A DNA stretch of 57,010 nucleotides, the filler included, from Streblomastix strix (taxonomy: Eukaryota), in the NCBI GenBank assembly GCA_008636045.1. It is 2 parts of 2 records of this genome, joined end to end, with 100 filler letters (N's around TTAATTAATTAA, not from the genome) between each part and the next. Parts side by side here need not be neighbours in the genome. Positions count along the whole stretch, not along the records: positions 28,575 to 57,010 come from SNRW01000124.1; 1 more part is not named here. One strand, 5' to 3'. Below, in pieces: positions 1 through 57,010 of this stretch; position 1 is the stretch's first letter; each line of letters begins with the position of its first letter. The translations under genes were made by a program, and so were the position numbers. The notes below the pieces were generated by a model. It saw only the letters and a program-made list of their open reading frames with translations, was not told the DNA's origin and ran no database searches.

Positions 1-471
1 GCTTTATTTTTCTTAATATAAAAATACTAACTATTTAATTATTATAATAATCGTTTATTTATAAATAAAATTGTGAATTATCACTTTTAGCCATTTTTAG
101 GAAATTTCATATTCCGACTCCATATAATAAAATTTCGCCTAAGGACATTAAAATAATTGATATTAACAAAGATTAAAATTATTAATTATTTTTAATCTTC
201 TTCTTCACAAATAAGCTTTAAAAATACACAAACGTGAATGCAAAATCATTTTGGGAAGCATTTCTATCTTACTAAATGTTAACCAGATACACCGTTAATA
301 TAATTTGCAAATTGTTACATTTTAGTATTTATTTTAAAATAAATAAGAGTTTAATTGTTTCTATCACACTAATTTTCATTTTGCGACAAAAAATAGAATA
401 TCAAACCATAAGCGCTTTTCTTGTACTATTTATTTTAATTTATTATCTAATATTTATTAGATTGTTAATTT

Positions 472-2346
472 ATGAATACATCTGACGAGAACAAGGCCCA
501 GACCAAAATAAAACAAGGAGAGGAATTTGAGAAGCAAAACAAACTGAAAGAAGCTCGTGACAGCATTATAGAAGGGCTTAACATACTAATGAACGTCAGA
601 GCGTGTATATATATTCTAATTTCAAAATAATTATATATTTTTTTGTATATTTTAAATCAGAATCCCAAAACTAAGATTAACATAACAGAATCACACAACT
701 ATTAAAGGAATTAGTAGTTAAGATAGATAAAATAGATGGAAAGATAAAATAGGCAGGCATTAAGATAGATAATGATAAAAAGAAAACTGGTTCAACTGGT
801 AATGCTGATGATGACAAAAAGAAGGATGATTTGGACAAATCTATCCTGAGTGAGAAGCCAAATGTGAAATGGTCAGACATTGCTGGTCTTGATGATGCTA
901 AATAATTCCTCTAAGAGGCTGTGTCACTTCCCAAGAAACATCCTGAACTGTTTGTTGGAGAGCGCAAACCATGGAAAAGTATACTCATGTTTGGAGTATG
1001 TTCACATTGTAGTATTTTTTTGTTGAACGCAAATTGATTCATATTATTCAGCCTCCAGGAACTGGTAAATCTTTTCTAGCAAAAGCAGTAGCCACAGAAG
1101 TTGATGCCAAGTTCTTCACTATTTCATCAGCAGAGATTAATAGTAAATGGGTTGGTGAAGGAGAGAAGTATAATCAAATATATTCATTAACTCATTATTG
1201 TATTATTATTATTCATTTTAACTTAGGAATGTTCGTGAACTCTTTGAGAAAGCAAGGAATTAAGAGCAAGTTTGTGAATACAATTCATACTATATCCATA
1301 TTAATATATTATATTATATAGAGTGTTATATTCATTGATGAGATCGACAGTATCACAGCTAAAAGAGGAGATGAGACTGAGTCAGAATCTGCAAGGTATA
1401 TTTACTTATATTTGTGAGATGTTTGTTTATTATTTATTTCATTTCACATATTAATTATTATTAGGCGAATCAAAACTGAACTGTTCATTCAGATGTAAGG
1501 TTAATAATATTATTCAGATATCTAATTTAAAAGATAAATTTTATTTATTTATTACAATACCTACAATTAATTATATACTACAAAGGTGTTGGTTCTAAGA
1601 ATGACAATATACTTCTTCTTGCTGCTACTAATACACCATGGAACATTGACAGCGCTGCTTTGAGAAGGTAAACTTTATTTTTTGATGAAATTAAATATTA
1701 TCTTCATTCATTTATTTATTTTTATTTCTTAACCAGATTTAATAAACGTGTTTACATTCCACTTCCTGATACATAAACAAGAGAGAAATTATTTAGACTA
1801 AAGTTTGGCAAAGCATAAACAAATCTGAATAATGAAGATTATCATAAACTTGGTGAACTGTCAGAAGGGTATAATTTATTTAATTATTAACCCATAAATA
1901 TTATTTGGTATTCTTTATATTCTAATATTTATATAGTCGTTCAGGATCAGATATAACAAATATAGTACGAGATGCACTTTATCAACCCATTCGCGATGTT
2001 GAGAGAGCCACTCATTTTAAATAAATTTCTGTTCCAGTATAAAATTCATCATCTACTCAAATAGCCTCTCAAACTCCCTAATAAACTGTTAAACTTTGGG
2101 CTGCATCGAATTCAAACGATAAAGATGCTGTTGCAATGACATTGGATCAAATTCCTGCAAATGAAATATATAAGTCTCCTGTAACATTTGTATTCCTTCT
2201 TCATATTATTAGTTATAACAAATTTACTATTATCTTTTGTTCAGGCACATGTACTTGCTTCCTTACAGAAGACGAAGGGCTCAGTTATGCCAGAAGATGT
2301 TAGGCACTGCATCTAGTGGAATGAAGAATATGGTACAACAATCTGA
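472..2346 (+). CDS. VPS4: Vps4-family AAA+ ATPase (ESCRT-III disassembly), about 9 short introns
   Basis: With TAR=Gln: N-terminal MIT-like helices, [45 protein letters not shown] (intron 996-1051), Walker [44 protein letters not shown]-terminal [12 protein letters not shown]. Confidence 0.93.
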
Positions 2347-2752
2347 TGTTTAGATGTGGAGTAGTAAGGTGTTATTTTTTGGGTTTACTAAATAAACATG
2401 AAGATATCAAAAATAATTAATTCCTAAAATTTGCATTTAAAGTTATTTAATTTACTTCAAACATTGGTTTAAAATTAGTAATGGGAAAAAAAATTCGCCT
2501 TTTGAAAAAATGTGTATTTTACCATTGTGGAAAATTTTTCATTTCATAAAAACGTCAAAAAATGCATATCGTAAGCTCAAAAAGGCATAATTTTAGTATA
2601 AAGCCATGATTATTATTAAAAACCATAATTTATTTTTTGTACAATAAATATATAAATTGAGTGTGTTACTAAGAATTACATGTTTCAATTGTGTCAATAG
2701 ACACTAATATAGCTGAAATGATAGGATAAGTCCTGATACATTGTTATGAAAG

Positions 2753-5700
2753 TCAGATTACACTTACATAATGATTTCCATTTACATATGCAATTTCAAC
2801 CCATCTAGTAGATCCAATATCTGTTGTTTCCACTTTTCCAGCCCCTAAATATACTCTTAGATTGATATTAAAATCGCGACAAGTAGGCAAATATATTCGA
2901 GCGTCTGCATAATCTCTTTCTTAACTCTAATTTCTAGCATATTGATCCAAAGTCTCTTCATCAAAATCATCTTCGTATATCAGCCTGTTTTCGATAAGTT
3001 CCTTTACCGCTGCTTGCCGTATTGCTCCATGCATCTTATTTGTTCCATGAAGTTGATTGCTAATTGACATATAGAAGCAGTTCCCATCTCCTCGATTGTT
3101 GAAAAGCACTGTATCGTGACTGACTAACTCTTCTTGCATTTCTTCAAATGAAAGACTTGAAGCAAGTTTTCCAATTTATCCAACATTTGGAGATTTTCTT
3201 GTTATAGAACCGGAGTTTAGTTCATTCTTCACAACTTTATCAGAATTCAGTATGCGTTTCACAGTCGCGCCAAAATTAGATGTATCTCTCCCATCAGAGC
3301 CAATATCTGGTAACTGATTCACAAATGAGACAGAACTAGGTGCGCGCTTCGCAGTTACGCCAGGACGTTATGTTCTTTTCACATTTGCGCCAGAATTAGA
3401 TGTATTTCTTATTGATGGACTTGATTTCGGACTTTATGACTCCGATATTCTGAATCTTTTTCTTTTGTTTTCTTATTTAAACTACTTCTCTTGTTCAAAG
3501 AAATTTATTTCTTCATGAAAATCTTCCTGATTTTCATCATTATTAGTAAAATCTCTATTTATTTTCACTTTTATGCATATTTCATCGTGATTTATCCAAC
3601 CTGGAACTAGAAGAGCAAAACTTGCATCATGTCCTTTCATAATTCGTCCGTTTGTATATATAGGATTATCTTTAACATCTTTTATATATTCACTTATACA
3701 AGCTCTTTCTCGAGACCAAGGGCTAAGACCGGTACATTCAAATGATGATTTTCGATTTGATAAAGTTGTGACTTCCTAATATGCATCAATTGAACATAGA
3801 ATCATCATCATTCTATTTTCATCGGCTATAAATGAAATTTTCCATCATTCTTATATATTTAACTACTTCATCTTATTTTATTTTTCTAAAAATTTCATAT
3901 TTCTAAGCTTTGCTTTGAATTTTCTTCGCCATTATCTATTAATAACTCTATCATTTGGCTGTAAAACATGTGTTAACCCTCCTCGAAAAGTAATACATGT
4001 TATTCCTGCATTTGGAAAGATTTATTATACAGTTTTATTGTTTCTGGTCCAGTGCCAGTCAAGAAAAAGTAGTATCCGTTCTCTATTTTCGTAGTATCCA
4101 GACTTACGAAGGGAAATTACCCAATTTGCAAGTAATTGAGCATACGCAATAATAGTGAAGTCATCCATGTTGCCAATGGGTGAAGTAGTAAAATATGCTA
4201 CCTCATGCTTTTAAATTTCAGATAAAGATGACGGAACCTTAGTTAATGAGCCTATGAAGAAAAATAGCGGAGATTACTCTTTTCCAAGAGATACGGTCAT
4301 CATCATTGAAATTTTATTACCAACTCCAGTAGAAACAGATGGTATTCATTTATTTGATCTTGATTTTGCAAGAACAACATCTGAATCTAAGTTGACTGCT
4401 ACTTCATCACCATTGAGTATTGCTCGGTCGCGGAATTTGCACGAGATTCTCTCAGTAAAAATCAATCTGAACCATGCACTTTTATTGGATGCAATGCCAG
4501 CCATTTATTTATTATCATCAATCTAGCTTTCCTTGCCAAACTTGATATGAGTGAGTCTCATCACAATGATCTTCATTATTTTAATTACAAAAATATAATA
4601 AAAATAATTTTACTAAAAAAATGTTGGAGTTTTTCTCATGCCAATTTTACATCGTTGACAAAAAGTGCAAAAATTATTTTTTTGGTCGTGGAGCACTGCG
4701 TCGGTAATATTATATTACTTGTTTAATTTTATTCAATTAATCAATTTATTTTAAATTGAATTATTATAAAATTTTTCAGTTTTTACTGCAGATGTCCGAA
4801 AAGCAGCGAATTTTTTAAAAAATTACATTTCACCGTTATTTTGAAACAATTTTTTCATTTTTATGAATTATTTACTTGATTATATTTTTTTAATTTTTAA
4901 CTATATAAATGAAAAAGAAAAATTGACACAGTTATTGATAATTTTTACTTTTTATTTTTTTTTTCATGAAATGCGTACACTACTTGAAAGAAAAATAATA
5001 AATAATAATATAATAATATACAAAATAATAATTTTTAGTAAAATATAATAAAATTTAATGAAAAAATTTAGTATGTTTGCCTTAAAAGCAAAATTATGAA
5101 AAAAACTTTATTGCGACGGCACTCACAGTGAAAAATGTTATATTTTTCGACAATTCAATTTAAAATAAATTTATTATTAGAATTAAATTAAATAAGTAAT
5201 ATAATATTATCGGCGCAGTGCTCCACGACCAAAAAAATAATTTTTGCACTTTTTGTCAACGGAGTAAAATTAACATGTGATAAATTCCAACATTTATCAG
5301 TAAATTTATTTTTATTGTTTTTTTGCAATTAAAATAAAGAAGTTCATTGTGATGAGACTCACCCATATTATGAACTTTACAGAACAATGCCACATATGCT
5401 TCAGATGGATGCTTGACTTCTTATGAAAATCTTTTTATCATTGGTAGGAACTAGAGTGAAATCGCGACACCTTTACAATACTCATATAAGACAGATTTTG
5501 CTTCATGTAACATACCTGAAACTTCGATTCTTGAATGGGAGGCATGCTAGGCTTCCATTTGACGGATTTCAGCAGCAATTTTGTTAACTATCACTTTTGG
5601 TAGATAGTATTCATGTCTTCTTCCGTTTCCACCTTTGTAGGGTATGTCCATTAAGTAGCAATAAATCATTGTGTACAAAACTTATATGGTCACGCCAAGG

Positions 5701-5819
5701 TCATTGGAAATGCGTTTTATTTGACCAGGAAACAAAAACGCAGCTTCTGCAACTTTGTCGAACAATGTTGGTTAATTTCTCACTTCGAACATAGTTCTAA
5801 TAGATCTAGATTCTGCCAT
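2753..5819 (-). pseudogene. DDE_1 (pogo/CENP-B-like) transposase fused to a C-terminal OTU cysteine protease
   Basis: ATG at 5819; HTH-like segment PSEAYVALFCKVHN; catalytic motifs LNGDE, ILLFLDWH, LTHVLQPND; SFECTGLSP; OTU RGDGNCFYMSI...YVNGNHYVSV-TGA. One in-frame TGA (~4346), an apparent frame break after QPND, and the MITE insertion at 4549-5364. Confidence 0.85.
4549..5364. mobile_element. Non-autonomous long-TIR element (MITE), 4-bp ATAT TSD, GRG...CCC ends (possibly Sola-like)
   Basis: ~200 bp inverted repeats (gagtgagtctcatcacaatg... / ...cattgtgatgagactcaccc); ATAT at 4545-4548 and 5365-5368; removing it restores the transposase frame (VHN-IKFGKE). Confidence 0.88.
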
Positions 5820-7574
5820 ACTCCTTTGAATAAAATATTAAATAGTTTTGAATCAAAATTCTAATAATAAAAAGCAATATAATTTTTTTTAGTTATGGGT
5901 TTATATTAAAATTATGGCTTTTTGAGCTAACGATATTGAGAAAAACTCAAAATAAAGAATGAATAATATAAATCATAAATTGGTAATAGAAAATGAGGTC
6001 CCCCATTGGGGTTAGATAAATTTATTGTTTCAAAATGATAATGAATGTGTAGATCTAGATAAAAATTTAAGACTAAAAAAAATTTTCTCTAAAACTAATT
6101 GTTTAAAAATATTTAATTTTCAAGATATTTATCAGTTATAGGATAAAACAAAAGAAAATTTAACTTAAATTTTAAAATAAATTATTCAAACAAAAATATC
6201 TCTGAAAAATAAGAAAAAAATTTTGAAATGCACATATTATATATAATCTGTCAATTTTATTTGCATTGATAGCAAATTAAGTGTATTACTTAATAAATTT
6301 GCAAATAATTAAATTTGAAAATTCAGATAAGCTGTTGTGCAATTTTTTATTATTATGTTGAATATTTACATGGTTCTATTTAAATTATGTTAATTAATAA
6401 ATTAAATAAATAAATAATAATATTTTTGCTAAGTATTTTATATTTATTTGAAACTTGGTTGTATATATGTGAGGTGATTTATCTTTTAATTTTCACATTT
6501 AGCATCTCGAGTGTAGATCATTCAAGCTTCTATAACTAAATTCAATATTATATTCTGTAATAAAATAACATATATGCATAAAATATTATACTTATTTAAA
6601 ATATAACCTTAACGCTGCAAAAATTATAACCCAATAAAAATTTTCAACTCTTAAAAATAAAATATTCTTCATTAAAAATTGCTCAATATTCATTTACTTT
6701 ATTAATTTTTCTTATATCAACGATACTAAATACAATTATTATATATGCGTATTAAAATTCATTAAATTCAATTTTCAATTTGTTATAAAAAAAACTTAGT
6801 TTTTTCGATAGTTTTCAATCTAATGTCTATTAAATTTATCATCAAAACATGAAATATACATCATAGATTGCAAAAATAATGCAAAATACACAATTAGAAT
6901 GAAACTGTTAAAATGTTCTAAATATTTATTGGATTGCAGCTTTAATTAAGTAATTTTAAGGTATTAAAAACTAAATAATGCCTGAATCTGGATAAAAAAT
7001 ATGAATTTTTTTAGCGGATCTAATTGTTTAAAAGTTCTCAATTTTCTGGATAATAATTTGAATTTCATGCAAATGAAAGAATAAGTTTAATATTCGACGT
7101 TAATATTATAAGGAGCTAAGTTTGAACAGAAAAATGGGGAAAAAATGCTCGATTTTTAAAAATGCAAATAATTTACTATATTTATGTTTATTCGCTGTAA
7201 ATAGCAATGATAATTGTTGAAATGCATTATAAAAGCGTTTTGAAAATTTGGATCGACAAATATACAATTTTGTTCGCATAAACTAAATTTGTCGATGAAT
7301 AAATGTTATAAATATATAATTTATTAGTAAAATAATAATAATAAATATAGTTGCTAAATAATCAAGGTTTACTTAGAATTTGATTGAATGAATCATGCAA
7401 AAAAAGGCGTTTTATTCGTAAAATTTCTCTAAGTGATTAGAAAGTACCGAGGTTTAAATTATTGACAATTGCTATAATATTAGCTTTAAATATACAGAAT
7501 AATGAAAATAATAATGATTGTTATGCAGATTATTGTTCAGCTTATAATAAAACTACAGGTGGACAAAAAAGACA

Positions 7575-7745
7575 TCTATCTCTGCTTCTATGCTACTTCC
7601 TATCCAAATATATAAAAAGACGCTAAACCATAGCGCCTTTCACCAAAAAAATAAACGATTTTTTTCAGACTCCAGACATATATATATAAGTAGCATAAAT
7701 TCATTCTATGTTAAATATATTTAGAAAAATTGGGTTCATGCTTTC
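7575..7745. repeat. Dispersed repeat fragment, reverse-complement homolog of parts of 26115-26555
   Basis: tagcataaattcattctatgttaaatatatttagaaaaattgggtt matches the reverse complement of 26130-26175; ctatgctacttcct...ataaaaagacgct matches the reverse complement of 26508-26545. Confidence 0.7.
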
Positions 7746-7809
7746 CAGATCCTTCACCCCAGTATGTATTCAACTTTGTTCATAGACATAATATAACATT
7801 TTCTTTATA

Positions 7810-9155
7810 GTAATGTTAAGGAATAAGAAGATTTGAAGCTTCTTTCTCATCAAATATTGATTAATGGTTCCGTTGTGTGTACTATCCAGCAATTTTCACT
7901 GGAATTAGAGCTCGTTCAGTCTTTATCATGAATGAGATAAGTGTGAATTGGGACATAGAATAAAGAACTGCAAAATAAGTGGGTAATAGAAGAGGTTATT
8001 ACTAATATATTCCCTGGAGCTCTAACTCTTGTTCTTCAACCGTTAAATTCAATTGCATTCAAGTAATTTAGGAGTCAGTATAAGAAGCAGTTTTTAAAAT
8101 AAACATGGTAGATGAATAAAAATAAGATTATAGAAAAAAAAATGAAGAAAAGATCGCATGTGCCTCCACTAGAAGCGTTTGAGAAACGATTGGTGAGTGT
8201 ATAAGCTGTCAATGATGCATACTAAATGGATTTTTCTTCTTCTAATAGAATTTCCAGTTTTGAGTGCATTAGCATTAGGCCCAGAGTTCCAGATCGTGCA
8301 TCTGATTGGAACGAAGTTATATAAGATAATGATGATCCTGTTTTCCCGAATGGCAGAAGTTCTGGATTAGGAACAATATCAACAATCATCTTATCTGCAG
8401 TAAAAAGAAAAAGAGATTCATAAACTGATGATGAAATAGAAACCAATTTAAATTAAAGAAATGAAATAAAAAAGAAGAGAAAATACTACGATATCTGCAT
8501 CAAATCTAGCAATAGAATCTACAAAGGATGCCATTTCAACAGCAACAAAATATGCATAACCATCAGCAAAACTTCCACCAATGATTATATCAAAAGAATT
8601 CATTGAATCTTTTAATAAAAGGCCATATAAAAGGAATAGTAGAGAGAAAGCAAAATCAAACATACCAACTGATCTATTCCTACTAACTGAGCAATTGGAG
8701 AAGGATGGGTTCACAATCAGAAATAATTATGGAGCAGGAAATTGCATATTTCAGTATGGAAATTAGTTAAATAAATTTATTTTAAAAATTTGTTTAATTA
8801 TTAATTATTTTATTATAAAAATCATACATTTTATAGTGCTTTAAATGATCAACTTAGTGGAATTTATCATGATGTACACATTTTGTGGGCAATGATCGTC
8901 CAAAATCTTCTTGTGCATGCAGTAGAGTTCAGAGACTTTTTCAATGAGCAAAAATCTTTAGAAGATTATGCTTAGTGGATGTCAATTGAAGATGATTGGG
9001 AGATGGTCGCCTGTTTGGTTCCAAAGCTTAGTTATTCAATACCAGGATTGAGATTTACATTCTAAGTGAACCGCTTTTTCAGAAGGAGACTAGTTCCAGC
9101 GCACAGTTAGGTTTGGATTTATTGGTAATTAACATTATGTCAGCTTAAGTGAATA
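7810..9155 (+). pseudogene. Degraded DDE_1 transposase-OTU fusion
   Basis: FPGALTLVLQPLNSIAFKQFR (DDE_1 C-terminal motif), EAFEKRL, then OTU NNYGAGNCIF...HYVSL with a probable intron at ~8754-8835; frameshifts. Boundaries approximate. Confidence 0.7.
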
Positions 9156-12100
9156 AAAGAAAAAGAGTGAAAATATAGTTATATTAATAAATACGAACAT
9201 TTCATTCATCAGACTTTTCAATAAATATTATTTTGTCTAAAATTTCAAGATCCTCTTTCTTTATTCCATTCTTGCTTGAATTTCGAATCTAATATTATCA
9301 TCCTATTTATTAAAAATATAAAAAAATCCAAATTAATTTGAAATTTTAATTAATTAATCAATAATTTCAGGTTTAAATAAAAATTGAATTTATTTAAGAT
9401 AAGCTTTCATAGCTTTTTATTTTCATCATTATTGTTTGGATCATAACAAAATATCAATTTGAATCATAATTCAGTTATTAAAATAATAATATTAGAATGT
9501 TATACGTATGAAAAGTTAGAATTAAAATTTACAATAATTATGCGAATTTTTATTAAATTATGCCTTTTTTTGTCCGCCTGTATTCGTTAAATCGAATCTA
9601 TGGAAATTATCATCATTCATAACCAAAAATATCTCTTCAATCATTCAACTTCAATAATTTTATATATGAATCTGAATATAATGAAATTTCTTAACAATTA
9701 TTATTAAATTCTTTAAACCTGAATATTTATGCAACAAAATAAAAAAGATCGAAATCTCAATAACTTTCAAATCAGTGTCTATAAAAAAGTTCAAAAACTT
9801 ACGAGTCATAGATAATAGAACATTAATTTATCAAAACCTAAAAAATTACCACCACACATTTTTATTGGTTTTTTCCAAAATTCGACTTTTTTTTTCAATG
9901 CTGTCTCAACCATCCAAAGCCCACCAAACCGATCCATCCAAGAAAAACTAACCGAAATTGTAAAAACTTAAATTAAATTAAAAGTTTTTGTTAAAAATTT
10001 AAATCAAATCAGAAGTATATTGAATATGTTTTAATATAAAAAATAAATATTAGTGTTGATATGAGTAATATGGTTATATAAAAAGTTAATCAATTAGTGT
10101 CCACTGAATGAAACTGAGTAATGAAGGGTGAAAATTTTCATTTTTACCCAAAGATTATACTTTAATATATTTATTTGTTACTTTTGGAGATATTACTAAC
10201 TTTTATAAATTATTACTTTTAATTCATCGATTTTTCTCAACGATTTTTAATATGAATAGTTTATGTAGTGGATTTATGCCCCTACTTCAAATAGCATGGT
10301 TATTTTTTAAAAATCTCCACTCCAACAGTTTATAAGTAAGTGGCTTGAAATTTAAAAAATTTTCTCACTCCAGATTTTGGCCTTTCGTTCAAAAATTATT
10401 ATTACATTGTTCTCCTCTCGCTTATAAACTGAATTTCATGGAATTTGAAAATTTTTTCATGATTTAATGTAAATACGTAAATGCCCAGCTTGCACTAATT
10501 GCTTCTAAAGGTCGGAGACTATCAAAAATTAAATAATTAATTTAATTATCTGTAGTTATTAAATAATGAAATTTTAATAAATCAAATTGGTGATTAAAAC
10601 CAATTTTAAAAAAATTCACGAACAAATCATTCTATGAATTTATATTAATATATTATAATAATTAATGAATATAAATAATTTTTATAATAGTTTTTAGCTG
10701 GTAATTTTGGTGTAAAGTGCCATATCAATCAAATTTTTTAATAAAAATGTCTCCGACTGCTCTTGATGTTCTTGGTGCTCTTTTTTTGTTTAAAAAATGT
10801 CATAACACTCGCATTTTCACTTCTCCGAAAATCCATAACCAACTGCTAATTGGCAAATAAAATTTTTTTCTATCAATTAGCTTAAAAAATTGAGATAAAA
10901 TATTTATTATATAAAGCGTTTTCCTCAAATTTATAATTAATATTCTCTAAATTATTATTCAAGTTAATTATTTTAATTACTTTTATTCCTGTTTTATCTT
11001 TTATTTCAGCTCTTTTTCAATAATTTATTTTGGCCATTTATTGTATTTTATTTTTTACTTGAATTTATCAATTTATTTTATAGCTTCTTAATTCTATTGC
11101 TTTATAAATGAATTTTCAGTTCTTAATCGTATTAGTTCTTCTAAGTCATGATATGAGTTAGTGTAATTAATTTATGGCTTTTTGAGACTTTAGTAGTTCT
11201 TTTATGCGATTATTTAGTTTAATTCTATTGATTTATTGGTCTTTCAACCCTTATATTTTAGATAAATGAATAATCTTCACTTTCATTTGTATCTTCTTAA
11301 ATCTCACTGATTTTTCTTTTTATTATTCATAGTTTAAAAATTCTATCTATTTATCAACCGAATTTTAAACAATTTATTTTAATTGTTTTCTTTTTAGTTT
11401 TTTTTTAAAAAAAATGTCGGAGACTTCTCCACCACCATGAACTTATAATAGTAATATATTTAGTTAAGACAAATATAATTTTTGTTGTAGTTTTTTTACC
11501 TTCCTTATAAACTTTAATTTAATTATTAATTTATGCTTCATATACTTTATTAAATATTCAGTGTTTATTCCGTTTTCTACTAAATTTTTTAATGATGCGA
11601 TAAATCAGATTAAATTCAATGCCTGCAGATTAGATAACAACTTTTTTGATAAAAAATGTTTAAGACTGCGTAACATAATGAATAACAAAATCATCCTGCA
11701 CAAGATGGGATACGAGTCTCCAAGCTTTCCAACTGAAAATTTAATTTAAATAAATATAAAATGTTGATAAAACGACAGCATAAGTAGAACCAGAAAAAGC
11801 TTTCTAATAATTAAAAATGGAATAATCAAAAAGTAATATTTATCATATCTTAATTTAATTGTTTAAAAATTTGAAACTGACCCAATTTGGAGCGCAAATA
11901 CTCATAAATAACACAGTCATGATTTAATCTTCTCATCTGATAATTTTATAAAATTTTGAGCCCTAAATACATAAAATGTTGAAAATGACGTTAAAATGGT
12001 ATTAAAAGAAGCAATAATTTAACCATATACATGCATTTCTAAAAAATAAGAAAAAAACATGATACGAGGATATGATATATTAATAAAAAATATTGATTTT

Positions 12101-12419
12101 TAGATCCTAGACGATGTGCATTATAAGTTAAATAAGAAATTATATTGTATTAACTGTGATTATATTCGGTTGATCGATGCTCCCGAACTAGAAATCACAG
12201 ATAATGATTTTTGATTTGGTTTTATGTTTAAAATTCATGAATTAAAATGGATTTTTAATAAAATTGTGAATTATAACTACTGAGTGGTTACGATTTAAAA
12301 AATTAATAATATGAATTAAAAAGAATTTAAAAAAATTAAAGAGAATATCAAAATTAAGCTAAATAAAAAATTTCTGTATTTTTATTGAAAAATAATGAAA
12401 TTATAAAAAATTTTAAATA

Positions 12420-13270
12420 TTTATGTTAAACTTTCAGAAATTCTACAGGTTATGTAAATATTCGAACAAATCAATTAATTAAAGCAGTAAAAACATTTTA
12501 ATTGGTTATTGTTACTAAAAAATTCGAAAAAACAACAGTGTTAGTAACTAAATTTTATTGACTAATGGAGATACTATTGATAAAGACAAATTAGATTATT
12601 AGCCTTTAGAAGCGGCTATTTTTAAATCAATTACTTATGGAATATACGAGAAATTGGAATGGGACACTTTAATAACACAAAATGGAAAGATAAAAATATT
12701 ACTTTTAATCTCACACTCTGATCCAAATACAGCTTGTGAAGGAGAATATTCTACGTTTTCTATAATTTATATTGATATAAAACCATAATTCACAGGTACT
12801 CTGCAAAATTTGCCTTTAATATGTATATTATTTTCTTAATATAGCGATTTAAAACATTGAACTGGAGACGATTTTGTGGATTGTTTTATTAATCCAGTTG
12901 GTCGTTTGTTCATAAATACTTTAATTTAATATTCATTATCAGACTTTTTTTTGCAATTGAGATATGTGAGTCGTGAGTCATACGCTATTCACAATAATAG
13001 ACTTTTTTACAAAAAAACCGTGAAGGGACTTCGTACAAATACAAAATAATAATTTTAAAATAAATTAAATAAAAAATTTTAACGAAACAATAATTTACTT
13101 TTTAACAAAAAATTTCTAAAGACCATTTTAATAGTTGAATATTAATTGGCATTCAAATTTTGAAACGATTTGGGAAACAGTAATTAAATATACTTATGAA
13201 TGTAATATCTGCCATTGAAAAGAAAATATTTTTGTTGATTTATTATAACGAGCGCCCTTACATCATCCTG
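12420..13270 (+). pseudogene. Relic putative minor capsid protein (deleted)
   Basis: Weak N- and C-terminal similarity to 43974-45455; lies tail-to-tail with the relic MCP, as in the younger element. Confidence 0.4.
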
Positions 13271-13272
13271 TT

Positions 13273-15010
13273 TCAACCATTTCAAACAGTCGAACCTACA
13301 AATTCTCCAATAATATCTGAACTTAAAACATTAGAGACCGGATTATCATTAAACGTAATAAGAATAAATACATCTCAAAAATATTGCACAATTGGAGTTA
13401 AAGTCACTTAATGAGGATCTGAATAACTTCTTAAAGCAATAAATTATTGAAAATCATATTTATTCTGAAGTATATCTAGTGTTGTAGTATCTTTTATTCT
13501 TTTAGTTTAATTTCCATTAAAAATTACTTAAATATTTGTTCATGAGCCAATTTTGATTAGTTATATCCTCGCATAGATGAATCATCAGTCGTCATCTTCT
13601 AAGCAGAAATGTCTATTTTTTAGATATAATATTCTTACTGCTTTTGTTCCATTAAATAATGTAGTAATATAAAATATATTTGAATTATCACTTATTTTTC
13701 ATATTTATCAGCATAACCATATAAATTGACTTTATCATTAATATTTATATTTTCAAAAATAAGAGATTGACGCAAATTTGATGGAGCATTTACAGCATCA
13801 TAATCAACAAAACAACCAAACATTTAACTATTAATTATATAATTTAATGTATTAGATAGTTAACATATTACATTTTTTAAATCAACAAACAAATTAGTAA
13901 TTTTAAATAATTTAGAGAAAAACCATATAAAAAATTATGACATAACAAATGTCATAAATTTCAATGTTATATTAGCAAATTATATTATACTTTATGTACT
14001 ACCTGATATCACTTAAAATCCACTGAACTGAAAATTTGAAGATTAAGACCTTATGAATTGAATAGGGAAATTAAATATTCTTTAAATTTTTATCATTCAA
14101 AAATTGTTTCTTCTTTTTCAATATTTTAAGCAATCAATTTATATTTTAAATTCTTCAAATTTAGCATTTACAACTTAAAAAATAAAATTTTTTGGAGCGT
14201 TTGCACCATTCGCAGAATTTTTACATATTAACTAGCTTAACATTAAATTATTCGTATGAAAGTATCTTTTCTTCTTTTGGGACATTTAATAGAAAATCAA
14301 TTTTAAATTTCTCTGAAAGTATCAATACTTATGCAAATTAACAACTCTATATAGTATTAATTTTTTTTAACCAAAAAATTCTTAAATTTTATTGAAAATC
14401 TCACTTCGATAGTTATAAATGTAATATAAAATTTTTTGTTAAAACAAGAATTGAATTAAAAATTGGATTCAATCAATTTATATCAAAAACACCGCTAAGT
14501 GCTTTATCAAACGGAATCCTATAAAAATGGAATTCTATCGGCTTAAACTAGTTTTATTGCATCTTTATCAATTGAAATAATTGAGACATTAGTTAATAAG
14601 TTTATGAAGCTTATGACGTATTGACTAAATTTTCCGCTAATGGATCTACTTTTACATTAAAATTAACTCATATATTCAATTCACCTAAGATACCTGCATC
14701 TAGTTCTAAATTTAATTATATTGCCAGTAAAAAAGCAAGAGTTATAATTGAACAATTCACTTAACAAATTTTTACTATTAAACATGTGTTATTTTCTCAT
14801 GCAGCTAATTGTACTTTAGTATATTTAACGCCTGATGATATAAGCAAATTTTCAGGCTAAATAAAATGTTATTATTTTGACAACTGAGAAAGGTTAAGTA
14901 TGAATTGTTGATGTTTTTAACTCATTTCCGAGCTGCATGTATTCGTTAATGTAATCTGAGTGCTACATTTTACACAATCACTAAAGATAACCACTTGAGC
15001 TGAATTACAT
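13273..15010 (-). pseudogene. Relic putative major capsid protein
   Basis: N-term MQFSSSGYLQ.LCKMQHSDYINEY vs MSFSASDYIQKLAHVQHSDYISSY; KMTTDDSSMRGYN vs KMATDDSFMRGYN; C-term DIIGEFVGS vs EIIGEVGGT. Confidence 0.8.
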
Positions 15011-15032
15011 TCTGATAATTTAAAATAATAGT

Positions 15033-15246
15033 ATGGAATTTTTTAGAGACATCGTAAACTTATAAATGTAATATTTGGAGGTATTATATGTGCAGCTTAT
15101 TAGGCAGCACCAAATCATTATAAAGTTCTTTTTACAATTTCAGGCCCAGTTGAAATGACACACCTAGGAATTGGTGGTACATTAGGTGTTGATGCTAATC
15201 TTGCAGGAGCTGTTGATCGGCTTGTTAATCGAAGGTAATACATGAC
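15033..15246 (+). pseudogene. Relic homolog of the amphipathic protein VI-like peptide
   Basis: IFGGI...AAPNHYKVLFTISGPVEMTHLG...NLAGAVDRLVN aligns with 41549-41755; frameshifted. Confidence 0.8.
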
Positions 15247-15532
15247 TCCGAAGGTATCCATATGATTAATCATAACAACTAATGGTTTTAGTTAGTTTTT
15301 CACCAAAAAAATGAATGATTAATCATAATTATTTATGATGGCGTTTTAGTCTCCGAACCTTTTTTTGTAATAATAATCCAAAAACTTTATCATTTTTTGC
15401 AAAATTAAAATGATTACTTTAAATAATTCATTAGTATAACAATAAATCCGAATTGTTCGATAGATTACCAAAAATAATGTAGCATATCATTCATAAAAAA
15501 AAGAAATTCTAGTGGAGCATTGATGCAAAATG

Positions 15533-17200
15533 ATGAATATTATTTACTTATAAAAAATTGTAATGCATCATTTTATAAAGATAATAATTAAGTAATTGAT
15601 GATTATGCAGCAGATTTTGTAATAAATATTACATCAAATGTATTATTTATATTTAGAATTTTGAAATTAATTAATTTTGATTTTGTTGCGTAAATTAACC
15701 TGTTAATAAAGTTAATATAACAATTTTAATCATCAATTGATGATGTTGAATAAGATATTATTGAATTAAAAAAAGATACATTAACTATTTAAAAAGAGAA
15801 TGCACGTAAGATTCATTTTTGTGGTTATTATTTCTAGATTAGTGCTATTTTAAATTTATCTAATTAAATTAATAAAGATTTTGCGTTTAGTACAGAAAGT
15901 GGAACAGTATGGATGTATGATACGAATTGATATAATAGCGGTGATGTAGTACCTGATTAGGTTACCTCAACAAGTGATGCAACACCATTGGCTAATGGAA
16001 TAGTAACTACAGGAATAGCAAAAGAATAGGCAGGATGAGAAATAAACATCATCTTAAAGTTTCAACCGTTTTACCAAATAAAAATACCGCTGTCAGTTGT
16101 GTTAAAACTGCAATTACTTAAACTAAAAGTGACCATATTCATTATAATTATTTAATTACATGTACTTCAGCTAGAAAAGACACTGGAACAAGTACTGCAG
16201 GCACTGCTAATATTTATTCCAGCCAATACAGTTAACGTTCTCTTAGTATAGTTACATCAATTGAATCATCAGATTTGTTGTTAGTTAACGCATCTGCAAA
16301 AAGTAACGGAATAAGTTATTATTATTTTCATTAAGACCATACGTAACTGTAATAACTAACATATGCAAGGTTTTAATGGCTACTATGTAAACTATAGCTA
16401 ATGCCTAATCAATCGATGTATTGCTCGATAATGGTGATTCTAGAAATATTACAGATGCAGTTGGTAACAGTTTTGTAACTAAAACAGGAAAAATATTATA
16501 AGTAATCGAATAAACTTTTCGATATAGTGGTGATGATAAAGAAGAAAGTAATGATGTAGATTATTTATCAGGAAGAAAAATTTGATAGCAATTACGAAAA
16601 TCTTTCTAGAGCATAAGTAATATGTAATAGAAAATCATTCAAAAATAATTATTTCGAAATATATTCAGTAAATTAAAGCAATCATTTAATTATAACACCT
16701 GTTTATGGTTGCTATATCTAGTAGATGATAAATAGAAATGAATTTATATTATCAAGTAATACAAATGAATCTAATCCATCATTATAAATTAACTGTCAAT
16801 GTTCTGTATTATCAGACTTATATATTAATGCCAAATTACCAAATAAATTTATACTGAGTGTTGAAATATCTGATACACTTATTGAAGTTACTAGCGGTAA
16901 TTTATAGGTAAACCTAGTCGAATAATCAAATAGAGAAAGAATAAATGTAGCAAAAACTAGTGGAAATATTAGTGCTGATTAGAAAACTGTTTCTTTCAAC
17001 AGAAGAGTTATTGTTTGCATAAGATCAACAAATGAAGCAGCTAATGGGTCAGTTTTTTATTCTGCTGGTAACAATGTCTCATAGAGTATAAATAGTACAC
17101 GAACAGAATGTGGATTTTATTGTAATGGAATTATATATATATGAGAGCTAGACTAATAACTTTGGAGTCAGTTACTCCTTGTAAAAGGACGCAACAATTA
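15533..17200 (+). pseudogene. Relic fibre-like protein
   Basis: DFAFSTESGTVWMYDTN.YNSGDVVPDQVT is nearly identical to the fibre at 38112-40182; many lesions. Confidence 0.8.
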
Positions 17201-17649
17201 GTGGTTAAGATTAATAATTGCGATTTTTTTAAAAAAGCTGTTATTTACTTTTAATTAAATGAATAATAAAAATTCGATAAAACAATTTTTCAATGAAGTA
17301 ATGAAATAATAATTTAAGAATTACAATTCTATTAAAGCAATTAGCAATAATAAATAAAAAATTGCATTATTTCCGAAGCAAATGCATAGAAATAATAAAT
17401 ATTTACTAATTTTGTAAATGAAACTTAAAATAGTTGCTTGGTCAATTATTATCAGTTGATTATACTTCCAACGTGTAGCTAAATTTAAATCTTTACTCAT
17501 AATTACATCACTCAGAAATTGTTTAATTTGCTATATTAATAATTAATTCCAAAAGATAAGGCGATTCAACGAACTACCAGATTATGTATAATCATTAATT
17601 GTTTACGTCCTGCTTAGCAGTACTTTGTCATTCTTTCCCATCTTTCTTT

Positions 17650-17815
17650 CAGAAAATTTTTTTCATGTATATTGTAATATTTAATGGTATCAATATTATG
17701 TATAAATATCCCCAAAAAATTTTTATAAGATTAATAGTACTAGCTAGTTATTAAGGAACAGAAACTAACAAAATAGCTATAATAAAGTTAATACCATAAA
17801 AAATATAATTCATTA
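17650..17815 (-). pseudogene. Relic small two-TM membrane protein
   Basis: IFYGINFIIAILLVSVPQQL...FWGYLYIILIPLNITIY aligns with 36755-36991. Confidence 0.7.
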
Positions 17816-17861
17816 TACCTATAATCTAATTCAATATATTCATTTTATTAATTTTTAAATG

Positions 17862-18130
17862 TTGCGATATGAGATACGAAACATAACATTTACGAACAAG
17901 GATTAATTGAACGAATTATAGACTTATCCATTAACCAAAATTTCATTGTATTTCGTTAATGAAAATTTTTATATCGTTTGAGCTGTTGGAAATGGTAAAA
18001 TTACGTTAATATCAATTCTAAATGTTATTTATTATAAATAATTAATCCATACGTTTTATACTTCTCAACCATTTCTGCTGACGAGATAATGGCATTAAAT
18101 TTGAATAGTAAGAATATATCACTATCTAAT
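17862..18130 (+). pseudogene. Relic packaging ATPase, 5' fragment
   Basis: YPLTKISLYFVN...IV.AVGNGKIT matches the KPLTRNSLFLINGNHYIVGAVGSGKTT region of 37015-38073. Confidence 0.75.
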
Positions 18131-18779
18131 ATAATTTTTGGAGAAGCAGTAGTATTTCTCCAAAGTTCGACGGGGTAAAATATTCAATAAATAATGTACG
18201 TTTTTGATTTAAATTGTATGAATAATGATTTATGTACTTAATTGAATTTATGAAACAAATGGAAGAATTTTTAATATAAAATTATAAAATTCGAACTTTT
18301 TAAAAACAAAAAAACAATTTAAAACGAATAGCTGATTTATTCAGACAAAACGTTATGGAAAATATTAATAAATACAATTAGGCATTTAAAATATTATTTC
18401 TGCATCTGCACCAATAATCATTTGCTTTCAAACCATAAATAAATGGACAACATCATTAATCACATTGTATAGTCGCCTTGGTGTAGTAATTAATAATATC
18501 ATTTTAAACAATGGATAATTTGCTTATTTAATATTTTTTCTAACCGAACCGATTGTAGGTGAATTTTGTAATAGATCTTTTTGTTACATTATCCATCATT
18601 TATTCTTCGGTTATTTCAATGTTTTATTAATTCACTTCTTTAAATTTTATTTCTCTTCTGGTTTCTTTTTTCTTTTGAATACTATTTGTCACAAAATAAT
18701 TTTTTGGAGCATGTGCCACCATTTCTGTACTTTATAGTTTGGTAACTAGTCCTAATATCTTTTTTTCATCCAATAAATT

Positions 18780-21200
18780 CCCCCCAAAAGTTGAGAATTA
18801 ATTTTTTGCATATTCGACATAAAAATTTTAATCAATATTTCCCTGTTTTCATTCCATCTATTTTTTAAGAGGAACTTTAGTTAATTTTGCAGAATTGTTT
18901 CAAGCTTTTTTTCCCGAAGATTTTTATATTAATTCGTTAGTTTGCAAATCCTTTAACAAATGCTTCGAAAATATCATGCTTCTCAAACAGAAATATTTAC
19001 TTAAAATTGGTAAAAAATTAATGTAATCGTTAATGTTATCTTCATCAATATGCATTTAAATTTCTTCTATATATAACTATCCTTTCTCATTAATTCATTT
19101 TTAAAAATTTCTAAATCTAACATTTGTTATTTTTACTTTGACGAATTAATTATTATTTTTCCTTTGACTGATCCAAGCATATACATTTTACCATCTGTGT
19201 ATTTAATGAATTTGTGTGGAATAAATGATGTAATTGATTAATATAACAAGTTAAATTAAATTCTTATTATATAAATAATTATATTGTAAGATATTAAAAC
19301 AGTAACTATTTTTATTTCTTTATTATATCAAAAAATTTTATAAACTCTTCCCTTGACATGTTAACTCTGTACGTTACATTCGTCAATCCCTCACATATAT
19401 ATTATCAAATTAAATTATTTATATTGATATCTGTTAAATTTGGTAAGAAGCAGTTTAAAATACAAAGTCTTATTAATTTAAAATATAATTAAATTATCAG
19501 TATTTATTTGTTCTTACGGAATTACTCTTTTTATGCTTCAATTTATTTATTGCAAATTTATATAAATTACTTTAAAGTTGTTCACACATTATATGTGAGA
19601 AAATCAATAAATTTTAACTTTGTTTCTGGATGTTTATGGTAAACAATTATTTATTTGGCAATTCCATAGCTTTCGATAAAACTTGTTATTTTCCAAACAA
19701 TACATCAAAAAATTTTTAAAATTAATGAAAAATCAAATTTATAATTATTGAAATCAGTAATAAAAACTTTTACGTTACATGGAATGGTGGAGTCAATTGT
19801 CTTTGTCTCCGACTTTCCGAATGGAATTGATTATCAGAATAGATAACAAAAGCTTTTTCGAAAACCTGCTTCAGCCACTAATTTATGAAATCATATTTAT
19901 TTCATAAATTAAAATTAATTTTTTTAACATCTTATTTATTTTTAATTGTTGAAGCTAAATGATTATTGGACTTAATTAAATTTAATATATTTAACCGTTT
20001 TACCACCATTTAAGTGATAACTTTTAGTTTTTTTATAAACTGCTAAGAAATTTTTTGCTTTTAATTTCAAAAATTTCAATTGCAAAATTGAAATTTTTTT
20101 AAATATACTAATGCTTCTTTGTTAACGATCGTAAAAGTGTGTTAAATTAATTTTCTTTCAAGTTATACCTATTCAATTAATATTCCAATTAATGATATAT
20201 TCGATTATTCTTTTATTTAAAAAATATCAGAGATTTATGATACTATATATTATTTTTCACTATTATACGCTATCTTTTTGTAAAAATAATTAACATTGTG
20301 TTTATCGTAATAAAAGTATATATTCTAATTAATTTTAAACTTTTATGTATAAATTTAAGAATATTTTTTAAATCTAAGCTTTTACATGATTTTGGAAATT
20401 CTATCAATTTTCTACTTTTAACTTTGAATGATAGGTCTCATACATTAGTAAAAATATTTATGACTTATGCAAATAGTAGAATTTGATTCGTTTCGTTTCT
20501 TTGGCGTGTCAAGATTTTATGCTTTGGCAAGTGTTTCCATACAATACATTTTATTTTCTTAATCATTTTTGTATAGAACATTCCTATATCCTTACCAATA
20601 TTATTAAATTAATTCTTATATACTAGATCCAATAACTACTTTTTATAACTTAAAATTTTTAATCAACATTGCAAAAATTTGGATATGTCTTTCTTTAATG
20701 GTATCTAGATTAAAATTTTACATATCGATAATTTCAGTTTTTATAAATTATTTGCACTCTTCAATATCATAATATGATAAAAATAATTTTTTGAAGTAAG
20801 TACTTATTCTTCTGCTTCTCGTGGAACTAATATTAATAATTAACAACTGGGTATCCATTCTCGTCATGGTCTATATATTCAAGAAATATTTCAAAATAAA
20901 ATAATATTTTAAATGCTGTATAGTACTATTCATTATTAACGTAATCATCAAATTTTTCTATCACTTCAGCAGAAACAATTTAAGTATTATAATATGCTAG
21001 GCTAATACAGTCTTTTTTAGTAAGCTCTCTTTAGCGTTAAAATCTTTACCTTACACGCTTTACATCTTTAGTAATTTTTTTCATCAATTGGTGGAAATAG
21101 TAACAATTTTTAACTCCATTCGTTTTCGACTTGAATAACTTATTAACTGATAAATTTTTCAATTTTATTTAATAATTCTTAGTTCAATTATTGATTTATG
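18780..21200 (-). pseudogene. Relic protein-primed PolB polyprotein fragments
   Basis: IPHKFIKYTDG (vs IPHDFIKYTGH), GLTNV (vs GLANA), HTFTIVNKEAL (vs HFLYISDTQAL), terminal-protein-like segment near 20850. Confidence 0.7.
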
Positions 21201-23079
21201 AATAAAAATTGAAGACAATAATATTCTTTATTCTCTTAAAAATTAGTCAGTTTGATAAATTTCTTTGAATCTTAAAACAATATCAAATCATGTTTTCATT
21301 AATTATTTATTTAGCTTCTTCTACTAATTATTTTTGGTATTGAGTCAAAAATATATCTGTTTCTAATTGTTCCTTTTCATTTTTATATTCTTATAAATTA
21401 TAATCAAAATAATAATAACGAAAATTTTAAATTTCATAATTTAACCTTTCATTTCCCTATCGCTAAAGGTTTTTCTCTTTTATTCTTAAAGTTTATGCAT
21501 GACCAGCGGCTACTATTTCCCATAAAATTAGTATATTTTATCAAAATCAATTTAACTTTTCTAATTTTTTAATTCTTTTAATGCCGAACAACAAATTTTT
21601 TTCACAATTTAAAAAGTTGGTAAAATCTGAATTTTTTATTCGTTTAATTTAAATTAAAAATCATCAATATCTGTAGATTATGACATTTTTACAAAAATAT
21701 CTTAAGAATAACTCAAAAATATTAGATCTCTTTCTACAAATTATTACAAATATTCATAATCTATATTAGAATTTTTTAAACAAAATTACCAAATAAAGAG
21801 GAAACTAACGATTTATTCAATCCAATTAAACATTATTGTGACAATATATTTTAACCACATAATTCTGGTTCATCAATTAAATTTTATTAAAAGCAAATAT
21901 TTAAAAAGAATTTCCAGCAATAGATTTAAGAGTTATTCCTTGTAAATAATTTGAAATACTAATTATTAGAATTTATGGATATTCAATAAAATTTCCAAAA
22001 TATGAGCAAAAAATCTGAAAATCTGTTTCAAAACTTTAATTATCAAATTATTTATATAAAACCATTCATCAGTACAATATATTTAATTGATCATTATGAA
22101 TTATCAACGTGATTTGCTCCATTCTCACTTAATTTATCATTTAAATCTTATTCACAAGCTAATTATATATATATAAATTTAGTGAATAAATTATTCTGTT
22201 AGCAAACGAATAAGTATTATATATTTATAAGTAATCATTTAAAATCTCTGGGATAAATAGGCCATAAAAACTACTTCTATCAAATGTTTTTCAAAATATT
22301 TTTCCATTTAATAATGCATTAAACAGGGTACGAACTAATTATTCTAATAAGAAAAATATTTATTTTATTAAAAATTTATTTTATTATTTGTTGCATAAAT
22401 AACAAAATCTATCTATTTAAAGATTTGACTCATGTTAGTTAAATTGAATAAATTATATTCATTCAAATATTTTTCTTCAGTCTAACCTAATAACCGAGTA
22501 GTGAATTTTTGAAATATATCCTATTTTGAATTTTTGATAGAGATCGTTATTCTGTACATATAATATGTTATTAGCCATTCTTATTAACTTATTATCAAAG
22601 TAGTATATGGTGCGAAATTGGTAGCCATTTATACATTCGTCAATTTTTACATTAAAATTTTGTATTTTTCAATTGATTCAGAATAAATGAACAACGTAGT
22701 ACGTTCTTTTATGTGCTTATGCAAATATTTGCAAGTCACTCTGCACTATATAGTTGCAGTGACTCCAAGCCTGTGTAAATATTCAGTAGTTGAACTAAAA
22801 AAACTAAATTTTTTAAAAATAAATAATATTATTGAAAAATATTTAATTTTATTCAAAAATTACATTAACTCATAAAAGAACATACAATTTCGTATATTTG
22901 ATTATATCTAATTGTTCAGCCTTTCATTTAAACATCAAACTACATTTCCTCTATAATATCAGTTATAGAATTTTATATAGAAACTAGAATTTTTTTTATA
23001 AATAATTTATATTTTATTTTAAATATTTGCAAATGTATTAAAGTTAAATGTAACTAAGGCTCAAGTTCGAACCTTGCTG

Positions 23080-24560
23080 TTACAATTTCCATCTTTTACT
23101 TAAATTAATTGTATATGGTAATTGTTATCTGTTAATTAGTTTTTGGTAACAATTTAATTTTCTTATTTAACATAGATTTGAAATTTAAGTCTCTTTCTCT
23201 TTTTAGGATCAGCCACAACTTTACAAGATACTTAGTGAATTAATGGCTGACGTTTATCAGAAAATTCAGAAAAAGACCTCATCTTAACTAATTTGTTCTT
23301 AATTTATTGAAATGTACTCATTATTTTGAAAAATTTCAGTTACTTTAAAGTCAATCACTATTATTTATGAAGTTTATCACTACCAGAAGGAATAAATAGT
23401 ATATTTATTGTTTAATTTTTTTTAGAATATTTCAATATTTTTCATTAAATTTTTCAGTTATAAAGTCCTTTACAATTCATTTAAACTTTATCAAATAAAA
23501 GTTTTTTAATAGCACGATCTGAACGATCTGATGATAGAAATGTCCAGTGATTAGAAGGTTTAACTGACAGCTCCTGGCAAAGTAATTGATCTATTATTTG
23601 CTTTCTTTTGAATATCATGCACTTATTGATGATTTCTTGAATTATTTCCATACAATAAAAGCAGAACTGATTCTTTAGCGGTTAGATAGTTTTAATTACA
23701 TTATGTATATATTCATTTAACGAATTTTTAAATCTGGTTTGAAGAATATATTGAATTACGAATAAAAATTTTGATATGGAAATTATCACTTTGTTATTCT
23801 CAATGAATTGTTGTAAATTGCTAGGAATTTTAGTATGATTATAGAGTACAATTAATAATAGTGGATAATGAACCTTAACAGAAATCGTTGGCAAAATTTA
23901 AGGAGTTTTCTAAGTATTATTATTGGTTTTTATTATCTCCATCTAGTACAGGGCTCCATTGCGAAACGGCTTTTATCTTCTAATGAGAGAGACATTTCGT
24001 CCATATTGAAAATTCAATGCTCTCTAGTTCCAATCAGAAATTTTAGTGTAAAAATTGACGTGAACCTATTTTAAAGTTTTGCTTCCACTTTATGCTTATT
24101 GTCGGTTACTTATATTCCTAAGTCAGTATTAAATTATAACGTAATTTCAAGAGACAAATCGCTCGTGTTCAATCGTTTGCGGTGCAAGCATCAAAGTAAA
24201 ATAATTAATTTGTTCTTAAAGTCGCAATAATTTAGACTTGTTTAATAGAATTCTCAATTCTTATCGTTATGTATTAAGAAATCTTTAAAATATATCTTCT
24301 TCTGCTATGTATCTAAACTCATCTTTATAAAGATGAATTTAAACGACAATTTTTTGCAACACATTCTAGTGTTGCATATGAAGGTAATTTGTCATGACTT
24401 TCTACAAAATTTGTCTATCGGCACCTTTGTTTATATATGTCGTAAACTATTCGTTTTGAAAGGCCATTATCGCAAGTAACGAGCATCGAATATCCTGCAT
24501 TCGCCAAATGACAAGCAATTATCAGCCAAAGATTGAAGCTTCAATGCGTTAAGATCTAGT
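23080..24560 (-). pseudogene. Third degraded pogo-like DDE_1 transposase with an OTU remnant
   Basis: IFNMDEMSL (~23995), SVLLLLYGNNSR, ITLPGAVSQTFQSLDISIIRSFRSCY (~23515-23590), downstream VKDGNC (~23082-23099). Confidence 0.75.
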
Positions 24561-25989
24561 TGCAAGTATTCTACGTTTTAAAGGAAGTTTTTTATCAGAT
24601 GCTCTAATTATTCAAAAAATTCTTAAATTTTCTTGAATCCATAAAAATCAAAAAAACAGTCTCTGTAAATTATATTACTTCTGGAATTTCAGGTCCTACC
24701 TGATCTGCATATCTAAGCATTCAATTTAGTTCAACGTTTGTATGAATAAACTAGATCAAAACACAAGAGGGTACTTTTGCGGGATTGATCAGTTGTGATC
24801 TGGATGATTGGCAGGAACAATGATAAAAGAAAAAATCAGAATGCGGATCATCTAGATCAAAGTTATGATCAAATAGTTTAAAATTAATTTATTTGATGTA
24901 GAAACAATTAAATATTTCCGAAACAAATATATTCAATTTACTGGAAGAATTGAATAGAATTTGTCAGTTGTGAATATGTCTAGCAAACCCTGTAAAATAA
25001 AAACTGCAATTAATAATATAAAATAATAAGATATATTATAATTCATACATGTATATCTATTGTGTGCAATTGTATAATCTGTTGAGTGAGAAATCGATTG
25101 AATATTACCTAGAAATTTTCAAGCCATTTTATAAAGTCCATTCGTAACAAAAGTTAAACTGCATTCTATAAATTATGAATTCATTAGTTATTAAATAATA
25201 AAATTTATAAATTATAACAAATTGTATACAATATTCCATGGGCTACAGTTCTCTCCATCCAGCTTATCACTTTGTTTCTATCTGTATTAATACTCATATC
25301 TCTATGATTCAATTCAAAATTCATTAAATATCAAAGCACGTAGCAATCCCACGGTGTGTACCATCTCAAGCGGTTAATTAAATAATAGCCAAGTTTTTCC
25401 ATCCATCCATCTATCCGAGAGATTATTTTTCTCTATATTCTAGCATAATTTAATATGTATTATGAAATTTATAAATAAATTTAACAAATTGATTCTCGGC
25501 TCTTAAATTTGATTATATCGTTAGAAACTAAACTTTAATTATAAATTTTGGTACTAATTTTTTGTAGAATTCTCTTATTTAGTACATAATCAATACATAA
25601 AATAGAATGAAATAACAGTATAGCCGAGAATAAGCTCAAAATAAACCAAAAACTTGAAAATTCCAAGATCAATCTAGAGTGTGACATGCTCTAAATCATG
25701 AAATGGTCAAAAGACCCCTCTTGCATTTTGATTTAATTTATAAAAATTTAATTTCACTATTTGATTCTTTATGGTTATGGAAATAAAGGGGTATCTGAAT
25801 TGCTGAAAAATACCATAATCTACAGTGACCTTATACTGTATGACTTTAATAAATACTTTTCGTTTTATTTTTTGTATTGCAAAAAATATTGAAATTATAT
25901 TAAACTTAAAAAATTCTATTCTTTATTCAGTATTTTAATAAATTTCACTTTTTTTAAGGATTTTGGATAAGTTTTTCTAATATGTGTAG

Positions 25990-26555
25990 ACATTGGGGCT
26001 ACTCGGGCTTCGCAGTGGATTTTTTGTTTAAATATATATATTTAATACATTTTTACCAAAAAATTCAGGGGTCAAATTTTCAACAGCCAGTCAAAAAAAT
26101 GCATTTTTTATCAACAACGGGAAGGTAACTCAATTTTTCTAAATATATTTAACATAAAATGAATTTATGCTACTTATATATGTATGTCTAGGGTTTGAGA
26201 AAAATCGTGCGTTTTTTTGATTTTTTTTGCTGTTGTACCGTCATTTTTTTAAATACTAGAATCTCGCGTCGCTCCGCTTCCGACTCAATTTTTCGGCTTA
26301 ATATAATTGCATACAACACATTTTTATCAAAAAACTCAGGGGTCAATTTTTCAACCGCCCGTGGAAAAAAAAATATTTTCTCAACAACGGCTTCAAAATC
26401 TGTTGTCTAATTAAAGGAATGTACTACATTTAATTTTTCATATATGTGCATGATTGCGCGAACCCTGGGAAAAATCGCTTATTTTTTTGATGAAAGCCAC
26501 TATGGTTGAGCGTCTTTTTATATATTAGGAAGTAGCATAGATAGCATAGATAGGA
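25990..26555. repeat. Non-coding repeat with ~270 bp internal direct duplication (probable transposon end)
   Basis: acatttttaYcaaaaaaYtcaggggtcaaWtttcaac...tcaacaacgg at ~26045-26120 and ~26317-26390; a related fragment lies at 7575-7745. Confidence 0.65.
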
Positions 26556-28141
26556 TACTATAAACAACTAAACTCGAGTTTTTCTGTCCTTTCTCTAACC
26601 ATAGATGGGAATTACCAAGGTCAATAACTTATCCCTATGAAAGAACTTATTATACTTCCTTATCTGATGAATACACAACAACAAATGCAAATCATTTTTA
26701 TATTCCTGTTTGTGGATTAAATTTGAGAAGGATCTTTTCAAGCTAACCTCGCTGAGCTAAAATGCTCCAGATATTTTCATCAGCAAAAAGCCACATCTTA
26801 CCAGGAACATATATGTATTTTACATAATAATAAGTGCAATATTCAAACATAATACGTGAATATGTAAAATAAATCAGTTAATACAAATTATTTGTCTTTT
26901 CGTTGTTTAATCCAGTATTATCTTTTTTACCCGTAAAAGATATGACACGCTCTGAGGTAGATAGATACGTACAAGTTGACAAAACTGAACAATTTATTTT
27001 CAAAATAAAAAATTATGATTAATTAATAAATTTAAGGATGTAAAAAGCAATAATGCGTATTAGTATGTTTGCATTGCATTTTTGTTGTTAAATCTAATCC
27101 GTAAATTTGCAGAAGTTGTGAATCATGATTTTATTTTTTGTTTATATTCCATGCGTAGCGAATAGTAAAATGTAATATTATTGGTAAATATATTATTTAT
27201 TAAATAAAATATGTTGAATATTAATACATACTATTTTTTTCGCAGGCGTAGAGGTAGAAATCAGTAAAATGTAAAATATGAAAGAATCCGTGATTAATAT
27301 AGCTAATCGCTCATTAAAATGAATTTGAATAATAAATTTCTATCAAATTTTAAAAATGAAAATTAGAATGTCAAATCGTACTTTGAGAAATGCTCCCTTT
27401 ATTAATCCTGGAAATATTTATGATTTTCTATTTTTAAGGCATAAAAACTTTCAAAATTAATTCAATACATGTCAAATTGTAATCAATAATGCATATCATG
27501 AAGTGGTTTGCTTACCAGAACACAGCCAAACAAATAATTCCGAAGATCTGTTGATTTCTCTCTTAATGCACTTGTAAAACTTTTTGAATATCAAATTATT
27601 GCAATAGGGCATGATTTGCTATTCTTTACTATCAATTACCATACAATCTGTTCACTTATACACAAGATAGCCTTCGATTTTAGAGAGTTTCAATTCCAGC
27701 GCAATTTACGTCGTTGTTTGCTTGTAGAATAATGTTATTTGTGTAGCATGCAACGTACAAAGAATTAATCTATCCATAAATTAAAATGAGCACGTCAAAA
27801 ACTGCCTCTTACATGCTATAGTCAATTGAACACTGAATTACAACTGCCACGCGCATATTTATGACTGCCTCACACTGGCTAACGACTTCATTAAACTTAT
27901 TTATAACTTAGCAATATTACTTCATTTCTGCTTCAAGCTTTTATCGATATAATATTTCTTTCTTTAAAATGATTCATACTATTTCTTAACCGATTTTTAC
28001 TAATCAAATTGCGAATTAATCAACCATTTTAAATAACTTGTTGATAATATTAAAACAATCAAAATATTACATTTGCTTTTTTATTCAATTTATTTTCATT
28101 GTATTTATTTATTTTAATCCTGTTATTTATTCAGATTGTCA

Positions 28142-28474
28142 ATGTCAACCACTGAATAATACTTTGAAGTTATTGTTGATTATGGTGGAGTTGAAGGAGA
28201 TGCAAATTATATTGCTGTTAAGAAAGGTGATTAAGTTCGATTGATTAAGAGAAGTAAACAATGGATGACGATTGAGAAAGATGGACGTATTGGAAAAGTA
28301 CCTAAAGGAATATTAATTTAAAAGGGGGTTAAGATTACATAGAATCAGATGAATCTTCCAATATAAACCGCACAACCTTCTCCATAAATAATGAATTCAA
28401 TGTCGACATAAAATGACAAAGAACCGATCAAATCTATGATTCCAATAGATAAATAAAAATCATAAATCATTCCT
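28142..28474 (+). CDS. SH3-domain protein, 5' part (runs into the assembly gap)
   Basis: MSTTEQYFEVIVDYGGVEGDANYIAVKKGDQVRLIKRSKQWMTIEKDGRIGKVPKG matches the SH3 pattern (DY, KKGD, W, G.VP). Confidence 0.8.
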
Positions 28475-28574
28475 NNNNNNNNNNNNNNNNNNNNNNNNNN
28501 NNNNNNNNNNNNNNNNNNTTAATTAATTAANNNNNNNNNNNNNNNNNNNNNNNNNNNNNNNNNNNNNNNNNNNN
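28475..28574. other. Assembly gap with artificial TTAATTAATTAA spacer
   Basis: 44 N + TTAATTAATTAA (28519-28530) + 44 N = exactly 100 nt. Confidence 0.95.
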
Positions 28575-29730
28575 ATGATGGATAAATGAATAATAAATGA
28601 AATTGAAATATTCCACTCCCATTCTAATAATCATCATAATCATCATAAACAGTTTCATTCAGTCAATTCTCTAAGTTCAATCCAAAATAATATATTCGTG
28701 CACTTTACATTCGCGCTTTGATTAAAGAATCATCAATTCATTCTTCTTCCATAAACGCTCTTTCTAAAATCGCCATATATTGTTGTTTTGATGATTTTGA
28801 TGAAGATGAATAAGATAATATATTAAATAATAATGAATAAACAAATGAATCAGAAATGAATAAGAAGAATTATTTTGGAAGTGAAGTTACAATTCTATAA
28901 GATTTAAATACATGAGAATAACAAAGAAGAAAAAGAAGATGAAAAAGATTCGTTGTGAAAAATTATTTGTTGAGGAAAGATGTGATTGCAGTTTTGAGAA
29001 GGTTTATATTAATTAAAGATAAATAAAATATTATTATTCTAATTATATTTTATATTTGTGTGTACATTCAGACTCCGTGCAGATGAAAATGATGAAGTTC
29101 GCGATCGTATTACATCTCTTCTCAACAAAATTACTCATCATCAGAATAAATGAAAACAAATTAAAAATTCAAATTAAACGAATAATTTTGATTCAAGCCC
29201 TCGAATATTGTAAATTGTTTCACCAGCTTAATTGTTACTTCTTGCAAATCCAAATGGACCTTTAATTGATTATAAATGCAATGAAAGTATTTAAAGAATC
29301 ATCCAATGTTATTTCGAATTATAATCATATTGATAAACAAGAATAATAATTGATGCATGCCATTGCACATTCAGTATAATAGTAGATACAAATTCAATAA
29401 CACCAATCTCAATAAACATCTGCAGCATCATAAGTTGCATAAAGTTTATCATCATCAATCAATACGAAATGAATTAAACGTAAAATATGCGGACCTCAGA
29501 TAAGTTTTGGAGGATAAAAAACATTAACGTTCTCACATTACTCAATCTGATGACAAAGAAGATGAATATGATGCTGTTGAAGATGATTAAGAATAAGAAG
29601 TAGATGAATAAGAATAAATATGGAATCAAAGTGATGATATAATGGATAAGAAATAAGATTGTGAAGATAGTCCTTTCTAAGATTTGGACGAGTATGATTG
29701 AAGAAGAAAGAGCAATAAAGATCATCTGAA
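28575..29730 (+). pseudogene. Low-complexity host gene fragment, possibly the continuation of the SH3 gene
   Basis: Coding-like Q/E/D-rich frames under TAR=Gln, probable intron at ~29002-29071, frame disruptions. Confidence 0.4.
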
Positions 29731-30675
29731 TCAATTTTGATTGTTAATAACTCAGAGTGGAGTTCTATCATTAAACACTCGATTTCAATCAACTATTAGC
29801 ACACAAATAATTATTATTTTTTAGTTTTTAAACAAATACCACGTATTAAATAAATCTAAAATCTTATTTAATCATCTGTTTATTTTATTCAATTATCAAA
29901 TGCATATAAATTGAACTAGATATTATAAATGAAAATAAGAATGTTGTAGTTGATTAATTAGATCATGCTAAGGAATATAACACTTTCAAAGTCGGTTTTA
30001 AAGCCTGCCGCGTAGACGAAGCACCAAGTTCTGTGTAGCTTCCTTCTGAATGATATAATCTATATGAAATCAACTGCCTTTAATCATTTTAAAAGTTAAG
30101 GATAATGCATTTTTTTTTAGAATTTTTAAAAATTATGATCAAAGATTAATTGGTTAAATATATCGTATTTTTTATTAAATAACGATGTTTACTGTGTTAG
30201 TGAATGAAAAGTAGGGAAAATAATTTTATCGATTATTAAAGTCACTATTTGGAATTTTCATCTTCTTTCCATTATTTGGATTTTCCCTCTTTGCACTTAT
30301 ATTCATCGCCTCTCAGAGACTTCATGCAAATAGTGCAAATGCAACAACTGTCAAACTTATCATCAGCCTTTCACCAAATTATAAATAGAAGAGAAAAATC
30401 AAAAAAAATATAAATCATTAGTTTCTCTTTACAAACGAAGAATATCATACCCAAAATCTCTCTATAATCTCTACGCAAGTCCGTTAACCTCATTCACAAT
30501 AGGTTGGCACATAGGTTTTTTATTGTTTTTCTGATTTTACTCAGTATGGTATTTGATCGCGAAATTTTTTATTAACTTTCAATATAATTTTATAGTAATA
30601 ATAGTTCCAAATTTAAGTTACTGCTACATGAACTATGCATTTCTCTTCAGATTTATTTAAATTTTAAAAATATTA

Positions 30676-31037
30676 GGGTTGTTGGTGAATCCAAAACCGT
30701 GTGGTGAAGTCAAAACCGCACTTTTTAATGAAATTGAAAACTAATATTTTTATAAATTGTAAATAAATTTTAATATAATATTAAATTTATAGTAAATTAA
30801 TTAAATTTAGACAATGCTATTCGTATTATCAGCGAAAATAAAAATTTCAATTTATTTCAATTTTTTTTAATAAAACACCATATTGCGATCCAATAAACGT
30901 ATTTCTTAAATTAATTTACATATTTTTCAAATATAGACTTTACAACATATATAAATATGTAAATGAATTTTAAATTTTACAGATATCAAAAAGTGCGGTT
31001 TTGACTTCACCACAGGTTTTGGTTTCACCAACAACCC
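30676..31037. mobile_element. MITE with ~50 bp TIRs and TA TSD
   Basis: GGGTTGTTGGTGAATCCAAAACCGTGTGGTGAAGTCAAAACCGCACTTTT at the left end and its near-perfect reverse complement at the right; TA on both sides. Confidence 0.88.
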
Positions 31038-31428
31038 TAGAATTTTTTTTTTAAATAATTTCTGTCTTTTCTTAATAAATAATCTATAATATTTATCTTT
31101 TTTCTATATTTGAATGCATTTATCATTTAAACGAGTCAAAGCATTTATTATTATTTCAAATAACCAAAAAAAAAAATTCTAGTTAAAAAATATAATAATG
31201 CAATATATTTAAACTCATATATTGCATTATTATATTAATTTGCCATTTGTTCATAGTGCAGCATTTGTTAAGTAAAATTTGAATTGGAATCGATAAATAA
31301 TAGTGAGAGAAAATAATAATATAAATTTAAATGAATCATTTTAATTTATTATGAAGCAATAAAGAACAATGATAAATATTTTAAAATATTCAGTATAAAA
31401 ATAACATAATTTTAATACCTTTCATTAT

Positions 31429-33103
31429 CTATGGGCAGAAATGATCATATCTCGCGACATAAAATCCAGTTGCTTCACAATATGTGGAACTAACTGGTCT
31501 GATTATACGAATAATAGTTAATTTATATATAAATGGAAAATATATTGAATCCAATTTCATTAATAAATTATAGATAGTGATAATATTTATTATTAATAAT
31601 TTATATGTCATGAATAAATATATTATTATTAATAGATACACATATAATTCATACTATATTACTCCACATTTCTTGCAGTATCTAACTTATGGACCTGTCA
31701 TTCCATCATATGGATATGTCAGCTCATATGAATCCACATTTGATTTATTGATTTTTACTTCATCGGCAAATTTGTCGAAAGTATAAGCAATTTGGATTAA
31801 TGCTTTTGGTACGTATGCACTTATCCTGTAATATATATGAGTTTAAATATATTGCATTATTAAATAATTAGTATTAATTAATCAAAAAATAGGGAATTTT
31901 TTAAACCTCCTGAAAAAATAAAATTCATTTTTGAAACTTATCCTTGACTAAACATTTTCTTGCATTATAATATATTTATTTGTAATATATTTACTCATAT
32001 TAGCCCAGTTATTGGTTCAAAAGTTGAATACATATAAAATTTAACAATAAATATTTTTGGAATTCATTAATTATTTTATATTTTTTATATATATTGTTGA
32101 TTTTGACTATTAAATTTTGATAATTTTTTAGAATAAATTCTAAATAATTCATATTTTTGAAATTTTAATAAACTACGATTTTACTTATATCGTTTCAATA
32201 TATGATTAAAACTCAATTTAATTTTAACTTTATTCCAAAATATTTAGATAATTTATGAAACCAATTTACAATTCTACTAGTGAATCGCCATTAATTTGAC
32301 ACACAAAAATTTTACTAAAGAGCTTCGGTGCCACAGAAGCAGTGCGTCGTAATCAAATTTAATTTAATATTAACTTTGTTATAACCTATTATTTCTTTTA
32401 TTTTCAGAAATTTGAAGTTAAATGAAATAACTACAATATTACAAGAAATTTTTTTCTTTTAGCTACAAAATTAATGTTTCATATTTATTTTAATGTAAAA
32501 ATAAATAAAGTAACAATTGTTTCAAAGTAAATTTTATATGAATTCAATTTTTGAACCAATTACTGGGCATTTATGAGTATTTATATAATAAATAAATATA
32601 TAATTATGAAAGAAAATGTATTGTCAAGGATAATTTTCAAAAATCAATTATATTATTTCATAAGGTTTAAATACATGGCTCCAGCTATGGGTTTCCGCAT
32701 CTAAAATTCTGTCCGCAACTAATATGTGGCACTATAGAATATGAAGAAAATTTGCATTCGTGAATGGATGGTTTCTAAGGAAGTAGCCAAGATTAATAAG
32801 AAGATGCATGAAAAGGTAGAGCAGCTGATAATAATAATAAAATATGTTAAGAAAAAAATAATTAATTTCAAACCATCATGACCGATTTCTTGGTGCCCCA
32901 TATGTAATAATTAAATCAACTCAAGAAATGTGCAATTACACTATAATTTTCATGATAATTCATCCACCTTCTTTCTCAGAACCAATTCGTAAAGCTTCTG
33001 AACGAACGTGCCACGAAAGCGACGGTGGTTGCCATATGCAATGAGGTTATAAAATGCCTTTAAGAATAAAGTTACCACACACAAAAAGTAGAAAAGTTGC
33101 CAA
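31429..33103 (-). pseudogene. DHHC palmitoyltransferase (Swf1/ZDHHC4-like), disrupted; start codon displaced to 55645
   Basis: Reconstructed N-term MNWQLFYFLCVVTLFLKAFYNLIAYGNHRRFRGTFVQKL; RYCKKCG; IRPVSSTYCEATGFYVARYDHFCP (degenerate DHHC-CRD). The 3' part probably continues below 31429. Confidence 0.7.
31905..32666. mobile_element. MITE with TTAA TSD (piggyBac-like), in an intron of the DHHC gene
   Basis: TTAA|ACCT...AGGT|TTAA (31901-31904 and 32667-32670); ~140 bp imperfect TIRs. Confidence 0.8.
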
Positions 33104-33475
33104 AATAATATAGAGAAGACGGGCACTACACCAACTCTTAAGAATTCGTCTGAGAACGTGTTTCAACGAGTTATTGCTGTTTTAAAACGTGTTTCAACGA
33201 GTGATTGCTGTTTTTATTGTGTTTTCAACGAGTGATTGCTGTTTTTATTGTGTTTCCAATGAGTGATTACTGTTTTGAGAGCTAATTTTCAAAATCAACT
33301 CAAGGTCATATTCATCGAGTGATTGAGCTTAGTAGAGAGCTAAATACAAATATAATGCAGTGTGGTTGACATCGTTTTTGATGTCTTCTCGTGCTCATCA
33401 TACGGTGATTATATGTTAATGAATGTGATTAGAATATAAATAAAAAATAATTAAAATATTGGAAAATTAAAATAA
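33104..33475 (+). repeat. Left TIR with four ~30-bp internal tandem repeats
   Basis: Reverse complement of 55290-55634; repeat unit tttcaacgagtgattgctgtttt. Confidence 0.93.
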
Positions 33476-33954
33476 TTGAGTTATATTGCTATTTCGTGTT
33501 GAAAAATCAATTTTATTATTATTTCATGTTTCGCGTTAAATATTTTAGTATTTTCATATTAGTTATTATAATTTGATTTTATATTAATTTATAAGCTAGG
33601 TTTTGCATTCATAAAATATAATAATATATCTTATGTGATCTTCCGAGATATTTGCTAAAAAAATAATTTTCAAATTCAATTCCAAAGTTGATCACTAGAG
33701 TTTGATCCGATCAGATCGTGATTGTCAAACTTCTGAAAATTAATTTTTAAATTTTTATTTTTATGATCTCGATCACGATCATGATCATGATCAACTAATT
33801 GAAAATAATTTTTATAAAAATAATAATCAAGTTGGATTCGAACCTAAGCCGAAAATTTTTTGATTCACGATCGATACCAATGAGCAATAATAGCTATTTT
33901 AATGTATAAAATATATAAATTAAAAAATATTTATTATAATGAATTATAATATTA

Positions 33955-34783
33955 TCACCATAAATCTGTTTCATTAAATCTAATTTCTTATTATTATTCT
34001 TATTATTCAGAAATTTATTCTTATAGTAAAGTTTATATTTGCTCAGCTTATTCATCGTTAAATTTCTTTTACAGTAGATAACGGTTAATTCGTAGTTGCT
34101 CCTTCATCGATTTTCGACATACGAATTACAGTTAATTCGTATTTTCCAATAAAATTATCTGAAAATCTAAAAATTTTTTAAAAAATATTTTAATTTTTAC
34201 CTCAATTTTATTAAAAAATCATACGAATTATCCATATATACGAATTAACCGTAGTATGAATTAACCGTTATCTACTGTATTTATAGTCTCTTTTTATTGC
34301 TTTATATTTCTCAACTTACTTAATATTTTCTTGATGTTATTACTTAATAAATGAGTTTTCTGTTCGTAAAAGTATTAATTCCTCTAAATCTACTTATGGT
34401 GAAGTATAATTTATCTATGGCTTCTTGATTGTTTTCATCGGCTTTGGTTTTGGTATTTGCCTTGGATTTTCTACGATAATTTATTATTCATCTTATTCAT
34501 CATCATCGTTATTCATAGGATAATCTTCTGCTTCATCTTCAGCTTCATCACTGTTTTATTCAACATGTCTTTTTAATGTTCGTTTTGGTTATTTTGCTTA
34601 ACCTCCACCTGTTGCTTCTAATAATAGCTTAGTTTATTATGCTTGAGTCAGAGTTCTTGCTGCTTTCTTTCCTTCTTCATATACTTTGATCTTATCTTTA
34701 ACTTACATAATATATTCATTATTGAAATACTCGATTGAAGTTCCGTTTTTCATGAGATTCTTTAATGCTTATGCTTGATTCAT
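33955..34783 (-). pseudogene. Viral hypothetical coiled-coil/acidic protein interrupted by a MITE
   Basis: MNQAQALKNLMKNG...LEELILLRTENSF...; removing the MITE restores DYKQKKFNDE...ETDLW-TGA; homolog in the relic. Confidence 0.8.
34072..34277. mobile_element. Tc1/mariner-type MITE (206 bp), TA TSD
   Basis: TIR CAGTAGATAACGGTTAATTC / GAATTAACCGTTATCTACTG; TA at 34070-34071 and 34278-34279. Confidence 0.92.
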
Positions 34784-34824
34784 TTTATAAGATACTTATT
34801 GATTTTATTTAAACACAAAATTAT

Positions 34825-35541
34825 ATGACTACAATACAAACAAATCAAATTAAAGTTCATAAAAGCAAACATGCGAGTGTTGTTAAGAAAGAACTTTCAG
34901 AAGAAAATAATGCAAGATTATAAACAATTGATGAAGCTATTACGAATAGATTCAGAAAAACAGTGTAAATTCCAGCATTATAAATATATTCTTCGATTCA
35001 GACCCCACTACGAAGCAGAGATTTAATAATCGATGAAGAAGAACCACAACGAGAGATCTAAACTGAAAGACCACGAAAACATAAGTATAATATTAATAAA
35101 TATAAAGAAGTTCCACGTGAAACAGCTTAGATTGAACCAGAATAAGTTGTAAAGGATACATACTTATCTCATCCTAACTTAGAAGTATAGAAATTCATCA
35201 TTGATACGATTTGGAGATGTGTTGATTCACGAAAGAAAGGTGAAGATTTCATATTTAACTCTGACAACTATATTAAACTCTGGGCACTAATAACATAAGA
35301 AGGAGAGAAAGATATTAAAGTTGTAATGGAAGAACCACTGATGAGATATAATAGTTGTATATCAAAAAAATATAAGAAGAAAGAGATTGTAAGAGTTGAT
35401 GATGTTCTAATAAAGAATGTCTCAATTTCTAACATAGATAACGTATTATGGAATAGTATCGAGAAGCTATTTCGAGTAAATAAAGACTTTATTAGATTAT
35501 CTGACAAGCTAGAATCAGATATTTGTCCAGAAGATTTTTGA
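34825..35541 (+). CDS. Viral hypothetical protein (238 aa)
   Basis: Open under TAR=Gln; C-term NKDFIRLSDKLESDICPEDF resembles the relic at ~12150-12215. Confidence 0.75.
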
Positions 35542-35583
35542 AATCTATATCATTATGAAATTGTTTATTTTTGTTGAAAACTA

Positions 35584-36582
35584 ATGGAATAAGAAGCGTA
35601 ATAAATAACTGACTTAGATGATCCATCAGAAGAAGAACTATAATAAAAGAAATCAGAATATGAGAAGATGAAGAAATAAAAATAAGAAATAGAATCACTA
35701 TAGAAGTTGTAAAAATAAATAACTTAATAAATAGATAATGAAATAATAAAACATTTTGCTTACTTTAGTTAATTCTTTAAGAAAACATAAGTAGATTTAT
35801 CACATTTAGTAACATTGAACACAGCTTAAACTATTACTGGAACTAAATCATTTACGTATCAAGTTACAGCAAAATCTTTTAAAGAACCAGAAGGTACTAA
35901 TTAATAAATTTTGCTTGCAAATGGAACAAACATGAATCATTTTAATTCTAGACCTTATTATGATGCTGAATGTGTTGATGGAATAAGAATTTCCAAAAAT
36001 TTAGCAAAATAGACATTTGATTAGAATTAAAGCATATATCCTGGCTGTTCTAATACTTAGGAAAGTGGTGCTATAAGTGGATAATGGTCAATAAGAGCAA
36101 GTAAATTAAATACTTTATTAATTCATCCAAGTAATGATTCATAACATGGATTTGCTATGAGTTGTGATAGATTAATATTTAATGATCTCGTAATTTATCC
36201 TTCAACTTTATTAACTAATTATTGTAGTTCCATAACTTTGAATACAAATGTTTCAATTCTTTCAGAAATTTCGACATAATTCGTCTATAAGTGGTAAAAT
36301 ATGGTGTTTATTAACATGGTTCTAACAATATATGAGACATCATTCAGTTAGAAAGTAACTACATTAAGCATTCCATAAGATATTAGGCCATCACTAGAAA
36401 AATAACATCTTCCGCTTTAAGAAATTTCTCTTTCATAAGGTTCTGCTTATCCAACGAACGTTTGTTTAAGAATTAATGGTCCAACTGATAATTATTACTG
36501 GTAAGTATGGAATAATCAAAAAATAAGTTGGGCAACAGGAAATTCTGTTATATTTAATTGAATGTATTGTATTTCAACCTGA
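35584..36582 (+). CDS. Fibre-like protein 1 (coiled coil + tail-fibre motifs)
   Basis: LVTLNTAQTITGTKSF...SFKEPEGTNQQILLANG; GIRI...GQWSI module shared with fibre 2; first TGA at 36559, second at 36580. Confidence 0.7.
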
Positions 36583-36777
36583 AACTGTGTCATAAGTTTT
36601 AAGATTCAATAACTTTAAATATAATATATATCTCCACATTTTTGCAAGTTCCTCGTCTTATTTTTCTATGGCCTCTTTAATGAAATCCTCTATTTATTCA
36701 TTTGAATACTTAGACCAATGAAAATAACTTATTTAATTAATGTTTGATTTTTCTTCAGATTACTTTAATGATTCCAT
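36574..36777 (-). CDS. Small viral hypothetical protein (67 aa)
   Basis: Open ATG-to-TGA frame MESLKQSEEK...ELAKMWRYILYLK under TAR=Gln. Confidence 0.5.
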
Positions 36778-36991
36778 TTTAAAATTCTTTCTCCTACGAT
36801 AAACAAACTAATATATATATATATATAATTATATTAATTGGAACTAGAATCACATCAAAATAACTCCATAATTATTTTATTAATGCAATAATATCTGTTA
36901 ATTACTTAGGAATTGATAGAGAAATTATAGATACAATGAAGTTAACTCCATAAAATATAGAATTTATTAATATTATAATAATATTTAACAT
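36755..36991 (-). CDS. Small two-TM membrane protein (78 aa)
   Basis: MLNIIIILINSIFYGVNFIVSIISLSIPKQLTDIIALIKQLWSYFDVILVPINIIIYIYILVCL...; conserved in sequence and position in the relic. Confidence 0.7.
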
Positions 36992-37014
36992 ACGTTTGTT
37001 TTATAATAAATATA

Positions 37015-38073
37015 ATGTCGTTATCTGAGATATAATCTGTGACTTTCACCGATAATTCTATGTTAGATGAATATAAAACTAAGCCATTGACAAGGAATTC
37101 ATTATTCTTAATCAATGGGAATCATTATATTGTTGGTGCAGTTGGTTCAGGTAAAACAACTTTATTAAGTAAACTTATAAAAATCTATAAATAAAAAATC
37201 AATCCATTCATTTTATATTTCTCTAATTTTGGTGCAGATGAGACTATGGCATTGAATCTAAACTCTAAGAATATAGTCTTAACTAATATAATATATGATG
37301 AAGCTATGTATTTCCTTCCTTAATTTGATGAAATTAAATATTAAGTTAAAGAAATATATACATACTGGAAATTAAGTGAAGTAAATATATCGTACAAATC
37401 TGATTACATATAGAGAATGAAAGAAAGAATACTAATAATGAATCCAATAAAATAGAATCCAACACGAATTGCTTCTGCAACACCTGAATAATAATTAGAG
37501 AAACCTAAGGATTATGCAAGAAGAATTGCTTAGATATTTCATTAAGAATGTATCAATATCATAACTAAATATAGTGTTCCAACAATGAAAATGAGATTTA
37601 CTATTCCTGCTATGATTCATAACATATAATTCGAGAGGAAAATAGAAATATCATAAGATGATAGTGATGCTGAATTAAAAGTAACGAAGATTCCTATATT
37701 ATTTCATAGTTTACTGTTAAATTCTTTGTTAATATTTGATGACATAGGAAGTAATGCTGATATTTAAAGATTCTCATCTGGATTAGCTAAGACAATAACT
37801 CATCTAGTTTCAGACAGTAGACAAAGTAAAAATACTGTTTTCTTTGTTGCTTAACGGCCAAGTTACTTATTTAAAACTGCAAGATTATTATCTCATGTTA
37901 TGTATTTAGGAGTTAATCTTAGTGAAAGTGATTTAAAACAAGCTTACAAAGAGAATTCTATATAGAATCTTGACTTTGATGAGTTTATGTTACTGTATGG
38001 AACTCTTAATAAATATGAATTAATAATACTTAATAAATGGAAGAGTAAATATGAAATACTAAAGAACCAATGA
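37015..38073 (+). CDS. A32-like (FtsK-HerA) genome packaging ATPase
   Basis: Walker A GAVGSGKTT, Walker B LLIFDDIG, SDSRQSKNTVFFVAQRP (arginine finger and conserved Gln); 352 aa, no internal TGA seen. Confidence 0.9.
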
Positions 38074-38111
38074 TGTATTATATGATTCTATTTATTTTTC
38101 TTTATTCAAAT

Positions 38112-40182
38112 ATGACATTAGCTAAAACCTTGAGTTAATAATAGATCTAAGTTATTCGTTCTTTGATTTAATCTGATTTCCAATATTTGATATAATATTC
38201 ATGGAAATCATCAAGTTCCAATAGTTAATTATCAGAAAATGAATATTCATTGACAGTTGATGATTAAAACTCATTAATCTATGCATCAATAGATAATCCT
38301 TTGAATTACGTAATGAAATTGGAAACTAACGGTGTTATGACATTGAAGAATATAAATTTATTAAATAATGATTTCTTAGGTAAATTAACTACGTTAGAAT
38401 AAGAAGTTAAAGTATTATAATAAATATTGGGAACTGCAACTTATGATATTGGTGGTTTATAATAATAAATTAATGAAATTAATGATGAACTTAATAGATA
38501 AACACATTTTAGAGGATATTATTTATTGAACTCAGATATATAAAATTTACCTAATTCTGCCAATGGTGATTTTGCTTTCTCAGCTGAAAGTGGAACCGTA
38601 TGGATGTATGATTAGAATTGGTATAACAGTGGAGATATAGTTCCTGATTAAGTAACACCTGCAAATGATGCTACTTCATTAGTTAATAGTGGAACAGGAG
38701 TTGCAGGAACTTCAAATGAGTATTCACGAGGAGATCATAAGGATCCACTATAAGTTTCTGATGTTTTACCAAATAAAGATACATCAGTTGGTATTGTTGG
38801 ATAAGCTAGTTCTTATGCTAGATCTGATCATTAACATCCAATTCAGACAGTAGATACTATTCCTGTTAGTGATTCAGCAGATGGATCATACGGTACTGTT
38901 GATTCTTACGCTAGAAATGATCATTCTCATCCTATTAATGTCTAAACTAATGCTTTAATTGTACCAGTAGTTAATGGAGTTGAAAATAATGGTACTTCAG
39001 CTTATTATTCAAGACATGATCATATTCATCCATAGTAATTAACTTATGATGGTAATGTAACTGCTACTAAATTTATTAAATCAGGAGGATTACCAACTGA
39101 AGTTCTATGTGCCAATGGAGATACAACTACAATAGATAGTAAGTTATCTCGTACATATACAGGTAGTCGATGGATTAGATTATGTAACTTTCCTGCGGGT
39201 GATAGTGTTGGTAATCCATTCATTGAATTTAAAATATATATATATCTTATAATTCTGTTCAAACGATTAGATTATAGCCTAATTATACTGTCAATGGAAT
39301 CACTAATGTATATGGAATATTTAATGCTCCAACTCATATTGGTACATAATATGTGATTGAAAATGATGCACGTTAACAATTTCATAATCATTCAGGATCA
39401 AATCCTTCAGCTGTATATTCTGTATATATTCATTTAGAATCGGTTGGAACTATTACAATAGTAGTGTAAGATAAAAGCATTTAATATACCAATATAATCA
39501 CGGAGATACTAACTTAAGATGTGGTTACAGGAGTATCAAATTGAACAGTAATACCAATCAATTAAAACTATGGATATGGTGGTTTTATGTAAAATACATT
39601 ATAAGTTAATCCAAAATATCGAACGAAATCCAGCTATAATAATGGCATTAGAATTGGAAATTTTAGTATTGAATCAGCAATATATTTAGCCTGTAGTAAT
39701 ACAGCAATTAATACTGTACAAGCAGGTTAATGGGAAATAAGTAAAACAAGTGATAATGCACTTACTATAAACCCATCTTATCTACGAAAAACTGATCATA
39801 GTGTTGGTTAAGTATTAATAGTGATAGTTCAAAATTAATGTTTAATGGTAATGAATTAGTGAATGTCGGAACTGACTTAACAATTACAGGTAGAAAGACA
39901 TTTGCAGATACTACATTAGGCAATATTTAAATAAATCCTACAACAATATCATATGGTGAAGGGATAAGAATAGCAAATAGTCCCATTTTTAATGTTAGTG
40001 CTATTTATATTGGAACTTCTCCTACTAACACAAGCGGAGAGATTGCAGGCTAATGGACAATAATTAAAAGACCTAATGGTTCATTGATTATAAGTAGAAC
40101 AGCTGATTAAAATATAACTAATAAAGGATTAATGATATCAACTGATGGAAATACATTAACTTTCAATAGTAGAGTATTATGA
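38112..40182 (+). pseudogene. Fibre-like protein 2 with phage tail-fibre-type repeats
   Basis: Coiled coil; four G..xxY(A/S)RxDHx(H/D)P repeats; KFIKSGG...VLCANG; QTITGRKTF; two GIRI...GQW modules. Frameshifts at ~39240 (TA run) and ~39810; TGA at 39542. Confidence 0.8.
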
Positions 40183-40219
40183 AAATGTAATTATTTCTCA
40201 ATTTATTTTTCTTAAAGAC

Positions 40220-40669
40220 ATGTCAAAACCTCTCAAATAATTATTAGCTGAACTTGCAAAAGCAAACTGTGAAGATGAAGATTTAATAAGAACAACGATA
40301 GAAACACTATAGAATCAGCTTATGAAAAGTAAATAAGATTCATAACATATATTACTTAAAGAATTAATAAAAATTAATAAGTAATTCACAACTTAATAGA
40401 GTAAATTATAGTTAATTAAATAGTTTGCTGATGATGAAGACTATAAAAATAAAATATATGGTGAGAATAATAAGTACTATGCTCGTGAATATAATCAAAT
40501 CAAGAAGAAGATGGATTTGAATCAATAGCCATAATAAATAAAGAAATATATTATATCTGAAGCAACTTATGATGAAAAATAGATATATAATTAATTTGTC
40601 TTGGATAATGATAATCAACTATTTTGTGCGTACTATCAATTAACTTAGCTTAATGTATCTAAATAATGA
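40220..40669 (+). CDS. Viral hypothetical protein (149 aa)
   Basis: Open frame MSKPLKQLLAELAKANCEDEDL... under TAR=Gln. Confidence 0.65.
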
Positions 40670-40872
40670 AGATAACCTATGACTTCACAAGTTTTTTCCG
40701 ATATTAGACCATATCTTTCGTTACATTCTTATTTTTTCTATTCATAGAACTATTATTGATAAACACCTAATTCCTTATCATCAATCAATGCTTCAAATAT
40801 TTAAAACACTTCATAATCAGAAGCATTATATTCTTTTCTTAATGTTTAAGCAAATTCATACAAATATTCCAT
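40636..40872 (-). CDS. Small viral hypothetical protein (78 aa)
   Basis: Open frame MEYLYEFAQTLRKEYNASDYEVFQIFEALIDD... Confidence 0.55.
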
Positions 40873-40919
40873 TTGAAAAATAACAAAAATTTTAAATTTA
40901 TTATTATAATCAAATAAGA

Positions 40920-41488
40920 TCATATAATTTCTTGAATTTATTTACTACAATTTTGGTAGTTTTATCATTAATATCTCTTATCATAACATAATATGCTTAC
41001 TATTTCTTATTTTAATTCAAATGTAGTTTCCTGTATTAAAGTCAATTGTAAAACCAGAAATCATTATTATCATAATAATAAAACTCAAACTTATAAACTC
41101 CATAATCCGTTATTTCAATAGCTTCATTCGATAATTCATCAACATGTTCATATTAAACTCCATTGCCGGAATTTCTATTCAACTAATTTTCTGAGCGAGT
41201 AACCCATCGTAAATTTTCGAGTCGATTATCTGATTTGTTACGATTAATATGATCTATTTCAGGTAAATTTTCAGGATTTGGAATGAATTATAGTGCAAAA
41301 ACTCGATGTAATGTAAAATATACTTAATTAAGGAATAATGATGTATAATCATCATGATTCGTTCTAGTTATTGGAATATATCCATTAGATCTCTTTCTAA
41401 TTGTATGAGGTTCATCTTACATAATTTCATAATCATTATCTACAATCAATATTTACCAATTATTTTTTTCAATTAATTATTCAGTCAT
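40920..41488 (-). pseudogene. HNH (HNH_3, I-HmuI-like) endonuclease
   Basis: LHRVFALQFIPNPENLPEIDHINRNKSDNRLENLRWVTRSENQLN; in-frame TGA at 41042-41044, downstream of the nuclease domain; 3' end approximate. Confidence 0.85.
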
Positions 41489-41548
41489 TTTTGAATTTGA
41501 TAAAAATAATTTATAAATTTAATGTATTTTTATTATTATTTTTAATTA

Positions 41549-41755
41549 TCATTTTTTATTTAAATGCCTATCTACGGCGCCAGATATGTTGCCTATAGTT
41601 CCCATGATCTAACCAGCACCTGGATTCAACATTGAAACGGGGCCTGAAAGTGTCCCCGTTACCTTATGAAGTGTCGGGGCTACCCAGCCTGCCACCTTCT
41701 TTATACCGCCTAATATCTTACTTCCGAAATTTTTCAAACCAGAGAAGAATCCCAT
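41549..41755 (-). CDS. 68-aa amphipathic peptide, adenovirus protein VI-like (putative membrane-lytic virion protein)
   Basis: MGFFSGLKNFGSKILGGIKKVAGWVAPTLHKVTGTLSGPVSMLNPGAGQIMGTIGNISGAVDRHLNKK; divergent from the MCP gene; conserved in the relic. Confidence 0.75.
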
Positions 41756-41844
41756 ATTGAATTATAATTTGATTTTCAAGTTAGTGTAATTGTTTGAATA
41801 ATAAAACTTACTTACAGTTTTAAATTCTAAGTAAATCAAACTTA

Positions 41845-43806
41845 ATGAGTTTCTCAGCAAGTGATTATATATAGAAATTAGCTCACGTTTAGCATTCTGA
41901 TTATATATCTTCGTATTAAGCAATGTCAGAAGTATTGAGATAGGCATCTATTCATCCATAGAGTTTTAATATAAGTAGATTAGAATTCTTTGATTAACCT
42001 ATTAATTAACTTACAAGTGATGGATAAAGATATATAAGAGCTCCATTACGTACAAAAAATTAAGGAATTTGCTCTATGGTATAATCATGTTAAGTCTGCT
42101 GGTAAATAACAATTCCTGGAGAGAGATTGGCACTATAACTTAATTTAATTCCAAGATTATCTACAGCTCTAAATTCAAAGGCAAGAGCAAGAGCTAGAGT
42201 AAATTTCAATGAATTAGATGATCCTTAAGCAGATTGGGTGCGAACTATGTAAATTGGTGCAGAAGAAAATGAAAGGCCAATCAATCCTAATGAACATGTT
42301 AAGTTCTGGCTTGGTTATTCAACAGCTTGTGGACCATTTTAATAAATAGCAATATGTAAAGATAATACAAAGCTATGGGAGACATCAATATATGCAAGAG
42401 AATAAGCTGTGATAGCTGTAAATTGATTATCTGACTCAAGTACAAAAAATTCTGTGAGTGTACCACCTTTAGAAACAGTAGTTAGTGGTAAAAGACATTG
42501 TGGAGTTTTCATAGATATTCCTGTTGAAGCTTTTGCTACTGGAAGCTTTAATTATTTAATTCCATATCCAATAACAATTGCTGGCGTGCTTGATTTAAAC
42601 TAGCTAAATCCAATATTCAATTCATTTCCTGTGTTAACACGTAATTATGCATCGTTATATTTATAGTTAAGGACTTAAGATTTCTTGTAAGATCTGAAGG
42701 TTGTATGGTTAAATAAGTCTAATACGATAACTAACTAACATCTTTCTTATTAAATGATTCCATCAGAGAAACCAGATCTAATTTTCTTACTTAATACAGC
42801 TGGAGCTGCATATTCAGGATTTTCAATAAGATTAGTTAAAATGGAAGGAAAAGCTCCTGATGAAAGAAGACATACAAATTCAATAAGTTAAATTAAGGAT
42901 GCAAGATTCACTAAGTTAGATATTAATAATGTGTGTTTCAACATGGAAAATGAATAAGCAATCATTGATATGATAAGAACTCAAAAAATATTGAATTTCC
43001 TAACGTAAATTATACGTACATAATCAAGTAACTTCCCATTTCGTGGATTTTCAGAAAATGGTGGTTCAATGTAGAGTATGATGTCATATTCAAATATAAA
43101 AGCAATGTTTATTACATTTGCATTGAACTAATATCCAACTTGGATGTTTCCTGTGTTATTTTAGAAGTTCAATTTGGAAATTGATCAGCGACATATTATT
43201 TAATAAGAATATGTATCGTTGAATCCAATGGTCACAGGATAGATGTTCGAATGTTTTGTTGAATAAGACTTAGTTTCAGCACCTTCAGATTTATATCATT
43301 CATTGAATTTCCAAAATCAAACAATAAATGAATCAAATGGGAATTACTATGGTTATATGTGCGCAAGTTATATTGATTGAGAGAATGTATTCTATAATAC
43401 AACGTTATACATAGGAAGTAAAGCAGTAAAAATATATTATCCTCATAAATTTATGCTTGCATGGAAGATGGCAACTGATGATTCATTTATGAGAGGATAT
43501 AATTCAACAAAAATGGGAGCAAGAACTAATATTCAAGTTACTTTATAAGGGAGTATAACTCAAAGAATAATAGATAATTCATAGATACTTGATGCAGTTC
43601 TTGGGATCTAAGATGATTAGAATAATCTTTTATAATTTATTGCAACAAGAGCTTATCCTACTCCAACTAATGCTTAGATAACTCCTTAGATGCACTATCT
43701 CTGTGATGCTATCATTAGATTTACTTTTGATGAAGCACCTGATCCATCGGTTTTAAACTTTGAAATCATAGGTGAAGTTGGTGGAACTATGCTAAGAAGT
43801 GGATGA
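41845..43806 (+). pseudogene. Putative major capsid protein (double jelly-roll), ~650 codons
   Basis: Size, beta-rich composition, strong conservation with the relic and adjacency to the penton-like gene; in-frame TGAs at 42424 and 43378. Fold inferred, not shown. Confidence 0.65.
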
Positions 43807-43973
43807 AAAGATGGAAAAATAAAATATGCTTGTTATAATTATTTTTGCAATTATAAACATGGAAAATTAAATAGTTTCCTTTGCTGAATTAATAATTATT
43901 AATGATCCAATATTAAATATACCAAGTTAAGTAAAAATAAGAAAATTAAAAGGTATCTAATTATTTTGAATGC

Positions 43974-45455
43974 TCACTAAGATTGAATTTCTAATAATAA
44001 ATTATTGTACATATCCATATATTAATTAATTATTTTTCTTCCATAATTATCATATAATGTGAATATAACAGCTTTGTTTTAGCCTATCATACATTCTTAA
44101 GATAGCATATTTTAACCCCATAATACTGGTGCACCAATAAGATTTTACTTATAACATACATTTGAGAAGCCTTAACCACCTATTCCTTACAATGTGGTAC
44201 CTTATATCTAGTTAGAGACTGAAATAATAAGCATCTGAGGATATTATTGGAAATTACCAATGAAAGGACAAAAGATAGGTGTATCAGCTAAAGAACTCTA
44301 AGAATCATACTGAATTTTATAATATCATGTTTCTACATCAATGAATTTCACTGATGAAGCATTATTTACGACAGGATTTGCAGCATTCTCAGATAATCCA
44401 TCATATATATCTAATGCTCCTGTTAATTATATGAATAAATTAGGAGATAAGGTAATTCTCTTTGGTTACCGTAGAATTTAAGTATTTGCTTAATAATTCA
44501 TAGTTGAAAACTGAGTTAATACTTCAGGAACATACTATCCATAATATTAAAGTCTGTTAACTGCAGTATATATAATATCCCAATCTTTAGAATTCTAACC
44601 AGGAATTGAAGATATAATTCTTACTGGATATGTATAGATACTATTAATGATTGATTACATAGTTGGTTATTAAATATTCATTGGTAAAGCTATTACTTCT
44701 AATATTGTACTATTATCATTGACATTATATTATTTCCCATGTAAGTATCTTATTTTTTCCGAATGAACTGATGTTGTAGTTAAAAATAGTTCTTTAAATG
44801 TTGTGAAGTTATTTATCGTAGAGCAATATAAACGAATAATATCAATTAATCTGTAGTAACAACCATTGGATTACATGTAGTACTTATAAAGAAATGAATC
44901 TAATCTTAGATTAATATAGTTTATTGCAAATGATACTATATCAGAGCCATAATTAATATTTTGTCAGTATTTTCCATCTGATAACTTCTAAGTAAATTCA
45001 TTTGATGCATTATTAAAGCAAATTGCTCCACGATTACTAGTGTTCGTCATATGAAAGTACTATTCTTAAGAATCTACGAATTCATCTAACTATGCTGAAG
45101 TTATAACCATGGTTAAGGGTGCATACTAATATCCTTGATAATTCTATTCGTTAGTATATCTATTGTTGATAGTAGTATTGAAGTTTATTTTTATAGTTGG
45201 AATCTCAGTTATCTCTGCTAATTTGTATGTTCCATTAGGATTCATTGATTATTCAAAGTATTTCTTATTTACTGATGATTGCATACCATGAGATATCTCT
45301 ATGTAATCTTGATTCTAGTAATAAGTGAGATTTATGGGCATGTTATTAAGAGAATTTACTTAAAATTACTTAGAACCACTGGGAATTGTTGTTTTCCAAG
45401 TTACATAATCAGAATCTGAGTCAGATCAGAGTATTTATAAGCTAAGTGATGACAT
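43974..45455 (-). pseudogene. Putative minor capsid (penton) protein
   Basis: ~490-codon frame ending VIFTLYDNYGRKI...LLLEIQ, similar to single jelly-roll penton C-termini; in-frame TGAs at 45426, 44964 and 44325. Confidence 0.6.
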
Positions 45456-45489
45456 TACTTTAATATCAAAAATAAATATACTGTTGTGT

Positions 45490-45711
45490 TCACTTTTCAT
45501 TAAGGTATTATACTAATTTTAAGAATGATTCTTATTCACCAGTATCTTATGCAATACCAATGGTTTCCTTGAGTTATTCCATCTTAAGACGTTTATTATA
45601 CTATCGTAAGAGAAATCTTAGTTCAATTTCAGGATCTGATTTAGTTGCAACACATAATAATGAACTTATAAAATGTGAGTAAACAAGAAATTCTTCTATT
45701 GTAATGTGCAT
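45490..45711 (-). CDS. Small viral hypothetical protein (73 aa)
   Basis: MHITIEEFLVYSHFISSLLCVATKSDPEIELRFLLRQYNKRLK... Confidence 0.45.
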
Positions 45712-45873
45712 ATTCTTTAAAAATATGTAAAATACCTATGATTTTCAAATATTTTTACTGTTTAGATTAATAATCTATACAATAGGTAAAATGCAAGATG
45801 GAATTGTTATTAAGATATCCCAAGTCATTAGAAATTTGATTTACTTTGTTTACATTTAAAATAAAGTAAGTAA

Positions 45874-46950
45874 ATGTCTAAGAAAGGAAAGAAGAGTAGT
45901 AAAACAACTTATAAACCTAACAAATACGAATAATAGTTATCTAAAACTATATTTACTTGTCTTGATGAGCTCATTAATAGTAATATGGAGAAATTAAGAA
46001 AACATCAAGCTGGTGGAGATTATAAATCTAAGATGAAATCTGGTGGTAAATTTAGAACACTTAGATATTAAAGATATAGACCTGAATTAGTTGCTGAAAT
46101 ACCAGAAATAATATTAAGCAGTGGTCTGAGATTTAAGACAAGAATGACTCGTTCATAACTAAAACCACTTGAAGAAGAAGTTATGCATTGAATTCCAAAT
46201 ATATCAGAAAAGGAAGCTAGGCTTGAAATATCTTAAATAACTGATCTTAAAGATAGACGGTAAATTTATACTGAGCTTTTCCCAAAAAGCATATTATCAG
46301 ATCTTTATGAAACTACTTTCAGAGTAAATAAAGAAGGTAGGTTAATGGAATAGAAATATATTGAGAAAGCTTAGAGTTATAAGGACTATATTAATGCAAG
46401 ATTAAATTAACCATAGATGGATTTTGGATAGAGAGGTCCAGTAGTTACACAAGAAGAATAATTGAATGAATTGTTGAATTTCGGATCATAAAAGTAAAAA
46501 GAGTAGGTAACTAAGGAACTAAACAAAGAATATTCTACTAATAATGATGAACCTCTTCCAGATTCAGCTTTCGTTTCAGAAATTGCTGGAGAATAATCAT
46601 TAGCTTATGAAAAATTAACGGATGAATAACAATAATAAATATAATCAGATATACTTGCTGCTATTAATCTCAGTACTGTCTATGATATTGGAGCTTTAGA
46701 TTGGGGTAGACCACCAATTAATGATATCTATGGTAGATCTCCATTTGAAACATACAAAGCCGGTTGTAAATATGATTAATTTGGTAATCCTCAACCTTAT
46801 ATGAAGAAACCAGTAGTTCCAGTAGGTAATAAAGATACAAAGATGAAGAAAAATTATATTGCAACTTCACTACTAATTCAAACAGCTAACCCATAGTCTG
46901 ATTTACATAAAAAATTAACTAAATCTATGAAAAATCATAAGAAAAAATGA
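45874..46950 (+). pseudogene. Viral protein with basic termini (possible core protein)
   Basis: MSKKGKKSSK...AGG...SGG...KNHKKK; 358 codons, one in-frame TGA at 46189. Confidence 0.65.
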
Positions 46951-46986
46951 AATTTCCTATATTTTATACATTAATTCATACATTTT

Positions 46987-47259
46987 TCAAATACTTTCGT
47001 TTTATTATTCTTATTATTCAAACTTGTTTATAAATTCATGTATTCTATCTATTTCAAGAGAATCTGGAATAATAATACTTTATAATCTCTTTATGAGAAA
47101 TAATTAAGAATCTGAAACATAATTAATAAATTATCTCTTTTATGCTTATAATCTAATTAATCTTTATTTCCTTAACTGTTTCGCAACTTCAATTGCTTCT
47201 TCCTTGGTTGAATATTTGCATTATCTTCCATCTCGAATATTCATATAAACTTAACTCAT
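46987..47259 (-). CDS. Small basic, putative DNA-binding protein (90 aa)
   Basis: GRQCKYSTKEEAIEVAKQLRKQR motif; open frame. Confidence 0.55.
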
Positions 47260-47295
47260 TTTTTTGTTAAAAATAAAATATTTTTATAAAAGTTT

Positions 47296-48615
47296 TCAGT
47301 TAAAAAATTATTATTTAAATTTTAAAAATTAAGGTTAATTTAATTATTATTCATTTTCACAGATGTACATTGTATAATATATTGGTACAGTTATCTTATC
47401 TAAGTCAGAAAATGGTTTTAATAATAAGCACTCTACATTACCACCGTCATATTTAATAAACTTAGCTAATTCATTGAAATTTCTTCTTTACTTCATATAA
47501 CGATGCATTGTACGTAAGTAATCAACATGAATCATTAAAATATTTCCAGGCTTATATTTAGTTAATCCATCTTCTTATTATTTTTATTTCACTTCTCGTA
47601 ATTTTTTATCATTCTTCCTTATGAAATAAGGTTCAAGCTCTTATTAACTATTCACTTACTTCGGTGTAAATTAATTATCAAATGCACCATGAAGAGTATC
47701 GTTGTAAAGCTCAACTATTTGTTACATTAACTTTGGATTAGAAAACGATCTATCGTCTTATCCAAAAGCATTTCTTATTGTTCTTATTACTGAATCAACA
47801 ACACGATTATGATTCGTTAATTCTTGAGAACCGTTTACAAAATAAGTCTTAATATCATTCTTGTTATAAAATTACCTAAGTTAATTACTTGCAAATCCTT
47901 TTTCGCCATCACTTCTGATATGTGTTACATTCTATGTTTAAACCAAATTCTACAATGCTTTTTCAATAACCTCTTATGATTTACTATGTAATGGATATAC
48001 AACAAGATATTTGGTATTGATGTTAATACAGAATAAATAAATTTAATTAATTCTAACTAACTCAGGATTCATTGAAAATACAATATCTATTACCCATGAA
48101 CCAATGTCATATGAAAAATATGGTCTTTTAAATTTTTAAGGTAATTATTTAATTTGACAATCAGGAACTACTGTTTATTTTTTATTATCTTCTAGTTTAA
48201 CTCCATGTACTTATTCATAAGCCTTCACTTTGGATTTGAATGGAAATTTTATTGTCTATTATTATGTTGTTTATTCTTATGGTAATCTAATATTTTATCT
48301 CTTCTTACCTTTCTACAATTCTTTTGCAATATAATCATCAAACCAGTCTTAAATAGTTTTTCCACCATATTGAATCTTATCAGCATTCTCAATGATAACT
48401 GGAATTTCTCTGTCACTGTTTTGAATTTATATTTCATCTACAAATTCTGTAAGATTTAATCTCTTAGGTTATTTTAACATGGTTTATATCGATAATTTCA
48501 TAGAATCTTCAGCAATTTCTATTTACTTCTTGGTTTTATCAAATCTCTTGAGTAATTCATCAAGAATTTATGCTTATGATTTACTTCTACGAGTATGTAA
48601 ATTGTGCTAAGTCAT
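47296..48615 (-). CDS. Retroviral-type (rve) integrase, DDD variant (439 aa)
   Basis: GSWVIDIVF, YLFCININTKYLVVYPL, HIRSDGEKGF, HNRVVDSVIRTIRN, YNDTLH; frame appears intact. Confidence 0.9.
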
Positions 48616-48664
48616 AAATTTTAATAAACAAAAATAAATTATATATATTATATATATTTTTATT

Positions 48665-51600
48665 TCAAGGCATCAACATCTTATATTAAATTTTATATTT
48701 ATCAGCAGATATTCCTTCAATATACGGACAATAGCATTAATTTTCTAATACAATCATTTTGGTATGAACTCCTGTTATTCAATTCTTAGTTGTATTGATT
48801 CTACTCATCTTACTGAATACTTCATCATCAGAATTTCTCTCAATATGCTATCTTAACGATGTATTCTTACCTTTAACTATAGTTCCATTCTTAATATTGT
48901 TTTCATAAGCATCTTTATTAATTTATGGATTCAATTTTAAACTCATTCCTTTAAGTTTAATAATAATTGGATCTTTCTTATCAAATTCTTATCTTAACCA
49001 GTAATTCTTTGGTGCTAATGCTATAAGAGTTGAACCACAGTGTTCATATGCAACACCCAATGGTTTCTTTTCATTTTCTATTTGTAATTCTTTTATTTTA
49101 AGTTTTCTTTCTTCAAGTTACTCAATTTTATCTAATATTGGTCAACTTTCATTAGTGATTACTTACTTAAGCTTTGGGAAGAACTTATATAATTTTTAAT
49201 CATAGAATTATTTGTCTTTAAAAACAGTTGAGAATCCTTATTTATAATTTTATTTAGGATCTCCAGCAACTGCTAGCTTCATAGAATCTGTATCACAGTA
49301 AATAAGATGAACTCGATTCATATCAATCATTGGAGTTAAGAAATTATAATAGAAGTTCATAAACCAATACTTAGAACAATCTAACACTGCAAATGCAACT
49401 TATAAACAGGTTTTACAATTGAATTTCTATTATTCAAATTCAACAGCATATATGTTATCTGCAAACATACGATCACTTTTGAATCTACCATTGAGATGTT
49501 TCCTGAATGTTTCATGTATATCACATAGCTTAATATCTGAGAAATGCTCTTGATTCATACCATCACTTCCATAAGAGCTATTCATAGAAATCTTACTAAA
49601 TTATTCTCCTCCGGAATTTCCTTCAATCTTCGATTAGATACGTTATTACATGAATTTCCTAACAAATGATTCAAATCCAATAGGCTTAGAGAATGTCAAA
49701 ACACACTTAACAACGTCAATTATGAAATGACAATCATCAATAAGTAACCAGAGATAATATGAATAGAAGCACATATACATATTCATTGTTGATAATAAAA
49801 CAGTAAGTTTGCATTATTATCCACCAGTTTTCATATTATTATCTTTCATGTATTGATGCATGAAGTCGCCAATAACAGATTCTAATGTTTTATATTTATA
49901 TTTTCTTATTATTGGTGAACAATTAATATAATCATTAATATATTAATAATCAATATGACCTTTAACTTCAGCAATGAACACAGTTATGTTATCAATATCT
50001 GATTTCTTATTGGAGAATATTAATGAATTATTAATAATTTTCAATCTAAGTTGTTTTTACGACGCTTTAGCGTCTTAATCCCTTAGGGAGTACTTATCAC
50101 TAACACACTCAATTCTATCTAATTCATAACCTGGCATATAAATTCTGTGACCGGTATATTTAATGAAATCGTGAGGAATTCCACTCATTACAGATGGATA
50201 TAATGAATTAAAATCATAACCAGTAACATGAGTCATTACATAATCAAGATCATAACTTACGACATACTAACCTTCTAGTTTTAGTTTATTAATTTGAGTT
50301 TCATCTTTTACGTTATATATATGAAAAGCATTTGCTAATCCACCTGTAATATTTGGTCGTAACTTATGATATATATCTTCATCTGTTAATGGCATTGGTA
50401 TACATTTTGCTAAATAATATATTTTTAGTTATATTAAGCCTTTAGTTACGAAAGGATCTCTATTTCCTCTCTTTACATTACACCATTAACAAGCTAATTA
50501 TACATTATTTTTACTATGACCAAGACTATTATCGATTCTATCTAACGTTGGAGGATTCTTATTTGTGAGTCTTACTTCACAGAACCAGCATTAACCTCCT
50601 TTAATAATATCACGGAAATATTCAAAATCTGCTTAATTAACGTTGTCTTATATATCTCTTCCTGCATTTGTATCTTACGTATTATAATTTGAAACTTTCT
50701 AATTCCAATGATCTTAAGTTAGTACAAATGGAGTAAATTATTTTAATGCTGGATCATCTTTTGTAGTATACTTTGAATTCAAGTCTAAATCATCACAACA
50801 CATCTTATACTTAGTTGCATTTGCACAGCTTGCCATAGTTAAGTAATTAAACATATCAAGATCGTTATTAAAATTCATTTTAATTAAGTTATCAATAGGT
50901 TCTATCATGATAAATGTGTCTAGTTCATTGTAATATTATAAATAATCCCATCTATTATTAAATTTCTTAATTGTATCGATAACTTAACCATGTTAGTTAA
51001 CAATTATAACGATTTAATCTAGTTAATAATCAAAGTAATCAGAATTTGATAGCTTTTGTTCAGTTAACTCGTTAAAAAAACTACTCTTATTCAAATGGTT
51101 CAGTAATATTTAAAACTTCATCATAGTTGTTTGTATTGAATGCAGTATAAGGGAATATTCCTTTGTTATCACTTCTTTTGTTGGATTTCTTACCGAAATC
51201 ATTGACAAACTCTTTAAGTTTCATTTTTGTAACGAACATCTCAGCGTCTAAGAATTAAATTCTAACGCCGGTAATCTTGTGACGAACTTCAACTCGTTTA
51301 ATAGGAGAGAAGTCACAAAGATAATTGGTTATATGCCACTTAAGGCTTGTCAAATATGGTAATACGAAAATCATATCAAAATATGCGGAATTGAAACCTA
51401 AAACTGGAACAGGAATATCATATGGAACATCAATATCATCATACATATTATCTGCTTTAACTTATTTAGCTTCTTCAAACAAAGCGTCGAGCCATTACTC
51501 TATGAAATTTAAATCATTGTTATTGAATCTAACATCGATATAGATTGATTTTAATCCTTTCTTTGATTTAATTGTTGATGCAACTGATAATGGAACTAAT

Positions 51601-54600
51601 GCAGAATTCTGAAATGAATTGCATATATCATCATCTTTATTAACAGATTTACCAAAATATTTATTAATTTATTCTTCCATAGTTTAAAAGTCATAAATTA
51701 TTTAATATTAAGTTGGTTTAAAATTCTATAATTCTTAACGTGACCAAAAACATTCGTAAATTTTAATACCTGTGATGTGTGGAGCAAATGGTATTCAATT
51801 CCCCGATAACATAACTTACTTACCTTTGTTTTATTTACGCTATTCGATATGTCTTCTTAAATCACGATTCCAATTTCCAAGCTTGTTATTTACTTTCATT
51901 GCATGTAACTTACATATTGGACAATAAGCTAAGCCTGTTAAAGCTTATGTATCTGAAATATATAAGAAATGAAACTTATCTCTGAAATGAACAAGCAATA
52001 TATTGAAATCTCTTGCTACTTCTTTAATTGTATTGTTATTATCACAATTGACAGCGATATTCCGATGAGATTACGTAGAATCTACTTTTTTAACCAATGT
52101 TGGTAAGAAATTCTTCTTATAATATTCTTAATTGGTATTTTTAACTAATGATTACAAGTAGTATGGTGAAAATGATTTATTCTACAATTGTTTACGTTTA
52201 CAATCAAAATTTTCTCCTGCTTTAACTGTTAAACCAGGAAGTTCTCTTACTGAACCATAAATTTCGTTCATGATAGCTTTATCTTCTTATGGTATCTACC
52301 TTAATGAATCAATAGATTGGAATTACGTAAATAATGATGCTTCATTGTTATCTTTATCTGATATATAATTATGAACAATTGCGTTTTCAAGTCCATTTAT
52401 TAAAATAACAGCTTATTCAAATGTTAAATTAATATTATCAACATTCTCTTAAATCTCACGATAAGCTTTTTTTTCATATTTGATAACATTGATATCAAAG
52501 CTTAATGAATTAAATACATCAGCTAAACTATTCAAGTTCTTCATAAAAAATGAGTTAATTTATCGATTATCAAATACTTTATATTCAAGTATTTCGCTTG
52601 TTGCTATACTACGATGAGATAATCTATCGTATTATTTATCTTTGATTTTAGAAAATGGTAATACAACATTTCTTAATTTTCCAATTTTATTCTCATCATT
52701 ACGATCTACTTTCTCATCATACTTCATTCTCAATTAATCCCATGATGGCAAATCATTTTCTGGATATGCACAAGCGAATACGTCAACAGCATATTTTTCA
52801 TTAGATATTACTGCTACCATTGAATTATTATCTAAACAAATACAGCCTGTGTTACAATAAATATGTAGTCCACCATGTGTAGTTTCAACTAAACCAACAT
52901 TTAACTTCGAATCTTCAATTTTCCTTAAGATATCTTCTCTTATTGTTGTTCTCTCTGACTTTTCAAGTTTTTTATTGATATCTATGTCAACGATAGCAAG
53001 AAATGGACATTTTGCTATGTTAACAGCTAAGCCAGTTCCTTCCTAATATTAATGTTCTTTTTTATAAGCATCAACACATATTTTTTCTTCATCAGTTAGT
53101 TTCCATGGTTCTTTTTTACAATAATCTGGTCTTTTATCAGCTTTTTCATAATTATACAATGGTACACGAGCAAGTATTGATGTTCGATCTGAAATGGCTT
53201 AGTTATAATATTCAATGAAAGAATTCTATATTTCCATAGCATTTTCGTTGATTAATCGTTGTTTTATCTCTTTAACTTTTACTGGACCACCAAGTTTTTC
53301 GAGACAATTATTTAGCTTTTCACCAATTGTCTCAAATACGAAATGATCGTCATCTGCATGAGGAAGTACAGTTTTTATCATATTTTTTGTTTGAATCTAC
53401 AATTATTTATGTTTATCTTTATCATCATTCACGGTGATTATCTTTTCATCAGGTTTAAATACAAAATCAAGAAAGTAATTATCATATTTTTCTTCTTTAA
53501 TATTTTCTTCTTTCTTATGATGTATTCGATTACCTTTTGAATTTAATTTTGGCTATATTTCAACATCTTATGTTGGTTCTTCATCGAAATCTAAGTGATG
53601 ATAAGCATAAACACAAATATTAATATTGAATATATTTGCGAGTTACTTACCTTCAGATGCAAGATTGAATCTTTGATAATTTTTACAAAATTCTTCAAAA
53701 TTTTTAATTAACTCAATACCAATAGCAGAATAAAACAACTTCATTAATCTCTTTCCTTCTGCTACTCTAATATTACAAGATATTCGTTTATTTTGAATAT
53801 CTTGTAGAGATATGAATGACAATGCATCAAATAAACAGTTGTTTCTATAATTCTTATTATCAACGAACTTAACTTCTTATTTTTTAATAAATTTTTATAA
53901 ATCTGCAGGAGCTGCACCTCCAGATCTAGCTCAATATACAACTACTACCATTGAAACAAAAGCAATGAATCTAGTTTTAGTATCTTCAAGAGTTCTTTCC
54001 TAATCTTCTATTATTTTTGCTGGTAAGTATTAAATAAATTGCTCTAATTTCTCCTTTGAAGTTATTTATTATTCAATGTTTAATGCGTGTTAGATATTAC
54101 TGTGTGGTTATCTTGTACTATTAGTAACTACTTATGCTTAATCTTCATCATACTTTACTTTCTCTACTATATAACCAAAGTCAAATGCAATGATGAAATT
54201 ATTCAATTATAACTCAAGTTCACCAACTCTTCTAACATGATTTTCAATATCATACTAACTTACAATATGATTAGTATAATAATGACGTGTTGGTTTAAAA
54301 TCATCAGATTATCTTCTTGAATATGATTTATCTGTAGTTTCTTTCGGATATCTTTGACGAAATCTCTATACTTCATGTCTAAATAATGCTTAATTAAATG
54401 GTTCTGATAACATCAATGCATCAGCATCTTCAAATTCAATTTCTCTAAATCTCATATATTAATCTAGTCTTCTAATATCTTCTATTATCTCTTCATCAAG
54501 TAATTTGAACGTACGTAATTCAAGATCTGTCAGATTATTGAATTCATGATGAATTTTTCTATGTCTTTCTTAAAAAAATTTCTTTTCATTCTGTTACATT

Positions 54601-55130
54601 CGAATTGATCTCTGTTAAACATCATTGTTAATATCTTAACGTTCATATTAGTCAAAATTATTTTTGTGTTTTTATTATGGAATATCATTTTGAGTAGTAA
54701 TTTCAGCCCATTAATTATCAATTACTTGTTATGGATCGAATAACGTAGTTAATGACACATCAACTTATTGATTTTCAGTTTTTCTTCTTGGCTGATGCTA
54801 TTACTTATATTGCTGTAATTCATTTTAATAATCTTAATCAGTACGCTTATGAAAATATCTTAAATTTTCTTGATCAATCTATTCTTATCTTATTTCTTAA
54901 GGCTTTTTCTTTCTTCTTCATACTGGATCAGGATGTTATTAACGATAATGAATTGTACTAGTAATTCTTTATCGTAATGAATCTGAATAAGCATACGAAC
55001 CAGGAACTCCATATTATTTAAGATAGTGATGAATAATATTACAACTATTTACATTGGTCATATGCGATAAATCAAATCCAAAAAGTTTTCCAACGTCAAC
55101 AATCTATTTTTTATTGTATTACGATGTCAT
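48665..55130 (-). pseudogene. Protein-primed family B DNA polymerase polyprotein: terminal-protein-like region, vOTU split by an AEP Prim-Pol, exonuclease, HNH/EndoVII-like insert, PolB
   Basis: Exo motifs YDF(Q)T, GFNSAYFD, YNELD; Pol motifs GYDFNSLYPS, KISMNSSYG, YCDTDS; vOTU NNCLFDAL...HFLYI; Prim-Pol IVDID, TTHGGLHIY, VVLPFS; CWFC...TLDRIDNSLGH..NNV. In-frame TGAs at 54918, 53931, 51795 and 49142; +1 shift in an A7 run at 51074-51080. Confidence 0.92.
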
Positions 55131-55289
55131 AGCAAAACTGTCTTTAACGTTGTTAAAATGATATTTTTCTTCAAAATTAAAATTAATTTTTGGAATAAAT
55201 TTTTTGATTTTAAAAATAATTTAATTATATTTATTTTTAATTATAATAAATTTCAATTTCAGATATTTTAATTATTTTTACTTATTATT

Positions 55290-55634
55290 ATTTTTATTTT
55301 TATTTTCCAATATTTTAATTATTTTTTATTTATATTCTAATCACATTCATTAACATATAATCACCGTATGATGAGCACGAGAAGACATCAAAAACGATGT
55401 CAACCACACTGCATTATATTTGTATTTAGCTCTCTACCAAGCTCAATCACTCGATGAACATGACCTTGAGTTGATTTTGAAAATGAGCTCTCAAAACAGT
55501 AATCACTCATTGGAAACACAATAAAAACAGCAATCACTCGTTGAAACGCGTTTTAAAACAGCAATCACTCGTTGAAACACGTTCTCAGACGAATTCTTAA
55601 GAGTTGGTGCAGTGCCCGTCTTCTCTATATTATT
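55290..55634 (-). repeat. Right TIR with three ~30-bp internal repeats
   Basis: Reverse complement of the left TIR, lacking one repeat unit. Confidence 0.93.
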
Positions 55635-56347
55635 AGCCAATTCATAGAAAAGTTTATATATAATAAGTATAATCAAATCTTAAATTTATTAAAAAATGTT
55701 CAAAACTAAACATATATTTAAAATTCTAATATTGTGATATATAATTACAATCTATTGATAGAATATGAACGATTTAAATCATAAAATCGAATACAAAGCA
55801 TATATATTGTAGATAAGAGTATAATATACATATTTTTTTAAATAAAAATTAATAATAATAGTTCTTTATTATTAAATTAAAAATTATAACAAACAAAAAA
55901 TATAATTTAACTGATCCAATCTTTGTGAGAAATTATTATTTTTTTCAACTGTTCATTCCATCGATTGTTAAACTAAGTTTGCATATAGTTTTTCAAGCAT
56001 AAAATTAAAAATTTGTTGATAATTATACAAAATTTATATTTTTAATTTGCGCCTGTCGAGAATAAATTCAAAGCGATATATCTCTGTAACCACTTTATCA
56101 TTTTATTAATATATGTGGTATTTCTTTCTCCAATACAATCTATATACTAATTTATTAGATTAGAACTACAACTTATATATCCAAATATTAGTTATTCTAA
56201 ATCATTATTTTTATTAATAAAAACTGCCATATTTCTGTATTCAATTAGTATTTTTTGAATTTATTATATTGTTTTATATAATATTTTATTTTTCTTTGAA
56301 ATTTGCATAAATTTTAAGATTAAATGATACTTAGATTAGTTATTTTA

Positions 56348-57010
56348 ATGGCAACTTATATTATTGCTACTAAAGCTTTAGGAAATTGTGACCTTTCCAG
56401 GAAAATTTATCTTCATAAACATCAAATGGTATAATCATCAGAAGTAATTAAGTCTTCTAATACCAATCCAGCAAAAGGTTAATTATAATATTAGAACACT
56501 GGAAGCACAACTTGGAATGATGAAGACTTTTCTTCAAATCCTGATCCATCTAATAAAACTTTTAGATTTACATATGATGAAGGGTACACTTCTACTATTG
56601 GAACTTTCATCTATACAAATGTAGTTAATTGCGAGTACTTTGAAGTTGGTTCTCCGAGAACATAACCACTTTTCGAATCGACTGATGGAACAATGAATTT
56701 AATGAATGTATATTTACATGACATTGTACTTGAAGATTGTTCATTGATTTAAATAGCTGGACCTTCACTAGCTGGTGGTGCAGATTTGAAGGTTGACATT
56801 CTGTTGAGCCATTTCGAGAGAATTGCACTTCACAAAGCAACAGATGTAGATCCAGTTTGAATATTCTATTACATAAATTTTTTTTTTATGATTTTGTTTT
56901 GTTTGATTTATATTTATTTATTACATATAATATATATATTATTAAATAGGATAATACTTCAATTCAACCAACACAGTGTTGCGTTATTCTTATCAAAGTT
57001 CCTGATATGC
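56348..57010 (+). CDS. Host hypothetical protein, 5' part (possibly a beta-helix-type surface protein), runs off the window
   Basis: ~170-codon open frame under TAR=Gln, probable intron at ~56855-56949, frame continues to the window edge. Confidence 0.55.

What the first reader, a model, noticed from the sequence alone, without database searches (positions are those of the whole stretch)
33104..55634. Complete Polinton-like endogenous virus with an unusual gene set, written in the host's TAR=Gln code
Seen: TIRs, TSD and about 19 tightly packed intronless genes that read open only when TAA/TAG = Gln; for example, the conserved Gln of the ATPase VAQRP motif is TAA. The set combines integrase, pPolB, ATPase and capsid genes with phage-like fibres, an HNH nuclease, a membrane protein and a pVI-like peptide. 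I could not find the adenain/Ulp1-like maturation protease typical of canonical Polintons. Inference: a long host-adapted, probably distinct virus lineage of a metamonad-like protist.
Basis: partly seen in the sequence, partly recalled or inferred. Interest (0 to 1): 0.8.

Follow-up and report, generated by a model that had tools for sequence, protein, structure and literature searches.

The report
Decayed protist virus, primase inside polymerase
A full-length but broken Polinton-like virus, of a kind already reported from the termite-gut protist Streblomastix, sits in this DNA and is written in the host's TAA/TAG=glutamine code; its giant DNA polymerase gene carries an inserted primase domain that some sister copies lack, which likely lets the virus start DNA copying in a second way.

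Summary
The element is real: 22,531 bp, terminal inverted repeats of 364/333 bp (6 substitutions), a 5/6 target-site duplication, about 18 genes over 90% of its length, readable only with TAA/TAG=Gln. It is full-length but not intact: MCP has 2 premature TGA stops, the penton-like gene 3, pPolB 4-5 plus a frameshift. Named capsid and pPolB homologues are all Streblomastix strix proteins, and host-code endogenous viruses of S. strix are published (PMC10120064). Missing maturation protease, fibres, HNH and a lytic peptide are ordinary for PLVs. Two things look new. First, the ~2,150-aa pPolB carries an in-frame ~480-aa AEP primase-polymerase (fold match to pRN1 and NrS-1 prim-pols, catalytic residues kept), taken from a D5-like primase-helicase without the helicase and inserted between the putative vOTU Cys and His. 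13 of 18 S. strix homologues carry it, 4 lack it, and its presence does not follow the flanking tree. Second, the 653-aa MCP seems to be a second Streblomastix capsid lineage, separate from the published Trichomonas-like cluster, with standard-code relatives in metagenomes. The vOTU identity and the primase's role are inferred. Verdict: new variant of a known kind.

The parts
33104..55634 (.). Endogenous Polinton-like virus, 22,531 bp, full-length, pseudogenised
33098..33103 (+). Left target-site hexamer TGCCAA
55635..55640 (+). Right target-site hexamer AGCCAA (5/6 identical to the left)
33104..33467 (+). Left TIR, 364 bp, with a 31-bp subterminal tandem unit (one more copy than on the right)
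55302..55634 (-). Right TIR, 333 bp, 6 substitutions against the left
34202..34783 (-). ORF, 193 aa, acidic/basic, no family
   Evidence: fragment also in the older relic
34765..35541 (+). ORF, up to 258 aa, no family
   Evidence: 44% match in the older relic
35584..36561 (+). Fibre-like protein 1, 325 aa, open; shares a repeat with fibre 2 (fibre label is inference)
   Evidence: no significant family hit
36574..36777 (-). Small ORF, 67 aa, no family
36755..36991 (-). Small hydrophobic, likely membrane protein, 78 aa
   Evidence: hydropathy peak 2.61 and 53% match in the older relic
37015..38073 (+). A32-like packaging ATPase, 352 aa, open; Walker A 37135, Walker B 37729, VAQRP 37846 with Gln=TAA
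   Evidence: Pox_A32 E 4.7e-4, below cut-off; 28% to L001 ATPase, E 1e-27
38070..40182 (+). Long fibre-like gene, broken by two frame changes and a TGA
40145..40669 (+). ORF, 174 aa, no family
40636..40968 (-). Small ORF, up to 110 aa, no family
40907..41488 (-). HNH endonuclease, one internal TGA at 41042
   Evidence: HNH_3 E 1.7e-13
41549..41755 (-). 68-aa amphipathic pVI/cupiennin-like peptide starting Met-Gly, next to MCP
   Evidence: 37% to a peptide beside the MCP of L001; lytic role is inference
41845..43806 (+). Major capsid protein, 653 codons, internal TGA at 42424 and 43378
43974..45455 (-). Penton/minor-capsid-like gene, internal TGA at 45428, 44966, 44327 (name inferred from position and size)
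   Evidence: 22% to a 701-aa L001 protein, E 3e-7
45490..45711 (-). Small ORF, 73 aa, no family
45874..46950 (+). ORF with basic N-terminus, 358 codons with one TGA at 46189 (or two genes)
46987..47259 (-). Small ORF, 90 aa, no family
47296..48615 (-). Retroviral-type integrase, 439 aa, open
   Evidence: rve E 3.9e-5, below cut-off; acidic motifs at 48093, 47916, 47802
48665..55130 (-). pPolB polyprotein, about 2,150 codons: N-terminal region (TP inferred), vOTU-like halves, AEP insert, Cys-rich knuckle, exonuclease, endonuclease VII insert, polymerase motifs A/B/C at 50218/49594/49300; TGA at 54920, 53933, 51797, 49144, 48781 and a frameshift near 51074
52012..53452 (-). In-frame AEP primase-polymerase insert (about 480 aa) with helical C-terminal domain; motifs DxD, GGxHxY and D kept; absent from some sister copies
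53453..53930 (-). N-terminal half of the putative vOTU domain, Cys at 53837 (identity inferred)
   Evidence: motif and position; fold and alignment tests inconclusive
51940..52011 (-). C-terminal strand of the putative vOTU domain, His at 51971 (identity inferred)
50452..50695 (-). Endonuclease VII/HNH-like domain inside pPolB
   Evidence: phrog_1035 E 2.2e-11

Best explanation
This is a full-length, now broken copy of a Polinton-like DNA virus in a Streblomastix-type oxymonad genome, written in the host's TAA/TAG=Gln code, whose protein-primed DNA polymerase gene carries an inserted AEP primase-polymerase domain that likely serves as a second, primer-independent way to start or restart DNA synthesis. 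Shown: TIRs, near-perfect 6-bp TSD, code, gene set, private stops, the insert's AEP fold and catalytic residues, its origin among oxymonad D5-like primase-helicases, and empty alleles at the same site. Inferred from known Polintons: the integrase inserted the genome; an intact copy would replicate from terminal-protein primers at the TIRs by strand displacement, package DNA with the ATPase into a double jelly-roll capsid with penton and fibres, and enter cells with the amphipathic peptide, which starts at its helix and so would need no maturation protease. Inferred for the insert (about even odds): it sits in a loop between the putative vOTU Cys and His, both kept, so the protease would still fold and release the terminal protein, while the tethered primase primes the displaced strand or stalled forks. 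The insert has moved between pPolB lineages or been lost at least once. This copy was inactivated after insertion by point mutations, many of them one-step changes to TGA.
For: Ends and code. Host: all 120 listed MCP hits and all 12 hits of the pPolB N-terminal region are S. strix proteins; flanking host exons also use TAR. Decay not read-through: MCP codon 194 is Ser in 24 of 25 full-length homologues, other stops face Arg or Gln, contigs show other letters at stop sites and lack the extra base at 51074. AEP: 103 representatives hit; 28 of 40 scanned carry the NrS-1-type helicase DUF5906; one is named 'putative Poxvirus D5 protein' of Monocercomonoides; DxD, GGxHxY and a third Asp are at least 90% conserved in 65 rows; model confident over most of residues 240-620 with Foldseek hits pRN1 primase E 7.5e-5, ORF904 E 5e-4 to 7e-4, NrS-1 E 3e-3. 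DxD/His/Asp kept in 8 of 10 insert copies. Empty alleles: P0129, P0131, P0235, P0236 and two contig joints skipping 52012-53452. Inserts form one group nested among S. strix helicase-bearing AEPs (100/99); empty alleles are rejected as one clade on the flank tree, p-AU 0.003. Capsid: homologues P0002 and L001 match double jelly-roll clusters at TM 0.47-0.61 over 356-494 residues.
Against: The vOTU identity is not shown: no Pfam hit, model pLDDT below 50 there, hhalign and shuffled alignments against the window's own OTU protein not significant. No activity, transcript or virion is shown. My MCP model was poor (pLDDT 48) and gave no capsid match. Empty alleles exist, so the primase is dispensable. 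Homologues are automatic gene models from a fragmented assembly; P0128 looks chimeric and P0237's insert status rests on a few terminal residues. The TSD has one mismatch and no empty host site was seen.
Confidence: 0.7

Rival explanations
1. The AEP domain is a tolerated passenger: a mobile piece of a co-resident primase-helicase that landed in frame in a loop and spreads among pPolB genes by recombination or by homing helped by the nearby endonuclease VII/HNH, with no benefit to the virus.
For: Presence does not follow the flank tree; endonuclease domains lie 1.3 kb away and in a separate gene; AEP genes are proposed to be mobile (10.64898/2026.10.13.758929 section 13); empty alleles exist.
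Against: Catalytic residues kept in 8 of 10 copies that differ by 15-25%; the helicase was dropped and the frame kept at both junctions; 13 of 18 homologues carry it even when an empty allele is the query.
Confidence: 0.2
2. The insert breaks the vOTU protease and marks a switch of replicase: the virus is moving from terminal-protein priming to primase priming, an intermediate between pPolB and AEP-helicase replication modules.
For: The insert separates the putative Cys and His by 622 residues instead of 139-194; module swaps between pPolB and AEP-SF3 are common in PLVs.
Against: Cys, His, the upstream TP-like region and long TIRs are kept in insert copies; the site is already length-variable in empty alleles.
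Confidence: 0.07
3. TGA is read through and the element is an intact, active virus.
For: Most breaks in MCP, penton and pPolB are in-frame TGA rather than frameshifts; ATPase and integrase are open.
Against: Homologues have different residues (Ser, Arg, Gln) at the TGA sites; pPolB and the fibre gene also have frameshifts; TGA ends the genes; contigs of other copies lack these changes.
Confidence: 0.02

Closest known systems
Metamonada (MMN) group endogenous viruses of Trichomonas vaginalis and Streblomastix strix, MCP cluster 40 (PMC10120064)
   Same: Oxymonad host, TAA/TAG=Gln coding, high copy number (820 MCP hits reported), divergent double jelly-roll MCP; a Parabasalia cluster is among the two nearest Atlas clusters.
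   Different: MCP about 650 aa against 562 aa for the published representative; none of four S. strix cluster-40 proteins named in the supplement rows I saw is among my 120 hits, and six of my hits are absent from the held, cut supplement; no AEP inside pPolB was described in the passages read.
Polintons/Mavericks (class Polintoviricetes)
   Same: TIRs, 6-bp-type TSD (recalled), pPolB with N-terminal extension and endonuclease insert, RVE integrase, ATPase, MCP, minor capsid (10.1101/2024.03.18.585575).
   Different: No Ulp1/adenain protease found; highly divergent MCP; pPolB about 2,150 aa with an AEP insert; host code.
PLV AEP-SF3 (D5-like) replicases; pRN1 ORF904 and phage NrS-1 primase-polymerases
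   Same: AEP fold, catalytic motifs and helical C-terminal domain.
   Different: Helicase absent; the domain lies inside a protein-primed polymerase rather than replacing it.
Oxyrrhis marina PLV helicase SF1-pPolB and Tlr1-like pPolB-helicase fusions (PMC12721341)
   Same: pPolB fused with a second replication enzyme.
   Different: The partner there is a helicase at a terminus; here it is a primase inserted internally and polymorphic among copies; this protein is longer than the 1,486-1,718 aa reported there.

Membership tests
Polintons/Mavericks (Polintoviricetes) | Terminal inverted repeats | tested here: met
   364/333 bp, 6 substitutions
Polintons/Mavericks (Polintoviricetes) | 6-bp target-site duplication (recalled) | tested here: inconclusive
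   5 of 6 bases match; no empty site seen
Polintons/Mavericks (Polintoviricetes) | Protein-primed PolB | tested here: met
   DNA_pol_B_2 at its cut-off, E 5.8e-6; motifs A/B/C; gene broken in this copy
Polintons/Mavericks (Polintoviricetes) | RVE integrase | tested here: met
   rve E 3.9e-5, below cut-off; acidic motifs
Polintons/Mavericks (Polintoviricetes) | A32/FtsK-like packaging ATPase | tested here: met
   Pox_A32 best hit, below cut-off; homologue beside the MCP in L001
Polintons/Mavericks (Polintoviricetes) | Double jelly-roll MCP | tested here: met
   Through homologues only: Atlas models of P0002 (78% identical) and L001 match capsid clusters, TM 0.47-0.61; my own model was uninformative
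Polintons/Mavericks (Polintoviricetes) | [quoted passage not shown] | tested here: inconclusive
   Candidate conserved in L001; no family hit; not folded
Polintons/Mavericks (Polintoviricetes) | Ulp1/adenain maturation protease | tested here: not met
   No Pfam hit in any ORF scanned; no motif in six frames; a very divergent fold is not excluded
Polintons/Mavericks (Polintoviricetes) | TP and vOTU domains at the pPolB N-terminus | tested here: inconclusive
   Cys and His motifs in the expected order; fold and alignment tests not significant; TP not tested
Metamonada (MMN) PLV group | Endogenous in a metamonad and, in S. strix, using TAA/TAG=Gln | tested here: met
Metamonada (MMN) PLV group | MCP linked by BLASTP to cluster 40 | tested here: inconclusive
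   No cluster-40 sequence could be given to a tool; named members absent from my hits; Atlas lists separate Preaxostyla and Parabasalia clusters as nearest; short motifs look alike by eye
AEP primase-polymerase (insert) | AEP fold | tested here: met
   Foldseek pRN1 primase E 7.5e-5, NrS-1 E 3e-3; ORF904 by profile E 0.02
AEP primase-polymerase (insert) | Catalytic DxD, His and third Asp (motif scheme recalled) | tested here: met
AEP primase-polymerase (insert) | Primer synthesis | not testable with these tools
   needs an assay

The most novel reading that the evidence does not exclude
A so far uncatalogued lineage of small DNA viruses, with standard-code members in the environment and a code-shifted branch in Streblomastix, whose pPolB became a two-primer replicase: a working AEP primase grafted into the vOTU protease of a protein-primed polymerase and still moving between copies, a caught-in-the-act intermediate of the pPolB/AEP module swaps seen across Polinton-like viruses.
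Probability: 0.4. Interest if true: 0.75.

Novelty: new variant of a known kind. Interest (0 to 1): 0.55.

Why it matters
Replication modules of Polinton-like viruses swap often between pPolB and AEP-helicase, but how is open; a single gene holding both, with paired insert and empty alleles in one genome, makes the step testable. A protein-primed polymerase with its own primase was not found in the papers searched. The capsid lineage with standard-code relatives gives an outgroup for placing the unclassified Metamonada viruses and for studying how a virus changes genetic code. The headline of the finding, a host-code virus in this protist, is already known.

Full report
1. Observation. The element spans 33104-55634 (22,531 bp, 26.8% GC against 25.4% for the rest). 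Its inverted ends align over 333 bases with 6 substitutions; the left arm has one more 31-bp unit. The flanking hexamers are TGCCAA and AGCCAA, best read as a 6-bp duplication with one change. Under the standard code no ATG ORF of 80 aa or more exists in 32000-57010. Under code 6, about 18 genes cover 20,184 bases; 344 of 408 Gln codons in 14 segments are TAA or TAG, including the VAQRP Gln, which faces Gln in a standard-code homologue. Flanking host exons use the same code.

2. The copy is broken. MCP has TGA at codons 194 and 512, the penton-like gene three, pPolB five plus a frameshift near 51074, the long fibre gene two frame changes, the HNH gene one TGA. Codon 194 is Ser in 24 of 25 full-length homologues; three pPolB stops face Arg, Arg and Gln; at a fourth, and at the frameshift, contigs of other copies differ from the window; the fifth (48781) was not checked. 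This is decay, not read-through. ATPase, integrase and the short fibre are open.

3. Host and prior art. All 120 listed hits of 121 for the MCP N-terminus (longer proteins only) and all 12 hits for the pPolB region are Streblomastix strix proteins; three of the four listed holder runs are termite-gut metagenomes. PMC10120064 (passages; supplement rows) reports 820 MCP hits in S. strix, a Metamonada group, and that these viruses use the host's code. 10.64898/2026.06.19.733378 (passages) says Metamonada elements remain ungrouped and that Gosseviruses are the only major PLV group with a core cysteine protease. Fibres and cupiennin-like peptides are known (PMC12220804, PMC8502044; passages). I found no protease in 28, 11 and 21 proteins scanned or by motif in six frames. 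So code use and gene set are ordinary for this host.

4. Capsid lineage. My AlphaFold model of the MCP was poor and matched nothing. The Atlas models of P0002 (78% identical) and of L001 match double jelly-roll clusters at TM 0.47-0.61, with Preaxostyla and Parabasalia clusters nearest by features. Three metagenome contigs out of 391 candidates encode a relative. L001 uses the standard code and shares MCP (hhalign E 1e-56), ATPase, the penton-like gene and the amphipathic peptide beside MCP; its MCP cluster has 9 members from three sources. The published S. strix representative is 562 aa; none of the four S. strix proteins named in the rows I saw is among my hits, and six of my hits are absent from the held file, which is cut. 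By eye it shares short motifs with this MCP. A sister lineage not counted in that paper is therefore likely but not shown.

5. The polymerase. Read through, pPolB runs 55130 to about 48665 (about 2,150 codons). It has polymerase motifs A-C and an endonuclease VII insert, a type known in Polintons (10.1101/2024.03.18.585575, parts 2-3 of 5 and passages). Upstream, a Cys motif (53837) and a His motif (51971) lie where that paper places the vOTU protease. Between them is a 1.44-kb in-frame insert. Four S. strix pPolBs run straight across the site and two contig joints skip it. With an empty allele as query, 13 of 18 hits carry the insert (one is the window's own protein), 4 lack it, 1 is unclear. 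The insert finds 103 representatives; I scanned 40, chosen mostly for length, and 28 carry an NrS-1-type helicase behind the matched part; one is annotated as a D5 protein of Monocercomonoides. The AEP motifs are nearly invariant and kept in 8 of 10 insert copies. The model is confident over the insert and matches pRN1 and NrS-1 primase-polymerases. In a 36-row tree (6 rows dropped for lack of the anchor motif) the inserts group together inside S. strix helicase-bearing AEPs. In a 12-row tree of the upstream flank, empty alleles are rejected as one clade (p-AU 0.003), so the insert was gained and lost, or transferred, at least twice; these are automatic gene models and two assignments rest on partial proteins. 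The vOTU identity itself failed every quantitative test I ran and is an inference from motif and position.

6. Mechanism. An intact copy would be integrated by the RVE integrase, copied by terminal-protein-primed strand displacement and packaged into a double jelly-roll capsid (inferred from Polintons). The amphipathic peptide begins at its helix, whereas adenovirus pVI needs cleavage (recalled), which fits the missing protease. I think the insert most likely works as a tethered primase for the displaced strand or for restart; a tolerated mobile passenger is the main rival, a broken protease with a change of priming mode a lesser one.

7. Novelty. Eight literature searches and the passages read, including sections 12-13 of 10.64898/2026.10.13.758929 and PMC12721341 (passages), describe AEP-helicase and pPolB-helicase fusions and elements with two replicase genes, but no AEP inside a pPolB. 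Preprint supplements were closed and subscription papers are not searched. Verdict: new variant of a known kind, interest 0.55.

Noticed in passing
window 11097-22047: An older, more decayed relic of the same virus family: matches to nine genes including MCP, peptide, fibre, membrane ORF, ATPase, pPolB and penton at about 25-80% identity, in another arrangement.
   Followed up: partly
window 28475-28574: Two runs of N: the window joins two contigs, so the relic and the element need not be truly adjacent.
   Followed up: no
window 2566-5936: An OTU protease ORF (2753-3844, minus; Pfam OTU E 5.6e-5) next to transposase-like frames, inside nested inverted repeats (2566-2612/5890-5936 and 4545-4788/5126-5368): probably nested DNA transposons carrying an OTU domain.
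   Followed up: no
window 561-2324: Intron-rich host AAA ATPase gene resembling Vps4 (name recalled) that uses TAA/TAG in frame.
   Followed up: partly
window 7603-7736 and 26127-26530; 31900-32043 and 32528-32671: Further inverted-repeat pairs, one pair 18 kb apart around the older relic and one MITE-like pair 1 kb left of the element.
   Followed up: no
window 33680-33880: Cluster of short GATC-rich repeats just inside the left TIR, in a gene-free stretch; possible origin or regulatory region.
   Followed up: no
L001 5380-7293: Three tandem ORFs of about 200-220 aa that look paralogous and have no Pfam hit, between the ATPase and penton-like genes of the standard-code relative.
   Followed up: no
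window 43438-48068 and 47588-53839: Single contigs join across these spans, suggesting internally deleted derivatives of the element.
   Followed up: no

Follow-up and report, generated by a model that had tools for sequence, protein, structure and literature searches.

A predicted primase module inserted in frame within the vOTU protease domain of a Polinton-type pPolB polyprotein in Streblomastix strix

Background

The replicative polymerases (pPolBs) of Polinton/Maverick elements are described in PMC11161782 as polyproteins ordered terminal protein (TP), vOTU protease, exonuclease and polymerase, with a vOTU Cys/His pair, a retroviral-type (rve) integrase as neighbour, flanking terminal inverted repeats (TIRs) and a homing-endonuclease-type insertion in the polymerase. 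That paper proposes that the vOTU releases the terminal protein, and data on pGKL1 fit a cut between TP and vOTU. According to PMC4889955, pPolBs displace strands without a helicase and yield single-stranded template; Table 1 of that paper treats protein-primed and primase-primed replication as separate toolkits. AEP-SF3 replicases are described from polinton-like viruses and Bodo saltans virus, where they replace pPolB or form a second gene (PMC11161782; bioRxiv 10.64898/2026.10.13.758929). Their catalytic half resembles pRN1 ORF904 and NrS-1 Prim-Pol (PDB 3m1m, 1rni, 6a9w), in which a fold with DxD/H/D motifs is followed by a helical domain and lies N-terminal to a helicase; the helical accessory domain is reported as required for priming in enzymes of this type (PMC12205980, PMC7102993).

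Fusions of replication domains have also been reported. GP55 of lactococcal phage 1706 joins a helicase, an AEP and a phi29-like PolB with exonuclease end to end in one polypeptide and was shown to make DNA de novo (PMC12205980); the text of that paper has no occurrence of "terminal protein" or "pPolB". In OmPLV, an endogenous virus of the protist Oxyrrhis, an SF1 helicase is fused end to end to a full pPolB in which TP and vOTU are unassignable (PMC12721341). As far as their accessible text goes, PMC11161782, PMC12721341, PMC10120064, PMC12220804, PMC4889955, PMC12205980 and bioRxiv preprints describe AEP-SF3 and PolA-SF3 replicases, helicase-pPolB fusions and two-replicase elements. Among the passages retrieved by full-text literature searches, none describes a primase within a vOTU or in one chain with a TP.

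Streblomastix strix is a termite-gut protist. We analysed a window of 57,010 nucleotides of its genome (two records of assembly GCA_008636045.1 joined by filler), in which a Polinton-type pPolB keeps the TP-vOTU-Exo-Pol order, and a predicted primase of ~460 residues splits the Cys and His parts of the vOTU. The insert belongs to the AEP-SF3 family, yet here the primase half alone sits inside pPolB. Functionally, the closest analogue is GP55, which likewise combines an AEP and an exonuclease-bearing PolB in a single polypeptide; the S. strix protein differs in retaining TP and vOTU, in having no helicase and in the nesting of its primase within another domain. The likeness to OmPLV is that of an extra replication domain on a full pPolB in a protist endogenous virus. 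The insert shares the catalytic fold, motifs and following helical domain of pRN1 and NrS-1 at ~15% identity, but is placed within a protease.

Results

The element and its polymerase gene

The primase-bearing pPolB gene lies in a 22.5 kb element bounded by TIRs whose arms are 95-96% complementary. TGCCAA (33098-33103) stands immediately before the left arm and AGCCAA (55635-55640) immediately after the right; these flanks differ at one position and are interpreted as a 6-bp target-site duplication. The pPolB palm motifs A/B/C, the rve integrase, the TIRs and this duplication are among the features by which Polinton/Maverick elements are recognised; others are an N-terminal PRD1-like terminal protein domain, capsid genes, a packaging ATPase and an Ulp1-like protease.

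33104..33475, no strand: left terminal inverted repeat
36940..38073, plus strand: P-loop ATPase ORF, Walker A in sequence, all Pfam P-loop matches sub-threshold
47296..48672, minus strand: retroviral-type (rve) integrase ORF, Pfam rve E 4e-5, below the curated cut-off
48665..55130, minus strand: pPolB polyprotein gene of ~2,150 codons, tiled from 55130 to 48668 by tblastn with P0002, P0017 and P0172
49283..50218, minus strand: PolB palm motifs A (50218-50192), B (49594-49568) and C (49300-49283), located in sequence
50468..50590, minus strand: HNH-type zinc-binding insertion in the polymerase, weak Pfam HNH match (E 0.44)
51090..51794, minus strand: 3'-5' exonuclease domain, ExoI YDFQT in the window copy and YDFET in sisters
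55294..55634, no strand: right terminal inverted repeat

The P-loop ATPase is likely the packaging ATPase. No Pfam capsid or protease match was found among the 10 ORFs scanned in the element; metamonad capsids are described as very divergent in a bioRxiv preprint, and capsid genes have been reported from S. strix (PMC10120064). The Pfam DNA_pol_B_2 match to the window pPolB (E 5.5e-6) is at the cut-off. The HNH-type motif of the polymerase also occurs in the insert-free relatives P0017 and P0181.

Endogenous viruses of S. strix are reported to use code 6 (PMC10120064), and under the standard code the window holds no frame of at least 120 codons. Decay of the window copy of the pPolB gene shows in a frame change near 51074 and in four in-frame TGAs (49142-49144, 51795-51797, 53931-53933 and 54918-54920). 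Virtually every contig of the three sequencing runs has a different base at 51796 and 49143, so the TGAs at 51795-51797 and 49142-49144 are private to this copy.

Reading frame and domain layout

A stop-free minus-strand frame of 711 codons (53930-51798, code 6) contains all ten motifs that a preliminary description of this DNA had placed in a single frame. The OTU Cys codon (53835-53837) and His codon (51969-51971) are separated by the 622 codons given there. TTHGGLHIY was correctly located (52883-52857), while the span given for IVDID, 52980-52988, covers DID alone, the full motif lying at 52994-52980. The frame does continue into the exonuclease as described, but in the window copy it is interrupted by the TGA at 51795-51797.

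53934..54281, minus strand: predicted terminal-protein (D1) domain, from its position upstream of the vOTU in the chain
53451..53930, minus strand: N-terminal part of the vOTU (OTU-N) with the catalytic Cys (53835-53837), from sequence motif and model
52012..53450, minus strand: in-frame predicted primase insert, net ~460-468 codons, from DNA joint and sister protein lengths
53202..53429, minus strand: three-helix segment opening the insert, model helices 170-242
52473..53195, minus strand: predicted AEP Prim-Pol catalytic domain, from fold matches and conservation
52986-52988 (D315), 52980-52982 (D317), 52863-52865 (H356) and 52782-52784 (D383), minus strand: putative AEP catalytic residues, from conserved motifs
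52095..52433, minus strand: putative accessory domain of helices in the insert, predicted to correspond to HBD/PriCT, from a match to ASFV PrimPol
51936..52011, minus strand: C-terminal strands of the vOTU (OTU-C) with the catalytic His (51969-51971), from motif and model
51831..51923, minus strand: C2HC zinc knuckle, its final Cys replaced by Arg in the window copy

The N-terminal vOTU part includes a low-confidence loop found across the family (residues 112-150; 53597-53481). The three-helix segment is common to the N-terminus of free primase-helicases and is 42-46% identical to those of P0012 and P0018. The zinc knuckle has weak UBZ-type matches in the insert-free model (Z 3.5 and 2.8). Thr can serve as a terminal-protein linking residue, and a candidate lies at 53979-53981, in a column that is Thr or Ser in 19/19 aligned rows. 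The linking residues named in PMC11161782 are Ser or Tyr, at a similar kind of position.

Copies with and without the insert

Homologs of the window protein number 22 including the window's own record, 20 of them named S. strix proteins. Sixteen records cover the left junction: 12 run on into the primase, a share that the query favoured, and four are insert-free (P0014, P0017, P0019 and P0020). These four go straight to the His strands and are 459-463 residues shorter. The Cys-His spacing of 139-194 in the close insert-free sisters reflects the additional loop at residues 112-150. In distant pPolBs with Cys and His aligned, from Streblomastix and metagenome records, the spacing is 106-127 in 8/8, and a relic elsewhere in the window, which belongs to one of the distant families (P0187 type), has 134 codons between its Cys (20543) and His (20141), close to the roughly 135 proposed earlier. 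No primase-profile match was found among the 20 proteins P0171-P0190 (best E 0.085). Since four close sisters and eight distant pPolBs are without the insert, we take the insert-free state as ancestral and the insert as derived.

The insert-free form was also found in DNA. Contigs of run X1 contain a joint from 52011 to 53453, in which 1441 nt are replaced by 37 (net 468 codons), and a second joint from 52015 to 53452. By these joints and the sister proteins the net insertion is ~460-468 residues, smaller than the ~480 first estimated. The insert itself is covered by contigs of all three runs, from two studies; contigs of run X2 appear to bridge the right junction, judging from variant positions (52038-52061) that sit 73-96 letters from a contig end. 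Contig depth was lower over the insert than over the polymerase, which is not a measure of copy number.

In P0208 (1306 aa) each successive part is matched over its full length, from the N-terminus and TP by way of OTU-N, insert, OTU-C and knuckle into the exonuclease, and P0192 extends from the insert to the polymerase. Insert-bearing and insert-free sisters are ~80% identical. Many divergent copies use one insertion site, and two insert types are ~26% apart. The sister records derive largely from a single fragmented single-cell assembly whose gene models are imperfect; some NCBI models omit ~20 or more residues within OTU-N, and we read these gaps as gene-prediction introns because the omitted residues form a predicted core strand. 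The predicted primase module within the predicted vOTU domain is a real architecture: a multi-copy domain insertion and a variant of the Polinton pPolB polyprotein. The preliminary description had named a single-copy insertion or misassembly as the outcome that would count against it; what we found are multiple copies, insert-free sisters both as proteins and as DNA joints, and contigs from two studies.

The same architecture was not seen outside Streblomastix among the best 150 of 237 representatives (E up to 0.001), and locus searches across viral and metagenome contigs gave no confirmed case. A length-filtered search found none among proteins of 1246-3555 residues, which is weak evidence given that the 1306-residue P0208 exists.

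Two other readings of the insert were considered. An intein was rejected, since the junctions have neither a Cys/Ser/Thr start nor a His-Asn end and the insert ends are modelled as helices and loops rather than as a HINT fold. Spliceosomal removal finds no support in the DNA, where the left junction has no GT and the insert-free form is itself present, though it might still occur at the RNA level.

Identity of the insert

Family scans of the window protein with Pfam, PHROGs and a single-sequence PDB search returned no Prim-Pol match, and the OTU was likewise missed. Pfam Prim-Pol (PF09250) does not match the window protein at its curated cut-off and reached sub-threshold scores in 2/53 relatives (E 0.019 and 0.035). 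The AEP assignment rests on an alignment profile and on fold searches of a predicted model. With a profile of 98 relatives, the top three PDB matches are all pRN1 ORF904 (E 0.004-0.008), with motifs I and II aligned. The AlphaFold model of the insert-bearing frame has a mean pLDDT of 78 and a pTM of 0.53, and domain packing is not predicted. Its best Foldseek match is the pRN1 primase-polymerase (E 1.9e-4) and its best VIA-align match is 3m1m, the pRN1 Prim-Pol (Z 9.8, rmsd 3.5, 158 aligned, residues 246-486). NrS-1 Prim-Pol is also among the best fold matches, the alignment with NrS-1 N300 reaching residue 601. Among viral predicted structures, Prim-Pol proteins were matched, led by the Bodo saltans virus primase-polymerase (E 4e-6). 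LigD polymerase, Prim-PolC and CAPP domains follow at lower Z (6.1-7.3).

Free relatives share D315 and D317 in 74/74 cases each, H356 in 71/74 and D383 in 68/74. Further along, residues 502-613 align with ASFV PrimPol 298-398 (Z 6.2, rmsd 3.3, 91 aligned; middling for helices), and the helical domain (500-612) is conserved. The match is suggestive of a helical accessory domain of the primase at residues 500-612. Taken with its profile matches, the model predicts that the insert is an AEP primase unit, so that the AEP identity first proposed from motifs is supported, as a relative of pRN1/NrS-1 Prim-Pols, despite the blank family scans.

The protease fold with and without the insert

The modelled insert-free vOTU of P0014 matches OTUD1 (Z 9.6, rmsd 4.0, 126 aligned), and its top 33 matches are all OTU-type deubiquitinases or viral papain-like proteases. 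The insert-bearing model matches OTUD1 equally well (Z 9.6, rmsd 4.5, 130/150 residues aligned over model range 2-660), with pLDDT near 90 in the His strands. The Cys and His halves are thus predicted by the model to form one OTU domain, as had been anticipated, with a fit equal to that of the insert-free control; the presence of insert-free relatives in the alignment supplied to AlphaFold makes it easier for the modelled halves to come together. Both OTU residues, the helix 1 Cys and the His of the final strand, are retained in 15/15 rows with both columns filled.

Constraint on the insert

For the constraint test, columns of the 74 free relatives were divided into 58 conserved in at least 60% of them and 139 variable. 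Eleven insert copies have 0 shared alternatives at the conserved columns vs 36 over the variable ones (Fisher p 1e-6, alternatives counted as sites). P0023, a second insert type whose AEP domain shares 73-77% identity with that of most window-type copies, is changed at 1/50 conserved vs 32/120 variable columns (p 7e-5). Private changes were less depleted (18/604 conserved vs 76/1447 variable cells, p 0.03). D315 and D383 are kept in 11/11 insert copies, D317 and H356 in 10/11 (one copy lost each), and the catalytic residues are also kept in the diverged P0023. The search pattern for motif I was absent in P0192. In the TP region, six window-type copies are 81-92% identical to the window and P0008 is 79% identical, with a gene-model gap there. 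These changes would fit lineages kept under purifying selection while active, with decay setting in once copies had integrated, in a protein-level test on gene models that cannot separate catalysis from folding need.

Probable donor of the insert and mosaic history

A five-sequence profile retrieved the 237 representatives at E up to 0.001. Most long representatives combine a primase, a helical domain and an SF3 helicase, and a DUF5906 helicase was present in 45/53 relatives chosen mainly for length. The primase tree has 89 rows and leaves out P0003, the window's own record, as well as fragments not spanning profile positions 100-340. In it, the insert copies and P0023 form one clade (12 rows, SH-aLRT 96), sister (97) to P0012 and P0018, two Streblomastix AEP-SF3 primase-helicases that are 59-62% identical to the insert. 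This placement supports the capture of a primase module proposed earlier. The captured piece starts at about the donor N-terminus, takes in the whole helical domain and ends ahead of the helicase. From these comparisons, the insert likely came from a co-resident AEP-SF3 primase-helicase, the helicase part of which was not taken along.

The flanking sequence tells a patchier history. When TP and OTU-N are used together to build a tree, P0015, which has the insert, pairs with P0017, which lacks it (97-98/99), outside the window-type clade. In a clade test on 13 rows, monophyly of the insert-bearing copies was rejected (p-AU 0.002; 0.022 without P0021, whose insert status is read from five residues at the record end). 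This patchy distribution implies recombination, and the similar insert-free loops of P0014, P0017 and P0020 speak for exchange between subfamilies by recombination rather than for separate deletions, each of them precise. The overlap of P0015 with P0023 consists of 18 identical residues, and P0023 probably lies in an OTU context, judging from its last residues, which resemble the other reading frame of the knuckle. Some single records may be chimeric assemblies. The mosaic of the insert across subfamilies, like the GP55 precedent for an AEP-PolB fusion, went beyond the preliminary description.

Discussion

In our judgement, the insert-bearing pPolB probably carries a tethered AEP primase for internal priming or re-priming, with the terminal protein still priming the ends; these would be the two priming modes that the preliminary description proposed. 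This builds on the observed frame, presence and absence, nearest free relative and constraint, together with AEP and reassembled OTU folds predicted by models. Following the model of PMC11161782, the vOTU would cleave between the terminal protein and itself, and a primase nested in the vOTU would thus remain on the polymerase fragment. Tethered there, it would meet the single strand displaced by the polymerase, and it could lay primers on that strand or restart synthesis beyond a block. That the donor SF3 helicase was lost is consistent with a polymerase able to displace strands by itself. The module is optional and is moved among subfamilies by recombination; as insert-free sisters coexist, the primase is not required.

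A mosaic distribution is also what a mobile AEP module would leave if it had settled in a tolerant loop and spread by recombination or homing while doing little for replication, perhaps aided by the HNH domain that this gene also encodes, and perhaps with folding selected so that the OTU halves meet. Rejection of insert-bearing monophyly, the sister relation of P0015 (insert) and P0017 (none; 97/99) and the coexistence of insert-free copies all point this way, and a bioRxiv preprint argues that AEP-SF3 genes move independently (10.64898/2026.10.13.758929). Yet the helicase is gone, the junctions carry neither intein-type end residues nor a duplicated target, and the catalytic residues are retained, P0023 included, so we consider a cassette of this kind unlikely. 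The retained catalytic residues could instead serve a repair or end-processing polymerase, acting in gap filling, lesion bypass or restoration of terminal repeats after excision or integration, with no de novo priming. The LigD polymerase, Prim-PolC and CAPP fold matches and the versatility of AEPs remarked on in a bioRxiv preprint lean towards such a role; the best matches, however, are true primases, and the putative counterpart of the helical domain required for priming in pRN1/NrS-1-type enzymes was carried along and is conserved, which makes it rather improbable.

It is more doubtful still that the primase replaced protein priming and that the terminal protein and vOTU are being lost. Swaps between pPolB and AEP-SF3 replicases are common in this virus group according to two bioRxiv preprints, but the TP region, the candidate Thr, the Cys/His pair and the TIRs are all retained in the insert-bearing context, and we regard replacement as very improbable. 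Hardly any weight falls on an artefact, whether assembly error or a single insertion event in a defunct copy: it could draw on the decay of the window copy and on the origin of most sister records in one fragmented single-cell assembly with imperfect gene models, yet divergent copies share the insertion site, there are two insert types, and contigs of two studies cover the insert.

If the tethered primase is active, the broader picture would be of a single-chain replicase with TP and primase, protein-primed at its ends and de novo-primed on displaced strands, with a swappable primase cassette in its protease: a captured intermediate, in polinton-like viruses, between replication of the pPolB type and of the AEP type, to which we give an even chance. 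Such a replicase would be a natural counterpart of the pairing of PrimPol with phi29 polymerase that is reportedly used for primer-free amplification.

For the family, this lineage holds a predicted TP and a predicted primase in one chain, where polinton-like viruses are otherwise seen swapping replication types. According to the model, the OTU fold is predicted to tolerate 460 extra residues placed between the catalytic Cys and His, and the insert-bearing and insert-free sisters, at ~80% identity, form a built-in comparison. Through it, ordinary biochemistry could address two points, namely whether the vOTU does cleave the polyprotein and what a pPolB that displaces strands gains from carrying a primase.

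Terminal repeats and other elements

The left terminal inverted repeat carries, at its inner end (33410-33477), a short match to the upstream region of pPolB, the protein-primed DNA polymerase polyprotein gene (tblastn 33429-33473), and the repeat homology therefore extends towards the gene start. Several inverted-repeat pairs were also observed outside the element, and these are likely the ends of small non-autonomous elements. The window has two N runs, 88 bases in all (28475-28574), read as an assembly gap and far from the primase insert.

Features outside the pPolB gene
4545-5368, 30653-31058 and 31900-32671: inverted-repeat pairs outside the element
35578-36561 and 38055-39356 (region 35578-39356), plus strand: ORFs with repetitive, fibre-like sequence
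41773-43380, plus strand: two in-frame ORFs with a stop between them, candidate major capsid gene
18405-21184, minus strand: decayed second pPolB, insert-free

The size and place of the ORF pair at 41773-43380 could fit a major capsid gene; a Pfam scan of the pair gave no support for capsid identity, and the two fibre-like ORFs had no significant Pfam match. The second pPolB, which is heavily decayed, belongs to a distant family, with ~40-50% identity to P0187, a more distant pPolB type. It lacks the primase insert, and its Cys and His lie at 20543 and 20141.

Unusual arrangements and additional domains

Three records in the primase family were unusually arranged: a polymerase motif C region precedes the AEP in P0036, a weak Pfam OTU (E 0.024) precedes it in P0149, and P0012, a Streblomastix AEP-SF3 primase-helicase, carries a second AEP fragment at its end. 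These may be chimeric gene models.

Additional domains of the main pPolB
51831-51923, minus strand: C2HC knuckle, C-terminal to the vOTU
50468-50590, minus strand: polymerase insertion of the HNH type

The C2HC knuckle matched ubiquitin-binding UBZ fingers weakly (Z 3.5 and 2.8). Beside an OTU, such a match hints at deubiquitinase use, too faintly for a claim. The HNH-type insertion is common to the insert-free sisters and distant relatives, and it could drive gene conversion within the pPolB gene.
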